This document shows positions 1 through 64,000 of a stretch of 64,000 bases of DNA, piece by piece. The stretch covers positions 210,459 through 274,458 of the forward strand of contig NIVC01000903.1 of NCBI GenBank assembly GCA_002269645.1, in the 5' to 3' direction. Each line of letters begins with the position of its first letter. The stretch's first letter is position 1. The notes beneath the pieces are model-generated. The model worked only from the letters and a program-made list of their open reading frames with translations, ran no database searches and was not told the origin of the DNA. The DNA comes from Macrostomum lignano (taxonomy: Eukaryota). A program made the position numbers and the translations under genes.

Positions 1-150
1 GACCGACTGCTGTATCCGCTGCACTATCAGCAGCTGATTGACCTCAGCCACCTGTGCGGCTGCATTCATGCGGTCAGAATGCGCCTGGGCTTTGTTGGCG
101 CCGCCAAGCAGCAGCAGGTGGAAGCAGCGCCGAAGGACAAACTGACTTAG
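1..150 (+). CDS. 3' end of the terminal coding exon of an unidentified gene that begins upstream of the window
   Basis: GC-rich open frame 1, DRLLYPLHYQQLIDLSHLCGCIHAVRMRLGFVGAAKQQQVEAAPKDKLT, ending in TAG at 148-150. Codon style matches the other exons and AT-rich DNA follows. Family not recognised. Confidence 0.55.
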   Translation, partial: DRLLYPLHYQQLIDLSHLCGCIHAVRMRLGFVGAAKQQQVEAAPKDKLT

Positions 151-319
151 TGTGCGTTTCGTGCGCCAAGGACGCGCCGCACTCGCAAGTCGTGCAAATT
201 TCGCGAGACAGGAGGCTTTCAGTTTTCTAAACGGATTTCGCTAAAGATTTGTTTTTTTTGCATAGCGCTACAGACAGTCAGGGCCGCTGTACACACTCAA
301 GTAGAAGGACGGGAAACCT

Positions 320-834
320 CGTTTCTTAGAAAATGTTTATAAGGCTGTTTTATGCCGGAAGATACACTACAGAGATAGGAAGTTCACTTTTTCAGCACAA
401 AAATGGTTATTGCTTTTGATAGGAGGCAGACCCAATGTTCATCTTTTGATATGCTGTGCCTTTCTTATTGCTCTATTGAAATTTATAAAGCTTTTCGTTT
501 AGAAAACAAGAACTCTATGTCAATATTTTATTCTATGTGCATTTATCTGTACCTAAAAATCATAAAAATGCATGGCACAGCTCAAATCTTTGGTTCTATG
601 AATCTGTTTTATCATCTCTGTGACACAGTCAGCTGAGACTGATAAAGTAGATCCATAAAACCAATGAGCTGAGCCGTGTCATTTTAATGGTTTTAAGGCA
701 CAGGACATGCAATTGTACGTAGAATAAAAAAATTGCCGCAGAATCCTAATTTTCTGAACGAAAAGCCTTATGAATATCAAAAACAGCCATAAGAAATGCA
801 AAACATATCAAAAGATTACATTTTCTAAGAAACG
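320..834. mobile_element. Palindromic MITE-like element
   Basis: Perfect 17-bp inverted repeat CGTTTCTTAGAAAATGT (320-336) / ACATTTTCTAAGAAACG (818-834), plus inner inverted homology. A related diverged copy lies at ~28020-28360. No clear TSD. Confidence 0.55.
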
Positions 835-1214
835 TATGTGCATGCTGAGGAGTCAGCGAAATGGGCCAGAATTTCCACCAGCGCAGGTGGTGGGACCAGG
901 GAGTTTTACCATAGACAATACAATCGTGGAGAATCTTGTTCAGAAAAAAATGCACCCAAAAGAGACAGGAGACACAGAAAAACGGACCTGTTAAATTTGC
1001 ACAACTTGCGAAAGCAGCGTTCTGCTTCAGAAGAGATCAGTTGGAAGTTTCGGTTTCTCAATACTAAACGCTTAATTTTTCGCCAAGCCACCATGCAATC
1101 AGATTTATTGGTAGCAATTAAAAATAACTAAACATTATATTGTTGTTCACTGCCACGGCCTCTCGTGCCTGTCCAGTCCAAGTCTGTAAATCACTTGATG
1201 TACATAGATAATTA

Positions 1215-1490
1215 CTCGTATTTATCAAACCGCTTCGCTTCGCTGTGTCTGTGTATGTTTGAGTTTTTGTGTACCTGTGTATGTCTGTATTTTTGTGTCT
1301 GGATGCATCTGTGTATGTCTGTGTGTATGTCCGTGTATTTCTGTGTGTGTGCCTGTATGCATCTGTGTATGTCCGTGTATTTGTGTGTGTGTGCCTGCAT
1401 GCATCTGTGTATGTCTGTGTATTTCTGTGTGTGCCTGTATGTATCTGTGTATGTCCGTGTATGTGTCTGCATGCATCTGTGTATGTGTGT
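1215..1490. repeat. Degenerate TG-rich minisatellite (~40-bp higher-order unit)
   Basis: Recurrent ATGCATCTGTGTATGTC(C/T)GTGTATTT(C/G)TGTGTGTGTGCC blocks; source of ORFs 1165-1543. Confidence 0.85.
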
Positions 1491-2157
1491 GTTCTCGTCA
1501 GGGTTTGAGCAAACCAATATCAGTTAAAGTACAAGAAAAGTAAGCCGTTTCAGAGGATATAAAAAAGCAACTCTTATGGCTTCTGCAGCCTCAGTTTTGG
1601 TCTTTCCGGCACGCTATTTCTCAATGGATTGGCAACAAAACTCTCGCCAGTCCATTATTGAATTCTTGGATACAGTGGTACAGAAAAATGTCAGAAATTT
1701 GCTCAGCACATTTCAAATCGATACTGCGTGACGACTCTTAATCTCTTAGAATTGCAACGGGTTTGTGCGCTTATATTCTCGATTCGATTATTCTCTGATT
1801 TGCGCAAGTAAATACACATGGTTCGAAAGTTAGACAAGCGGCCAGAATAGAGTGACAACTAATGCCTTGATTAGCAATTTATACCAATATGATTTCTGTT
1901 TCGAGTTTGTTTGAGACACTTATCGATTGCATAGTAGCTGGCAAAGCAGTTTCCGTTTTTAATATTAAGTTAGAGATTTAAAAAATATATTCCTCAACAG
2001 GATTATCCACTTACTTTGAAGTTGAATCAATTTCCTCGAATCCAATTCGCATTGGCCTCGTGTCAGTCTATAACAGTTTTCCAATATAATTTGTCTACAG
2101 GATAAGCTGCCAATACTTAGGAAAAACAGACCGGGTTTTATATAGTAATATAGTATT

Positions 2158-2374
2158 GGGGGTGGTAGCCTAGTGGTCAGAGCGTCGGACTCACGAATGA
2201 AAGGTCGGGGGTTCGATTCTCGACCCACTCGGAACAATTTGTATCTTTGAGCAAGACACTTAACTCTGCATTGCTTCAGTTCACCCAGCTGTAAAATGGG
2301 TGCCAGCATTAGCTGGGGTAATTGAGGGTGTGTGTGGCGACCCCCCAGTCCTTGGACTGAACAGCCGTACGCAG
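2158..2374 (+). mobile_element. tRNA-derived CORE-like SINE, 3' truncated
   Basis: Pol III A box TAGCCTAGTGG and B box GGTTCGATTC. Body GCAAGACACTTAAC...CAGTTCACCCAGCTGTAAAATGGG resembles the CORE-SINE central domain. Near-identical to the copies at 20335, 34149 and 60792. Confidence 0.85.
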
Positions 2375-2625
2375 TTTGGAGTTTGTGCAGTTTGGAGTTT
2401 GTGCAGTTTGGAGTTTGTGCAGTTTGGAGTTTATGCAGTTTGGAGTTTATGCAGTTTGGAGATTGTGCAGTTTGGAGTTTGTGCAGTTTGGAGTTTATGC
2501 AGTTTGGAGTTTGTGCAGTTTGGAGTTTGTGCAGTTTGGAGTTTGTGCAGTTTGGAGTTTATGCAGTTTGGAGTCTGTGCAGTTTGGAGCTTATGCAGTT
2601 TGGAGATTGTGCAGTTTGGAGCTTG
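2371..2625. repeat. 16-bp tandem array (GCAGTTTGGAGTTTGT)n
   Basis: About 16 units, starting at the GCAG where the SINE breaks off. Confidence 0.95.
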
Positions 2626-4209
2626 TGAAACGATCCAAGCAGTTGTAATTTGGCACACAAGTACTTGGCCTTGCACTCAACTTGAAAGTAAAAAACGCAT
2701 TAAAATTCCTTACAATCACCATAAATAAGGGTTCAAACTTGGCAGACAGGGCCCAGTCCAAAACGCACAGAAATGAACAATTTTTTCATTACAAACGCAA
2801 GTTTATTTCTGTGGGAGAAAGTACAGAAATTACAGAAATAACAGACTGAGCTGATGCGGATGAAATGTGACTGTTTCAAAAAAAAAGAGCAAAAAAAGAA
2901 CGCACGAGAAAAATGCCCGATTTGTTTTCTTATTCTCGTATTACACAAAAGTGACAGTTAAAGACCAAAGAATGCTACTAACAGAAGTAGCAAGTTGAGG
3001 ATGGATGATGTGAATAGCGAGTACGCCCTATATTTGCTTGAAACCAATCAGTCAATTTAAGTAGCAGCAGATTGGCCTCACTTGTCAAGCTTGCTTGGCT
3101 TTTTACAGAATACCGCAAAAATAAATTTTTACGCAACCAACCAATTAAAGCAATAAAATTCGCTACTTGTCTACTGAAACTAGCAATAGAAAAGTAGGCT
3201 ATCTAGCGCATGACAAATATTCTGTGGTATTCTGTAAATTAAGTTGACGCGAGTTTAGTAACAAATTTATATTAAACAGCAGATTATAGACAGTATCATC
3301 AGAAAAAGTAAAAGAGGACGAAGTTACACTGGGAGAGGGGAAAAAGTACAAGTAATTGTAGAAAAAATAAAGACTAATGCACTTAGCAGTCAACTGGGGT
3401 TTGAGAGGGGGCTGAGTTGAGAAGCTGAGACTAAGAGATTAAGTTGAAGGATTGCACAAAGGCCAGGTGTCAGTCAGCTTTTCTGTTCCAAGCGCATACA
3501 AAGTTGTAATACATGATGCTGTACAATTGAGCACTACAATAGCAGAGGATGATGGAGAACCGCTAAATCCTAGCAGCAAGAAATGCCGTCTGTCAAAGCC
3601 GATGCACTACTACCAAACAGCAGTAGTGCAACTAGCATATTAACCAACAAATTATTTTGATAATGTAGATTTTTGTTATAAGATAATTGAGAACAATAAT
3701 AGAGAATATTATTACAGACAAACAGAAAAGGTCAATCAACGAGTAACTACTATATGTTAGCATGCTAAACAAGTAGTATCGAAAGCGTACTATAGCTATT
3801 ATATACAGATATAGTATGATTATTCAACAGATACGCAATGCATCACTGTTTTTATCAAAACGACGCGAGCACGAAAATTAAAGCTGCCAGGTTTTTTAAA
3901 GTACAAAAAATAATTATAATAATAATAGTAGTAATATTAGTAGGCTAGCAAAGAAACGAGTTCAATTTATTAACAGTAGCAGTGTGTATATCTGTAAGAA
4001 ATAACAGGCCACTTATGAGCAAGAGGCTTATATCTTAGAAGAATAAATAGTTTGCTGCATAGCTGACAGACAGGGATGACAATTCTTATAATTATTTCTA
4101 AGAAACGGATTAGCCCGTACTTTTAATTCTGTGCGAAAAAAGGTCAATTTACAAAAAATTGTACTTTAATTTCTGTAATTGTTTTGCAATAATGCTAACT
4201 ATAGAATAT

Positions 4210-4412
4210 CTCACGTCAGCTGTAAATACGTCACTTGCGTCGCCCTAAAGGCGTTTCAGAGTCCCCTAAGAGTCAATTTGAGGCGATTTGATTGTTTGAG
4301 TCGTATCTGAGGCGTCTAAAGCGCATCTGCGTCACGCATTGATGAAAACTCTATTTGATCTACTTGAGTTAGTAGAAAGTTAAGCGCTAACACAACGACT
4401 CTTGGACAACTA
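4210..4412. repeat. Dispersed repeat (other pieces at 6295-6365 and 33830-34012)
   Basis: CTACT(T)GAGTTAGTAGAAAGTTAAGCGC(T/C)AACACAACGA(C/T)TCTTGGACAACT is shared with ~33960-34012. GTCGCC...CTAAGA(G/A)TCAA(T/A)TT is shared with 6310-6345 and 33845-33875. Confidence 0.65.
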
Positions 4413-4555
4413 GTAAAAGCTAATTTATCGATTAGTTTGTGAAGCCGCCTGACCCAAACGACTCCCACATTTGTTTAGACACAGCAAAATACAAATAAAT
4501 GGCCAGTTGAATTATCCATTATCCCCAAAGCTTGGTGCACATGGGCCAAAGCTAA

Positions 4556-7500
4556 CTATAGGTACCTCCGCTTCTTGAAGCCGGGCGGGGCCAGGCTAGT
4601 GTTATTGTTGTTATTGACGCCCAGCCGGTCCCGCAGGCCGGCCAGCTCGGCCTCATAGGCAGCCAGCATTTCCGCGCCGGCGCCTTTCATCAGCCGGACG
4701 TCGGCGTCCAGCTCCTCTAAGGCGCGGTACTCGCCGGCCAGCAGGCGGGCCCGAATCCCAGCCAGTCCGCCTGCGGTTGGGCGCCGACTGTCCGGCCAGC
4801 GGGCCAGCCGGTCCAGCAGGTCGAGAGCCGAGGCGCGCCAATCCGTCGCCGACGCCGATGGTGATGATGTTGGCGCCAGTATCATTGTTGACGACGCGTT
4901 GCTCGAGGCCGAGCTGGCGGCAGCGAGAGTCAGAGCCATCGACATTGAGATTGACGAGACCGGCCCGGCCATATGCGGCGGCTGAGGCGCCTGCGGCTGC
5001 TGAGGCGGCGGCATCGGCGGTTGCTCCTCGTCGAGATCAACGCCGTGCACGGGTAGCGACGGGGCAGCGGCGGCGGCAACGGAGGTGTTGGTCTGCGTTC
5101 TGGCAGTGGGCGCTGTAGCGAACAGCAGCTGATGGTGCTGCTGATGAAGCTGCGGCTGCTGGCCTGGGCTGGCCACAATCTTTGAGGCGCCTGACATTGC
5201 CGGCTTTTGAACTACAATCACCGGCTTGCCGAAGCCTGATGTGTTCGGCCGGCTGATGACTCGGACAGTTTGCTGCTGCTGTTGCTGTTGGGTGTGATGA
5301 AGCAACGGCTGCTGCTGATGCTGCTGTTGCTGGGCGTGATGAAGCACCGACTGCTGCTGCTGATGCTGCTGTTGCTGGGCGTGATGAAGCACCGGCTGCT
5401 GCTGATGCTGCTGTTGCTGGCTGTGATGAAGTACCGACTGCTGCTGCTGATGCTGCTGTTGCTGGGTGTGATGAAGCACCGACTGCTGCTGATGCTGGAT
5501 TCCGCGCCCAGTATCGGCTGTATGCGGTGGTCCGGCGACAATATAGATTGGAGTCTGAACTGACTCAGATGTCTGCACTAGCACGGGCGGCCGGGTAGGG
5601 GTCGACAAGGCCTGATGCTGCTGCTGAGGCTGCTGAGGCTGCAAAGGCGGCACCTGAGCAGCTTGCGGCTGCGGCTGAGACGGCGGCGGCAGGGCCGACA
5701 CGGCAACATTGGCCAGCGTCACCAAGTCCTCAGCGATGGCTGCCGCGGTGGCTTGCGCCAGAGGATCGTCGTTAGACTCGCAAGCTGGAGCGGCGGCTGG
5801 AGCTGCAGAGTCAGGCATTTCTGCATCCTTCTGATCGTCTTCAGCCTGCTGCTGCGAAGTGGAGGCCAGCAGCTGGCGCCGGAACTCCTCTGCGGCGGCT
5901 AGGAGCTCCTCCTGTCGTTGCGTGGCCCGAGACAGCAGCTGTTGATTGGGCTTACTGGGCAGGGCGGCGGCCGCGGGAGTCTTGGATGCCCGGCCGGCCG
6001 CAGGGGGCTTCACCTTGGCCCGGTCCGGCTCTCGCTGCTGCTGCTCTTTCAGCATCGCAGCTGGCGGCGCCTCCGTTTCGCTTCCGTTAGCCGTCTGCTG
6101 CTTGCGGCGCAGTTCAACCGCCACAGCGTCGGCCCGCCTGCCAGCCTCGGTAAGCGCGGCTGCGTCGTTCGCCCAGTCCAGGGCGGGCACCACGCAGCGG
6201 CCTTCTTCGCGCCAGTCGCCGCCGGTGTCCCGGCCGAACACCTGGGATGTCAGGTGCATAGGGGGATATGGGTTTTAGATGGCTCTCAAAATGACGAGAT
6301 GTCGAGATACAGGTCGCCAAAAAGTCGTCTAAGAGTCAAATTGAGGCGCTTATTGTCTGCGACTCTGAAACGCTGCACCCCCAGATACCACTCGGGAGGT
6401 CGCTCCATACTCCAAGTATACTCCCATGGGAGGTGGCTGCACCCTCAGATACCCCCGGGAGGTCGCTCCATACTCCAAGTATACTCCCATACTCCCATGG
6501 GAGGTCGCTGCACCCTCAGATACCCCCGGGAGGTCGTTCCATACTCCAAGTATACTCCCATACTCCCATGGGAGGTCGCTGCACCCTCAGATACCCCCGG
6601 GAGGTCGCTCCATACTCCAAGTATACTCCCATACTCCCATGGGAGGTCGCTGCACCCTCAGATACCCCGGGAGGTCGCTCCATACTCCAAGTATACTCCC
6701 ATACTCCCATGGGAGGTCGCTGCACCCTCAGATACCCCCGGGAGGTCGCTCCATACTCCAAGTATACTCCCATACTCCCATGGGAGGTCGCTGCACCCTC
6801 AGATACCCCCGGGAGGTCGCTCCATACTCCAAGTATACTCCCATACTCCCATGGGAGGTCGCTGCACCCTCAGATACCCCCGTGAGGTCGCTCCATACTC
6901 CAAGTATACTCCCATACTCCCATGGGAGGTCGCTGCACCCTCAGATACCCCCGGGAGGTCGTTCCATACTCCAAGTATACTCCCATACTCCCATGGGAGG
7001 TCGCTGCACCCTCAGATACCCCCGGGAGGTCGCTCCATACTCCAAGTATACTCCCATACTCCCATGGGAGGTCGCTGCACCCTCAGATACCCCCGGGAGG
7101 TCGCTCTATACTCCAAGTATACTCCCATACTCCCATGGGAGGTCGCTGCACCCTCAGATACCCCCGGGAGGTCGCTCCATACTCCAAGTATACTCCCATA
7201 CTCCCATGGGAGGTCGCTGCACCCTCAGATACCCCCGGGAGGTCGCTCCATACTCAGATACCCCCGGGAGGTCGCTCCATACTCAGATACCCCTTGGGAG
7301 CTCGCTGCACCCTCAGATACCCCGGGAGGTCGCTCCATACCCAGATACCCCTCGGGAGGTCGCTGCACCCTCAGATACCCCGGGAGGTCGCTCCATACTC
7401 AGATACCCCTTGGGAGCTCGCTGCACCCTCAGATACCCCCGAGAGGTCGCTATACCCCAGAAGCCTTTCAGAAACCACTGTAATAAAACTCTTGTAAATC

Positions 7501-7981
7501 CTATTGATAGGCTGCCCTAGGAGTGTATCATAAATTGCATTTGTCTGATAAGCCACTGCAATCCGAACAAATACAACTCAGCAATACCAACATACCCAGT
7601 CAGCAATACCAACATACCCAGTCAGCAATACCAACATACCCAGTCAGCAATACCAACATACCCAGTCAGCAATACCAACAGACCCAGTCAGCAATACCAA
7701 CATACCCAGTCAGCAATGGCAGACAATTCCTCGTCAAGTGCAGCCCGGCGGCACTCGCAGCGATGTCGGGTCTCCGAGACGCCCAGGGCGGCGCGCAATC
7801 CGCGCAACAAGTCGCGCTTAGCCTCAGTGAGGGCGCCCTGGGCGCGCATTACAGACACGGCGTCGCCATATAGGCGAAGCTCCTTCCTACGCAGCAGGCC
7901 GAGGCACTCCTCCCTAGTCAGGTCCAGCAGGGAGGGGCCGCTGCTCCCACTGCCGCAGGCTTTCAGTGCGTTGTTCAGCAT
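4556..7981 (-). CDS. EMSY: EMSY-like ENT-domain transcriptional regulator, ~653 aa, 2 coding exons
   Basis: Exon 1 is 7981(or 8008)-7706 and exon 2 is 6241-4556, joined by a phase-0 GT..AG intron. The spliced sequence SLLDLTREECLGLLRRKELRLYGDAVSVMRAQGALTEAKRDLLRGLRAALGVSETRHRCECRRAALDEELSAIADW|VFGRDTGGDWREEGRCVVP matches the EMSY ENT domain and its following W..EGR..VP motif. Then Q/P/A-rich low complexity and C-terminal KKRR. Confidence 0.85.
5270..5490 (-). repeat. Coding poly-Q/His minisatellite in EMSY exon 2
   Basis: About 6 units of 36-39 bp encoding QQQ(Q)(S/P)VLHH(T/S/A)QQQQH. Confidence 0.85.
6370..7455. repeat. 70-71-bp tandem array filling the EMSY intron
   Basis: Unit GGGAGGTCGCTGCACCCTCAGATACCCC(C)GGGAGGTCGCTCCATACTCCAAGTATACTCCCATACTCCCAT; breaks into shorter subunits after ~7250. 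Confidence 0.95.
7579..7717. repeat. 22-bp tandem array straddling the EMSY exon 1 splice donor
   Basis: Six copies of CAGCAATACCAACATACCCAGT. On the - strand each copy is 12 nt of exon end plus the GTATGT donor. Confidence 0.9.
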
Positions 7982-10254
7982 TGATAATATAATCTGTTGG
8001 ATCAGCATTTTGTGGGCTTATAATAATAAAGTTATTTTTTTCATATTTTTCACTTGATAATTGTCAATTTCACATAGAGCTTTTTGTTTACTTTTTAACT
8101 TAACTAGTCAAAGAATTTTTATTGCAATAATAAATGCAACACTATAGTGAAAAGGCAATATTTAGTAGGGTATCTTACTTTTTAATATTTAAAATAAACT
8201 TCACTAGGTTTTAATAGCATTATATATATATTTTACTGCAAATTGATTTTTTTTACATGGGCCTATACTACAAGCTATATGATATATATAGATATCATTA
8301 TATTTTTTTATCTATCAGTGTTAAATGTACAAATCAATGACAATTAACTAAATGATAGGCTGATGGTTTATGTAGAAAAATTTTTTTCATTATATTTTAC
8401 TCTTTTACTTTGTTCTTTAGATATATCCATATCGGAGTCTAGTTTTACTACCTTACAAATAAAGAAATAACAAAATTCATTTTGACACTTGTCAAATTAG
8501 ATCTAAGTCTAAAAATTAGTCTAGATTTGTCTATTTATCATTTTTATAGCAAATAAAGCTAGATAAAGACAATTCATATTTAATATATAGGAAGGAAACA
8601 ATACATATAAATAGGTCCCAAGATGGCACGGTATAGCAAATTAATAAATAATAGGCAATTATTGGCCTTTTTTAGTTTTTTTCAATATATTGAATCACTT
8701 TGACAAGGTTTGTCTTTTTGACAAATCATCGAATAGCTAGCTACAATATGGCTTATAATATGGGTACAATATAGATATCTAAATTGTAGCCAATGACCAT
8801 TATTGCAGATAGGGTCTAGTGTGAATTGGTCCTTGGTAGTGCAATAGGGATAGATATTGCTACTTTGTAGAGATAGATATTGCTAGATATTGCTATCCAT
8901 ATGACATATAGCAATTTTTGATATGCATCTATATAATAGCATAGAAAATGTTTATCCATTAGAAGTCTTTTTTACTCTATCTATAACCTTTTGACATAGC
9001 CTTTATGCTAGGCTTTAATAGGCCAATGCATTTGCATATTTATAAAATTTATTCTAATAAGGGACTATGTCTATAGAGATAAGCTAGGCATATAAAATAT
9101 CTTTTTTTAATTATACTTTCTATAAATGCTAAGAAAAGATACCTTATCTAATCTATATTAGATTTTTATATATGTATACTAAAAAATTATCTTATATACT
9201 AAAATATGGCTTATTTAATAAAAAGTATAAAATAGATACCTTGTTTTGCACTGTCTAGGACTAGGCCTTTGTTATGGATTGCACTTATTGTCTAGACAAA
9301 AACTCAGATTTGTCACCATTGTCAGACCTATGCTATAATATAGTATCCAATTAGCAATCTCAATCTTGAAAAAAATTCCCAATCCTTATCTTGCCTAATG
9401 ATTTCAATCCTGTCCAACCTCTAATGTCAACCCAAACTTTCTCTACTACTACTGCTGCCTGGTCCCTTAAAAAAGGATCAAGATGCTAATACAGGCCTTT
9501 GAGAAGCTATAATGCTATAACACTTAGAGGCAATTATAAAAAAGCTACACAATAAGCTAGCTAATGGATTCTATGGACCATGTATTCTTAAAACTTAGCT
9601 TAGGCCTAGGCCAATTACAAAAGGGACCATTTAACAGATAGCAGAACTTGGCTATCTTCTAGAGTTTAGTTTTATATATTTAATAATTTAAAAAAAATAA
9701 TGATTTCCTTAGTAACTACAATTACTTGTAAACATTCATTGGTTTAGACTTGGTAGTTTGTCAATTTATGTTTATATCTATTAGTTTGAGATGGCTATTG
9801 GCTATGTCTATGGCCAAAACCTGCAACCACTCCCTGTTTTTTGAAAAGGACTTAGGGTAGGAGGGACTGGGATTCTGAGAGATTTCTTACCTTGCTTGCT
9901 TTTTTGTCAATATTGAGCAACAATTCTTTTTCTAATCTAAGCAATCATGGCTAGATATCCTATAGCACCTACTTTGATAATTCCTATTGCCACACATAAT
10001 GTATATCCTATGGGCTATGGCAGACCTTTGCAACTTCAACCCTATACTGCACAAATTGAATACAAGCCAAGGCCCTGTTTGACACCTACCTTAACAAATT
10101 TCTGTGGTATCATTACTATCTACCCAATATGTTTGAGCTTTGGCAACATCCTATTCTAGGTGGCACATTACTAAAATGTCTAAAACTTTTCATTTAGTAG
10201 TTTAACAAACTGTCTATTGTTTTCCAATGTTATAACTTAATTAAAAGTTTTTAA

Positions 10255-11555
10255 AAAAATTAAGGGAGTGCTTATCCCCACGGTCCCATGCCAATAATTC
10301 CAATTTTATCTACATGGATCTATGTAGATAATTTCTAGCTTATCCTCATGGCAGTTTATTGAAATAGCTACCACCATTCAAGTTTATAGGCCATGTCAAT
10401 AATTCTAATTTTATTCACACAGATCCATGTTGATAATTTTTAGCTTATCCCTATGGCAGCTTATTGGAATAGAGAATCTTAAAATAAATCTACTCAAAAA
10501 CTGTCTATTTGTTTACTGTTTTACAAATCTTCCAAATAAACTAAAGTATTGAATACTAAACAGTATTGAGTGACTTTGCTAAAACTTTTTTGGCATTAAA
10601 GGGTTAGTTTTAAATATTTGACTAGCTGCCAGCTTTGCTTAGAAATGATGAACAACCCTAAGATCAAGGTGAATAAGACTTGCAAAATTCAAAAGTCAAT
10701 ATGTAATAATAATGATAATAATACTAATTATAATGACAATATTGATTAAAAGTCAGTAACAAAACTAGACACAAGCGACTTCACAATCTTAGCTGTAGGG
10801 ATAAGCTGAAAATTATTGACACATCCATATGGATAAAATTGGAATTATTGACATAGCCTATAGACTTGAATGGTGGAAGCTATTTCAATAAGCTGCCATG
10901 GAGATAAGTTGGAAATTATCAACATGGACCTGTATGGATAAAAGGTATTGTCCACTTTGGTAATAGCCATTTTGGTAATAGCCACTTTAGTAACAACAAC
11001 AAATGAGAATAATATAATACATTAATTGATATGCTCCAAAAGAATGTGCGAACAAACTTTAAGAAAGAAGGACAAAATACATGCGTACCTGCATGTGTTT
11101 AACTTGTTTTAAAGTGTTTTAACCAATTTATTTTAATTTCCAGATGAGTTAGATTACATGCATTTTGTAATTGACCAAACTTTGTGTACCATTTACATTG
11201 GAATCTCTGATACTAGTTAGCGAATAGTGACTTAAAATTATAGAATCTATTTTTTTTCTTCATTAATTATTTAGATTTTTTCGACTTCAATGTGTGTATG
11301 GGAGCTTGCTTTGCTAAATTTAACAGTTTAACTAGAAAGTTTAATGATATGTGCAATAAGATATTTGAGATGTTAATTATTAAACTAATTATTTCTAAAC
11401 CTTATTATCATAAAAATAAAGTGTTGACAGTCATAAATCTGCTTTGTTAGGCCTACTAAAATGGCTGTTACCAAAGTGGATTGTATTAGGATAAAATTGG
11501 AATTATTGGCATAGGACCATGGGGATAGGCCTAAGCACTTCCAATAATTAAATGT
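10255..11555. mobile_element. Long inverted-repeat (foldback/MITE-like) element with interrupted right arm
   Basis: Arm ~10260-10460 is the reverse complement of ~10790-10945 plus ~11488-11550. Confidence 0.6.
10951..11480. mobile_element. Nested MITE
   Basis: TIR TCCACTTTGGTAATAGCCAT / ATGGCTGTTACCAAAGTGGA (1 mismatch), inserted in the right arm of the element above. Confidence 0.6.
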
Positions 11556-12471
11556 GCAAAACTAGAAGATAGCCTAGAGGATAAATAAATTTATTTTTGG
11601 TTAAAGTGGTCTGTCACCATAGAAAAGGCCTGATGCCCTGAAACCCTGACAATGACAAATATGGCCTAGGCCTAACAATAACCAGTTAAGCCTAAATAAA
11701 ACATTTTGTATAAAACTTTAAAAACTATGTCTTTCGTTTTTAAGTTTTTATTCTTGTCTGTCTTTCTGCCGATAGGGTTGAACTTGAATCTTGGAAGTTA
11801 GTTCAACTAGGCCTAATGGCAATGCATTTAGGCCTACCTCAGATTTGAACTTTGACGTTCAGCAAAAGCCTTAAAGATATTTCGCACAAATAGCGTGGGC
11901 ATAATCTATATATAACGTAGAACATTTAGAAAAGAGAATCAATATCTTTTGTTATCTATTTGGGACTAGTCTAAGCTACCTAATACCTACGTCGTATGAC
12001 TTAGTATAGATATAAGAGTAAAGGCAAGGGCAAGTGCCGAGCTGCAAAAACGAAAGAGAAAGCTGTATTAGAATTATATTTACAGCACTTGACTGATGCC
12101 TGTTGTGATGAAGAATAATTTTTAAACGCTACAACTCGATAATTTTTATACAAATTTTGAATCCCTTAAAAACAATAAATTGGTCTTTATTTTCTGGAAA
12201 TTGAATCTTTGTTAAAATTTGCTAAAAGTTATTCGCCTTAACAAAGTAAAGTAAATGATTGTCCTTCTATAGAAAAATTAACTGGAAATGTTATTATGGA
12301 TGTGATTATAACTTTTTATAAGCTAATAACAATTTATACTGATTTTTCTCTTTGGCTCTATTGACTCTTACAATTTTGACCCCAGTTTAATTTGACAATA
12401 TAAAGTTGAAATATTAGGCACGCTGGCCCAGCATTCGTTCGGGCCTCATTTCGCCTTAAATGGATTTAGTG

Positions 12472-12625
12472 CAGTGGCGCAGCCGAGGACAAAGGGGCAC
12501 AGTTGCCCGCTGCCCTTCAAAATTAAAATTTTTTATCTTTACGTACTTTTAACACTTTTCCGTGCAATTTTTCTAATTATTCTTATTATATGCAGAACCA
12601 CGAGAAAATATTTACTGCGCCAGTG
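12472..12625. mobile_element. Small MITE-like remnant
   Basis: CAGTGGCGCAG ... CTGCGCCAGTG imperfect TIR (1 mismatch); no TSD seen. Confidence 0.35.
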
Positions 12626-13337
12626 AATAAATTAGTTTTAGTTTTAGTTGATTAGTTTTAAAATCTGTTTGATAAGTGAAATACATACATTTTTAAATTC
12701 CTGTGTTTATATACATCCTTTCATTCATTATGACGTAAATTATATTTTATTTCCAAGTAAAATGAGTTTCTACCTTACTCTTTCTACACACCGCTACACA
12801 TGATGCCGCTGCTATTTATGTCAGTAATTTCCTTAGTGAAGCAAAACAGCGTTTTATAATCGATATGTATATTTTTTGTTTACCTTATGATTTATTTAGG
12901 TTAACTTAACTACCATTAAATGGCATAATCCTTGAACTAGGACCTTTGCTAGATAACTATAACAATGTGTTTTTCGTCATATTTGATAAATTGGGTGTAT
13001 TAGAGCCCATGCAGTTTAGTTTGTAAATTAGACATTAAAACTATGTGTAAAAACTATGCAACTTGTGACTTTGACACCAATTCAAGTTCTGCCAATTTTA
13101 GTACTACCCGGTAGAGTTATGAATTTTAACAAAATGAAATATTTAAATGACATCAGCTTCTTCCCTACTGTGAATCTATGCACTGTATATTTTCTTTATG
13201 CAATAATATTTTATTCATATTATAGAAAAACCCACCACAAGTAAATATTTATAATACACTCTTCTACATTTACCACAATTTTATCATATAAACCAAATCA
13301 TACCATCCTGCTGGGTTAAATTATTTTTTCTGGCTCA

Positions 13338-16300
13338 ATGCTAGATGGCGGGGATATTAAAGCTGATGCTGGGAGCATACCCAGCATAACAGTGAGCAAT
13401 CCGGTGCTGCAGTCCGAGGCTGTCAACGCCGCAGCTTCTCGAACTCCGTTCCGATGGGAGGAGACCAGGCTGCCGCACATTGACTACGTGCTGGTCTACA
13501 AACGCGACGGAAATGAAAGAAACGAAAAACTCAGAGAAGCCTTTCTGGACGTGCTGAAAATCAAGCGGCCCGGCATCGACACGGAGGAATTTGAATATGA
13601 CGGGGAATTCGGGCAAAGTCTGGTTTTTCTTAAAGTCTACACACCTTTTCACGTTTTGGCCAAGGAAGCGGAACGATTAAAACTGGAGATGGCTCTCGAC
13701 AAGGTAAGTTTTTTCAATATTTTATTTGTTTTTTTTAACTTTATTGTAATTAAAAGTAACTGTTACAATTTTTAAGACGTGTTAATACATATGCAAGCAG
13801 GAGTCTCCAGCTGCCACTGTACTGTCTGACGAGGAAGAGGAAACTCAGTTCATCCGCTGGGTAGGCAGGCCCAGGCTTAGTAGAGAGCTGTCAATTCTGC
13901 TAGACGGAATTTATTAGTTTGACTAATTAGCCAATCATGCTTCGTTTCAGCACAGTAGAATACACAGGGCGCCAAGAGTTCCTCTCTGTGTCAGTGGGGC
14001 CAGTTTGTGTGTCAGGAGTTCCGCTCTGCGTCAGTGGGGCCAGTTAGTGTGTCAGGAGTTCCGCTCTGTGTCAGTGAGGCCAGTTTGTGTGTCAGGAGTT
14101 CCGCTCTGTGTCAGTGGGGCCAGTTTGTGTGTCAGGAGTTCCGCTCTGTGTCAGTGGGGCCAGTTTGTGTGTCAGGAGTTCCTCTCTGTGTCAGTGAGGC
14201 CAGTTTGTGTCAGTAGTTCCTCTCTGTGTCAGTGAGGCCAGTTTGTGTGTCAGGAGTTCCTCTCTGTGTCAGTGAGGCCAGTTTGTGTCAGTAGTTCCTC
14301 TCTGTGTCAGTGAGGCCAGTTTGTGTGTCAGGAGTTCCTCTCTGTGTCAGTGAGGCCAGTTTGTGTCAGTAGTTCCTCTCTGTGTCAGTGAGGCCAGTTT
14401 GTGTGTCAGGAGTTCCTCTCTGTGTCAGTGAGGCCAGTTTGTGTGTCAGGAGTTCCTCTCTGTGTCAGTGAGGCCAGTTTGTGTGTCAGGAGTTCCGCTC
14501 TGTGTCAGTGGGGCCAGTTTGTGTGTCAGGAGTTCCTCTCTGTGTCAGTGGGACCAATTTGTGTGTCAGGAGTTCCTCTCTGTGTCAGTGGGGCCAGTTT
14601 GTGTGTCAGGAGTTCCTCTCTGTGTCAGCGGGACCAGTTTGTGTGTCAAAAGCTCCTCTCTGTGTCAGTGAGGCCAGTTTGTGTGTCAGGAGTTCCTCTC
14701 TGTGTCAGTGAGGCCAGTTTGTGTGTCAGGAGTTCCTCTCTGTGTCAGTGAGGCCAATTTGTGTCAGAAGCTGAGCTTTAAGCATCAAGGATGTCAATTT
14801 TTGTTGTCACTGGAAACAGAAGTCTCATCAGTCGTAATACAGTATTTATATTTTGTACCATCCTCCAGTCACTCTCCAGTACTCTGTACGCACAGAACGT
14901 ACCTTCTTTTAAATTATCGCGCGTCTATTTTTGTTTAATATTGTGTGCCTTTTCTTTCAAAATCTCTCTGAACAGTCGATTTCACCGTTGGAGAGTTTCA
15001 ATCTTTCTAAGAAAATCGGCCAGTGCCTGGGCCTTATCGAGGACGATGAACGTGAGTTCAGGAGTTTGCAGATAGAGTTTTTGCACGAGATTGATTCAAT
15101 AAATTGAAAACTCAAAACTAATTATTCATAGCGGACTACATCAGCGGGCCATTCACGCGAAATCGGCTGCACCTGTTCAAGGGACACGAGAACACTGAGA
15201 CGTTCTTCCGGCCGGCTCTGAGATCGTACTTGGTGAGCTGGACTTCATTTCAGCTACTTGTAATATCCTGCTTTTAATACTCGCGACATCGAAGCTAAGA
15301 TAGATTGGTCTCTTGCAGACCTACAATATCCTGATCAACGCTGATATTGGCTCCAATGTGCCGGATGTGGATAAAGACGTTTCTAAGACTGGTGAGTTCA
15401 ATATCAAAGCATGTAGATCAAAGCACAGCGGGAGATGGCGGCACATTAAAGTACAACAGGGGATGGCGGCACATCAAAGCACAGAAGGGGATGGCGGCAC
15501 ATCAAAGCACAGCAGGGGATGGCGGCACATCAAAGCACAGCAGGGGATGGCGGCACATCAAAGCACAGCAGGGGATGGCGGCACATCAAAGCACAGCAGG
15601 GGATGGCGGCACATCAAAGCACAGCAGGGGATGGCGGCACATCAAAGCACAGCAGGGGATGGCGGCACATCAAAGCACAGCAGGGGATGGCGGCACATCA
15701 AAGCACAACAGGGGATGGCGGCACATCAAAGCACAGCAGGGGATGGCGGCACATCAAAGTACAACAGGGGATGGCGGCACATCAAAGCACAGCAGGGGAT
15801 GGCGGCACATCAAAGCACAACAGGGGATGGCGGCACATCAAAGCACAACAGGGGATGGCGGCACATCAAAGCACAGCAGGGGATGGCGGCACATCAAAGC
15901 ACAGCAGGGGATGGCGGCACATCAAAGCACAGCAGGGGATGGCGGCACATCAAAGCACAACAGGGGATGGCGGCACATCAAAGTACAACAGGGGATGGCG
16001 GCACATCAAAGCACAGCAGGGGATGGCGGCACATCAAAGCACAACAGGGGATGGCGGCACATCAAAGCACAACAGGGGATGGCGGCACATCAAAGCACAG
16101 CAGGGGATGGCGGCACATCAAAGCACAGCAGGGGATGGCGGCATATCAAAGCACAGCAGGGGATGGCGGCACATCAAAGCACAGCAGGGGATGGCGGCAC
16201 ATCAAAGCACAACAGGGGATGGCGGCACATCAAAGCACAGCAGGGGATGGCGGCACATCAAAGTACAACAGGGGATGGCGGCACATCAAAGCACAGCAGG

Positions 16301-19300
16301 GGATGGCGGCACATCAAAGCACAACAGGGGATCGGATGGCGGCACATCAAAGCACAACAGGGGATCGGATGGCGGCACATCAAAGCACAACAGGGGATCG
16401 GATGGCGGCACATCAAAGCACAACAGGGGATCGGATGGCGGCACATCAAAGCACAACAGGGGATCGGATGGCGGCACATCAAAGCACAACAGGGGATCGG
16501 ATGGCGGCACATCAAAGCACAACAGGGGATCGGATGGCGGCACATTAAAGCACAACAGGGGATCGGATGGCGGCACATCAAAGTGCAACCCTTGGTGGTA
16601 CATCAAAGTGCAACCCTTGGTGGTACATCAAAGTGCGAGGTAATCTTCTACCAAAGTCATCCGCCCTCTCTCCCGTCGCTACGGCAACGCAGCCCTGCCA
16701 AAGCTGTTGCACCGGGGCGCCTTCATAGACGCGTTCATTCTGCACGACCCGTCAGCCGACGACCCCTGGGTCTCCAGTCTCAAAGCCGCTTGGTTCAAGC
16801 GCCATCCGGACGACTTAGAAACATCAACGGCTAATCTGCCGAATCTAACAACGTTAAGGCGAGCCTCAACCCCGGTTGCCAGGCTGTTGAAATCAGTTCG
16901 GCGAATCGGCGAGTGCCGGTTCGATTACAGCTACGAGCCTGACGAGCGCAGACGACTCGGCCAGGTATGGAGCAGCCTGGTGAAGTACCAGCCATTGGAC
17001 AGGGTGCGGAACTACTTTGGAGAAAAGGTCGCCTTCTATTTTGCCTGGTCGGGTCACATGATCAGCATGCTGTGGGCTCCCATGCTGATTGGTCTGGCAA
17101 TCTTTTTGTACGGGCTGGCGCTCAGGTAAGCTGAATCTTGTTGACACCTGGAATGTAGGGTCACGATCGAATAGTGCCAAATACCTAAGCCGTTTAATAT
17201 TTTATAAAATATTAAATTTTCAGTATCGAAAGGCACATAATCAACGGTGGGACGTCTCCAGCCTCAAAGAATAGAACTGCTGATGCAGTTGAACAGTAAG
17301 TTAGTTCCATTTCCCAGGCCTGTGCACGGCTTGTAAAGTGCTGGCACTGTTGGGGTCGCACTGCCACTCAATCGCAGCGGAAGTGAACCCTAACCGCCTC
17401 TAACCCAACCGAGACACATTGAGACTAGCAAATGTAATAAAACCACGGCAACCAGTCTAGCGAGGGTAATAAACCCGCACACAGGGAGACTAGCAAATGT
17501 AATAAAACCACGGCAACCAGTCTAGCGAGGGTAATAAACCCCCACACAGGGAGACTAGCAAATGTAATAAAACCACGGCAACCAGTCTAGCGAGGGTAAT
17601 AAACCCGCACACAGGGAGACTAGCAAATGTAATAAAACCACGGCAACCAGTCTAGCGAGGGTAATAAACCCCCACACAGGGAGACTAGCAAATGTAATAA
17701 AACCACGGCAACCAGTCTAGCGAGGGTAATAAACCCGCACACAGGGAGACTAGCAAATGTAATAAAACCACGGCAACCAGTCTAGCGAGGGTAATAAACC
17801 CCACACAGGGAGACTAGCAAATGTAATAAAACCACGGCAACCAGTCTAGCGAGGGTAATAAACCCCACACAGTGAGACTAGCAAATGTAATAAAACCATG
17901 GCAACCAGTCTAGCGAGGGTAATAAACCCCACACAGTGAGACTAGCAAATGTAATAAAACCATGGCAATCAGTCTAGCGAGGGTAATAAACCCCCACACA
18001 GGGAGACTAGCAAATGTAATAAAACCACGGCAACCAGTCTAGCGAGGGTAATAAACCAGACACAGGGAGACTAGCAAATGTAATAAAACCACGGCAACCA
18101 GTCCAGCGAGGGTAATAAACCCCACACAGTGAGACTAGCAAATGTAATAAAACCATGGCAATCAGTCTAGCGAGGGTAATAAACCCCCACACAGGGAGAC
18201 TAGCAAATGTAATAAAACCACGGCAACCAGTCTAGCGAGGGTAATAAACCAGACACAGGGAGACTAGCAAATGTAATAAAACCAGGACAATCAGTCCAGC
18301 GAGGGTAATAAACCAGACACAGTGAGACTAGCAAATGTAATAAAACCAGGACAACCAGTCTAGCGAGGGTAATAAACCCGCCATTGCAAAACCGCCACTC
18401 ACCTTATATCCTGAAATCGCAGAATGATGGCCCTAGTAGACGACATGCTTGCCACAGTGAAAGAGGCATTCGACAACCTGTTAACTCCCATATTTGCCAT
18501 CATTATCTGCCTGTGGGGCACTCTGCACACGGAGATGTGGAAGCGCTACAGAGCCACCCTGGCCTACGAATGGGACGTGAACAATTATAAGCACGCCGAG
18601 CCTGACAGGCCGGAGTTTGTTGGAACCATGGAGAGACCGGTAATTCTGTCGTTTCACACTTGATCTCAATTCTAATTGAGTAGTGTTCGCCAATATATAT
18701 TAAACTCATGGCAAAATGATCTTCGCAGGATCCAATTACTGGCAAGAGCGACTCCTACTACCCTGGCCACTATCAAGCCATGAAATTTGTCACCTCATTT
18801 ATCATCCTGCTGCTGATGGTGCGTTCGCTTGCTTTGAAACAGTGTAGCTCTAATCATAGCTCTAGTTTCAATTGGTAGCTATAGTAGTGGCTCTAGTAAA
18901 AGCTCTAGTAGTGGTTCTAGCAGAAGCTCTAGTAGTTGGTTGCCCTAGTAGTGCCTGTAGTAGTGGCTCTAGTAGTAGCTCCAGTAGTGCCTGTAGTAGT
19001 GGCTCTAGTAGTAGCTCTATTAGTGCCTGTAGTAGTGGCTCTAGTAGTAGCTCGAGTAGTGCCTGTAGTAGTGGCTCTAGTAGTAGCTCTAGTAGTGCCT
19101 GTAGTAGTGGCTCTAGTAGTAGCTCTATTAGTGCCTGTAGTAGTGGCTCTAGTAGAAGCTCTAGTAGTGGCTCTAGTAGTGGCTCTAGTAGTGGCTCTAG
19201 GCCCCAATAATAGCTCTAGATTATGGTAGCGGCTCTTCACAACGCAGCCAATGCCGGATGCAGACTAGAGTGCACCCCTTCCACCCGCTGCAGATCTGCG

Positions 19301-22300
19301 TAGTGTTCATCGGCGTTGCCGCAGTTATCGTCTATAGAATCTTTGTGACCATTCGCGTCTGCCCGAACGTCACCAGCTCCAGCTGCCTGCTACTGAATGC
19401 AGTCGTCAGCTCCCTGCTAAACGCCGTCTTCATTATCGTGATCGGAAAGGTGGGCGCCTTGGTAACTGAGCTGAATTCGGATTTGCTTAATACATTAATC
19501 CGTGTGCATTGGCTAGATTAGCAATCCATTCTATTCCTTAATTCTGAAGTCCGGACTAGTCTTAATCAATCAATTCCCACCGTATTTACAAGGCAGAGCC
19601 CATCCGAACAAAAGTGCAAATACGTGGGCCATAATGACTTCCACACAGAACTAAATGCCATCAGCTCACAGTCCCTATTCAGATTGACTGTCAAAGCTCT
19701 CTGTAATCATTCTTATCCCCTCACCCGATTATTACCTTTGCAGGTGTACAACAATATTGCGTACGCCTTAACTAACTGGGGTAAGTGGGGCGAATGTTTG
19801 CTCAGGGAAGAATTCCCAACCTGCGCAGTGCAGGTGCAGGCAAGCATTCAGTCAGTTAATTTCCACCAGCTGACTCAGATTATTGCCAATGCCCGCAGAG
19901 AACCACCGCACGCAGAGCGACTATGACAATGCCCTCATTCTGAAGCTGTTCGCCTTTGAGTTTGCCAACTCCTACAGTTCGCTGTTCTACATTGCCTTCT
20001 TTAGAGACGTAAGAAGACTTTAGAAATCGATCGATGGAGGTTGAGTCAATATTAAAAATACAAAATGCCTATTTTTAAAGCCGTTTTATATGAAGTATCA
20101 TCGCCAGTAGCTTTGCTTTTTGCTCAAGACAATGTACAGTTGGTTCAGACCCATTTTAAAACTGATTTAACCAGGGGCAGAGCAAAAACGGCTCTGATTC
20201 AGGCACCACAAAACCTCTGGTTCGTTTCCATGTGCGGCCACTTTCATTTGGCCTGTGAGTTGTCTTTGCATTTCACATCCGTGAAGACCAACCCCCAAGG
20301 CACAGAGACTGTACATGCCATGTACATAAACAACGGGGGTTGTAGCCTAGTGTTCAGAGCGTCGGACTCACGACTGGAAGGTCGGGGGTTCGATTCTCGA
20401 CCCACTTGGAACAATTTGTGTCCTTAAGCAAGTCACTTAACTCTGCATTGCTTCAGTTCACCCAGCTGTAAAATGGGTGCCAGCATTAGCTGGGGTAATT
20501 TGAGGGTGTGTGTGGCGACCCCCCAGTCCTTGGACTGAACAGCCGTACGCAGCCTTCAGATGCGCAGCGCAATAGCTGCGGCTGAGCTGTCGGTTGCACA
20601 TCTGCCCATTGGGGCTGGTGTAATCACATTATTATTTTTTATAATTTTAAGTGCATATTGCAATCGCTAATCCAAGCACAGTTTTCAGCCCCTACCCGCC
20701 GCCTGATCCTTGCAGAAGAACATGTTCACACCGGAGAACGGCATCTTCAATTTGGGCAAAGAGTTTGTTGACACCTGCGGCTCCGACGGCAACTGCATGT
20801 CGATGCTGTCTCTGCAGGTGCTCATCCTGATGATTGCCAAGCCGATGCCGAAACTGTTCACGGATCACGGGCTGCCGTGAGTGCAGAAGGGATATAGTGC
20901 TGTTTCTTTGAAAATACATGTATAGAGTTCTTTTCTATAGGCAATTAGTTCTTAGAAATAATCTTAGAAATCTTTTTCTTATAAATCTTAGAAAATTTAC
21001 ATTGTTACATTTACTGTGTAACACTGTTTCTTGAAAAATTTACCATTGGTTCTTGGAAAGTGTAGCACTGTTTATCAGGAAGTATTATGCGGTTTCTTGG
21101 AACGTATAAGACTGTTTCTTGGGAAATTTATCATTGTTTCTTGCACTGTTTCTCAGGAAATATTATGCGGTTTCTTGGAACGTATAACACCGTTTCTTGG
21201 AAAATTTACCTGTCTTTCTTTGTAAGTCGATCACTGTTACTCAGGAAGTAATATGTGGTTTCTTGGAAAGTAAAACATTGTTTCTTTGTTCTGAAACTTT
21301 CTAATTGTTTCTTGGAAAATGTAGCACTATTTCTCAGGAAATATTATGCGGTTTCTTGGAAAGTATAACACTGTTTCTTGGAAATATTAGCTATGTTTCT
21401 TGGAAAACGTGTAGCACTGGTTTTAAGGAAGTATTATGCGGTTTCTTGGAAAGTGCAGTCCTTATTTCTTGCAAAGGGTAGTGCCATTTCTTGGAAAGTC
21501 GACAAGGGCCAGGCTTTTCTGCTAATTCTACGTAGTATTCGCGTATAAATCTCCAAAACTAAAAATTTTTTTTCGATATTACGATATTATGACAGACAGC
21601 TCTGAGCGCTACCCGAGCAGCCACAGTCCGGACACCTGTCCATCTCAGGTCAGGTCAGGCTCAGGTCTCATCTCAGGACACCTGTCCATCTCAGGTCAGG
21701 TCAGGCTCAGGTCTCATCTCAGGACACCTGTCCATCTCAGGTCAGGTCAGGCTCAGGTCTCATCTCAGGACACCTGTCCAGCACTGAAAATAAGAAACCA
21801 ATTATAATTGAAATGAAATAAAATGCAGCTCAAAGTCCAAACTATAGAGGGAAGAGAGGGACTGAGGACAGGGAGAGGTTTGAAGGGCTGCGTCTCCATG
21901 ACAACGAGTGAGACAAAGTTATGAGTATTTGCCAAAGCAAAGGCATACAGATGAGAGTTAAAAGGATTGAAGGATTTTCGATTAAACAATTTGCAATCCC
22001 GTGCAGTGCAGAATATGCCAGTGTTCAATGCTCCATCGCTAGCACTGCTAGTGCATATTTGTGTGACTCTTGCCTTAGTTAAAATCTGCCAGCTTGGAGA
22101 CTGCAACATCCATAGAAACTCACTGCATTACCCCTTTGATGGGGAAGTCGAAGTGGGAAAATGGCCTGGGATTTGGCCCTCGCTCAGGTGGGGAACTGTT
22201 TGCCCCTGATGCGGGTTAGTTGACAGAGTGATTCCTGTCGTGTGCACCTCAACAAGGCTCCGCTACTCGTACCTCTGTCCTGTGCAGTTCTCGGTCTGGT

Positions 22301-25300
22301 GTACTTTTTTTCTGAGCCGCTCTGGCTTATCACTTTCTGGCTAAATACCCAAAAAACTCCTGCGACATCTCAATTTTAAAAGTACAAGCGTAGTTGGACT
22401 CACGAATCGTTCAAATTTTAGTTTTTGTACTGCAAAATTCATTGGCGATAGATGGAGAGTTTTCTAGGGATCCACTAGAAGTTATCTACATATTTAAAGC
22501 TATGCTTTTATATTTAAACCTTGTAATGATTTACCAGACCAGGATTTCTAACTAATTTAATGATACAGACACATCGGTAACTTCTAGTGGTCCTTGTATC
22601 TCACATTCTGGACTTCTGAATTCTAAATAAAGCAAACATGTTTCGTTCGAGATGCGCTCACAAGTTTGTAAGACAGTCATAGACGGGGGGAGCATCACAA
22701 ACCCGAAATATCACAAACCCGAAATATCACAAACCCGAAATATCACAAACCCGAAATATCATAACTCCGAAAGTTCTAGCAATGTCCAACGCTATGTTGG
22801 TTTTCGGAGTTATGATATTTCGGGTTTGTGATATTTCGGGATTGGGATATTTCGGGTTTGTGATATTTCGGGTTTGTGATATTTCGGGTTTGTGATATTT
22901 CGGGTTTGTGATATTTCGGGTTTGTAATACTTCGGGTTTGTGATATTTCGGGTTTGTGATATTTCGGGTTTGTGATATTTCGGGTTTGTGATATTTCGGG
23001 TTTGTAATACTTCGGGTTTGTGATATTTTGGGTTTGTGATATTTCGGGTTTGTAATACTTCGGGTTTGTGATCTTTCGGGTTTGTGATCTTTCGGGTTTG
23101 TGATCTTTCGGGTTTGTGATCTTTCGGGTTTGTGATCTTTCGGGTTTGTGATATTTCGGGTTTGTGATATTTCGGGTTTGTGATCTTTCGGGTTTGTGAT
23201 CTTTCGGGTTTGTGATATTTTGGGTTTATTATGGGAAGTGATTTCGGAGTTGCGATTTTTCTGGTTTATGATGGCGACCCCCATGGACTACTAAGTCACT
23301 GACGCGTTCGCCCCATTTGGCCCATGACTGCAATTTCAATATAGAGAGCGAGTGTAAAGTCTCAATAAACATAAATTCCTACGTCATTTATATTCGCATA
23401 TTTTAATTATGACAAAAGTAACTGTTTCTGCTTCTGTTCTGAAACAAGGCTGTGTTATACTGTTGGCTTTGCAAAAAAAGACTCGAGTGTGGCGGCACGC
23501 GCGTGAGAATTCTGCAAGGGATTGGGATTCTGGCATAGCAACAAGCTGCAGAGCAACAGCGAACAGGTTTTGCTGCTCCTGGCTGGCGAGAACCGGTTGC
23601 CCGAGCTATTCTGAGAGCAGCTTTATCTCCTCTGTTTTCTTACTCAAGATTCTTTTGTACCTTCGGGTTTACTTGTGCATCGCTGATTGCCCGTGATGAA
23701 GCCAGTGAGGCTGTCTCTGGGCGCGACTGGGGCTGCAGAATTAATTATTGAGTATTTGAGTAAGCGAATGAGGTGAGTGAGCTTATGAGTGAGTTCATGA
23801 GTGACTTAATAAATGGGTTTATAAGCGAGTTTTATGAGTGAGTTTTATGAGTAAGTTCATGAGTTCATGAGTTCATGAGTGAGTTCATGAGTTCATGAGT
23901 GAGTTCATGAGTGAGTTCATGAGTTCATGAGTGAGTTCATGAGTTCATGAGTGAGTTCATGAGTGAGTTCATGAGTGAGTTCATGAGTGAGTTCATGAGT
24001 GAGTTCATGAGTTCATGAGTGAGTTCATGAGTGAGTTCATGAGTTCATGAGTGAGTTCATGAGTTCATGAGTGAGTTCATGAGTAAGTTCATGAGTTCAT
24101 GAGTTCATGAGTGAGTTCATGGGTTCATGAGTTCATGAGTGAGTTCATGAGTTCATGAGCTTATAAGTGAGTGAGTTCATGAGTGAGTTCATGAGTTCAT
24201 GAGTTCATGAGTGAGTTCATGAGTTCATGAGCTTATAAGTGAGTGAGTTTATGAGTGAGTTCATGAGTTCATGAGCTTATAAGTGAGTGAGTTTATGAGT
24301 GAGTTCATGAGTGAGTTTATGAGTGAGTTTATGAGTGAGTTTATGAGTGAGTTCATGAGTGAGTTCATGAGTGAGTTCATGAGTTCATGAGTTCATGAGT
24401 GAGTGAGCTCATGAGCTTATAAGTGAGTGAGTTTATGAGTGAGTTCATGAGTGAGTTCATGAGTGAGTTCATGAGTTCATGAGTTCATGAGTGAGTTCAT
24501 GAGTTCATGAGCTTATAAGTGAGTGAGTTTATGAGTGAGTTCATGAGTGAGTTTATGAGTGAGTTTATGAGTGAGTTCATGAGTGAGTTCATGAGTGAGT
24601 TCATGAGTGAGTTCATGAGTTCATGAGTTCATGAGTTCATGAGTTTATGAGTGAGTGAGCTCATGAGCTTATAAGTGAGTGAGTTTATGAGTGAGTTCAT
24701 GAGTGAGTTCATGAGTGAGTTCATGAGTTCATGAGTTCATGAGTGAGTTCATGAGTTCATGAGTTCATGAGTGAGTTCATGAGTTCATGAGTTCATGAGT
24801 TTATGAGTGAGTGAGCTCATGAGCTTAAAAGTGAGTGAGTTTATGAGCGATTTCATGAGTGAGTTTATGAGTGAGTTCATTAGTGACTTCATGAGTGAGT
24901 TCATGAGTTCATGAGTTCATGAGTGAGTTCATGAGTTCATGAGTTCATGAGTTTATGAGTGAGTGAGCTCATGAGCTTATAAGTGAGTGAGTTTATGAGC
25001 GAGTTCATGAGTGAGTTTATGAGTGAGTTCATGAGTGAGTTTATGAGTGAGTTCATTAGTGACTTCATGAGTGAGATCATGAGTGAGTTCATTAGTGAGT
25101 TCATGAGTGTGTGTCAGTAAGTTTATGAGTGAGTTTATGAGTGAGTTCATGAGTGAGTTCATGAGTTCATGCGTTTATGAGTGAGTGAGCTCATGAGCTT
25201 ATAAGTGAGTGAGTTTATTGTTGAGTTCATGAGTGAGTTCATGAGTTCATTAGTGAGTGAAAATGCAGCAACTTAATTAGAATCAAAACAGCCGCTTTCC

Positions 25301-28300
25301 CGCCGCCTTCCAGTCTCCTTATCCGACTGTATCGGTATACCCGTCGACGCCTCAACCGCGGCCGGCAGGTGAACTCAGCTGAGGCGGCTCCGCCCCGGCC
25401 CACGGACGTGAACGCGTACATTGTGCACGAGTACAACAAATTCTCATTGGATAATTTCACCACAGAAGAGTACATGGAGAAAATTATCCAGTTTGGCTTT
25501 CTAATGGTACGGCACGCATGCGCACTGCGGCTGTGTACATTGACACTGTGTTGCCATATTTAGCTTGGCCTTGAGATTTAATAGGTCCGCCCGCCACGTA
25601 CAGGTCGCATGCGGCAGAGAGATTTTAGCTCTCCTGACCTTGAGAGATTTCGTATTGCTTGTCACGATATATTAGCATGAATACTTGACGGCTGAAATAT
25701 TGTTTAGGGTAAGGGTTAGGGTTAGGGTGCGCCCCTCGCCGTTTCTAATAGCAACAGGTGCGCGTTTGCCAGATTGGCTCAGATTGGCTCAGATTGGCTC
25801 AGATTGGCTCAGATTGACTCCGATTGGCTCAGATTGGCTCAGATTGGCTCAGGTTGGCTCAGGTTGGCTCAGATTGGCTCAGATTGGCTCAGGTTGGCTC
25901 AGGTTGGCTCAGGTTGGCTCAGGTTGGCTCAGATTGGCTCAGATTGGCTCAGATTGGCTCAGATTGACTCCGATTGGCTCAGATTGGCTCAGGTTGGCTC
26001 AGGTTGGCTTATTTCGCGTGAAAACTCAACGTCCCAAAATCTCGCTATCAGTAAGAAACTCCAATCCCGAACTTGAGCAGTTGTTCGCGGCCTCATTTCC
26101 GCTGGCTCCGCTGATCGCGCTGCTCACCAACCTGTTCGACAACGCTACCGACGCGCACCGGATGCTCTGGAACTTTCGTCGTCCAGTCGCCATGATGGCG
26201 CAGAACATCGGCATGTGGCACGACATCGTGGAGTTTCTCAACGTTGCCGGCGTCATTAGCAACGCGTGCATCATCGCGTTTACAGCCTCGTGGGTGAAAC
26301 TGCCGCAGTTTGAGGAGATGTTGAACAATCTGCCAGCAAAACTCTGCATTGTGCTCATTGTTGAGGTGAGGTTTGAGATCAGGCGATTTAAGCATTTGTG
26401 ACCCATTGTGAATTAAATAAGAGTTGAAACGATCGATCCTACAGAACGTGGTCCTTGGCTTGAAGTATTTCATCAGTGCTGTCATTCCGGACGTGCCGTC
26501 TCAGGTGCATCTGCAGATGAGACGGGTGAGAAAGTCGTGCGATAAATCGGTTAATTTTCTGCATTCTGTCATGACAGTTCTCTTAAAGCATTCAATTTAC
26601 ACTTGTAGGAACGTTATCGAGTGCCGAAGATTCTCAACTCTGGGAACATTAAGTGAGTTTATTTGTCAATTTGTGTATAATGGGAACCTTTGTAGTCTCG
26701 GTTGTGGATTTTTTGTGCCAATGTCAGGCTCTCCAATCCAATCCATAGTGAGAGGCTCTCCAATCCAATCCATAGTGAGAGGCTCTCCAACCCAATCCAT
26801 AGTGAGAGGCTCTCCAACCCAATCCATAGTGTGAGGCTCTCCAACCCAATCCATAGTGAGAGGCTCTCCAACCCAATCCATAGTGAGAGGCTCTCCAACC
26901 CAATCCATAGTGTGAGGCTCTCCAACCCAATCCATAGGGAGAGGCTCTCCAAACCAATCCATAGTGTGAGGCTCTCCAATCCAATCCATAGTGAAAGACT
27001 CTCCAACCCAATCCATAGTGAAAGGCTCTCCAACCCAATCCATAGTGAAAGACTCTCCAACCCAATCCATAATGAAAGGCTCTCCAACCCAATCCATAGT
27101 GAAAGGCTCTCCAACCCAATCCATAGTGAAAGACTCTCCAACCCAATCCATAGTGTGAGGCTCTCCAACCCAATCCATAGGGAGAGGCTCTCCAACCCAA
27201 TCCATAGTGTGAGGCTCTCCAACCCAATCCATAGTGAGAGGCTCTCCAACCCAATCCATAGTGAAAGGCTCTCCAACCCAATCCATAGTGAGAGGCTCTC
27301 CAACCCAATCCATAGTGAGAGGCTCTCCAACCCAATACAGTGTGTCTCAGTGTAAGGCTCTCCAACCCAATCCATAGTGAGAGGCTCTCCAACCCAATCC
27401 ATAGTGAGAGGCTCTCCAACCCAATACAGTGTGTCTCAGTGTAAGGCTCTCCAACCCAATCAATAGTGTGAGGCTCTCCAACCCAATCCATAGTGAGAGG
27501 CTCTCCAACCCAATCCATAGTGAGAGGCTCTCCAACCCAATACAGTGTGTCTCAGTGTAAGGCTTTCCAACCCAATCAATAGTGTGAGGCTCTCCGACCC
27601 AATTTAATGTGTCACAGCGTGAGGCTCTCCAATCCACGCTCATATTGTTATTTGGTGTGAGGCTCATGAGGTGTCCCAGCTGAGTACAGTATTTCACAAG
27701 TTATAAATGTACTATATTCTTGGTGGTAGCAGAAAGTTGGCTATACAATAAAAGAATAGATTTATTTACAGCTGGAATCAGCATTACCAATCTGAAACAT
27801 TTCCGCTGCTATTTTCGCACCCTGTATCGCAGCGCCATATCCGACGGAGAGGAATCCATAGCCAGCATGGTCAGCCTCGGCTCCCAGCTGCCATCGTATG
27901 TTATTTTGCGATTTTATCCCAATGATGGGAATATGTGTGTATCTTTTGTTTTCTAGACACGATTGTATTTCCTTTTTGTTGTGCTATTTTCACTGTCCCG
28001 TGACAAGGACGACTTAATTAGGACGTGGAAACATCGCTTTTTAGAAAAGTCAAGGAAAACTAGAAATTAGTACAATTATTTCTATTATAATTTAATAGAT
28101 AACGTCGCGATAAAAGGAAGAACCAAACAGAAAGCCATTTTGTTATCCTCTACTCATTTTTTGTTCTACATTTTTTTACATTCTGGACGAAAAAACTATT
28201 TTAATATCTAATTTCTACGAATAAAGCCTTACAAAAATCAATGGAACAATAAAACAACCAGGCTATACTAAAAGATTTTTGTGTCGATAAAATTAAAAGT

Positions 28301-30507
28301 TCCTACCTATAATCTCCGTAGTGTGTTTTTTTCGCACGCCTATGCATTTTCTAAGAAACGTTTTATTAACGTATTCTACTCGTATATGTGCATCTGTATT
28401 ATATATTTTTTAAAAACTCTGCAAAGGTATTGTTATAACTATTTTTGACCACTTTGTTTAAATGCAGTCCTTTAACTAGCTAATCCTAATCCATCAGGAG
28501 TTCTGTGTTATAAACTAATCAACTATGTGCGATAACACGAATAATTGAGACGTTTGCAATAAAAAACTATTTAAAATGAAATTAAAATTTCAGATTCTTT
28601 CACATGCATGAATCTTCGTAAGTATATAACTAGTCTGAGCTAGTATGGATGATTTAATAATAGATAGATAAGTTCTTAAATAGGTAGCACATTAACTTTT
28701 TAAATTCAACAATAGTGCACGATTGTCTGCTTGAGATGTCTGGTCTTTAATTTCCGGATCTTTTTTCTTTCAGACTGTCTTAGATGTCTATATCATTATA
28801 CACAGTACATCCTTAATATAATGTATATTACTAGCAGAAATTCTAAATATTTAACTATTAGTAGAGAATATAACAGCAAAAAGCTGTTTATATGGCCTCC
28901 GCTTTTGAATGAGTGGTACGCTCGTACATTGTATTTTTGTCCAAAATTGTCCCGGGTGAATGTTTTGTGGCTAATTTTAAAAAGAAAACAAATACCCTTC
29001 TATAGATAATAGTCGAGTACTGCATTTTTGGGATTACAATGCGAGCTATGAAAAAATTATTTTCTCAAAATTAATTTTATACATGCAAATATTCTTGAAT
29101 GGAGAATAAATGATCGAACTTTTATAGCTTTTTCTATGCTATCATTTCGTGGCGATCCATTCAGTGCAACTCTTATCTCAAAAATCTGTCCCCAAAAAGC
29201 ATTTTTACAGTAAATCTATATTTTCACAACTTCAGTGGCCAGCGGTGGCCAGCAGTTTTACTCATCCATTTCCTCTTACTATCTCTATTGTATTTTCAAG
29301 GCCAAAAATATTCCTGCAGTCTCGTCTAAAATTATTATACCTACTGCCTGCTTACGTTTCAGTGACGGCAGTGATGGATCGGTACCCAGGTATGCAAGTT
29401 AATAATTGTTGCAACCATGAAGTTCAATACAAGACTAGGATATGGAGAAAACTCTAGAGATTCTGCAAGGCAGGAAGTGAAATGGCTGTCGGGACGGATT
29501 TCAGGACAGAGATTTCTGGGGTGGTTTGGGGCAGGGAGTGGGGTGGCTGTCGGGACGGATTTCAGGACAGAGATTTCTGGGGTAGTTTGGGGCAGGGAGT
29601 GAGGTGGCTGTCGGGACGGATTCCAGGCCAGAGATTTCTGGGGTGGTTTGGGGCAGGGAGTGGGGTGGCTGTCGGGACGGATTTCAGGACAGAGATTTCT
29701 GGGGTGGTTTGGGGCAGGGAGTGAGGTGGCTGTCGGGACGGATTCCAGGCCAGAGATTTCTGGGGTGGTTTGGGGCAGGGAGTGGGGTGGCTGTCGGGAC
29801 GGATTTCAGGACAGAGATTTCTGGGGTAGTTTGGGGCAGGGAGTGAGGTGGCTGTCGGGACGGATTTCAGGACAGAGATTTCTGGGGTGGTTTGGGGCAG
29901 GGAGTGGGGTGGCTGTCGGGACGGATTTCAGGACAGAGATTTCTGGGGTGGTTTGGGGCAGGGAGTGAAGTGGCTGTCGGGACGGATTTCAGGACAGAGA
30001 TTTCTGGGGTGGTTTGGGGCAGGGAGTGAAGTGGCTGTCGGGACGGATTTCAGGACAGAGATTTCTGGGGTAGTTTGGGGCAGGGAGTGAGGTGGCTGTC
30101 GGCAAGGTTTGGAGGACAGGGAGTGGGGTGGCTCTCTGGAGGGGTTTCTGGACTGGGAGTGGGTGGCTGTTGAGAGAGTGTGGAGGTGTTTTTGACTTTA
30201 ATTCCTTCTCCCGAGTTTGAATTACTTCGAAAAAATTCTTTTTTTGAAAAACAGGAGACAGCCGAAAAGGCGCCGCCGACGGCCCAGAGGCGACGCGCCT
30301 CGAGCGAACGCTGCTGCCGATGCAGCCGACACCGAGGAGTCGCCCGGACTGCTCAGTTCCGACTGTTCAGCAGCTGACGCTGCCGGTGCCTCCGCCGTCG
30401 CGCCCTTTACAGCAACGGCGCTGTTCCACAGCGACGAGACCCGGGCGCCGGATGAGCGCCAGCGGTCGCCCCGCGCGTCCACCCCGGCCCGTCGTGCCAG
30501 AGGGTAA
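13338..30507 (+). CDS. ANO: Anoctamin / TMEM16 family Ca-activated channel or scramblase, ~917 aa, 18 exons
   Basis: Phase-consistent GT-AG exons: 13338-13703, 13801-13860, [micro-exon 13959-13989 or 13951-13987, uncertain], 15132-15232, 15319-15391, 16693-17125, 18423-18639, 18729-18818, 19294-19449, 19744-19780, 19899-20008, 20716-20876, 25314-25506, 26081-26365, 26445-26525, 26609-26652, 27833-27895, 30255-30507. Family motifs: [119 protein letters not shown]. The true start may lie further upstream. Confidence 0.93.
13975..14765. repeat. 40-bp tandem array in anoctamin intron
   Basis: Unit AGGAGTTCC(T/G)CTCTGTGTCAGTG(A/G)GGCCAGTTTGTGTGTC, with some 37-bp deletion variants. Confidence 0.95.
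15420..16625. repeat. 28-bp tandem array that switches to a 33-bp unit
   Basis: CACAGCAGGGGATGGCGGCACATCAAAG up to ~16325, then units with an extra 5 bp (GGATC duplication); 25-bp degenerate tail. Confidence 0.95.
17420..18385. repeat. 64-65-bp tandem array in anoctamin intron
   Basis: Unit GAGACTAGCAAATGTAATAAAACCACGGCAACCAGTCTAGCGAGGGTAATAAACCC(G/C)CACACAGG, ~15 copies, ending ~40 nt before the acceptor at 18422. Confidence 0.95.
18880..19215. repeat. 12/36-bp AGTAGT-rich tandem array
   Basis: AGTAGTGGCTCT/AGTAGTAGCTCT/AGTAGTGCCTGT subunits. Confidence 0.9.
20335..20630 (+). mobile_element. tRNA-derived CORE-like SINE, full length
   Basis: A/B boxes, CORE-like body, 3' region ...GCACATCTGCCCATTGGGGCTGGTGTAATC followed by an AT-rich tail; lies in an anoctamin intron. 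Confidence 0.88.
21025..21500. repeat. Diverged 22-bp-period array centred on TTCTTGGAA
   Basis: Exact TTCTTGGAA at 21050, 21094, 21172, 21194, 21260, 21309, 21353, 21375, 21397, 21443 and 21488, with variants at the intervening positions. Confidence 0.8.
21628..21780. repeat. 46-bp tandem repeat x3
   Basis: GGACACCTGTCCATCTCAGGTCAGGTCAGGCTCAGGTCTCATCTCA. Confidence 0.9.
22685..23280. mobile_element. Foldback-type non-autonomous DNA transposon, copy 1
   Basis: Four ATCACAAACCCGAAAT units, a ~55-bp spacer, then ~26 inverted units. Termini GGGGGGAGCATC / GATGGCGACCC. Flanks TCATAGAC / CCATGGAC are a putative degenerate 8-bp TSD. Confidence 0.75.
23775..25258. repeat. 8/12-bp (GAGTTCAT / GAGTGAGTTCAT) tandem array
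   Basis: ~1.5 kb, contains dozens of GTGAGT hexamers and ends ~55 nt before the acceptor at 25313. Confidence 0.95.
25703..25727 (+). repeat. Short interstitial TTAGGG-like run
   Basis: TTTAGGGTAAGGGTTAGGGTTAGGG. Confidence 0.5.
25765..26008. repeat. 10-bp tandem array (CAG(A/G)TTGGCT)n
   Basis: About 24 units in an anoctamin intron. Confidence 0.95.
26722..27635. repeat. 27-bp tandem array
   Basis: GGCTCTCCAACCCAATCCATAGTG(A/T)GA, with 38-bp variant units near the 3' end. Confidence 0.95.
28020..28362. mobile_element. Diverged copy of the 320-834 MITE-like element
   Basis: GGACGTGGAAACATCGCTTTTTAGAAAAG resembles 308-336; the right end CATTTTCTAAGAAACG is identical. Confidence 0.5.
29480..30110. 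repeat. 61-bp tandem array
   Basis: GGCTGTCGGGACGGATTTCAGGACAGAGATTTCTGGGGTGGTTTGGGGCAGGGAGTG(G/A)(G/A)GT, ~10 copies, in the last anoctamin intron. Confidence 0.95.
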
Positions 30508-30732
30508 TTCTTTTTGGCAACTCCGACTTCACTTTAATGAGTGGCTAATAAATACTAAATATCTCTTAGAGCCTACTGTAAGTAGGATACATAAAGTAGT
30601 GTAAAGCGAAACAGCAAAAAGTCCACTAAATTAGTTAGCTAACCTAAAAACCTATATAAATATCTCAATTTTAATGCAGAATATTGCCTATTGAATTCAC
30701 AGCAATAATTTTAATCACACCTGCCTCTACAG

Positions 30733-32054
30733 CAGGGGCCCGCAAACTCCGGGCCGCGGGCCACAGGTGGCCCTCAAAGCCCTTCTATCCGGCCCTCGGG
30801 TCCTTTGAAACTTTACAATAGCAGTCTGGCCCGCTCAGTGTTTGTGTCTCTTCTCAGCTGTCTTCTCTTCTCTCTTCTCTCCTCTCCTCCCTCCTCTCTT
30901 CTCCTCTTCTCTCCTCTCCTCTCCTCTCCTCTTCTCTCTCCTCTCCTCTCCTCTCCTCTCCTCTTCTCTCCTCTCCTCTCCTCTCCTCTCCTCTCCTCTC
31001 CTCTCCTCTCCTCTTCTCTCCTCCCTCCTCTCATCTCATCTACTCTCCTCTCTTCTCTTCTCCTCTCCTCTCCTCTCCACTCCTCTCCTCTCCTCTCCTC
31101 TCCTCTCCTTTCATCTCCTCTCCTCTCATCTCATCTCCTCTCCTCTCCTCTTCCTTCTCTCTCTTCTCTCCTGTCCTCTCCTCTCCTCTCCTTTCATCTC
31201 CTCTCCTCTCCTCTCCTCTCCTCCCCTGTTCCTTCTCTCTCTTCTCTCCTGTCCTCTCCTCTCCTCTCCTTTCATCTCCTCTTCTCTCCTCTCCTCTCCT
31301 CCCCTGTTCCTTCTCTCTCTTCTCTCCTGTCCTCTCCTCTCCTCTCCTCTCCTCTCCTCTCCTCCCCTCTCCTCTCCTCTCCTCTTTCTTCTCTCTCTTC
31401 TCTCCTGTCCTCTCCTCTCCTCTCCTCTCATCTCCTCTCCTCTCCTTTCATCTCCTCTCCTCTCCTCTCCTCTCCTCTTCCTTCTCTCTCTTTTCTCCTG
31501 TCCTCTCCTCTCCTCTCCTCTTCATTCTCTCTCTTCTCTCCTCTCCTCTCTTCTCTTCTCCTCTCCTCTCCTCTCCTCTCCTCTCCTCTCCTCTCCTCTC
31601 CTCCCCTCTCCTCTCCTCTCCTCTTCCTTCTCTCTCTCCTCTCCTCTCATCTCCTCTACCTTCTCTCTCTTCTCTCCTGTCCTCTCCTCTCCTCTTCTCT
31701 TCATTCTCTCTCTTCTCTCCTGTCCTCTCCTCTCCTCTCCTCTTCATTCTCTCTCTTCTCTCCTCTTCCTTCTCTCTCTCCTCTCCTCTCCTCTCCTCTC
31801 CTCTCCTCCTCTCCTCTTCTCTCCTCTCCTCGCCTCTCCTCCCTCCTCTCCTCTCCTCTCCTCTCCTCTCCTCTCCTCTCTCCTCTTCTATTTCATCTTT
31901 TTTCTATTCCCCTCTCTTCGCCTTTATATTCCCTTGCCTCTGCTTTCTCTTATCTCTCTTCTCTATTCCCTCGCTTTTCTCCCCTCCTCTAGCCCACAGC
32001 CATGCGCTTGGTTCTTCATCTGGCCCTTGAGATAAAAAAGCTTGCCGATCCCTG
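30733..32054 (+). mobile_element. hAT (Charlie-like) MITE carrying a ~1-kb CT microsatellite
   Basis: TIRs CAGGGGCCCGCAAACT / AGCTTGCCGATCCCTG, subterminal GGCCCG motifs and a perfect 8-bp TSD CTCTACAG (30725-30732, 32055-32062). Confidence 0.88.
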
Positions 32055-32319
32055 CTCTACAGGGTAGATGTATAAGGTATTTCAGAGAATTTTAACCCAA
32101 AATATTATAATTGTAAAAGTCTCATTTTTACCGGTGAAACAAAACAATGCGCATAGTTACTAAATCTAGCATTGGGAATTGAGACTTGCATGCGCCATGC
32201 CATATCTTATTGATCACGGCTTTACAAGAATAAACTTCTTACGCATTTTATGAGACGTTGTACTATTATTAAACCTTCAGAGACTTTCTCAGATTTTCTG
32301 ATGAAGATTCTCATACTAC

Positions 32320-33092
32320 CAGACTCTCAGATCTCAGACTCTCAAATCTCATACTTTCCGTATACTAAAAATCAGACTCTAAAATCTCAGATTCTCAAAT
32401 CTCAGACTCTCGGATCTCAGACTCTCAAATCTCAGACTTTCAAATTTAAGACTCTCAAATCTCAGGCTCTCAAATCTCAGACTCTCAAATCTCAGGCTCT
32501 CAAATCTCAGACTCTCAGATCTCAGACTCTCAAAATCAGACTCTCAGATCTCAGACTCTCAGATCTCAGACTCTCAGATCTCAGACTCTCAGACTCTCGA
32601 TCTCAGACTCTCAAATCTCAGACTCTCAAATCTCAGACTCTCAGATCTCAGACTCTCAAAATCAGACTCTCAGATCTCAGACTCTCAGATCTCAGACTCT
32701 CAGATCTCAGACTCTCAGACTCTCGATCTCAGACTCTCAAATCTCAGACTCTCAGATCTCAGACTCTCAGATCTCAGACTCTCAGATCTCAGACTCTCAG
32801 ATCTCAGACTCTCAGATCTCAGACTCTCAGATCTCAGACTCTCAGATCTCAGATCTCAGACTCTCAGATCTCAGACTCTCAGACTCTCAGATCTCAGACT
32901 CTCAAATCTCAGACTCTCAGATCTAAGAATCTTAAATCTCAGACTCTCGGACCTCAGACTCTCAGATCTCAGACTATCAGATCTCAGCATCTCAAATCTG
33001 AGATTCTCAAGTCTCAGACTCTCAGATCTCAGACTCTCAGATCTCAGACTCTCAGATCTCAGACTCTCAGATCTCAGATCTCAGAGTCTAAG
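32320..33092. repeat. 7+8-bp (15-bp) tandem array CTCAGATCTCAGACT
   Basis: Direct inspection; source of ORF 32250-33119. Confidence 0.95.
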
Positions 33093-33829
33093 ACTTACCG
33101 AACTTTCATTCCTATCTAAATGGAACTACTCCAAGTTATCAAGATATTTCTTAAATTATATAGGGCCTCAGCATGTGCTTCGGGTATAATTAGCATGTCC
33201 CCGCATGATGATTCCATTGGCTGATATCAGACTCAAAGTTAAGTTTTAATGACAAAAACGATGAAAATACTTGTCATGCATACGAATCAGGCTTTCGACT
33301 GCCCAGCTTGAGATTGGCGCCAGCCAAGCTGACCCCAATTGATCAGGACAATGGTTTGTACTTTTCCTAATCGCGTCTCTCTCTCTCTATGCCGCCTCTG
33401 TTTTGCTTCTGTGTGTGTGCATTTTTTTCATTCCTTAGATCTGTTCTGTTGATCTTCAACTTTGCCGTTCACCTTTTTTCAATAGAATAGCAGACAGTTT
33501 TTTATATTTAATTTACCGTTTATTCGTTGCTAAGTACATGTATTTGGTCGAATAAGTGCAGCGGGAACTGATTTTACAACCACAGACCGCTGCAACAGAA
33601 GGATTCGTGCGAATTTCGCTGCGAAAAGCATTGGCGAGATCGATAGGCAATTTTTTCCGCTTTTTAAGCACCGAATTCGCAGTATCTCACCTGATAAAAA
33701 CGCTACTCAGGGCAAGAAGTGTCCCAGAGTCACTTGCGTCCTTTGCAGGGTCGTTTCAGGTGCGTTGCAGGTAACACCAGGTAAAAAAGGAAAGAAGTGA
33801 CACATTCTTAGACGATTCTACTAAATCGA

Positions 33830-34012
33830 CGAGATGTCGCCGTAAGAGTCGCCAAAGAGTCGCCTAAGAATCAATTTCTGCTCTGGATGCGCAACAGAGT
33901 CGAGAGTTACAGTTACGCAATAAACACTCAGTGTGACGTATTTATTTGAACTCTAACAAGCCTACTGAGTTAGTAGAAAGTTAAGCGCCAACACAACGAT
34001 TCTTGGACAACT
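33830..34012. repeat. Dispersed repeat related to 4210-4412
   Basis: Shares a ~50-bp near-identical block and the GTCGCC/CTAAGA motifs. Confidence 0.6.
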
Positions 34013-34148
34013 CTTTCGTGACTGTTACGATTCTACAACTCATTTGACGCACGTGCTTTTGACGCAACAGTCGCCTTTTTGTCGCATCAACTCAACTCGT
34101 GGATCAACTCTGATGAAGCACATACTTGCTCCGTTTGCAATTGAAATA

Positions 34149-34392
34149 GGAGTTGCAGCCTGGGGGTTAGAGCGACCTACTCGGAACAATTTGTGCAAGA
34201 CACTTCACTCTGCATTGCTTCAGTTCACCCAGCTGTAAAATGGGTGCCAGCATTAGCTGGGGTAATTGAGGGTGTGTGGCGACCCCCCAGTCCTTGGACT
34301 GAACAGCCGTACGTAGCCTTCAGATGCGCCGCGCAATAGCTGCGGCTGAGCTGTCGGTTGCACATCTGCCATTAGGGCAGTTGCAGTCAATT
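34149..34392 (+). mobile_element. CORE-like SINE with internally deleted tRNA head
   Basis: Body near-identical to the 20335 copy from CTCGGAACAATTTG onward; B box missing. Confidence 0.82.
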
Positions 34393-35039
34393 ACAGTGTA
34401 TAATTATCGATTTAATATGCAATTCGGAAGTCCAATAGGCGAGATATTGGGAATTCAGTGCTAAAAAACTTGAAACCTTCCCATCTCGACAATTACGCTC
34501 CTAAGTTTTGCAGTCTCCAGCAAATATTAATTGTACGATTCCCGAGTGCAAGCGTTTATAGATTCAATATGTTTTCCTACTATTTTTTTCATATCTTTAA
34601 CACGTGCCTACAAACGTATTTTGAACTATTTTTCGCTGCGCCCTACTAATTGTGTGCTCAGCAGTAGTCTGCTTCGGACATTGAATGTTAGTGTAGTTCG
34701 ATTTTTTGTTTGACTTGTTCAATTACGTGTTTTCATACAACTGTTTGATATAATACGTTAAAAATTGTGAAAGTGACCCCCTTCTTTACGGCAACCCAGT
34801 GCTGCCAGGTAGGCTTTGTATACATCCGAATCGACCCCCCATCAAAATTGCAGATCCGCCTGATTTCGGCATCGGGATGCGGCTTATTGGCGCTGAGAAG
34901 TCTGACAAGGGGATTGAAGAACAGACTGAGGTTTGAAACACCTTTGATGGCTTTAAACGGTGGATTATTTATCTTTGTATGCTTGAGCAATTTCTTAGAA
35001 ATGAGAAATCTCTTGAAGACGATATGATAGTGAGTCATT

Positions 35040-35200
35040 TTCTTAGAAAGAAAATTCTCAGCTGTGTAATTCTAAGAAAGTAGATTATTTTGTGCACGTT
35101 TCTACGAAATGACACTTTTATGTGAACAGTTCTAAGAAACTAGACTCTCACTTGCATGATTCTTAGAAAGTTGATTAGCTTGTGCAACGGTTCAAAGAAA
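35040..35200. repeat. Highly diverged 30-bp-period array retaining TTCN3GAA palindromes
   Basis: TTCN3GAA at 35040, 35070, 35100, 35130, 35160 and 35191, with an extra copy at 34992. Confidence 0.75.
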
Positions 35201-38200
35201 TCAGACTAGCAGTCTTCGCCCCGTTATAAATGACTTTAAGCAATGATAAGAACTTGTGGTTATTACTCACGTCAACTGTTGTCCTCGGATGTACGACTCT
35301 ATGAAACCAGAGAGTATTTAGTACAACTATATATAATGCCAATATCGCGTCGATGCCGGCAAAAGAAGTGAAGCTCATTTTGCTGGAGGAAATGGTCGAC
35401 TATACTCCATGGCCACAGACATACCTAATATAACGGCCGCCAAAATTAAGTCGCTGGGGCCTTAATCTTTTTGTCGTACTGTTTCTTTAACTCGCTGGTT
35501 ATTCTACAGTTGCTTTGTTCAGACTTTTGACTGCGTCTTCGGTTAGCAGTTCAGTTGCTTTCTACGCAATGTGCGAATTGTACTCTCGAAGGTCCTCCTC
35601 AGACTGCGTATACTAACCATCGCTTCGTTTGTCGGGTTACACAAAGTTTTTTTCTGCGGCTGCTATAATCTTCGCCTTGATTTATCTGGTGTTCAAATCG
35701 CTACATTGCATGCTCCAATGGACACTACAGTTACAGTTACAGTCCTTGTATTGAATTTGAACGTTTGCTAAAGTGCAGCTTGCAAATTCGTGTGCTTCTT
35801 ACGCATTAACATCAGATTGACAGGAAACCTTTTCCAGATGACATGTAGCAAAGGTTACGCAGTTCTATAGCAGGACATCGATTTTTGTAAAGCGTGTTAC
35901 CGATAGCCAAAAGTCTTAGTATTCGAATAGTTCAGAGCTGGTTAATTCACACTTAAATATATAACTTTGGTGTCAAAAGAAAAGAAGCTTAGACAGAAGT
36001 TCTAGCGTCAGTCGAAAGCTGCTTTGCAATCAGACCTCTACAGCCTGAGCTATACTCAAAGGGAAAAAGACTTATGGAATGCACCGCTCTTATAGTCGAC
36101 CATTTCCAGACGCAGAATGAGCTTCACTTTTCGCGGCGACGATGGCGTTCTATATATGCGCAAAATATATTCTCTTTTTATAAAACAATATACTCAGCCT
36201 TTTAATTGTTCATTTATTTGCTTTTTACTTTTTTGTGCGCGATTTTAAATTTCAATAACTTCAATGCAATCTATGGATCATGTACCTCCCCAGTTTCCAT
36301 ATTCGTGCACTTCTGTGATTTTTATTCTTCTCTAGTCAGCACTTCAGACATTGGGATGCCAAACTATATGCTTATTCTACTTATAATTATGGTATAACTG
36401 TGGAATATTTTTAATATTTTCGCTTTTTTACTTATAAATTGTTGCCTGCTTAATTCATTTTTTCCTTCATGGCTTGATTTATGATTTCTTAAAAAACAGC
36501 TCTGCATACGTTTAAAAATATTTTATTGCATCCACTTTGAGCACAGATTTTTCTGCTTTTACAGAAAAGCTTTCGCGGTAAAAAGCTTTTCTTTCACTGC
36601 AATTCCATGTACAGTAGATATTATACTGATATAATCTAGTCATATTACGAGCTATATAATTTCAGATGCAATTCTCTCAGATCTTTTTTTTACATATTTT
36701 AGCCGCTTTAATACTTCTTTTTAGCTCGTAATTGTGGCATTCAAACTGGACACAGTTTTAGAAATTGCTTAATTTAATTGGCACCTTCCCTTGACTTTGC
36801 ATTAATTGGCATGTACTAGTGCGCTCGTACTCGTATCATAACTAACTCAGTGCACCAGTTTATAAAAATTTGCCAAAGAAACAATGTTTTCTATGGTTGT
36901 TCAATGCTGACGCCCGTTAACGTATTTAATATTTGTACTAAAAACTAAATACATATTCTATCTTTTGCTTTATTTCTTTGATTTTCTATCTAAACATGTA
37001 AGTCGTACATGTTTATCTATAAATGATTTTAATACAAATATATAAATTATTCTATGTGGCTAAATCTGTTTTTGCTAACGCTAACGCTTATTGTTTTTTA
37101 TATTTACCTACTATATTAATTCTCGTATACTGCATGTACATGTAGCTCGAACAATTAAATTGGTTTGGCTGCTGAAAGTTTACTGAAAATCAATACCTAC
37201 ATTATGGACATACATACACGTGTATTTATTGAACGCGTGAACTTCAAGGACTACTTGGGCAGATAACATACATGTAGTACGAGCAGTGTGATGCGTTGCA
37301 TTCTCAGGCCACCGCTTTGCCGAGACCCAGTCCTCGGAAAGTACCAGAGGCCAAGCGAGTTTTCGTCAAAATATAGGCCTGCCCTGTGCCCCTATGGGTC
37401 TTCAGCCCGGAATCCAGTTGCGGAACTGAGTACTAGTAGATAGTTGAGTGCATGCTAGCTTTGGGAAGCTCTTCTGCGACGCAGGCCCCAAGATCAGTGT
37501 AAGGATATAATTCTAATGTATAAATATTTAAAAGGGGTATAAAGTAAGAAGAAATGAAGTTTAGAATGTTTTAGTTTTTCTTTAAAGCTAAAATTTAAGT
37601 CTTAAGTATTTTACTTTGTTATTTTAATTAAACAATGCTTATTTAACTTAGCATTCTCAGCTGATTTTTAACGAAAAAATTGTTTACCTGGGTTGTTTGG
37701 CTATAATAATCAAGTGTATTAGCAGCATATTGCAGTAAATTTCGTTTTCGCAAGTGGATCTCTAATGAAATAGAATAGAAATAAATCTTTTATTACTGTC
37801 GAACAATATTTTGTACGTTTATAGGATTCTACACAACAAACAATACTTCATAAAGATAATCGTTCTTCAATAGTTTATACAATTATACTTCATAGTCGTA
37901 GGTGCTGTTGTAGAGCAAAAAAACTGCTTCATTGATAACGTACAAATATGTTAAATATCTTGTCGCTGAAAAATCAGCGAATTATATTAGACATTGTGAT
38001 GTGTGTAATTTTCTTTTAGTTTAGTTTTAGTGTACCCTAATTTTCACATTGTCATTATTATTTCACAAAATAATAATTGGATCCTAGAATATTTTCATGA
38101 CATAATAGTGTCATAGTAATCCGTTTAGACTGTTATGCTTATGTAATATATAAAATAAACTTGCTTTATTTTGTATAACTATTTGAACTTTTGGATAATC

Positions 38201-38719
38201 AAAAAGAAAATTCTATATGCCTTTGGCTTTGATTATTTATAAAGAAACCTTTTAAAACATAAATCCTTTATTATAAATATTGACATTTTGTGAGTAGCTA
38301 TTTATATAATGTTATGGACTATTGTCTAATAATAAGTATTAATCAATGAATAGATGTTAATAAACATTGAGATCTTTCATTAATGAATGTTAATAGACAA
38401 TTATTGATATATAAAAATTTTCCTTGCTAGCAACACATTTTGCATTCATTTTTTTCAAAAATAGCTAGGCCTAAGTTTTCTCTTGATTTTAAGTCTGAAG
38501 TTTTCTAACAATAAATATTAGTAATAGTAAATGTCATAAAAGTTCATAAATAATAAATAAGATATTTAGAATAGGGCTACCATTTCTAGGGGTGCCATCC
38601 TTTTTCAAGGGCAATATCACAGGGGTATAAATTTGTTTTCAAATAGGCATTTTCTTAGGTGACTTTGTAGGATTGATTTTTTAAGGGGTATTATTCCTAG
38701 GTTCTCAAAATCTAGGCTC

Positions 38720-39058
38720 TCCATAGTCACCTGGTGTAATCTGTTGAAGGAGCCAACGGCGTCGGGATGATGATGGAATGCTTGAGAGACTAGCTGACAA
38801 TGTCCGTCGGTTGAGGTTTGCCCATTATTGAAGCTTGGTAAGAAAGACCTGACATATTTGCAACAGGACGTCCATAGTCACCTGATGCCACCTGTTGAAG
38901 GTACCGATGGTGTTGGGATGATGAAGGAATGCTCAGGAGACTAGCTGAGGGTGTCTGGCAGTTGAGGCTTGCCTACTGTCGAGGCTTGATCGGTGAAACT
39001 AGAGAAATTCGCATCAAGGTGTTCATAGTCACCTGGTGCCACCTGTTGAAGGTCTAGA
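38720..39058. repeat. Diverged ~152-bp direct repeat (2 copies plus a partial third)
   Basis: CATAGTCACCTG(G/A)TG...CTGTTGAAGG at ~38722, ~38874 and ~39024, with shared GGGATGATGA.GGAATGCT and GAGACTAGCTGA. Confidence 0.75.
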
Positions 39059-39642
39059 AGCTCCGTCTCGGTGAAGGCCAGTAACCAACGAAGTCAGAAC
39101 TGATGCAGACACATTTGGTCGACGTGCTGATGAAATTTGGAGACTTGGCAAGGCTGCACTGTGGCGCAGTGCTATTTGGCGCACAGGGATGTACTGAATA
39201 CACTGGCGCTTATGGGAAAAATCCGACCTTCTGGTAGAATCGTCGAATATCTCGACGGTCCGAAGGGCTGGCGACTTGATTCTTGTTTGAGAAGGTGCGC
39301 AACAAAAAGTTAGCCCGTGTTCTTGAATTTCGTGTGCCTGCGTTGCTCCGTTCCGGCGCAGCAAAAAAAAATTGTCAGGGGGGGGGAAATTTCCCCCCCC
39401 CTCTTGGTAGTTCGACGGGCGGAAAAATGGCTTGGTATTCCTACTGTTAATGTTACCCATATTCAAATAGCATTTAAATATCAAAGTATTAGTGACTCAT
39501 ACCACTTTAAAACTAATATAATTAAATAGTTAAAATGTTTTAAAGCGTCAATTTCACTACTTATATCGCTTATGTAGCCACAAAGACAACTGCATTTAAC
39601 GCCAAACGTCGCCAATCTGCTAAGCCAGCCAAGCCGTCCCCC

Positions 39643-41736
39643 ATGAGCTCCTCGCGCAAGTCCAAGGCCCAGGAGAAGCCGTTCTACGAGGCGCCAGAGA
39701 GTCGCCCGACCAGCGCGCAGATCATTGAGGAGACGCGCACCTGGCTGCGCGAGGTCAAAACTAAGCGCCCGTTCACGCCGCGCGATGGCGAACGGTCGCT
39801 CTTCGCCAGCCGGCAGGTGTCCGCCGACTTCTCCGAGATCGGCGCCGGCGTCGCCGCTCCAGTTGGCCGGCCGCCGAGCGCCGTCAGTCTGGGTGGTCGG
39901 CAGTTCGAATCCGAGAGCCGGCCGGTGTCGGGCAGCGCGGTGGCCACCCGGCTCAGCCCCATCCGGGCTGGTAGCGCCGGCAGCGGCAGCGGCAGCGGCG
40001 CCGAAGCGTCCGGCGGCCTCCCGCCGAAGCCACCGTCGGCGGAGCGGCGCCGGCCGCGCGGCTCAGCCTCGGAGCAGCAGCGGAGCTCCCAGCAGCCGCA
40101 TCGCTCCTCAGCCGGCAGTCGGGTTCAGCGCAACGGCTCCGTTGGCGAGCTGCCCGCTGAGGACTCAGCGGCTGGCGACCCCGGCCGGCGTCGGGACTCG
40201 GCGCCGCAGCCGCCGGCGATGAGTGAGGACGCCGAAACTGAGTGGTTCAACAAGACCCTTGCCCCGGCTGTCGACCTGCTCAGCGTGGCCGAGCAGACCC
40301 CGGAGTCCGCGGACAACACTCTGGAGCTCGTCCGTCACCTGCACTCGGAGCTGCAGGCAGCCGGGATGCTCGGCCGCAACTGCCGGCGCCATCGCTCCCG
40401 AATCCTTCGCGCCGTGTTTCGCCTGCTCGACTGGCCGCAGCCGCGCCTCCAGCTGGCCTTGGCCGGCCTCTGCCTGGACATGCGCGTCTCGGCCGGCAAC
40501 CTGGCCTGCGTGGCCAAGCTGCTGTTCCGTGTGGCCAAGCTCGAGGCCAACGATGCGCTGTTCCTGGCGCAGCCCGGCCTGCTGGCCGGCATCAGCGACA
40601 CCCTGGCCGGCGCCGATCCGGCCGCCAGCCACGAGGCCCTGGTCTACCTGGCCGGCGCTTTAAAGTTCCTCACCGGCGGCGCCGCTGGCGTGTCCCGCGA
40701 GCTGCTACGAAGCGGCTGCTTTGAAGCCCTGACCACCTGCCTCGGACGGGCCGTCGAGTGGAACAGGCAGACTGGCGGGCGAGCAGCTGAGTCCCTGGCA
40801 CACGTGCTGGTGAGTTGGATAGTTCCGCCTTCCCTGATCCCCTGGACTTGATTATCACCCTCTCTGATCCTCATGGTGCAATTTTTATCCACCCTGACTG
40901 TCAGAGATTGAATCATCACCCACCCTTCCTGACTGTCAGACATTCAATCATCATCCACCCTTCCTGACTGGCAGACATTGAATCATCATCCACCCTCCCT
41001 GACCGTCAGACATTGAATCATCCGCCCTCCCTGACTGTCAGACATTGAATCATCAGTCGAGCCTTGACACGGATTTTCACTCCCCTTTCCAGGTGCAGGT
41101 CCTCGGCTCCCTCCGCAACCTGGCCGAGCAGCCGGGCACCCGGCAGCAGTTCGTGGCCACTCCGGCCTGCCTGGCGGGTGTCTGCGCGGCCATGCAGCAG
41201 TACCCGGCCGACTACGAACTGCAGCTGAACGCCTCTCGTCTGTTGTCGAAGCTGTCACAGCACGCGGACGTCTGCGCGGCGCTTTGCAGCAACGACGATG
41301 GCGGCGGAGGCGTTGGTAGCAGCGGCCAGAGCGCTCTGCTGCCCTCGGCGGCCCGGGAGCTGCTGGCCAGGCACCGGTCACGCGAGGACCTGGTGCTCCG
41401 ACTGGCCTTTGTGCTGGGCAACCTGGCCGGCCGGGCAGAGGAAGCCAGGACGGCGATGTTCCCGGACAAGCCGGCCTTGGATAGCGTGCTGGCCGTGCTG
41501 AAGTTCTACCAACAAGAGAGCGAGGCCGCAGCAGCAGCAGCCGCGAGCGGCGAAGCCAGTCAGCCGGCGCCAAGGCGAGATCCCGGCAAAGTGCGGGACT
41601 GCCTGGTGAAGCTCGTTCGCTTGCTGGCCAATGCCGCCATCTCGGCCGAAGTTGGCCGCATGTGCGCCGGCTCCAGGACCTGTCTGAGGCTGCTGGTCAC
41701 CTTTGTCGGTGAGTTTAGATTTAATTAGCCACTAGC

Positions 41737-41776
<40 letters not shown>

Positions 41777-41789
41777 AAGTTAGTTAGTA

Positions 41790-41820
<31 letters not shown>

Positions 41821-41921
41821 AAGTTAGTTAGTTAGTCAGTTAGTTAGTTAGTTAGTTAGTTAGTAAGTTAGTTAGTAAGTTAGTTAGTAAGTTAGTTAGT
41901 TAGTCAGTTAGTTAGTTAGTC

Positions 41922-41972
<51 letters not shown>

Positions 41973-42109
41973 CAGTTAGTTAGTTAGCCAGTTAGTCAGT
42001 TAGTCAGTTAGTTAGTCAGTTAGTTAGTTAGTCAGTTAGTCAGTTAGTTAGTTAGTCAGTTAGTTAGTTAGTCAGTTAGTCAGTTAGTCAGTTAGTTAGT
42101 TAGTTAGTC

Positions 42110-42156
<47 letters not shown>

Positions 42157-44725
42157 CAGTTAGTCAGTTAGTAAGTTAGTTAGTTAGTCAGTTAGTTAGT
42201 TAGTCAGTTAGTCAGTTAGTTAGTTAGTTAGTCAGTTAGTTAGTTAGTTAGTTAGTCAGTTAGTTAGTTAGTTAATTAGTTAGTTAGTTAGTTAGTCAGT
42301 TAGTCAGTTAGTTAGTCAGTTAGTCAGTTAGTCAGTTAGTCAGTTAGTCAGTTAGTTAGTAACCTACCGAACTGCGCAGAGAGCAAGTCGATTGCGGACA
42401 ACCGCGAACTGGTCAGCAACTCTGTGGCGGCAATAAACAATCTCACTTACTACATGTCAACCGAGCTGGCGTCCGATATGCCGGAACGGATGCTGCGCGT
42501 TGCTCAGGGTGAGTTTCTGTGGCACAGTTTGACCTGTACGAGATCAAATGAAATAAAAGAAGACTCTTACCTTGGATTTGCAGCCCTGTCATTGCTGATT
42601 CAGCGCGCTGACACTGACTTGCTTGTGGAGGCAATCCGGCCATTCGGCAATCTGTCGCGAGAGAAGGCCGTACGCGACTGGATTGTGACCAGCCGCATCG
42701 ATGAGGTGAGGGGCTTTTTGTTAATGCAGCCGGTTATTAGAGTAGAAGGCGCAAAAAGGGGGGCATCACAAACCCGAAATATCACAATCCCGAAATATCA
42801 CAAGCCTGAAATATCACAAACCCGAAGTATCACAAACCTGAACTATCAAAAACCCCAAGTATCACAAGTTTGAAATATCAAAAACCCCAAGTATCACAAG
42901 CCTGAAATATCACAAACCCAAAATATCACAAGCCTAAAATATCACAAACCCAAAATATCACAAACCCAAAATATTACAAACCTGAAATATCATAACTTCG
43001 AAAACCAAAATAACGTTGGGCGTTGCAAGCACTTTCGGGTTATGTCTGTATGATATTTCGGGTTTACGATAGAAAGTGCTTTCGGAGTTGTGATTTTTCG
43101 TGTTTATGGTGGCAACCCGGCGCAAAATGTAAAGCCCCACCTGTGTGCTCCAATGAAATATTTAGAGATAAGGAATGGGGGTAGCAAAGGGGTGAGTGGC
43201 TAGCATTGATGAGTCAAGAAGGGGGTGGGGCGATCGATAAAGCGGTCAAGGGCAGGTAAATTGTGCATTACTTTGATATTGAATGTGAGCGTATCAGCGC
43301 CTGATCGGCCTGAACCAAAGTTCCAATAAACCGCTTTCCGCGGTTTTCCTACGTTTCCTGAAATTCCGATTCGAAGCCTGATTAGTGCTGCCACTGCCTT
43401 TCCCTGCAAAACCAGGTGTTAATTACTCTGTTGGACTCGAGTCACGAGGCCGTGTACTCTGCGGCCGGGATCCTGCTCAATCTGGTGGCCGATCCCGACA
43501 AGCGCCAGGTGCTAAAGAAGGATGGAGGAGTCGAGAAGTGAGTTCTAGAGGATGCGATGGACCAATAAGTACCCAAGTGTCTCAACCTCAATCCCCCCAT
43601 TTTTAAATCCCATTCCTTAACCACCACACACCAACCCTGATTTCCAAACTTCAATTCCCCAATCGTATTTCCCCAACAATAATTTTTCAATCCACATTCC
43701 ACAACCCCACTCCTTAACCCCCCTCCCCCAACCCCACTCCCCCAGCCCCACTCCCCCAACCCACTCCCCCAACCCCATTCCCCCAACCCCACTCCCCCAA
43801 CCCCACTCCCCCAACCCCATTCCCCCAACCCCACTCCCCCAACCCCACTCCCCCAACCCCATTCCCCCAACCCCACTCCCCCAGCCCCACTCCCCCAACC
43901 CCATTCCCCCAACCCTACTCCCCCAACCCCACTCCCCCAACCCCACTCCCCCAACCCCATTCCCCCAACCCCATTCCCCCAACCCCACTCCCCCAACCAC
44001 CCCCAGCCCCAACTATCCGAACCATATTCCCCAACCCCACTCCCCCAAACCCACCCCCGAACCCCACTTCCCCAACCCCACTCTCCCAGCCCCACTCCCC
44101 GAACCCCATTCCCCCAACCCCACTCTCCCACCCACTCATTCAGCTGGGATCATAACCCCGCATGAAACTGGCCATTCCAGGCTGATTTCAGCTCTGACAG
44201 ATCTGGGCCAGAGCGACTGGCAGCTGGCCTGCGTCATCTGTCAGGCCCTGTGGAACTTCACCGAGGGCATGACGAGCTGCGCCGACTCGTTCGGCAGCGA
44301 GCAGACCGCACAGGAGCTCATCAGCTGCTTGGAACTCTTCACCGGTGAGTGTCTCTGCTGGACTGGTGAATCCTCACAATGTCTTTGTGCAACAGGGCCC
44401 AGACAAAGATTTACCGAAAACCACAATCATATTCAAGCTTTAATCAATCGTTGGATACTTCCGAGATAAATATCTATAACTGATTTTTTTAGAGACAAAC
44501 ATTGAAAGTACAATACATTACTAAAGTAGGATGTGGGTGGAATAATTGATTATCTGTCTATTCACAGATGAGGAGGCCGTAGAGGAATCGAACCGCCTCG
44601 CCGCCGGGTCAGACGAGGACACGTTCCGACACCTGCAGGACGTGTGGGAGTCCGACTTTGCCTACATTGGGACTCACCTATTGAAGCGACTCCGCCGGCA
44701 CCAGAGCCAGTTCGAGCCGCTCTGA
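39643..44725 (+). CDS. ARMC2: Armadillo repeat-containing protein 2, ~825 aa, 7 exons
   Basis: Exons 39643-40809, 41093-41708, 42380-42508, 42584-42705, 43416-43537, 44181-44344, 44568-44725, all GT-AG and phase-consistent. N-terminal TSAQIIEE.R..LR...TKRPFTPR and GN...VAKLLFRVAK.E.ND.LF motifs, LRNLA, LVRLLANAAI, RPFGNLSR, DWQLACVICQALWNF and the C-terminal F......LL.R..RH...EPL match ARMC2. Confidence 0.9.
40860..41055. repeat. ~35-bp tandem repeat in ARMC2 intron 1
   Basis: GACTGTCAGACATTGAATCATCATCCACCCTTCCT, ~5 copies. Confidence 0.85.
41735..42362. repeat. (GTTA)n microsatellite with GTCA/GTAA variants filling ARMC2 intron 2
   Basis: Starts ~25 nt after the donor at 41709 and ends ~17 nt before the acceptor at 42379. 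Confidence 0.95.
42757..43118. mobile_element. Foldback-type element, copy 2
   Basis: Same termini as 22685-23280, ~14 left-arm units, spacer in the opposite orientation. Direct flanking repeat GGCGCAAAA (42748-42756, 43119-43127). Confidence 0.78.
43700..44130. repeat. 14-15-bp C-rich array (CCCCAACCCCACTC)n
   Basis: In ARMC2 intron 5; the - strand carries continuous G4-5 tracts. Confidence 0.93.
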
Positions 44726-45131
44726 TTGACAGCTCGAAGATTGATAGCGTTAATATTGCTCACCTCTTGAGTTCTTGCTAATCACCATAGAAGCCTAAAT
44801 TTCTTATTTAAAACATCGCGTGTCTCTTCACCTTTATTCTGTATTTTTTACTTCACTAAAACAGTCCAAGCTAAAACAAAAACTGTTGCAAAACAATTCC
44901 GTCCTGAATTTTCCACTTTTTTGTGCACTTTTTGTCTGCTTTTTTCTCGCTCGCCTGCTTTCGCCAGCTGCAGTCGGTTGCAGTTTCTTAGTAGCTTACG
45001 CAAATTGCTTTATTGCTGGACAGTCCTGCGTGCCTTTTCATTTGTTCTTCGTTTTTGCTTTGGCGAGGTTGCTAACCAATGCTTTCTTCATCGGGATGTG
45101 CAGTCAGCGATTCCTTGTGCGTGACAGGTCT

Positions 45132-46428
45132 GCTCTCTTAGATAACAGCTCTCTTAGATGGCAGCTCTCTTAGACAGCAAATCTCTTAGATAGCAAATCT
45201 CTTAGATAGCAGCTCTCTTAGATGGCAGCTCTCTTAGATAGCACCTCTCTTAGACAGCAACTCTCTTAGATAGCAACTCTCTTAGACAGCAACTCTCTTA
45301 CATAGCAAATCTCTTAGATAGCAGCTCTCTTAGACAGCAACTCTCTTAGATGGCAGCTCTCTTAGATAGCAGCTCTCTTAGACAGCAACTCTCTTAGATA
45401 GCAAATCTCTTAGATAGCAGCTCTCTTAGACAGCAACTCTCTTAGACAGCAACTCTCTTAGATGGCAGCTCTCTTAGATAGCAGCTCTCTTAGATAGCAA
45501 ATCTCTTAGATAGCACCTCTCTTAGACAGCAACTCTCTTAGATGGCAACTCTCTTAGATAGCAGCTCTCTTAGACAGCAACTCTCTTAGACAGCAACTCT
45601 CTTAGATAGCAGCTCTCTTAGATAGCAGCTCTCTTAGATAGCAGCTCTCTTAGATAGCACCTCTCTTAGACAGCAACTCTCTTAGATAGCAACTCTCTTA
45701 GATAGCAAATCTCTTAGATAGCAGCTCTCTTAGATAGCAGCTCTCTTAGACAGCAACTCTCTTAGATAGCAGCTCTCTTAGATAGCAAATCTCTTAGATA
45801 GCACCTCTCTTAGACAGCAACTCTCTTAGATGGCAGCTCTCTTAGATAGCAGCTCTCTTAGACAGCAACTCTCTTAGACAGCAACTCTCTTAGATAGCAG
45901 CTCTCTTAGATAGCAGCTCTCTTAGATAGCACCTCTCTTAGACAGCAACTCTCTTAGATGGCAGCTCTCTTAGATAGCAGCTCTCTTAGACAGCAACTCT
46001 CTTAGATAGCAGCTCTCTTAGATAGCAGCTCTCTTAGACAGCAACTCTCTTAGATGGCAGCTCTCTTAGATAGCAGCTCTCTTAGACAGCAACTCTCTTA
46101 GATGGCAGCTCTCTTAGATAGCAGCTCTCTTAGACAGCAACTCTCTTAGATAGCAAATCTCTTAGATAGCAGCTCTCTTAGACAGCAACTCTCTTAGATA
46201 GCAAATCTCTTAGATAGCAGCTCTCTTAGACAGCAACTCTCTTAGATAGCAAATCTCTTAGATAGCAGCTCTCTTAGACAGCAACTCTCTTAGACAGCAA
46301 CTCTCTTAGATAGCAGCTCTCTTAGATAGCAAATCTCTTAGATAGCAGCTCTCTTAGATAGCAAATCTCTTAGATAGCATCTCTCTTAGATAGAAAATCT
46401 CTTAGATAGCATCTCTCTTAGATAGCAG
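45132..46428. repeat. 16-bp tandem array CTCTCTTAGA(T/C)AGCA(G/A)
   Basis: ~1.3 kb, downstream of the ARMC2 stop codon. Confidence 0.95.
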
Positions 46429-46808
46429 CCCTCAAATCTTCTGGGATAATAGCAGACCTCTAAAATAGTTATCTTCTTAGGGAACCTCATAGATGACAAG
46501 CCTCTGATTTTGCAATAAGACAAATGTCAATCTGACGAACAAATTTAAACTAACAGACAGCAAATCCATTAACAGAAGACCATGCATATACCATGGACGA
46601 ATCAGCAGAATTAGTCGTTCGCTTATTTGTAATTAAGTGTAGCCTATTTTCAGTAGTATAAAAGTACTTTGCATCGCTTTTTTAGTGTAAAATTTTACTT
46701 AATTGTTGTATTTATTTGTCTGTTTTGATCCTTTTTTACTAGTAAACTTCACGTTTTTGCGAGAGTGTCGATAATATTTTTGTTCGCCTAAAAAGTGTGA
46801 TTTTATTC

Positions 46809-47511
46809 CAGGGGTTGGCAAACTATTTTATCTCCAGGGCTAAACAAAAAATCTAGCTCATGGCTGCGAGTCAGATGAGAGAGGAAAGGAGAGGGAACAG
46901 AGGAGAAAAAGAGGAATGAGAATGCTCAAATGAGAGATGAAAGGAGAGTACGCTCGTAGAGAGAGGAGAGAAGAGCGGAGAAGGAAGCGAGAAGAGGGGG
47001 GAGAGAAGAGGGGAGAGAAGAGGGGAGAGAGAGATGAGGGGAGAGAAGAGGTGGAGAGTAGAGGCGAAGAGAAGAGGGAAGAGAGAAGAGGGGGGAGAGA
47101 AAGGGGAGAGAGAAGATGGGAGAGGTAGAGAGTAGAGAGGGGAAGAGAAGAATGGGAGAGAGAAGAGAAGAGGGAAGAGAGAAGAGGGGGGAGAAGAGGG
47201 AAAGAGAGAAGGGGGGAGAGAGAAGAGGGGAGAGAGTAGAGCGATGAAGAGAAGAATGGGAGAGAGAAGAGGGGGAGAGAGAAGAGGGGTGAGAGAAGAG
47301 GGGTGAGAGAAGAGGGGAGAGAGAGATGAGGGGAGAGAAGAGGTGGAGAGTAGAGGCGGGAGAAAAGAGGGGAGAGAGAATAGAGAAGAGAAAAGAGAGA
47401 GGCGAGACAAGAGACTAGAGGGGGGAGAGAAGAGAGCAGAGCTGATATGAGACACAAACCCAGAGCAGGTCAAATTGAGAGGCTTGGCCGGCAGGACTTT
47501 GCCGATCCCTG
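46809..47511 (-). mobile_element. hAT MITE, same family as 30733-32054, opposite orientation
   Basis: Ends CAGGGGTTGGCAAACT / ACTTTGCCGATCCCTG; left end is the reverse complement of the 32000-32054 end; internal GA microsatellite ~46870-47440. No TSD retained. Confidence 0.78.
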
Positions 47512-47939
47512 ATTTCTACACTAAGAATCTATGGCCCGAACCGGATTCTGTGGCGCCACATTCCAATTGGAATTACATGTGATACGGCTGTGAAGCGCTT
47601 TTAATCCGTTAATAATTCACTCGGCTTAACGTCCCTCCCTCCATTTAAGCTTCCTTTGTTAGATAATTAATTCTGCAATGCGAAAACTCTGCCCTCGCAC
47701 AGACGCATTCGTGTTTATAGCTTGCATCGCACACTACTGGTATGCTAAGATTGACTCCGTCCACTCCGATAAAACAATTCCAACGGTTAGCTGCATCTAT
47801 TTCGCTTCTGCATAGGCATATCTGATAGACAGATATTTTTTTCTAAACAAAAATTTTATCGGCATATCATTGGCTTTTATTTTTGCCTCCTATATGCGTG
47901 TGTTCGCTTCTCTGCTTGTTGCTGTTGTCAATTGCTTGA

Positions 47940-48198
47940 GTGGTTAGTGTGTGGGATAGAGTGGGTAGTGTGTGGGATAGAGTGGGTAGTGTGTGGGATA
48001 GAGTGGGTAGTGTATGGGATAGAGTGGGTAGTGTGTGTGGATAGAGTGGGTAGTGTGTGGGATAGAGTGGGTAGTGTGTGGGATAGAGTGGGTAGTGTGT
48101 GGGATAGAGTGGGTAGTGTGTGGATAGAGTGGGTAGTGTGTGGGATAGAGTGGGTAGTGTGTGGGATAGAGTGGGTAGTGTGTGGGATAGAGTGGGTA
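47940..48198. repeat. 21-bp tandem array TGTGGGATAGAGTGGGTAGTG
   Basis: About 12 copies. Confidence 0.95.
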
Positions 48199-48842
48199 GG
48201 ATTTGGATATTTCGTGGTGACTGAGGCACTGTGTACAACTTTGAGATGGGTTGGCTAGGGTGTTAGGTGGTGTGTAGCGTAGGTAAGTTAGTATTATGGG
48301 TTGGATTGAATATTTCCATAGTTTAGATTGTCCCCACCTGCAGCCCAGGTGCCCAGCTGTTAATGTTACGAGTATTGTAATAATGTAAAAGCAGAACAAA
48401 ACTTTCTGCTCTATTTCTTAACTTAGATTTTTGTGTGCATAATTTTTTCTCACGTTGCGAGCTAAATAAGCGTGTAACTCGTAAGATATATAAAAGGAAA
48501 GTAAAAGGAAAGTAAAAAGCGAAAATCTGGCCTTCTTAAAAGGTAAATCTTAACTTTGAGTACTTTCCGCAAAAGAAATGCAAATTTTCGTTTGTTAAAA
48601 TGTTTTAATAATGAATAATTACTTTGTCTTGTAAATGCCTACTTTTCCACCTTAAACTAAACTATATACTAAGCTAAACTAAATCATCAGACTCTAAAGG
48701 CATCGTCTACTAGGCTAACAGTTTCATATAAATGCTGAAGTGCAAAAATTGCGTTTCTGAGAAATACATATGTGTACACGCGAAGTTAATCTAATAGAAT
48801 CGATAGCACCAAAAAATGAATTAAAAACTCAAACAGCCGGCC

Positions 48843-53454
<4,612 letters not shown>

Positions 53455-55530
53455 TCAAGACCATTTACACACCACACGGAAAATAGACAGAATTCACTAT
53501 GCAACACATATGTAAATTTTCTGGCAAAGGTGATACATCAACAGTTGCATTTATAAACTCTTAGATAGAAATCATTATAAAACTCTCCTTAAGACATGTA
53601 GCTAGCTGTGCATTTTACACTTCATTGAAAGCAAAAAATATATTTAGGCTATATTAAAAAATGCATAATAACTTTTTTGAACTTTATTTTTAAAGTTCTA
53701 GTAGAAATAGTTTGCATAGATTATCTAATTTAGGGACAAACATTAATATTAAGTTAAATGCAAGAAATTTGAAAGTGATTCATTGCAAAGGAAGTTTCGA
53801 AATACCATAAAATTTGGTTCAAAAGCATTCGTAAAAAAATAAAAGCTCTATTATTTTCTTACACCAACATAATTTGATTTCTTGTTAGAGAATTTGTTCA
53901 TTCAAATAGTCAAAGGAGAACTAAAGGCTTTATATGGAATCTTGTCAGATGTATTATTTTCAACAACTAGAATCACTTACTTAGTTTAGGTACTTTGATA
54001 AAGCAAATGTGGCTAATTTGAGTAGAATATGTTGTATAAAATGTTGGAAGTACTGTACGATTTGGAAGACGTGAACTTACGTGTCACGAAAATTGACATG
54101 AGATTTTAAATTCATTACACGAATTCATTGTGGTTGTGGTTTAAACAAATCTCCAACATTTATACCTTGATGTCTGATTTAAAAATTCTTTATTCTCAAC
54201 ATTAATTGCGTGTCTTAGTGATGCTTTTTACATGAACTTTATAATTCACTTTATTGCAGCATTGTCAGATGCTTTGTTGTGATCATTTATCTTCTACTGC
54301 TCTTCGTATATTTTAGCAGCCGACGCGAAGGTAAACAATATATTGTATTTATTACAGTATTGTCGCTGAAAATTCAAAACACAAAAAAACATTTTTGCTA
54401 TACAAGAATGAATACTGCATATGTCCATAATTTTTCATGCTAAAACTATTTATTCACACGAATCACAGATTTAGTAAATTATCAAAACTCATCTTTGAAT
54501 ACTTCTTGCCACTTGCCAGACAGAAGTCACAAATATTTGCTGTTGTGGTTCTGTTGCACTTATACTAATAGTTTGATTCAGCCTAAATTCATTATATTAA
54601 GACTCTTGTACTTACTTTGGAATTACTTTAGTTTAGGCCCTAGCTTTTCTTTATCTTTGCTATTGAAATAAAAATATTCATATTGGTATTTTCTTTTTCC
54701 TATGATTAATATTAATACAATTATAACAATTATCCAATGCTTAGTAATACTAAAAAGTTAGCTACATTGAAAAAAAATATAATAAATTAACAAACCATAA
54801 AGATCTCTCATTTATCTCTTTAATGTTTTTGAATTTAGTTTTCTCTGATGATTCTTTGATGGAGATATTAAATTTAAAAAAACATAATTGATTACAATAT
54901 ATGGCATATCAATTATTATGTCTCTAAGTTTCTTGCTTTAATACCATATTGTTTGTATAGCTATATATCAATATCTATACTAGCTAACTAAACAATCTAT
55001 TAGCTAGTATAGATATAGGCTTTATAAAAAATATTAGTATTTTCATTATGATGGCCTGCTAGTCTATGATTAGTACATAACCTTGCATATACATGTTTAA
55101 CCTTCTAGCTTGCCTCGTAGGGGTTAGATACATTTAGTCTGCTAGTCAGACCCATTCCTTTAAGTGAGAATGCATGGACTTAAAAGCCTTTGATTAGGCA
55201 GCACCTTGCCCCACTATTGTCTTACTCTCTATAAATAAACTAATTTGCCATTTCATCAATTGTATTTTTCTTAACATTATGCAAGCTGCTAGATCTCTAT
55301 ATATTTTCTTTAAAAATATTATAAAAATAATTTTGTCCAAAATAACAATTGTTATTTAAGCATATAGGTTATAACAATATTTAGAAAAGTAAAAAAAATG
55401 TTTTTATTACTTTCTTCTATTTTTGGGTAATAAAGTAATTGTAATCTATTTAACATTAAATTTCAGGTATTTCCATGTGCCTATTTTCTATGGCTCATTT
55501 AGAGCCAATCTCATTTGCCTAACATCAAAG

Positions 55531-57603
55531 ATGTCCTTGCCTTGCCAACTGAATATAACAGACATACAATGTGACGACTACTGGTCTAACCCAGGACAGC
55601 CTGGTCTAGAGCTTTGGGCATGGTTGCTCATAGGCTTTGGAGTTTTTATTGCATTGGGAATTGGAGGAGGTATGTCTATTATATGCATGCTTTGTTTGCA
55701 AAGTTGAAGTTTGAAAGTTGAAAGGCTTAAATCACAACTAGACACTTGACTAGACACTAAAAAAGATAGTTTAAAAAATATAGATAGCTAGCATTGAAAA
55801 AATAGATATTTTTTATGTCTACTATAATTATATATAATTATTAATTAAATATAATTATACATAATTATATATTTTATAAATAGTAAAAAATAATATACAC
55901 ATGAGTTGGTTGATAGTAAAAATTACTTAGTTACTTTTTGTTACTATTGTTGTTATTATTGTTTTTATTATTATTGCTTGCAAAACTACTTCTTTGTGGT
56001 CTATCATTCAGACCCACCTAAATTCTACCATTTGCCCTCAGCTGCACACTAAACAATCCACCATTGCCCTCCACTGCACACTAAACAATCTACCACTGCC
56101 CTCACCTAAACACTACACAATCTACCATTGCCCTCAGCTACACACTAAACAATCTACCATTGCCCTCAGCTACACAATAAACAATCTACCATTGCCTTCA
56201 GCTACACACTAAACAATCTACCATTGCCTTCAGCTACACACTAAACAATCTATCATTGCCCTCAGCTACACACTAAACAATCTACCATTGCCTTCAGCTA
56301 CACACTAAACAATCTACCATTGCCCTCAGCTACACAATAAACAATCTACCATTGCCCTCAGCTACACACTAAACAATCTACCATTGCCTTCAGCTACACA
56401 CTAAACAATCTACCATTGCCCTCAGCTACACAATAAACAATCTACCATTGCCCTCAGCTACACACTAAACAATCTACCATTGCCTTCAGCTACACACTAA
56501 ACAATCTATCATTGCCCTCAGCTACACACTAAACAATCTACCATTGCCCTCAGCTACACACTAAACAATCTACCATTGCCCTCAGCTACACACTAAACAA
56601 TCTACCATTGCCCTCAGCTGCACACTAAACAATCTACCATTGCTCTCAGCTACGCACTAAACAATCTACCATTGCCCTCAGCTACACAATAAACAATCTA
56701 CCATTGCCCTCAGCTACACACTAAACAATCTACCATTGCCTTCAGCTACACACTAAACAATCTACCATTGCCCTCAGCTACACACTAAACAATCTACCAT
56801 TGCCCTCAGCTGCACACTAAACAATCTACCATTGCCCTCAGCTGCACACTAAACAATCTACCATTGCCCTCAGCTGCACACTAAACAATCTACCATTGCC
56901 CTCAGCTACACAATAAACAATCTACCATTGCCCTCAGCTACACACTAAACAATCTACCATTGCCCTCAGCTGCACACTAAACAATCTACCATTGCCCTCA
57001 GCTGCACACTAAACAATCTACCATTGCCCTCAGCTACACACTAAACAATCTACCATTGCCCTCAGCTGCACACTAAACAATCTACCATTGCCCTCAGCTA
57101 CACAATAAACAATCTACCATTGCCCTCAGCTACACACTAAACAATCTACCATTGCCCTCAGCTGCACACTAAACAATCTACCATTGCAACATCGCGCACC
57201 TCCCGTCATCCGCAACGCAACATCCCCAGCCCTATCTGTCTACTTGGCCCGCCGCCGCTGCACCAACGGCAGGCGCCGCAAGCTGCAAGCCGAGTCGGCC
57301 GTCTCCTCCCTGGCCGGCGATCACCCGCAGCAGCAGCCGCCGTCGCCCGGCCCCCTTGCCAACAGCGGCGCCTCATTCGACAGCTTCAACAACTTGGCGG
57401 ACCCTGGTGCCGATCAGGACTGGTTCCTGCACAGCCTGGAGAGCGCCGTGTTCGCCTCCCCGTCTGCAGCCTTGGCGCTGTCCGGCCCCGGCCAGACTGC
57501 TAGCTCGGCCGCTGGCGGCGTCAATGGCGTCGGCGGCAGCGGCAGCGGCGACTGTCGACTGTGCGTGCTGAACCCCGCCCAGCTGCCATACTATTGTCGC
57601 TGA
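55531..57603 (+). CDS. Unassigned single-pass membrane protein, 170 aa, 2 coding exons
   Basis: Exon 55531-55669 (donor GTATGT, phase 1) plus exon 57230-57603 (acceptor CCCCAG) gives MSLPCQLNITDIQCDDYWSNPGQPGLELWAWLLIGFGVFIALGIGGALSVYLARRRCTNGRRRK...CRLCVLNPAQLPYYCR*. The splice completes a TM helix followed by a basic stop-transfer cluster. The acceptor at 55466 suggests an upstream exon. Confidence 0.72.
56025..57187. repeat. 32-bp tandem array filling the intron of the membrane-protein gene
   Basis: CTAAACAATCTACCATTGCCCTCAGCTACACA, ~36 copies, ending ~40 nt before the acceptor. Confidence 0.95.
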
Positions 57604-58039
57604 CTAATATTTATTCGATTGTTAATCGGGCTAATTCTCGGTTCATATAGCTCTGTTGTGTTGCACACAAGGGCACCACAATATATTTAGTCTGTAGATT
57701 ATACTGCAGGCTGCAACATAAATCTGGGTATTTACAGGATGGCAGATTGAAAACCAGGATGCCAGCTGGCTTCCTACATCAAGTTTGCATCTAATTGGCA
57801 ACCTGTTTTTTCAAGCTGGGGGACATTTTGATTTTCAGGTTCCATAGTTTCTGTAATTCATAATTTTATAGTTATTGAGATTTCAAAACTTCTAACAATA
57901 CTCAAATTTGAGTAATCTGTAAACATGGAGTCTGCAGACTTCCGCAACTTCTGAGGGTCAGTGAGGCTCAGAAATATTAGGAGTAGAGTAGAGACGTTCG
58001 TATATTTGAGTTTACGACATGTAGAGTTTGAGAGTTATG

Positions 58040-58676
58040 AGAGAGAGAGGGAAGAGAAATTTAAAAGAGGAGAGGAGAGAGAAGTGAAGAGTGAAGAAGA
58101 CGGAAGAGAGCTGAGAAGAGACAAGCTTTGAGCAGGCCGGATTGCTATTGTGAAGTTTCAGAGGACCCGACGGCCGGATAGAGGGGCTTCTCGGGCCGGA
58201 GCACAGGTACTAGAATAAATAGATGAGCCCCTAAGCAGATTTGCGTGTAAGCTACTTTCAGTTCAGTAGTAATTTAAACATAATCATTTTAATGTATTTT
58301 AAAGCCAAGGCTCGTTTATTGGCTCTTACCCCCCGCCCCCAGCTTAAACCCTCCAACTGCGCCTTTCCACACTCCCCCCCGCCCCGCCCCAATTTTTCTT
58401 GCCTTTCTCACAATTCCAGCCTAAAGCTGCCATGTACATTTCAGTGGACTGGCTAATGTACATTACTGCTGAACCAATTAGCAAGCTGTTTACGCCTGCA
58501 AGCTTGGGAAGGTTATCAAAGTTATTTCATTTTGACTTTATTTTTATAAAATAGCTTATATATTCTTCTTTGCTACTGAACTAAAAGTAGAAAGCTGTTT
58601 TACTAAGTATAATATATGTCTGAGTGGCCCATCTAGCTATTTTTGTATCTATGGGACCGAGTTTGACGAGCCCTGT
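58040..58676 (-). mobile_element. Degraded third copy of the hAT MITE family
   Basis: 58110-58205 matches the reverse complement of 30760-30860; short GA tract at 58040-58120; displaced terminus CCGAGTTTGACGAGCCCTG at ~58657-58675. Confidence 0.6.
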
Positions 58677-59611
58677 AGCGCCTGGTTACAATCAATTGTT
58701 GCACAGTGATAATTAGTCTAAAGAAGTATAAAAATCTGTTTGAAGTTAATTCAGTGCTTCATCGATCAGCGGATTAGTGTCTTATATATTCGGTAATATC
58801 TTATTAGTTACTGCTATTTTTAGGTCAACTGGGTGTGGCTGCATCGGTGCTGTGTGCAGTGCCGATGGCCAGCTAAATCTATCTTGTCAATAAAGTCATT
58901 CCACGTACGCCTGATGAACGCTTATCGATATTTTATTTATTACTTTTTGGTAATATAATCATCCCTGAACTTTTATCTTAGTTAATCAGTTTGACAACTT
59001 TTCCTTGTGTTTTTTTACTGAATCCATTCTAGTCCCACCTGTCTATTCTGTATAAGTAACGGTATCAATATGCGCATTATTCTACTAATCTTAGTAGGCC
59101 GACAGAAAACATGTAAAAAATTCTGTCTCTCTTTTTATGACAGGTCAAAGGCATTTAAATTTGGATTTTATGTAATTGTGAAGTTTTTCTTCTGCGCACA
59201 AACTGTCTGCACTTTCTTGTATTCGGTTCCCGCTCTACTGGTTGTGTTCCCATCTGAGTGTCTGGCTCTGTATTGTCCCCTCTGTATCCTGCACTATTCA
59301 GTGCACTGCTGCTTCGAACTCTCTATTAGCTTGGTCTGTTACTGGTTGCTATGGAAACTGTATTGACTACTACCATGCGTTGTTTTTATCATCGAATTCT
59401 TTTTTTCTGTTGCATCTTTTTTTAATAAATCGTCTATTTTTTATTTTATTGTCTAATTTCTAAATATGAAATTTAACCTTTTCTCTCTATGTGCAGCGAG
59501 TTCTGGTTTGCTGCACATAGAATGTGCCCTAACGTCCCTTAACCGCGTGTTACCATGGGGATTGTCTTTGAAGTTCGCGGATGTTGTGTTGCATACTTGT
59601 AGAGTGGTTCA

Positions 59612-60262
59612 CCGCCCTCCCAGATCCTCAGTTGCTGGGCCAGCCTGCCAGATCCTCAGTTGCTGGGCCAGCTTTCCAGATCCTCAGTTGCTGGGCCAGC
59701 CTCCCAGATCCTCAGTTGCTGGGCCAGCTTTCCAGATCCTCAGTTGCTGGGCCAGCCTCCCAGATCCTCAGTTGCTGGGCCAGCTTTCCAGATCCTCAGT
59801 TGCTGGGCCAGCTTTCCAGATCCTCAGTTGCTGGGCCAGCCTCCCAGATCCTCAGTTGCTGGGCCAGCCTCCCAGATCCTCAGTTGCTGGGCCAGCCTCC
59901 CAGATCCTCAGTTGCTGGGCCAGCCTCCCAGATCTTCAGTTGCTGGGCCAGCCTCCCAGATCCTCAGTTGCTGGGCCAGCCTCCCAGATCCTCAGTTTAT
60001 GGGCCAGCCTGCCAGATCCTCAGTTGCTGGGCCAGCCTCCCAGATCCTCAGTTGCTGGGCCACCCTCCCAGATCCTCAGTTGCTGGGCCAGCCTCCCAGA
60101 TCCTCAGTTTATGGGCCAGCCTGCCAGATCCTCAGTTGCTGGGCCAGCCTCCCAGATCCTCAGTTGCTGGGCCACCCTCCCAGATCCTCAGTTGCTGGGC
60201 CAGGTTCCCAGATCCTCAGTTGCTGGGCCAGCCTCCCAGATCCTCAGTTGCTGGGCCATCCT
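59612..60262. repeat. 28-bp tandem array CCAGATCCTCAGTTGCTGGGCCAGCCTC
   Basis: About 23 copies, intergenic. Confidence 0.95.
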
Positions 60263-60791
60263 TCCGCAGCAATATTTCTTTCATTAAATCAGGTTTCAAG
60301 ATTTCAGAGTGCACAAATATTCGTCGAGCTTCTAGAAGTCTACACAATTCTTATATGTAAATTCCAGAAATCCTGATTTAAGTATATTTGCACCATTGTC
60401 GCAACTGTTCTGATCTGTGCAAATAAACGAATTTCTTAATGTTTCTTTTCTTGGAACAATTTTCTTGGTTCATTATAAGCATGGCAAACAGTTTTTTTTA
60501 AGTTGTTGTCTGGCTCTAACTGCCAATCTTTTTCACGAAAACAAATTTATTGGAGTTGTAATCGAATTATTTTGTATCATGAGTGTCCGAAGAGCGTTTA
60601 TACGAGCTAAATATACTGTGCAAAATGAGTCTGAAATTTCTTTTAATACTAAGCAGTCTATCTATGTACATGCAAATGGGTAAGGTGCAGTTGTTGCAGT
60701 TGGATTTTAAACGATTTACGAGCGTACGAGCGTATTGTACCTGCTACAGTATATTTTTGCTTCAGTATATATTTCTTATCTATTGATAATA

Positions 60792-61100
60792 GTAATAACA
60801 ATAGTAATTGATTACACCTGCCCTAATAGGCAGATGTGCAACCGACAGCTCAGCCGCAGCTATTGCGCGGCGCATCTGAAGGCTGCGTACGGCTGTTCAG
60901 TCCAAGGACTGGGGGGTCGCCACACACACCCTCAATTACCCCAGCTAATGCTGGCACCCATTTTACAGCTGGGTGAACTGAAGCAATGCAGAGTTAAAGT
61001 GTCTTGCTCAAGGACACAAATTGTTCCGAGTGGGTCGAGAATCGAACCCCCGACCTTTAAGTCGTGAGTCCGACGCTCTGACCACTAGGCTACAACCCCC
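60792..61100 (-). mobile_element. CORE-like SINE, full length, with 14-bp TSD
   Basis: Reverse complement of the 20335 copy. ATCTATTGATAATA at 60778-60791 and 61121-61134 flanks the insertion. Confidence 0.9.
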
Positions 61101-61299
61101 TCACTAGGAGGGGGGTTGTCATCTATTGATAATAATAACCCTTGACACAACGTGTACATATCAGTCTATTATTAGCCTTGAGCTATGCGGCACATTGACG
61201 CAGTGTTCTGTTGTGCTATGATGCCACATTTGATACTGAAAAATCCACTGCATGCTGACACAGCATCCTTAACAAAGCTGTACCTGTTGCACAGTACAC

Positions 61300-61828
61300 A
61301 GTACCTGTTGCTTCACCCCCTGACACAGTACCTGTTGCGATACCCCCTGACACAGTACCTCTTGCTAGACCCCTGACACAGTACCTCTTGCTAGACCCCT
61401 GACACAGTACCTCTTGCTAGACCCCTGACACAGTACCTCTTGCTAGACCCCTGACACAGTACCTCTTGCTAGACCCCTGACACAGTACCTCTTGCTAGAC
61501 CCCTGACACAGTACCTCTTGCTAGACCCCTGACACAGTACCTCTTGCTAGACCCCTGACACAGTACCTCTTGCTAGACCCCTGACACAGTACCTCTTGCT
61601 AGACCCCTGACACAGTACCTCTTGCTAGACCCCTGACACAGTACCTCTTGCTAGACCCCTGACACAGTACCTCTTGCTAGACCCCTGACACAGTACCTCT
61701 TGCTAGACCCCTGACACAGTACCTCTTGCTAGACCCCTGACACAGTACCTCTTGCTAGACCCCTGACACAGTACCTCTTGCTAGACCCCTGACACAGTAC
61801 CTCTGGATACACCCCTGACACAGTACAT
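61300..61828. repeat. 26-bp tandem array CTGACACAGTACCTCTTGCTAGACCC
   Basis: About 17 near-identical copies, ~220 bp upstream of the T-box ATG. Confidence 0.95.
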
Positions 61829-62041
61829 TAAATAGGTCACCAAAATACACCAGTTTTATCGGCTCCCTCGCCAGGTCGAGTCTAAAATGCATTTAATCAT
61901 GCAATATCAGAACTGCCGCTTAAAGGTCGCTCACTGCATTCAGGGCAACTATGAATGCTTGTTAATTGGCTTGTTGAAACCTCACATAGTTTTAACCGTT
62001 TAAGTAAAACACCTGTAACAGAAATAGTCGAGTAGAGAATC

Positions 62042-62217
62042 ATGCAGGCACTGTGGCAGCCATTTCTACCGCCAACTGCGCCACCGCAGCCGGCCACTCC
62101 GAGTTCGAATGTCGCCCTCGAGTTCGGGGAGAATCCGCAGGCTCGACTGGCTGAAGCCGAGCTGTGGCGCAGGTTCCACCGGCTGGGAACGGAGATGGTG
62201 GTGACTCGGGCTGGACG
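62042..62217 (+). CDS. TBX: T-box transcription factor, first coding exon (not in the ORF track); the rest lies beyond the window
   Basis: MQALWQPFLPPTAPPQPATPSSNVALEFGENPQARLAEAELWRRFHRLGTEMVVTRAGR, then donor CG|GTGAGA. LW..FH..GTEM..T..GR is the start of the T-box domain, and the phase-2 intron falls at the usual GR|RMF position. An in-frame TAG lies 9 nt upstream of the ATG. Confidence 0.88.
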
Positions 62218-62220
62218 GTG

Positions 62221-64000
62221 AGACTGGGGTGTGTGATCTATTGCAGACTGGGGTGTGTGATCTATTGCAGACTGGGGTGTGGGATCTATTGCAGACTGGG
62301 GTGTGTGATCTATTGCAGACTGGGGTGTGTGATCTATTGCAGACTGGGGTGTGTGATCTATTGCAGACTGGGGTGTGTGATCTATTGCAGACTGGGGTGT
62401 GGGATCTATTGCAGACTGGGGTGTGTGATCTATTGCAGACTGGGGTGTGGGATCTATTGCAGACTGGGGTGTGTGATCTATTGCAGACTGGGGTGTGTGA
62501 TCTATTGCAGACTGGGGTGTGTGATCTATTGCAGACTGGGGTGTGTGATCTATTGCAGACTGGGGTGTGTGATCTATTGCAGACTGGGGTGTGTGATCTA
62601 TTGCAGACTGGGGTATGGGATCTATTGCAGACTGGGGTGTGTGATCTATTGCAGACTGGGGTGTGTGATCTATTGCAGACTGGGGTGTGGGATCTATTGC
62701 AGACTGGGGTGTGTGATCTATTGCAGACTGGGGTGTGTGATCTATTGCAGACTGGGGTGTGGGATCTATTGCAGACTGGGGTGTGTGATCTATTGCAGAC
62801 TGGGGTGTGTGATCTATTGCAGACTGGGGTGTGGGATCTATTGCAGACTGGGGTGTGTGATCTATTGCAGACTGGGGTGTGTGATCTATTGCAGACTGGG
62901 GTGTGGGATCTATTGCAGACTGGGGTGTGTGATCTATTGCAGACTGGGGTGTGTGATCTATTGCAGACTGGGGTGTGGGATCTATTGCAGACTGGGGTGT
63001 GGGATCTATTGCAGACTGGGGTGTGTGATCTATTGCAGACTGGGGTGTGTGATCTATTGCAGACTGGGGTGTGTGATCTATTGCAGACTGGGGTGTGTGA
63101 TCTATTGCAGACTGGGGTGTGTGATCTATTGCAGACTGGGGTGTGTGATCTATTGCAGACTGGGGTGTGGGATCTATTGCAGACTGGGGTGTGTGATCTA
63201 TTGCAGACTGGGGTGTGTGATCTATTGCAGACTGGGGTGTGTGATCTATTGCAGACTGGGGTGTGTGATCTATTGCAGACTGGGGTGTGTGATCTATTGC
63301 AGACTGGGGTGTGTGATCTATTGCAGACTGGGGTGTGGGATCTATTGCAGACTGGGGTGTGTGATCTATTGCAGACTGGGGTGTGTGATCTATTGCAGAC
63401 TGGGGTGTGGGATCTATTGCAGACTGGGGTGTGGGATCTATTGCAGACTGGGGTGTGGGATCTATTGCAGACTGGGGTGTGGGATCTATTGCAGACTGGG
63501 GTGTGGGATCTATTGCAGACTGGGGTGTGGGATCTATTGCAGACTGGGTGTGGGATCTATTGGAAACTGGAGTGTGGGATCCGTAATCGATAATAAAGTG
63601 GGATCTATTGTAGATGGGTGTGAGATCCATTTCAGACTGGGGTATGGGATCTATTTGATACTGGGGTGTGGGATCTATTGAAGGCTGGGTGTGGGGATCT
63701 ATTGAATATTGAGTTGTGGGATCTGTTGGAGACATGGGGTGTGGGATCTGTTGGAGACATGGGGTGTGGGATCTGTTGGAGACATGGGGTGTGGGATCTA
63801 TTGGAGACTGAGACTGGGGTGTAAGATCTATTGTATGCTGGGTGTGGGATCTATTGCAGACTGGGGTGTGGGGATCTATTGCAGACTGGGTTGCGGGATC
63901 TATTGCAGACTGGGGTGTGGGATCTATTTCAGACTGGGGGGTGTAGGATCTATTGCAGACTGGGTTGTGGGGATCTATTGTATGCTGGGTGTGGGATCTA
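62221..64000. repeat. 24-bp tandem array (AGACTGGGGTGTG(T/G)GATCTATTGC)n in T-box intron 1
   Basis: Begins at +4 of the intron; homogeneous to ~63550, then degenerate to the window end. Confidence 0.97.

What the first reader, a model, noticed from the sequence alone, without database searches (positions are those of the whole stretch)
4600..4845. EMSY-like protein ends in a 'pocket-less' bromodomain-like helical bundle
Seen: the C-terminus reads WRASALDLLDRLARWPDS-RRPTAGG-LAGIRARLLAGEYRALEELDADVRLM-KGAGAEMLAAYEAELAGLRDRL. Established: bromodomains are aZ-ZA loop-aA-aB-BC loop(Asn)-aC bundles. From recall, the PHIP/BRWD second bromodomain has WKKQC.ELLNLIFQ.EDS and F.TVRETL.AGNY.SP.E.CKDVRLI, which align with the first and third blocks. 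Inference: the helices are kept, but most of the ZA loop (with its Tyr) and the BC-loop Asn that bind acetyl-lysine are gone. As far as I know vertebrate EMSY has no bromodomain, so an ENT plus non-reading bromo-fold may be an undescribed architecture used for protein-protein contact in a Sin3/KDM5-type complex.
Basis: partly seen in the sequence, partly recalled or inferred. Interest (0 to 1): 0.72.

Follow-up and report, generated by a model that had tools for sequence, protein, structure and literature searches.

The report
Stripped-down bromodomain remnant in flatworm EMSY
The last ~80 residues of the Macrostomum lignano EMSY chromatin protein look like the shrunken remains of an acetyl-lysine-reading bromodomain that mollusc EMSY genes (and apparently the sea-urchin one) still carry intact; the reading loops are gone and only the four helices are left.

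Summary
Window 4622-4840 (minus strand) ends the last exon of a transcript-supported EMSY orthologue of the flatworm Macrostomum lignano, with a clear ENT domain in exon 1.

On its own the C-terminus fails the bromodomain test: Pfam PF00439 scores 13.5 bits against a 21.7-bit cut-off (E 0.074). Context changes the picture:
- In two mollusc EMSY loci, the same position after the same EMSY motifs encodes a canonical bromodomain (80 and 85 bits). A sea-urchin gene model that appears to continue EMSY also carries a Pfam bromodomain hit.
- The flatworm helix 1 and helices 2-3 each match the corresponding mollusc segments better than any of 100 shuffles.
- Against a general bromodomain profile, hhalign gives 76% probability and score 32.3. 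Shuffled and natural controls never exceed 17.
- A confident AlphaFold model (pLDDT 87) has four helices. Its top 50 PDB neighbours are all bromodomains, though weakly (TM 0.4-0.5).

About 27 ZA-loop residues (including the Tyr) and about 14 BC-loop residues (including the Asn) are missing.

ENT plus bromodomain, however, is probably an ancestral invertebrate EMSY architecture, and the flatworm form is a degenerate derivative. Its function is untested.

The parts
7706..8008 (-). Exon 1 of the EMSY orthologue (ATG at 8008; ends ...IADW|GTATGT). Encodes the ENT domain.
   Evidence: Pfam ENT 50.1 bits, E 2.8e-13. Human EMSY 1utu E 1e-21. Splice site read and checked.
6242..7705 (-). Intron (GTATGT...TCCCAG), filled with minisatellites (71/58/88-nt units at 6418-7451; 22-nt unit at 7578-7717).
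   Evidence: The same junction is used in GenBank models P0001/P0007/P0008.
4556..6241 (-). Exon 2 (last exon, includes stop TAG 4556-4558). Contains the post-ENT EW..EGR motif, a disordered Q/H-rich middle with the EMSY motifs GKPVIVVQK and VDLD, then the C-terminal module.
   Evidence: The motifs are colinear with mollusc and urchin EMSY loci.
5271..5497 (-). Coding 42/87-nt tandem repeat (QQQQHQQQ.SVLHH units). Copy number differs between paralogues.
   Evidence: TRF. Indels at protein positions 385-399 among four copies.
4805..4840 (-). Helix 1 (WRASALDLLDRL), the aZ equivalent.
   Evidence: AF2 helix 3-14. Alone it matches the aZ columns of the mollusc EMSY bromodomain: hhalign 17.9 against 100 shuffles with mean 9.0 and max 16.6.
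4775..4804 (-). Short connector ARWPDSRRPT, replacing the ~35-residue ZA region. About 27 residues are missing relative to Lottia, including the 'AWF..PVD' shelf and the PDYY Tyr.
   Evidence: hhalign alignments. AF2 loop 15-24.
4691..4774 (-). Helices 2 and 3 with the AB loop (AGGLAGIRARLLAGEYRALEELDADVRL), the aA-AB loop-aB equivalent. Keeps the AB-loop Tyr and the aB Asp.
   Evidence: Pfam Bromodomain local hit on profile positions 39-64. hhalign against 20 bromodomains scores 32-33, P 2.3e-5 to 4.8e-7. Controls reach at most 17.
4676..4690 (-). Five-residue turn MKGAG, replacing the end of aB plus the BC loop. About 14 residues are missing, including the acetyl-lysine-binding Asn.
4622..4675 (-). 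Helix 4 (AEMLAAYEAELAGLRDRL), the aC equivalent by position only.
   Evidence: AF2 helix 58-75. No significant sequence signal: 13/100 and 95/100 shuffles score at least as high.
4559..4621 (-). Predicted disordered tail GVNNNNNTSLAPPGFKKRRYL with a basic KKRR patch.
   Evidence: pLDDT below 50 in the 114-aa model.

Best explanation
The segment is the vestige of a bromodomain that belonged to ancestral invertebrate EMSY.

EMSY in molluscs, and apparently in a sea urchin, is built as ENT domain, long disordered middle, then a canonical C-terminal bromodomain. In Macrostomum lignano the same position holds an ~80-residue module that keeps helix aZ, helix aA, the AB loop with its structural Tyr, the first three turns of aB (DADVRLM) and a fourth helix.

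Two internal deletions removed about 27 residues of the ZA loop (WPF shelf, PV, PDYY Tyr) and about 14 residues of the aB end and BC loop (the Asn that hydrogen-bonds acetyl-lysine). These two loops form the acetyl-lysine pocket at one end of the bundle. Without them the module should fold as a plain, compact up-down four-helix bundle (shown only by prediction) that cannot read acetyl-lysine in the canonical way (inference).

What it still does is inferred, not shown. It is most likely a structural or protein-contact element of the EMSY/KDM5/SIN3-HDAC-type complex, or a neutral relic.
For: 1. Positional orthology.
- Lottia L001 and the ENA mollusc contig L002 carry, downstream of the ENT exons on the same strand, the EMSY motifs NVVVLP, VKIT.SK, KPNVIVVQK and IDLD in order, and then four AG/GT-bounded exons. 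Three of these have identical sizes in the two species.
- Those exons encode Pfam bromodomains at 79.7 and 85.1 bits, against a cut-off of 21.7.
- The Diadema gene model whose range includes KITFSK and KTNVIVVQK has a precomputed Pfam Bromodomain hit.
- The M. lignano protein has KPVIVVQK, then VDLD, then this module, in the same order.

2. Sequence signal.
- Pfam's best and nearly only hit is Bromodomain.
- hhalign against 20 bromodomains gives probability 76-92%, P 2e-5 to 5e-7, score 32-33. 300 shuffles reach at most 16.6 and 270 natural helical windows at most 17.0. That profile is valid: it retrieves 435 PDB bromodomain sequences.
- aZ alone and aA-aB alone each beat 100/100 shuffles against the mollusc EMSY bromodomain and land on the colinear columns.

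3. Structure.
- AF2 on the 77 aa gives pLDDT 86.9, pTM 0.73 and four helices.
- All top-50 Foldseek PDB hits are bromodomains, although bromodomains are only about 0.25% of distinct PDB sequences.

4. Expression.
- The gene models are transcript-derived and end here.
Against: - No single test reaches a conventional significance threshold for the whole domain. Pfam is 13.5 bits, below 21.7, at E 0.074. The Foldseek best E is 0.3 with TM 0.41-0.48. hhalign against the two-sequence mollusc profile gives only 2% probability once the 27-residue gap is charged.
- The fourth helix shows no sequence signal.
- The AF2 model is single-sequence and may echo the aA-aB motif, so it is not independent evidence.
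- No flatworm or other intermediate orthologues could be retrieved.
- That the mollusc bromodomain exons are spliced to the ENT exons is inferred from colinearity and from the Diadema model, not from transcripts.
- The bundle's handedness could not be checked because coordinates are not returned.
Confidence: 0.72

Rival explanations
1. A lineage-specific Ala/Leu/Arg-rich helical tail unrelated to bromodomains. The 26-residue L..I...L..G.Y....E...DVRLM match and the aZ resemblance are chance or convergence.
For: - Pfam is below threshold at E 0.074.
- The exhaustive phmmer search finds only self plus repeat-protein noise.
- PDB phmmer gives BRD4 at only E 1.6.
- Foldseek E-values are at least 0.3.
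- The fourth helix has no signal.
Against: - The match sits exactly where other EMSY genes have a real bromodomain.
- Two separate segments match colinearly and beat all shuffles.
- The score is about 10 sd above both shuffled and natural helical controls.
- All top-50 structural neighbours are bromodomains.
Confidence: 0.17
2. The module is still a ligand reader (acetyl-lysine or another mark), using a non-canonical surface despite the missing loops.
For: - Atypical bromodomains without the Asn exist. For example, a Leishmania 'degenerate bromodomain' lacking Asn and Tyr is discussed in PMC9279504.
- The module is predicted to be well folded.
- It is identical in all four paralogous copies.
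Against: - Both pocket-forming loops are deleted, not merely substituted. Only 1 of the 6 invariant positions of the 20-bromodomain alignment is kept.
- Identity among the paralogues is not significant: 0 of 7 substitutions fall in the last 134 aa, expected by chance with p about 0.2.
Confidence: 0.05
3. A gene-model artefact: the real mRNA splices out of this exon (for example at AG|GTACC just before the stop) into canonical bromodomain exons lying beyond the window.
For: - A GT follows ...AAGCGGAG at 4564/4563.
- Only 4.5 kb of downstream sequence lies inside the window.
Against: - Transcript-derived GenBank models of three paralogues all end at ...KKRRYL.
- The exon already contains the aZ-, aA- and aB-like pieces in one frame.
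- No bromodomain exon exists anywhere else in the 64-kb window in six frames.
Confidence: 0.04

Closest known systems
Canonical bromodomain at the 3' end of mollusc EMSY genes (Lottia gigantea KB199651.1; ENA contig ERZ21788760 ctg98599l), and by Pfam hit in a Diadema antillarum gene model
   Same: Same gene family (ENT N-terminus, same middle motifs) and the same C-terminal position. aZ begins with W..A..LL, and aA-AB loop-aB follow the pattern I R..L..G.Y....(D/E)...D..L.
   Different: The mollusc domains pass Pfam at 80-85 bits and keep AWF..PVD, PDYY and D-N-C-x-L-Y-N-P-P. The flatworm module is about 41 residues shorter, lacks all of these and scores 13.5 bits.
Generic bromodomain fold (Pfam PF00439; e.g. 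BRD4 BD2, GCN5, CECR2, ZMYND11/BS69 bromo)
   Same: Four helices in the same order. The best local sequence match is to aA-aB, with BET BD2 'EYRDAQEF.ADVRLM' especially close. All top-50 Foldseek neighbours are bromodomains.
   Different: No ZA loop and no BC-loop Asn, so no acetyl-lysine pocket. TM is only 0.41-0.48.
Degenerate or atypical bromodomains lacking Asn/Tyr (e.g. Leishmania BDF8, PMC9279504)
   Same: A bromodomain-derived fold that has lost the two acetyl-lysine contact residues.
   Different: Those keep full-length loops with substitutions. Here the loops themselves are deleted.
Vertebrate EMSY (human Q7Z589; ENT structures 1utu, 1uz3, 2fmm)
   Same: Orthologous ENT domain and post-ENT motif.
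   Different: To my knowledge it is annotated with ENT only and no bromodomain. This could not be tested here because no full-length vertebrate sequence was retrievable.
Plant EMSY-like (EML) proteins: ENT plus Agenet/Tudor reader
   Same: An ENT domain combined with a C-terminal chromatin-reader domain (from knowledge; plant ENT/Agenet proteins are discussed in PMC4634149, listed).
   Different: A different reader fold, with independent domain accretion.
PHIP/BRWD1 second bromodomain
   Same: Shares the generic aZ and aA-aB patterns. It was one of the 20 sequences in profile A2.
   Different: No specific affinity: it is absent from the PDB phmmer hits at E up to 10. The relevant relative is the EMSY-type bromodomain.

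Membership tests
EMSY (ENT-domain transcriptional regulator) | N-terminal ENT domain | tested here: met
   PF03735 at 50.1 bits against a 28.5 cut-off. Human EMSY 1utu E 1e-21 with 47% identity.
EMSY (ENT-domain transcriptional regulator) | Post-ENT 'EW.(I/E)EGRR.VP' stretch and colinear middle motifs (KP.VIVVQK, (I/V)DLD) | tested here: met
   The alignment to 2fmm extends through GDWREEGRCVVPAL. The motifs were found in order in M. lignano, Lottia, L002, L008 and Diadema.
Bromodomain (Pfam PF00439) | Score at or above the Pfam gathering threshold | tested here: not met
   13.5 bits against 21.7, E 0.074, covering only profile positions 39-64 of 84.
Bromodomain (Pfam PF00439) | Four helices aZ-aA-aB-aC forming a left-handed bundle | tested here: inconclusive
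   AF2 gives four helices of the right order and lengths, pLDDT 86.9. All top-50 Foldseek hits are bromodomains, but TM is 0.41-0.48 and E at least 0.3. Handedness is not readable from the output.
Bromodomain (Pfam PF00439) | Long ZA loop with WPF shelf, PV and the conserved Tyr (PDYY) | tested here: not met
   Replaced by ARWPDSRRPT. There is a ~27-residue gap against Lottia EMSY.
Bromodomain (Pfam PF00439) | Conserved Asn at the aB/BC-loop junction that binds acetyl-lysine | tested here: not met
   DVRLM is followed directly by KGAG and then helix 4, a ~14-residue gap that covers N-C-x-x-Y-N.
Bromodomain (Pfam PF00439) | aA-AB loop-aB signature with the structural AB-loop Tyr and the aB Asp | tested here: met
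   LAGIRARLLAGEYRALEELDADVRLM gives hhalign score 33.1, P 4.8e-7, probability 92%. Controls reach at most 17.
Bromodomain (Pfam PF00439) | Acetyl-lysine peptide binding | not testable with these tools
   Requires peptide array, ITC or NMR.
EMSY-type C-terminal bromodomain (descent from it) | Same position in an orthologous protein and colinear similarity of more than one helix | tested here: met
   Position. Against the mollusc profile, aZ scores 17.9 and aA-aB 17.7, each exceeding 100/100 shuffles. aC is not significant.

The most novel reading that the evidence does not exclude
Ancestral bilaterian EMSY was an acetyl-lysine reader, built as an ENT dimerisation domain plus a C-terminal bromodomain. 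This would explain how the EMSY/KDM5/SIN3-HDAC module is drawn to acetylated chromatin. On this reading the reader domain has been lost repeatedly: it is absent from vertebrate EMSY annotation and apparently from an insect-like EMSY, and in Macrostomum it has been whittled down to a stable, loop-less four-helix core. That core is retained because it has a second, non-reading job, such as a docking surface within the complex. This job would be the conserved one, and might survive in cryptic form elsewhere.
Probability: 0.35. Interest if true: 0.65.

Novelty: new variant of a known kind. Interest (0 to 1): 0.5.

Why it matters
EMSY is studied almost entirely in vertebrates, where only the ENT domain is annotated. 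How the protein engages chromatin within KDM5/SIN3B-HDAC complexes there is unclear.

The finding has two consequences:
- Invertebrate EMSY genes end in a canonical bromodomain. This gives a testable hypothesis for an ancestral targeting mechanism: reading acetyl-lysine to bring in a deacetylase/demethylase.
- The flatworm version is a natural 'loop-deleted' bromodomain. It is a minimal helical core that could show what, if anything, the bromodomain scaffold does apart from binding acetyl-lysine.

The result also flags mis-split gene models. The Lottia ENT exons are annotated as a 136-aa hypothetical protein, and the rest of the gene is uncalled.

No paper in the searchable library describes a bromodomain in animal EMSY. 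However, automated domain hits such as the one on the Diadema model mean the architecture is probably already visible in databases.

Tried and rejected
- Word-indexed homologue searches gave nothing useful. The C-terminus and the N-terminus found nothing. The human plus M. lignano ENT profile returned only short exon-sized ENT fragments and no full-length EMSY.
- Exhaustive phmmer of the last 100 aa over 1.84e9 representatives returned only its own cluster. Five armadillo-like or other repeat proteins at E about 2e-4 share 'LAKLARWPEGAQ'-type repeats and were judged noise.
- PDB phmmer gave top hits in polyketide synthase KS-AT linkers ('DW..A..LL....WPDS.RP', E 0.09-1.5). These were rejected as chance: unrelated context, not significant.
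- Pfam DUF7877 (E 0.12) hits the same stretch. It did not appear for the genuine mollusc bromodomains at E up to 0.01 and was not pursued.
- tblastn of the M. lignano C-terminus against the Lottia locus found nothing. The bromodomain exons appeared only when the locus was searched with a bromodomain HMM.
- The first AF2 run on 114 aa, including the disordered tails, was mediocre (pLDDT 65). Its Foldseek E-values were at least 1.1. It was superseded by the trimmed run.
- The metagenome scan with the mollusc bromodomain returned mostly BPTF-, BRPF- and GCN5-type bromodomain exons. Only L015 is EMSY-type, and it is partial.
- Loci from a dragonfly, a camel, another lophotrochozoan and an echinoderm-like contig did not reach the 3' end of the gene within 10 kb.
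- Paralogue comparison for selective constraint was uninformative. All 7 substitutions fall in the middle, with p about 0.2 for none in the last 134 aa.
Full report
**What is there**

The window is eukaryotic DNA with GC-rich exons, AT-rich introns and many minisatellites.

The gene has two exons:
- Exon 1 at 8008-7706, ending ...SAIADW|GTATGT.
- Intron at 7705-6242.
- Exon 2 at 6241-4556, starting after TCCCAG|GTGTTC.
- The product is 662 aa.

An exhaustive phmmer search found one true relative, a 646-aa protein identical over the last 100 residues. Its cluster comprises Macrostomum lignano GenBank proteins PAA82606.1, PAA75102.1 and PAA75095.1, plus a UniRef 'ENT domain-containing protein'. 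These models use exactly the same splice junction and stop. The GenBank annotation of this genome derives from an RNA-seq-guided transcriptome (PMC5730564). The segment is therefore transcribed and coding.

**It is an EMSY orthologue**

Exon 1 hits Pfam ENT at 50.1 bits. It aligns to the human EMSY crystal-structure sequences at E 1e-21, and the alignment runs past the ENT domain through the 'EW..EGRR.VP' stretch.

**The C-terminus taken alone**

- Pfam gives Bromodomain as the top hit, but below threshold: 13.5 bits against 21.7, E 0.074. It covers only residues LAGIRARLLAGEYRALEELDADVRLM, against profile positions 39-64 (aA, AB loop, aB).
- PDB phmmer shows BRD4 at E 1.6 on the same stretch, beneath some spurious polyketide-synthase hits.
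- Searches of the large protein collections gave nothing further.

On this evidence alone the verdict would have been 'cannot tell'.

**A calibrated profile test**

I built a 20-sequence bromodomain alignment from recalled human and yeast sequences (A2). I validated it against the PDB, where it retrieves 435 distinct bromodomain sequences at E up to 1e-5.

| Test against A2 | Result |
|---|---|
| hhalign, last 100 aa | probability 76%, P 2.3e-5, score 32.3 |
| hhalign, central 28 residues alone | probability 92%, P 4.8e-7 |
| 300 composition-preserving shuffles | mean 9.9, sd 1.8, max 16.6 |
| 270 natural 100-aa windows (unrelated helical-repeat proteins and the rest of this EMSY) | mean 10.0, max 17.0 |
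| Reversed sequence | score 8.0 |

Extending the alignment places helix 1 on aZ and helix 4 on aC, colinearly. Two large gaps fall at the ZA loop and the BC loop. Taken alone against this generic profile, the flanks are weak: aZ is matched or beaten by 3/100 shuffles and aC by 13/100.

**The decisive context: other EMSY genes end in a real bromodomain**

I looked up the contigs that encode ENT fragments returned.

- **Diadema antillarum (sea urchin).** The 167-aa 'EMSY-like' model is followed on the same strand by a 963-aa model. Its range contains EMSY middle motifs (MKITFSK..., KTNVIVVQK), and its product has a precomputed Pfam Bromodomain hit.
- **Lottia gigantea (L001) and an ENA mollusc-like contig (L002).** A bromodomain HMM search of six-frame translations found strong hits 8-9.5 kb downstream of the ENT exons on the same strand, at E 1e-11 and 1e-7.
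- **The sequence between ENT and those hits.** Both mollusc loci carry, in order, the EMSY motifs SPASNVVVLPSG, SPVKIT.SK, KPNVIVVQK and IDLD.
- **Exon structure.** I reconstructed four terminal exons in each locus. All are bounded by AG/GT. Three have identical lengths (83, 80 and 165 nt) in the two species, and the reading frame stays open.
- **Pfam scores.** The products score 79.7 and 85.1 bits on Pfam Bromodomain. They keep AWF..PVD, PDYY and DNC.LYNPP.
- **A third, partial example.** An EMSY-type copy turned up in a metagenome contig (L015).

M. lignano EMSY has GKPVIVVQK, then VDLD, then the module in question, in the same order. The flatworm module therefore sits exactly where other EMSY proteins have a canonical bromodomain.

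**Direct comparison with the mollusc EMSY bromodomain (A3)**

hhalign aligns ATDWRASALDLLDRLARWPD to the mollusc aZ (..W..(S/L)A..LL..V.K(Y/F)RG). It then opens a 27-residue gap, aligns GIRARLLAGEYRALEELDADVRLMKG to TIRKKLE.G.Y....DFH.DM.LV(K/R)D, and opens a second gap of about 14 residues over N-C-x-L-Y-N-P-P.

| Segment, taken alone | Score | 100 shuffles (mean; max) | Shuffles at or above |
|---|---|---|---|
| aZ | 17.9 | 9.0; 16.6 | 0 |
| aA-aB | 17.7 | 8.1; 13.0 | 0 |
| Helix 4 | no signal | - | - |

The aZ match is clearly better to the EMSY-type domain than to generic bromodomains (17.9 against 10.0). That is what orthology predicts. The whole-domain probability is low (2%), because the gap is charged and the two-sequence template is poorly calibrated.

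**Structure**

- The first AF2 run, which included the disordered tails, was mediocre.
- The trimmed 77-aa run is confident for a single sequence: pLDDT 86.9, pTM 0.73, all five models at least 81. Its helices are at 3-14, 25-36, 42-52 and 58-75.
- In Foldseek against the PDB, every one of the top 50 hits is a bromodomain (PfGCN5, CECR2, ZMYND11/BS69, GCN5, BRD4, BPTF, PB1 and others).
- Individually those hits have weak statistics: E 0.3-1.6, probability up to 0.77, TM 0.41-0.48.
- Bromodomains are only about 0.25% of distinct PDB sequences. The enrichment is therefore real.
- The model may be echoing the aA-aB sequence motif. TM below 0.5 is also what one expects when about 40 loop residues are missing.
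- I could not check handedness.

**Interpretation**

The best explanation (confidence about 0.72) is that this is a vestigial EMSY bromodomain. It has kept its helical core and lost both pocket-forming loops by internal deletion.

Of the six positions invariant in my 20-bromodomain alignment, only the AB-loop Tyr survives. The others are the WPF Phe, the PDYY Tyr, the PMD Pro and Asp, and the Asn. The nearly invariant aB Asp is also kept.

Canonical acetyl-lysine recognition is therefore very unlikely. This follows from established bromodomain structure-function and was not tested here. Whether the remnant serves as a docking or structural element or is simply decaying cannot be decided. The four available paralogous copies are identical in the last 134 aa, but with only seven substitutions overall that is not significant.

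**Rivals**

| Rival | Confidence | Why it ranks low |
|---|---|---|
| Chance resemblance of a lineage-specific helical tail | ~0.17 | Positional orthology, two independent colinear matches, control distributions |
| A non-canonical reader | ~0.05 | The pocket-forming loops are deleted, not merely substituted |
| A gene-model artefact | ~0.04 | Transcript-derived models end here; no other bromodomain exon in the window |

The core inference is supported: helices kept, ZA Tyr and BC Asn gone.

The 'undescribed architecture' claim needs revision. ENT plus bromodomain appears to be a widespread, probably ancestral invertebrate EMSY architecture with an intact pocket, and the flatworm form is its degenerate variant. 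The PHIP/BRWD likeness is generic.

I found no paper describing a bromodomain in animal EMSY. The only ENT/bromodomain links in the literature searched are separate subunits of trypanosomatid complexes. Automated Pfam hits on gene models show that the architecture is at least implicitly present in databases. Vertebrate EMSY is, to my knowledge, annotated with ENT only. I could not test that here.

**Limits**

- No flatworm or other bridging orthologues were obtainable.
- The profile A2 rests on recalled sequences, though it was validated.
- Linkage of the ENT and bromodomain exons in molluscs is inferred from colinearity and the Diadema model, not from cDNA.
- All structural evidence is single-sequence prediction.

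Noticed in passing
window 7578-7717 (minus-strand gene): A 22-nt tandem repeat (6.4 copies, 98% identical) begins inside the last 12 nt of EMSY exon 1. It reiterates the splice donor (..GCTGACTGG|GTATGTTGGTATT..) every 22 nt into the intron. Read-through from exon 1 meets an in-frame TGA after five codons (VCWYC*), so any downstream donor copy would truncate the protein.
   Followed up: partly
window 6418-7451, and throughout (46 TRF rows with score at least 200): The EMSY intron is almost entirely minisatellite (71-, 58- and 88-nt units). The whole 64-kb window is studded with long, high-identity tandem arrays: for example 15417-16563 (28 nt), 23774-25246 (12 nt), 30864-31880 ((TCTCC)n), 45133-46427 (16 nt), 56024-57187 (32 nt) and 62221-64000 (24 nt). 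These arrays generate long spurious ORFs.
   Followed up: no
window 5271-5497: A coding 42/87-nt repeat gives QQQQHQQQ(Q)SVLHH units in the disordered middle of EMSY. The four M. lignano copies differ here by whole-unit indels (protein positions 385-399).
   Followed up: partly
window ~13338-26401, plus strand: An anoctamin (TMEM16) gene neighbours EMSY head-to-head. Exons hit Anoct_dimer at 13338-13775 and Anoctamin at 16707-17129 and 25685-26401. Its introns are full of tandem repeats.
   Followed up: partly
window ~49900-53424, minus strand; 39643-42873, plus strand: A coronin-like gene (DUF1899 + WD40 + WD40_4). There is also a GC-rich gene with armadillo/HEAT-like helical sequence and no Pfam hit at E up to 0.001.
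   Followed up: partly
L001 (Lottia gigantea KB199651.1) 10001-19935; L002 (ENA ERZ21788760 ctg98599l) 9647-18466: The Lottia EMSY gene is annotated only as a 136-aa ENT 'hypothetical protein' (LOTGIDRAFT_109747). About 9 kb of downstream EMSY exons, including a canonical bromodomain, are not in any called gene. CEP19 lies upstream on the opposite strand in both mollusc loci, indicating conserved synteny.
   Followed up: yes
L004-L007 (Logan contigs from SRR18305976, SRR17125926, SRR35359667, SRR22879918): This is an AT-rich, insect-like EMSY: an ENT ORF of 141 aa followed by a ~500-aa Ser/Asn/Thr-rich ORF. In the apparently spliced, poly(A)-ended contigs it terminates at ...DETHRSV* with no bromodomain. 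This suggests independent loss in that lineage. The species is not identified.
   Followed up: partly
L003 (Diadema antillarum JBFRCO010000955.1) 10001-23895: EMSY seems to be split into two gene models: 167 aa with ENT, and 963 aa with the EMSY middle motifs plus a Pfam Bromodomain hit. The bromodomain exons lie beyond the fetched locus and were not seen directly.
   Followed up: partly
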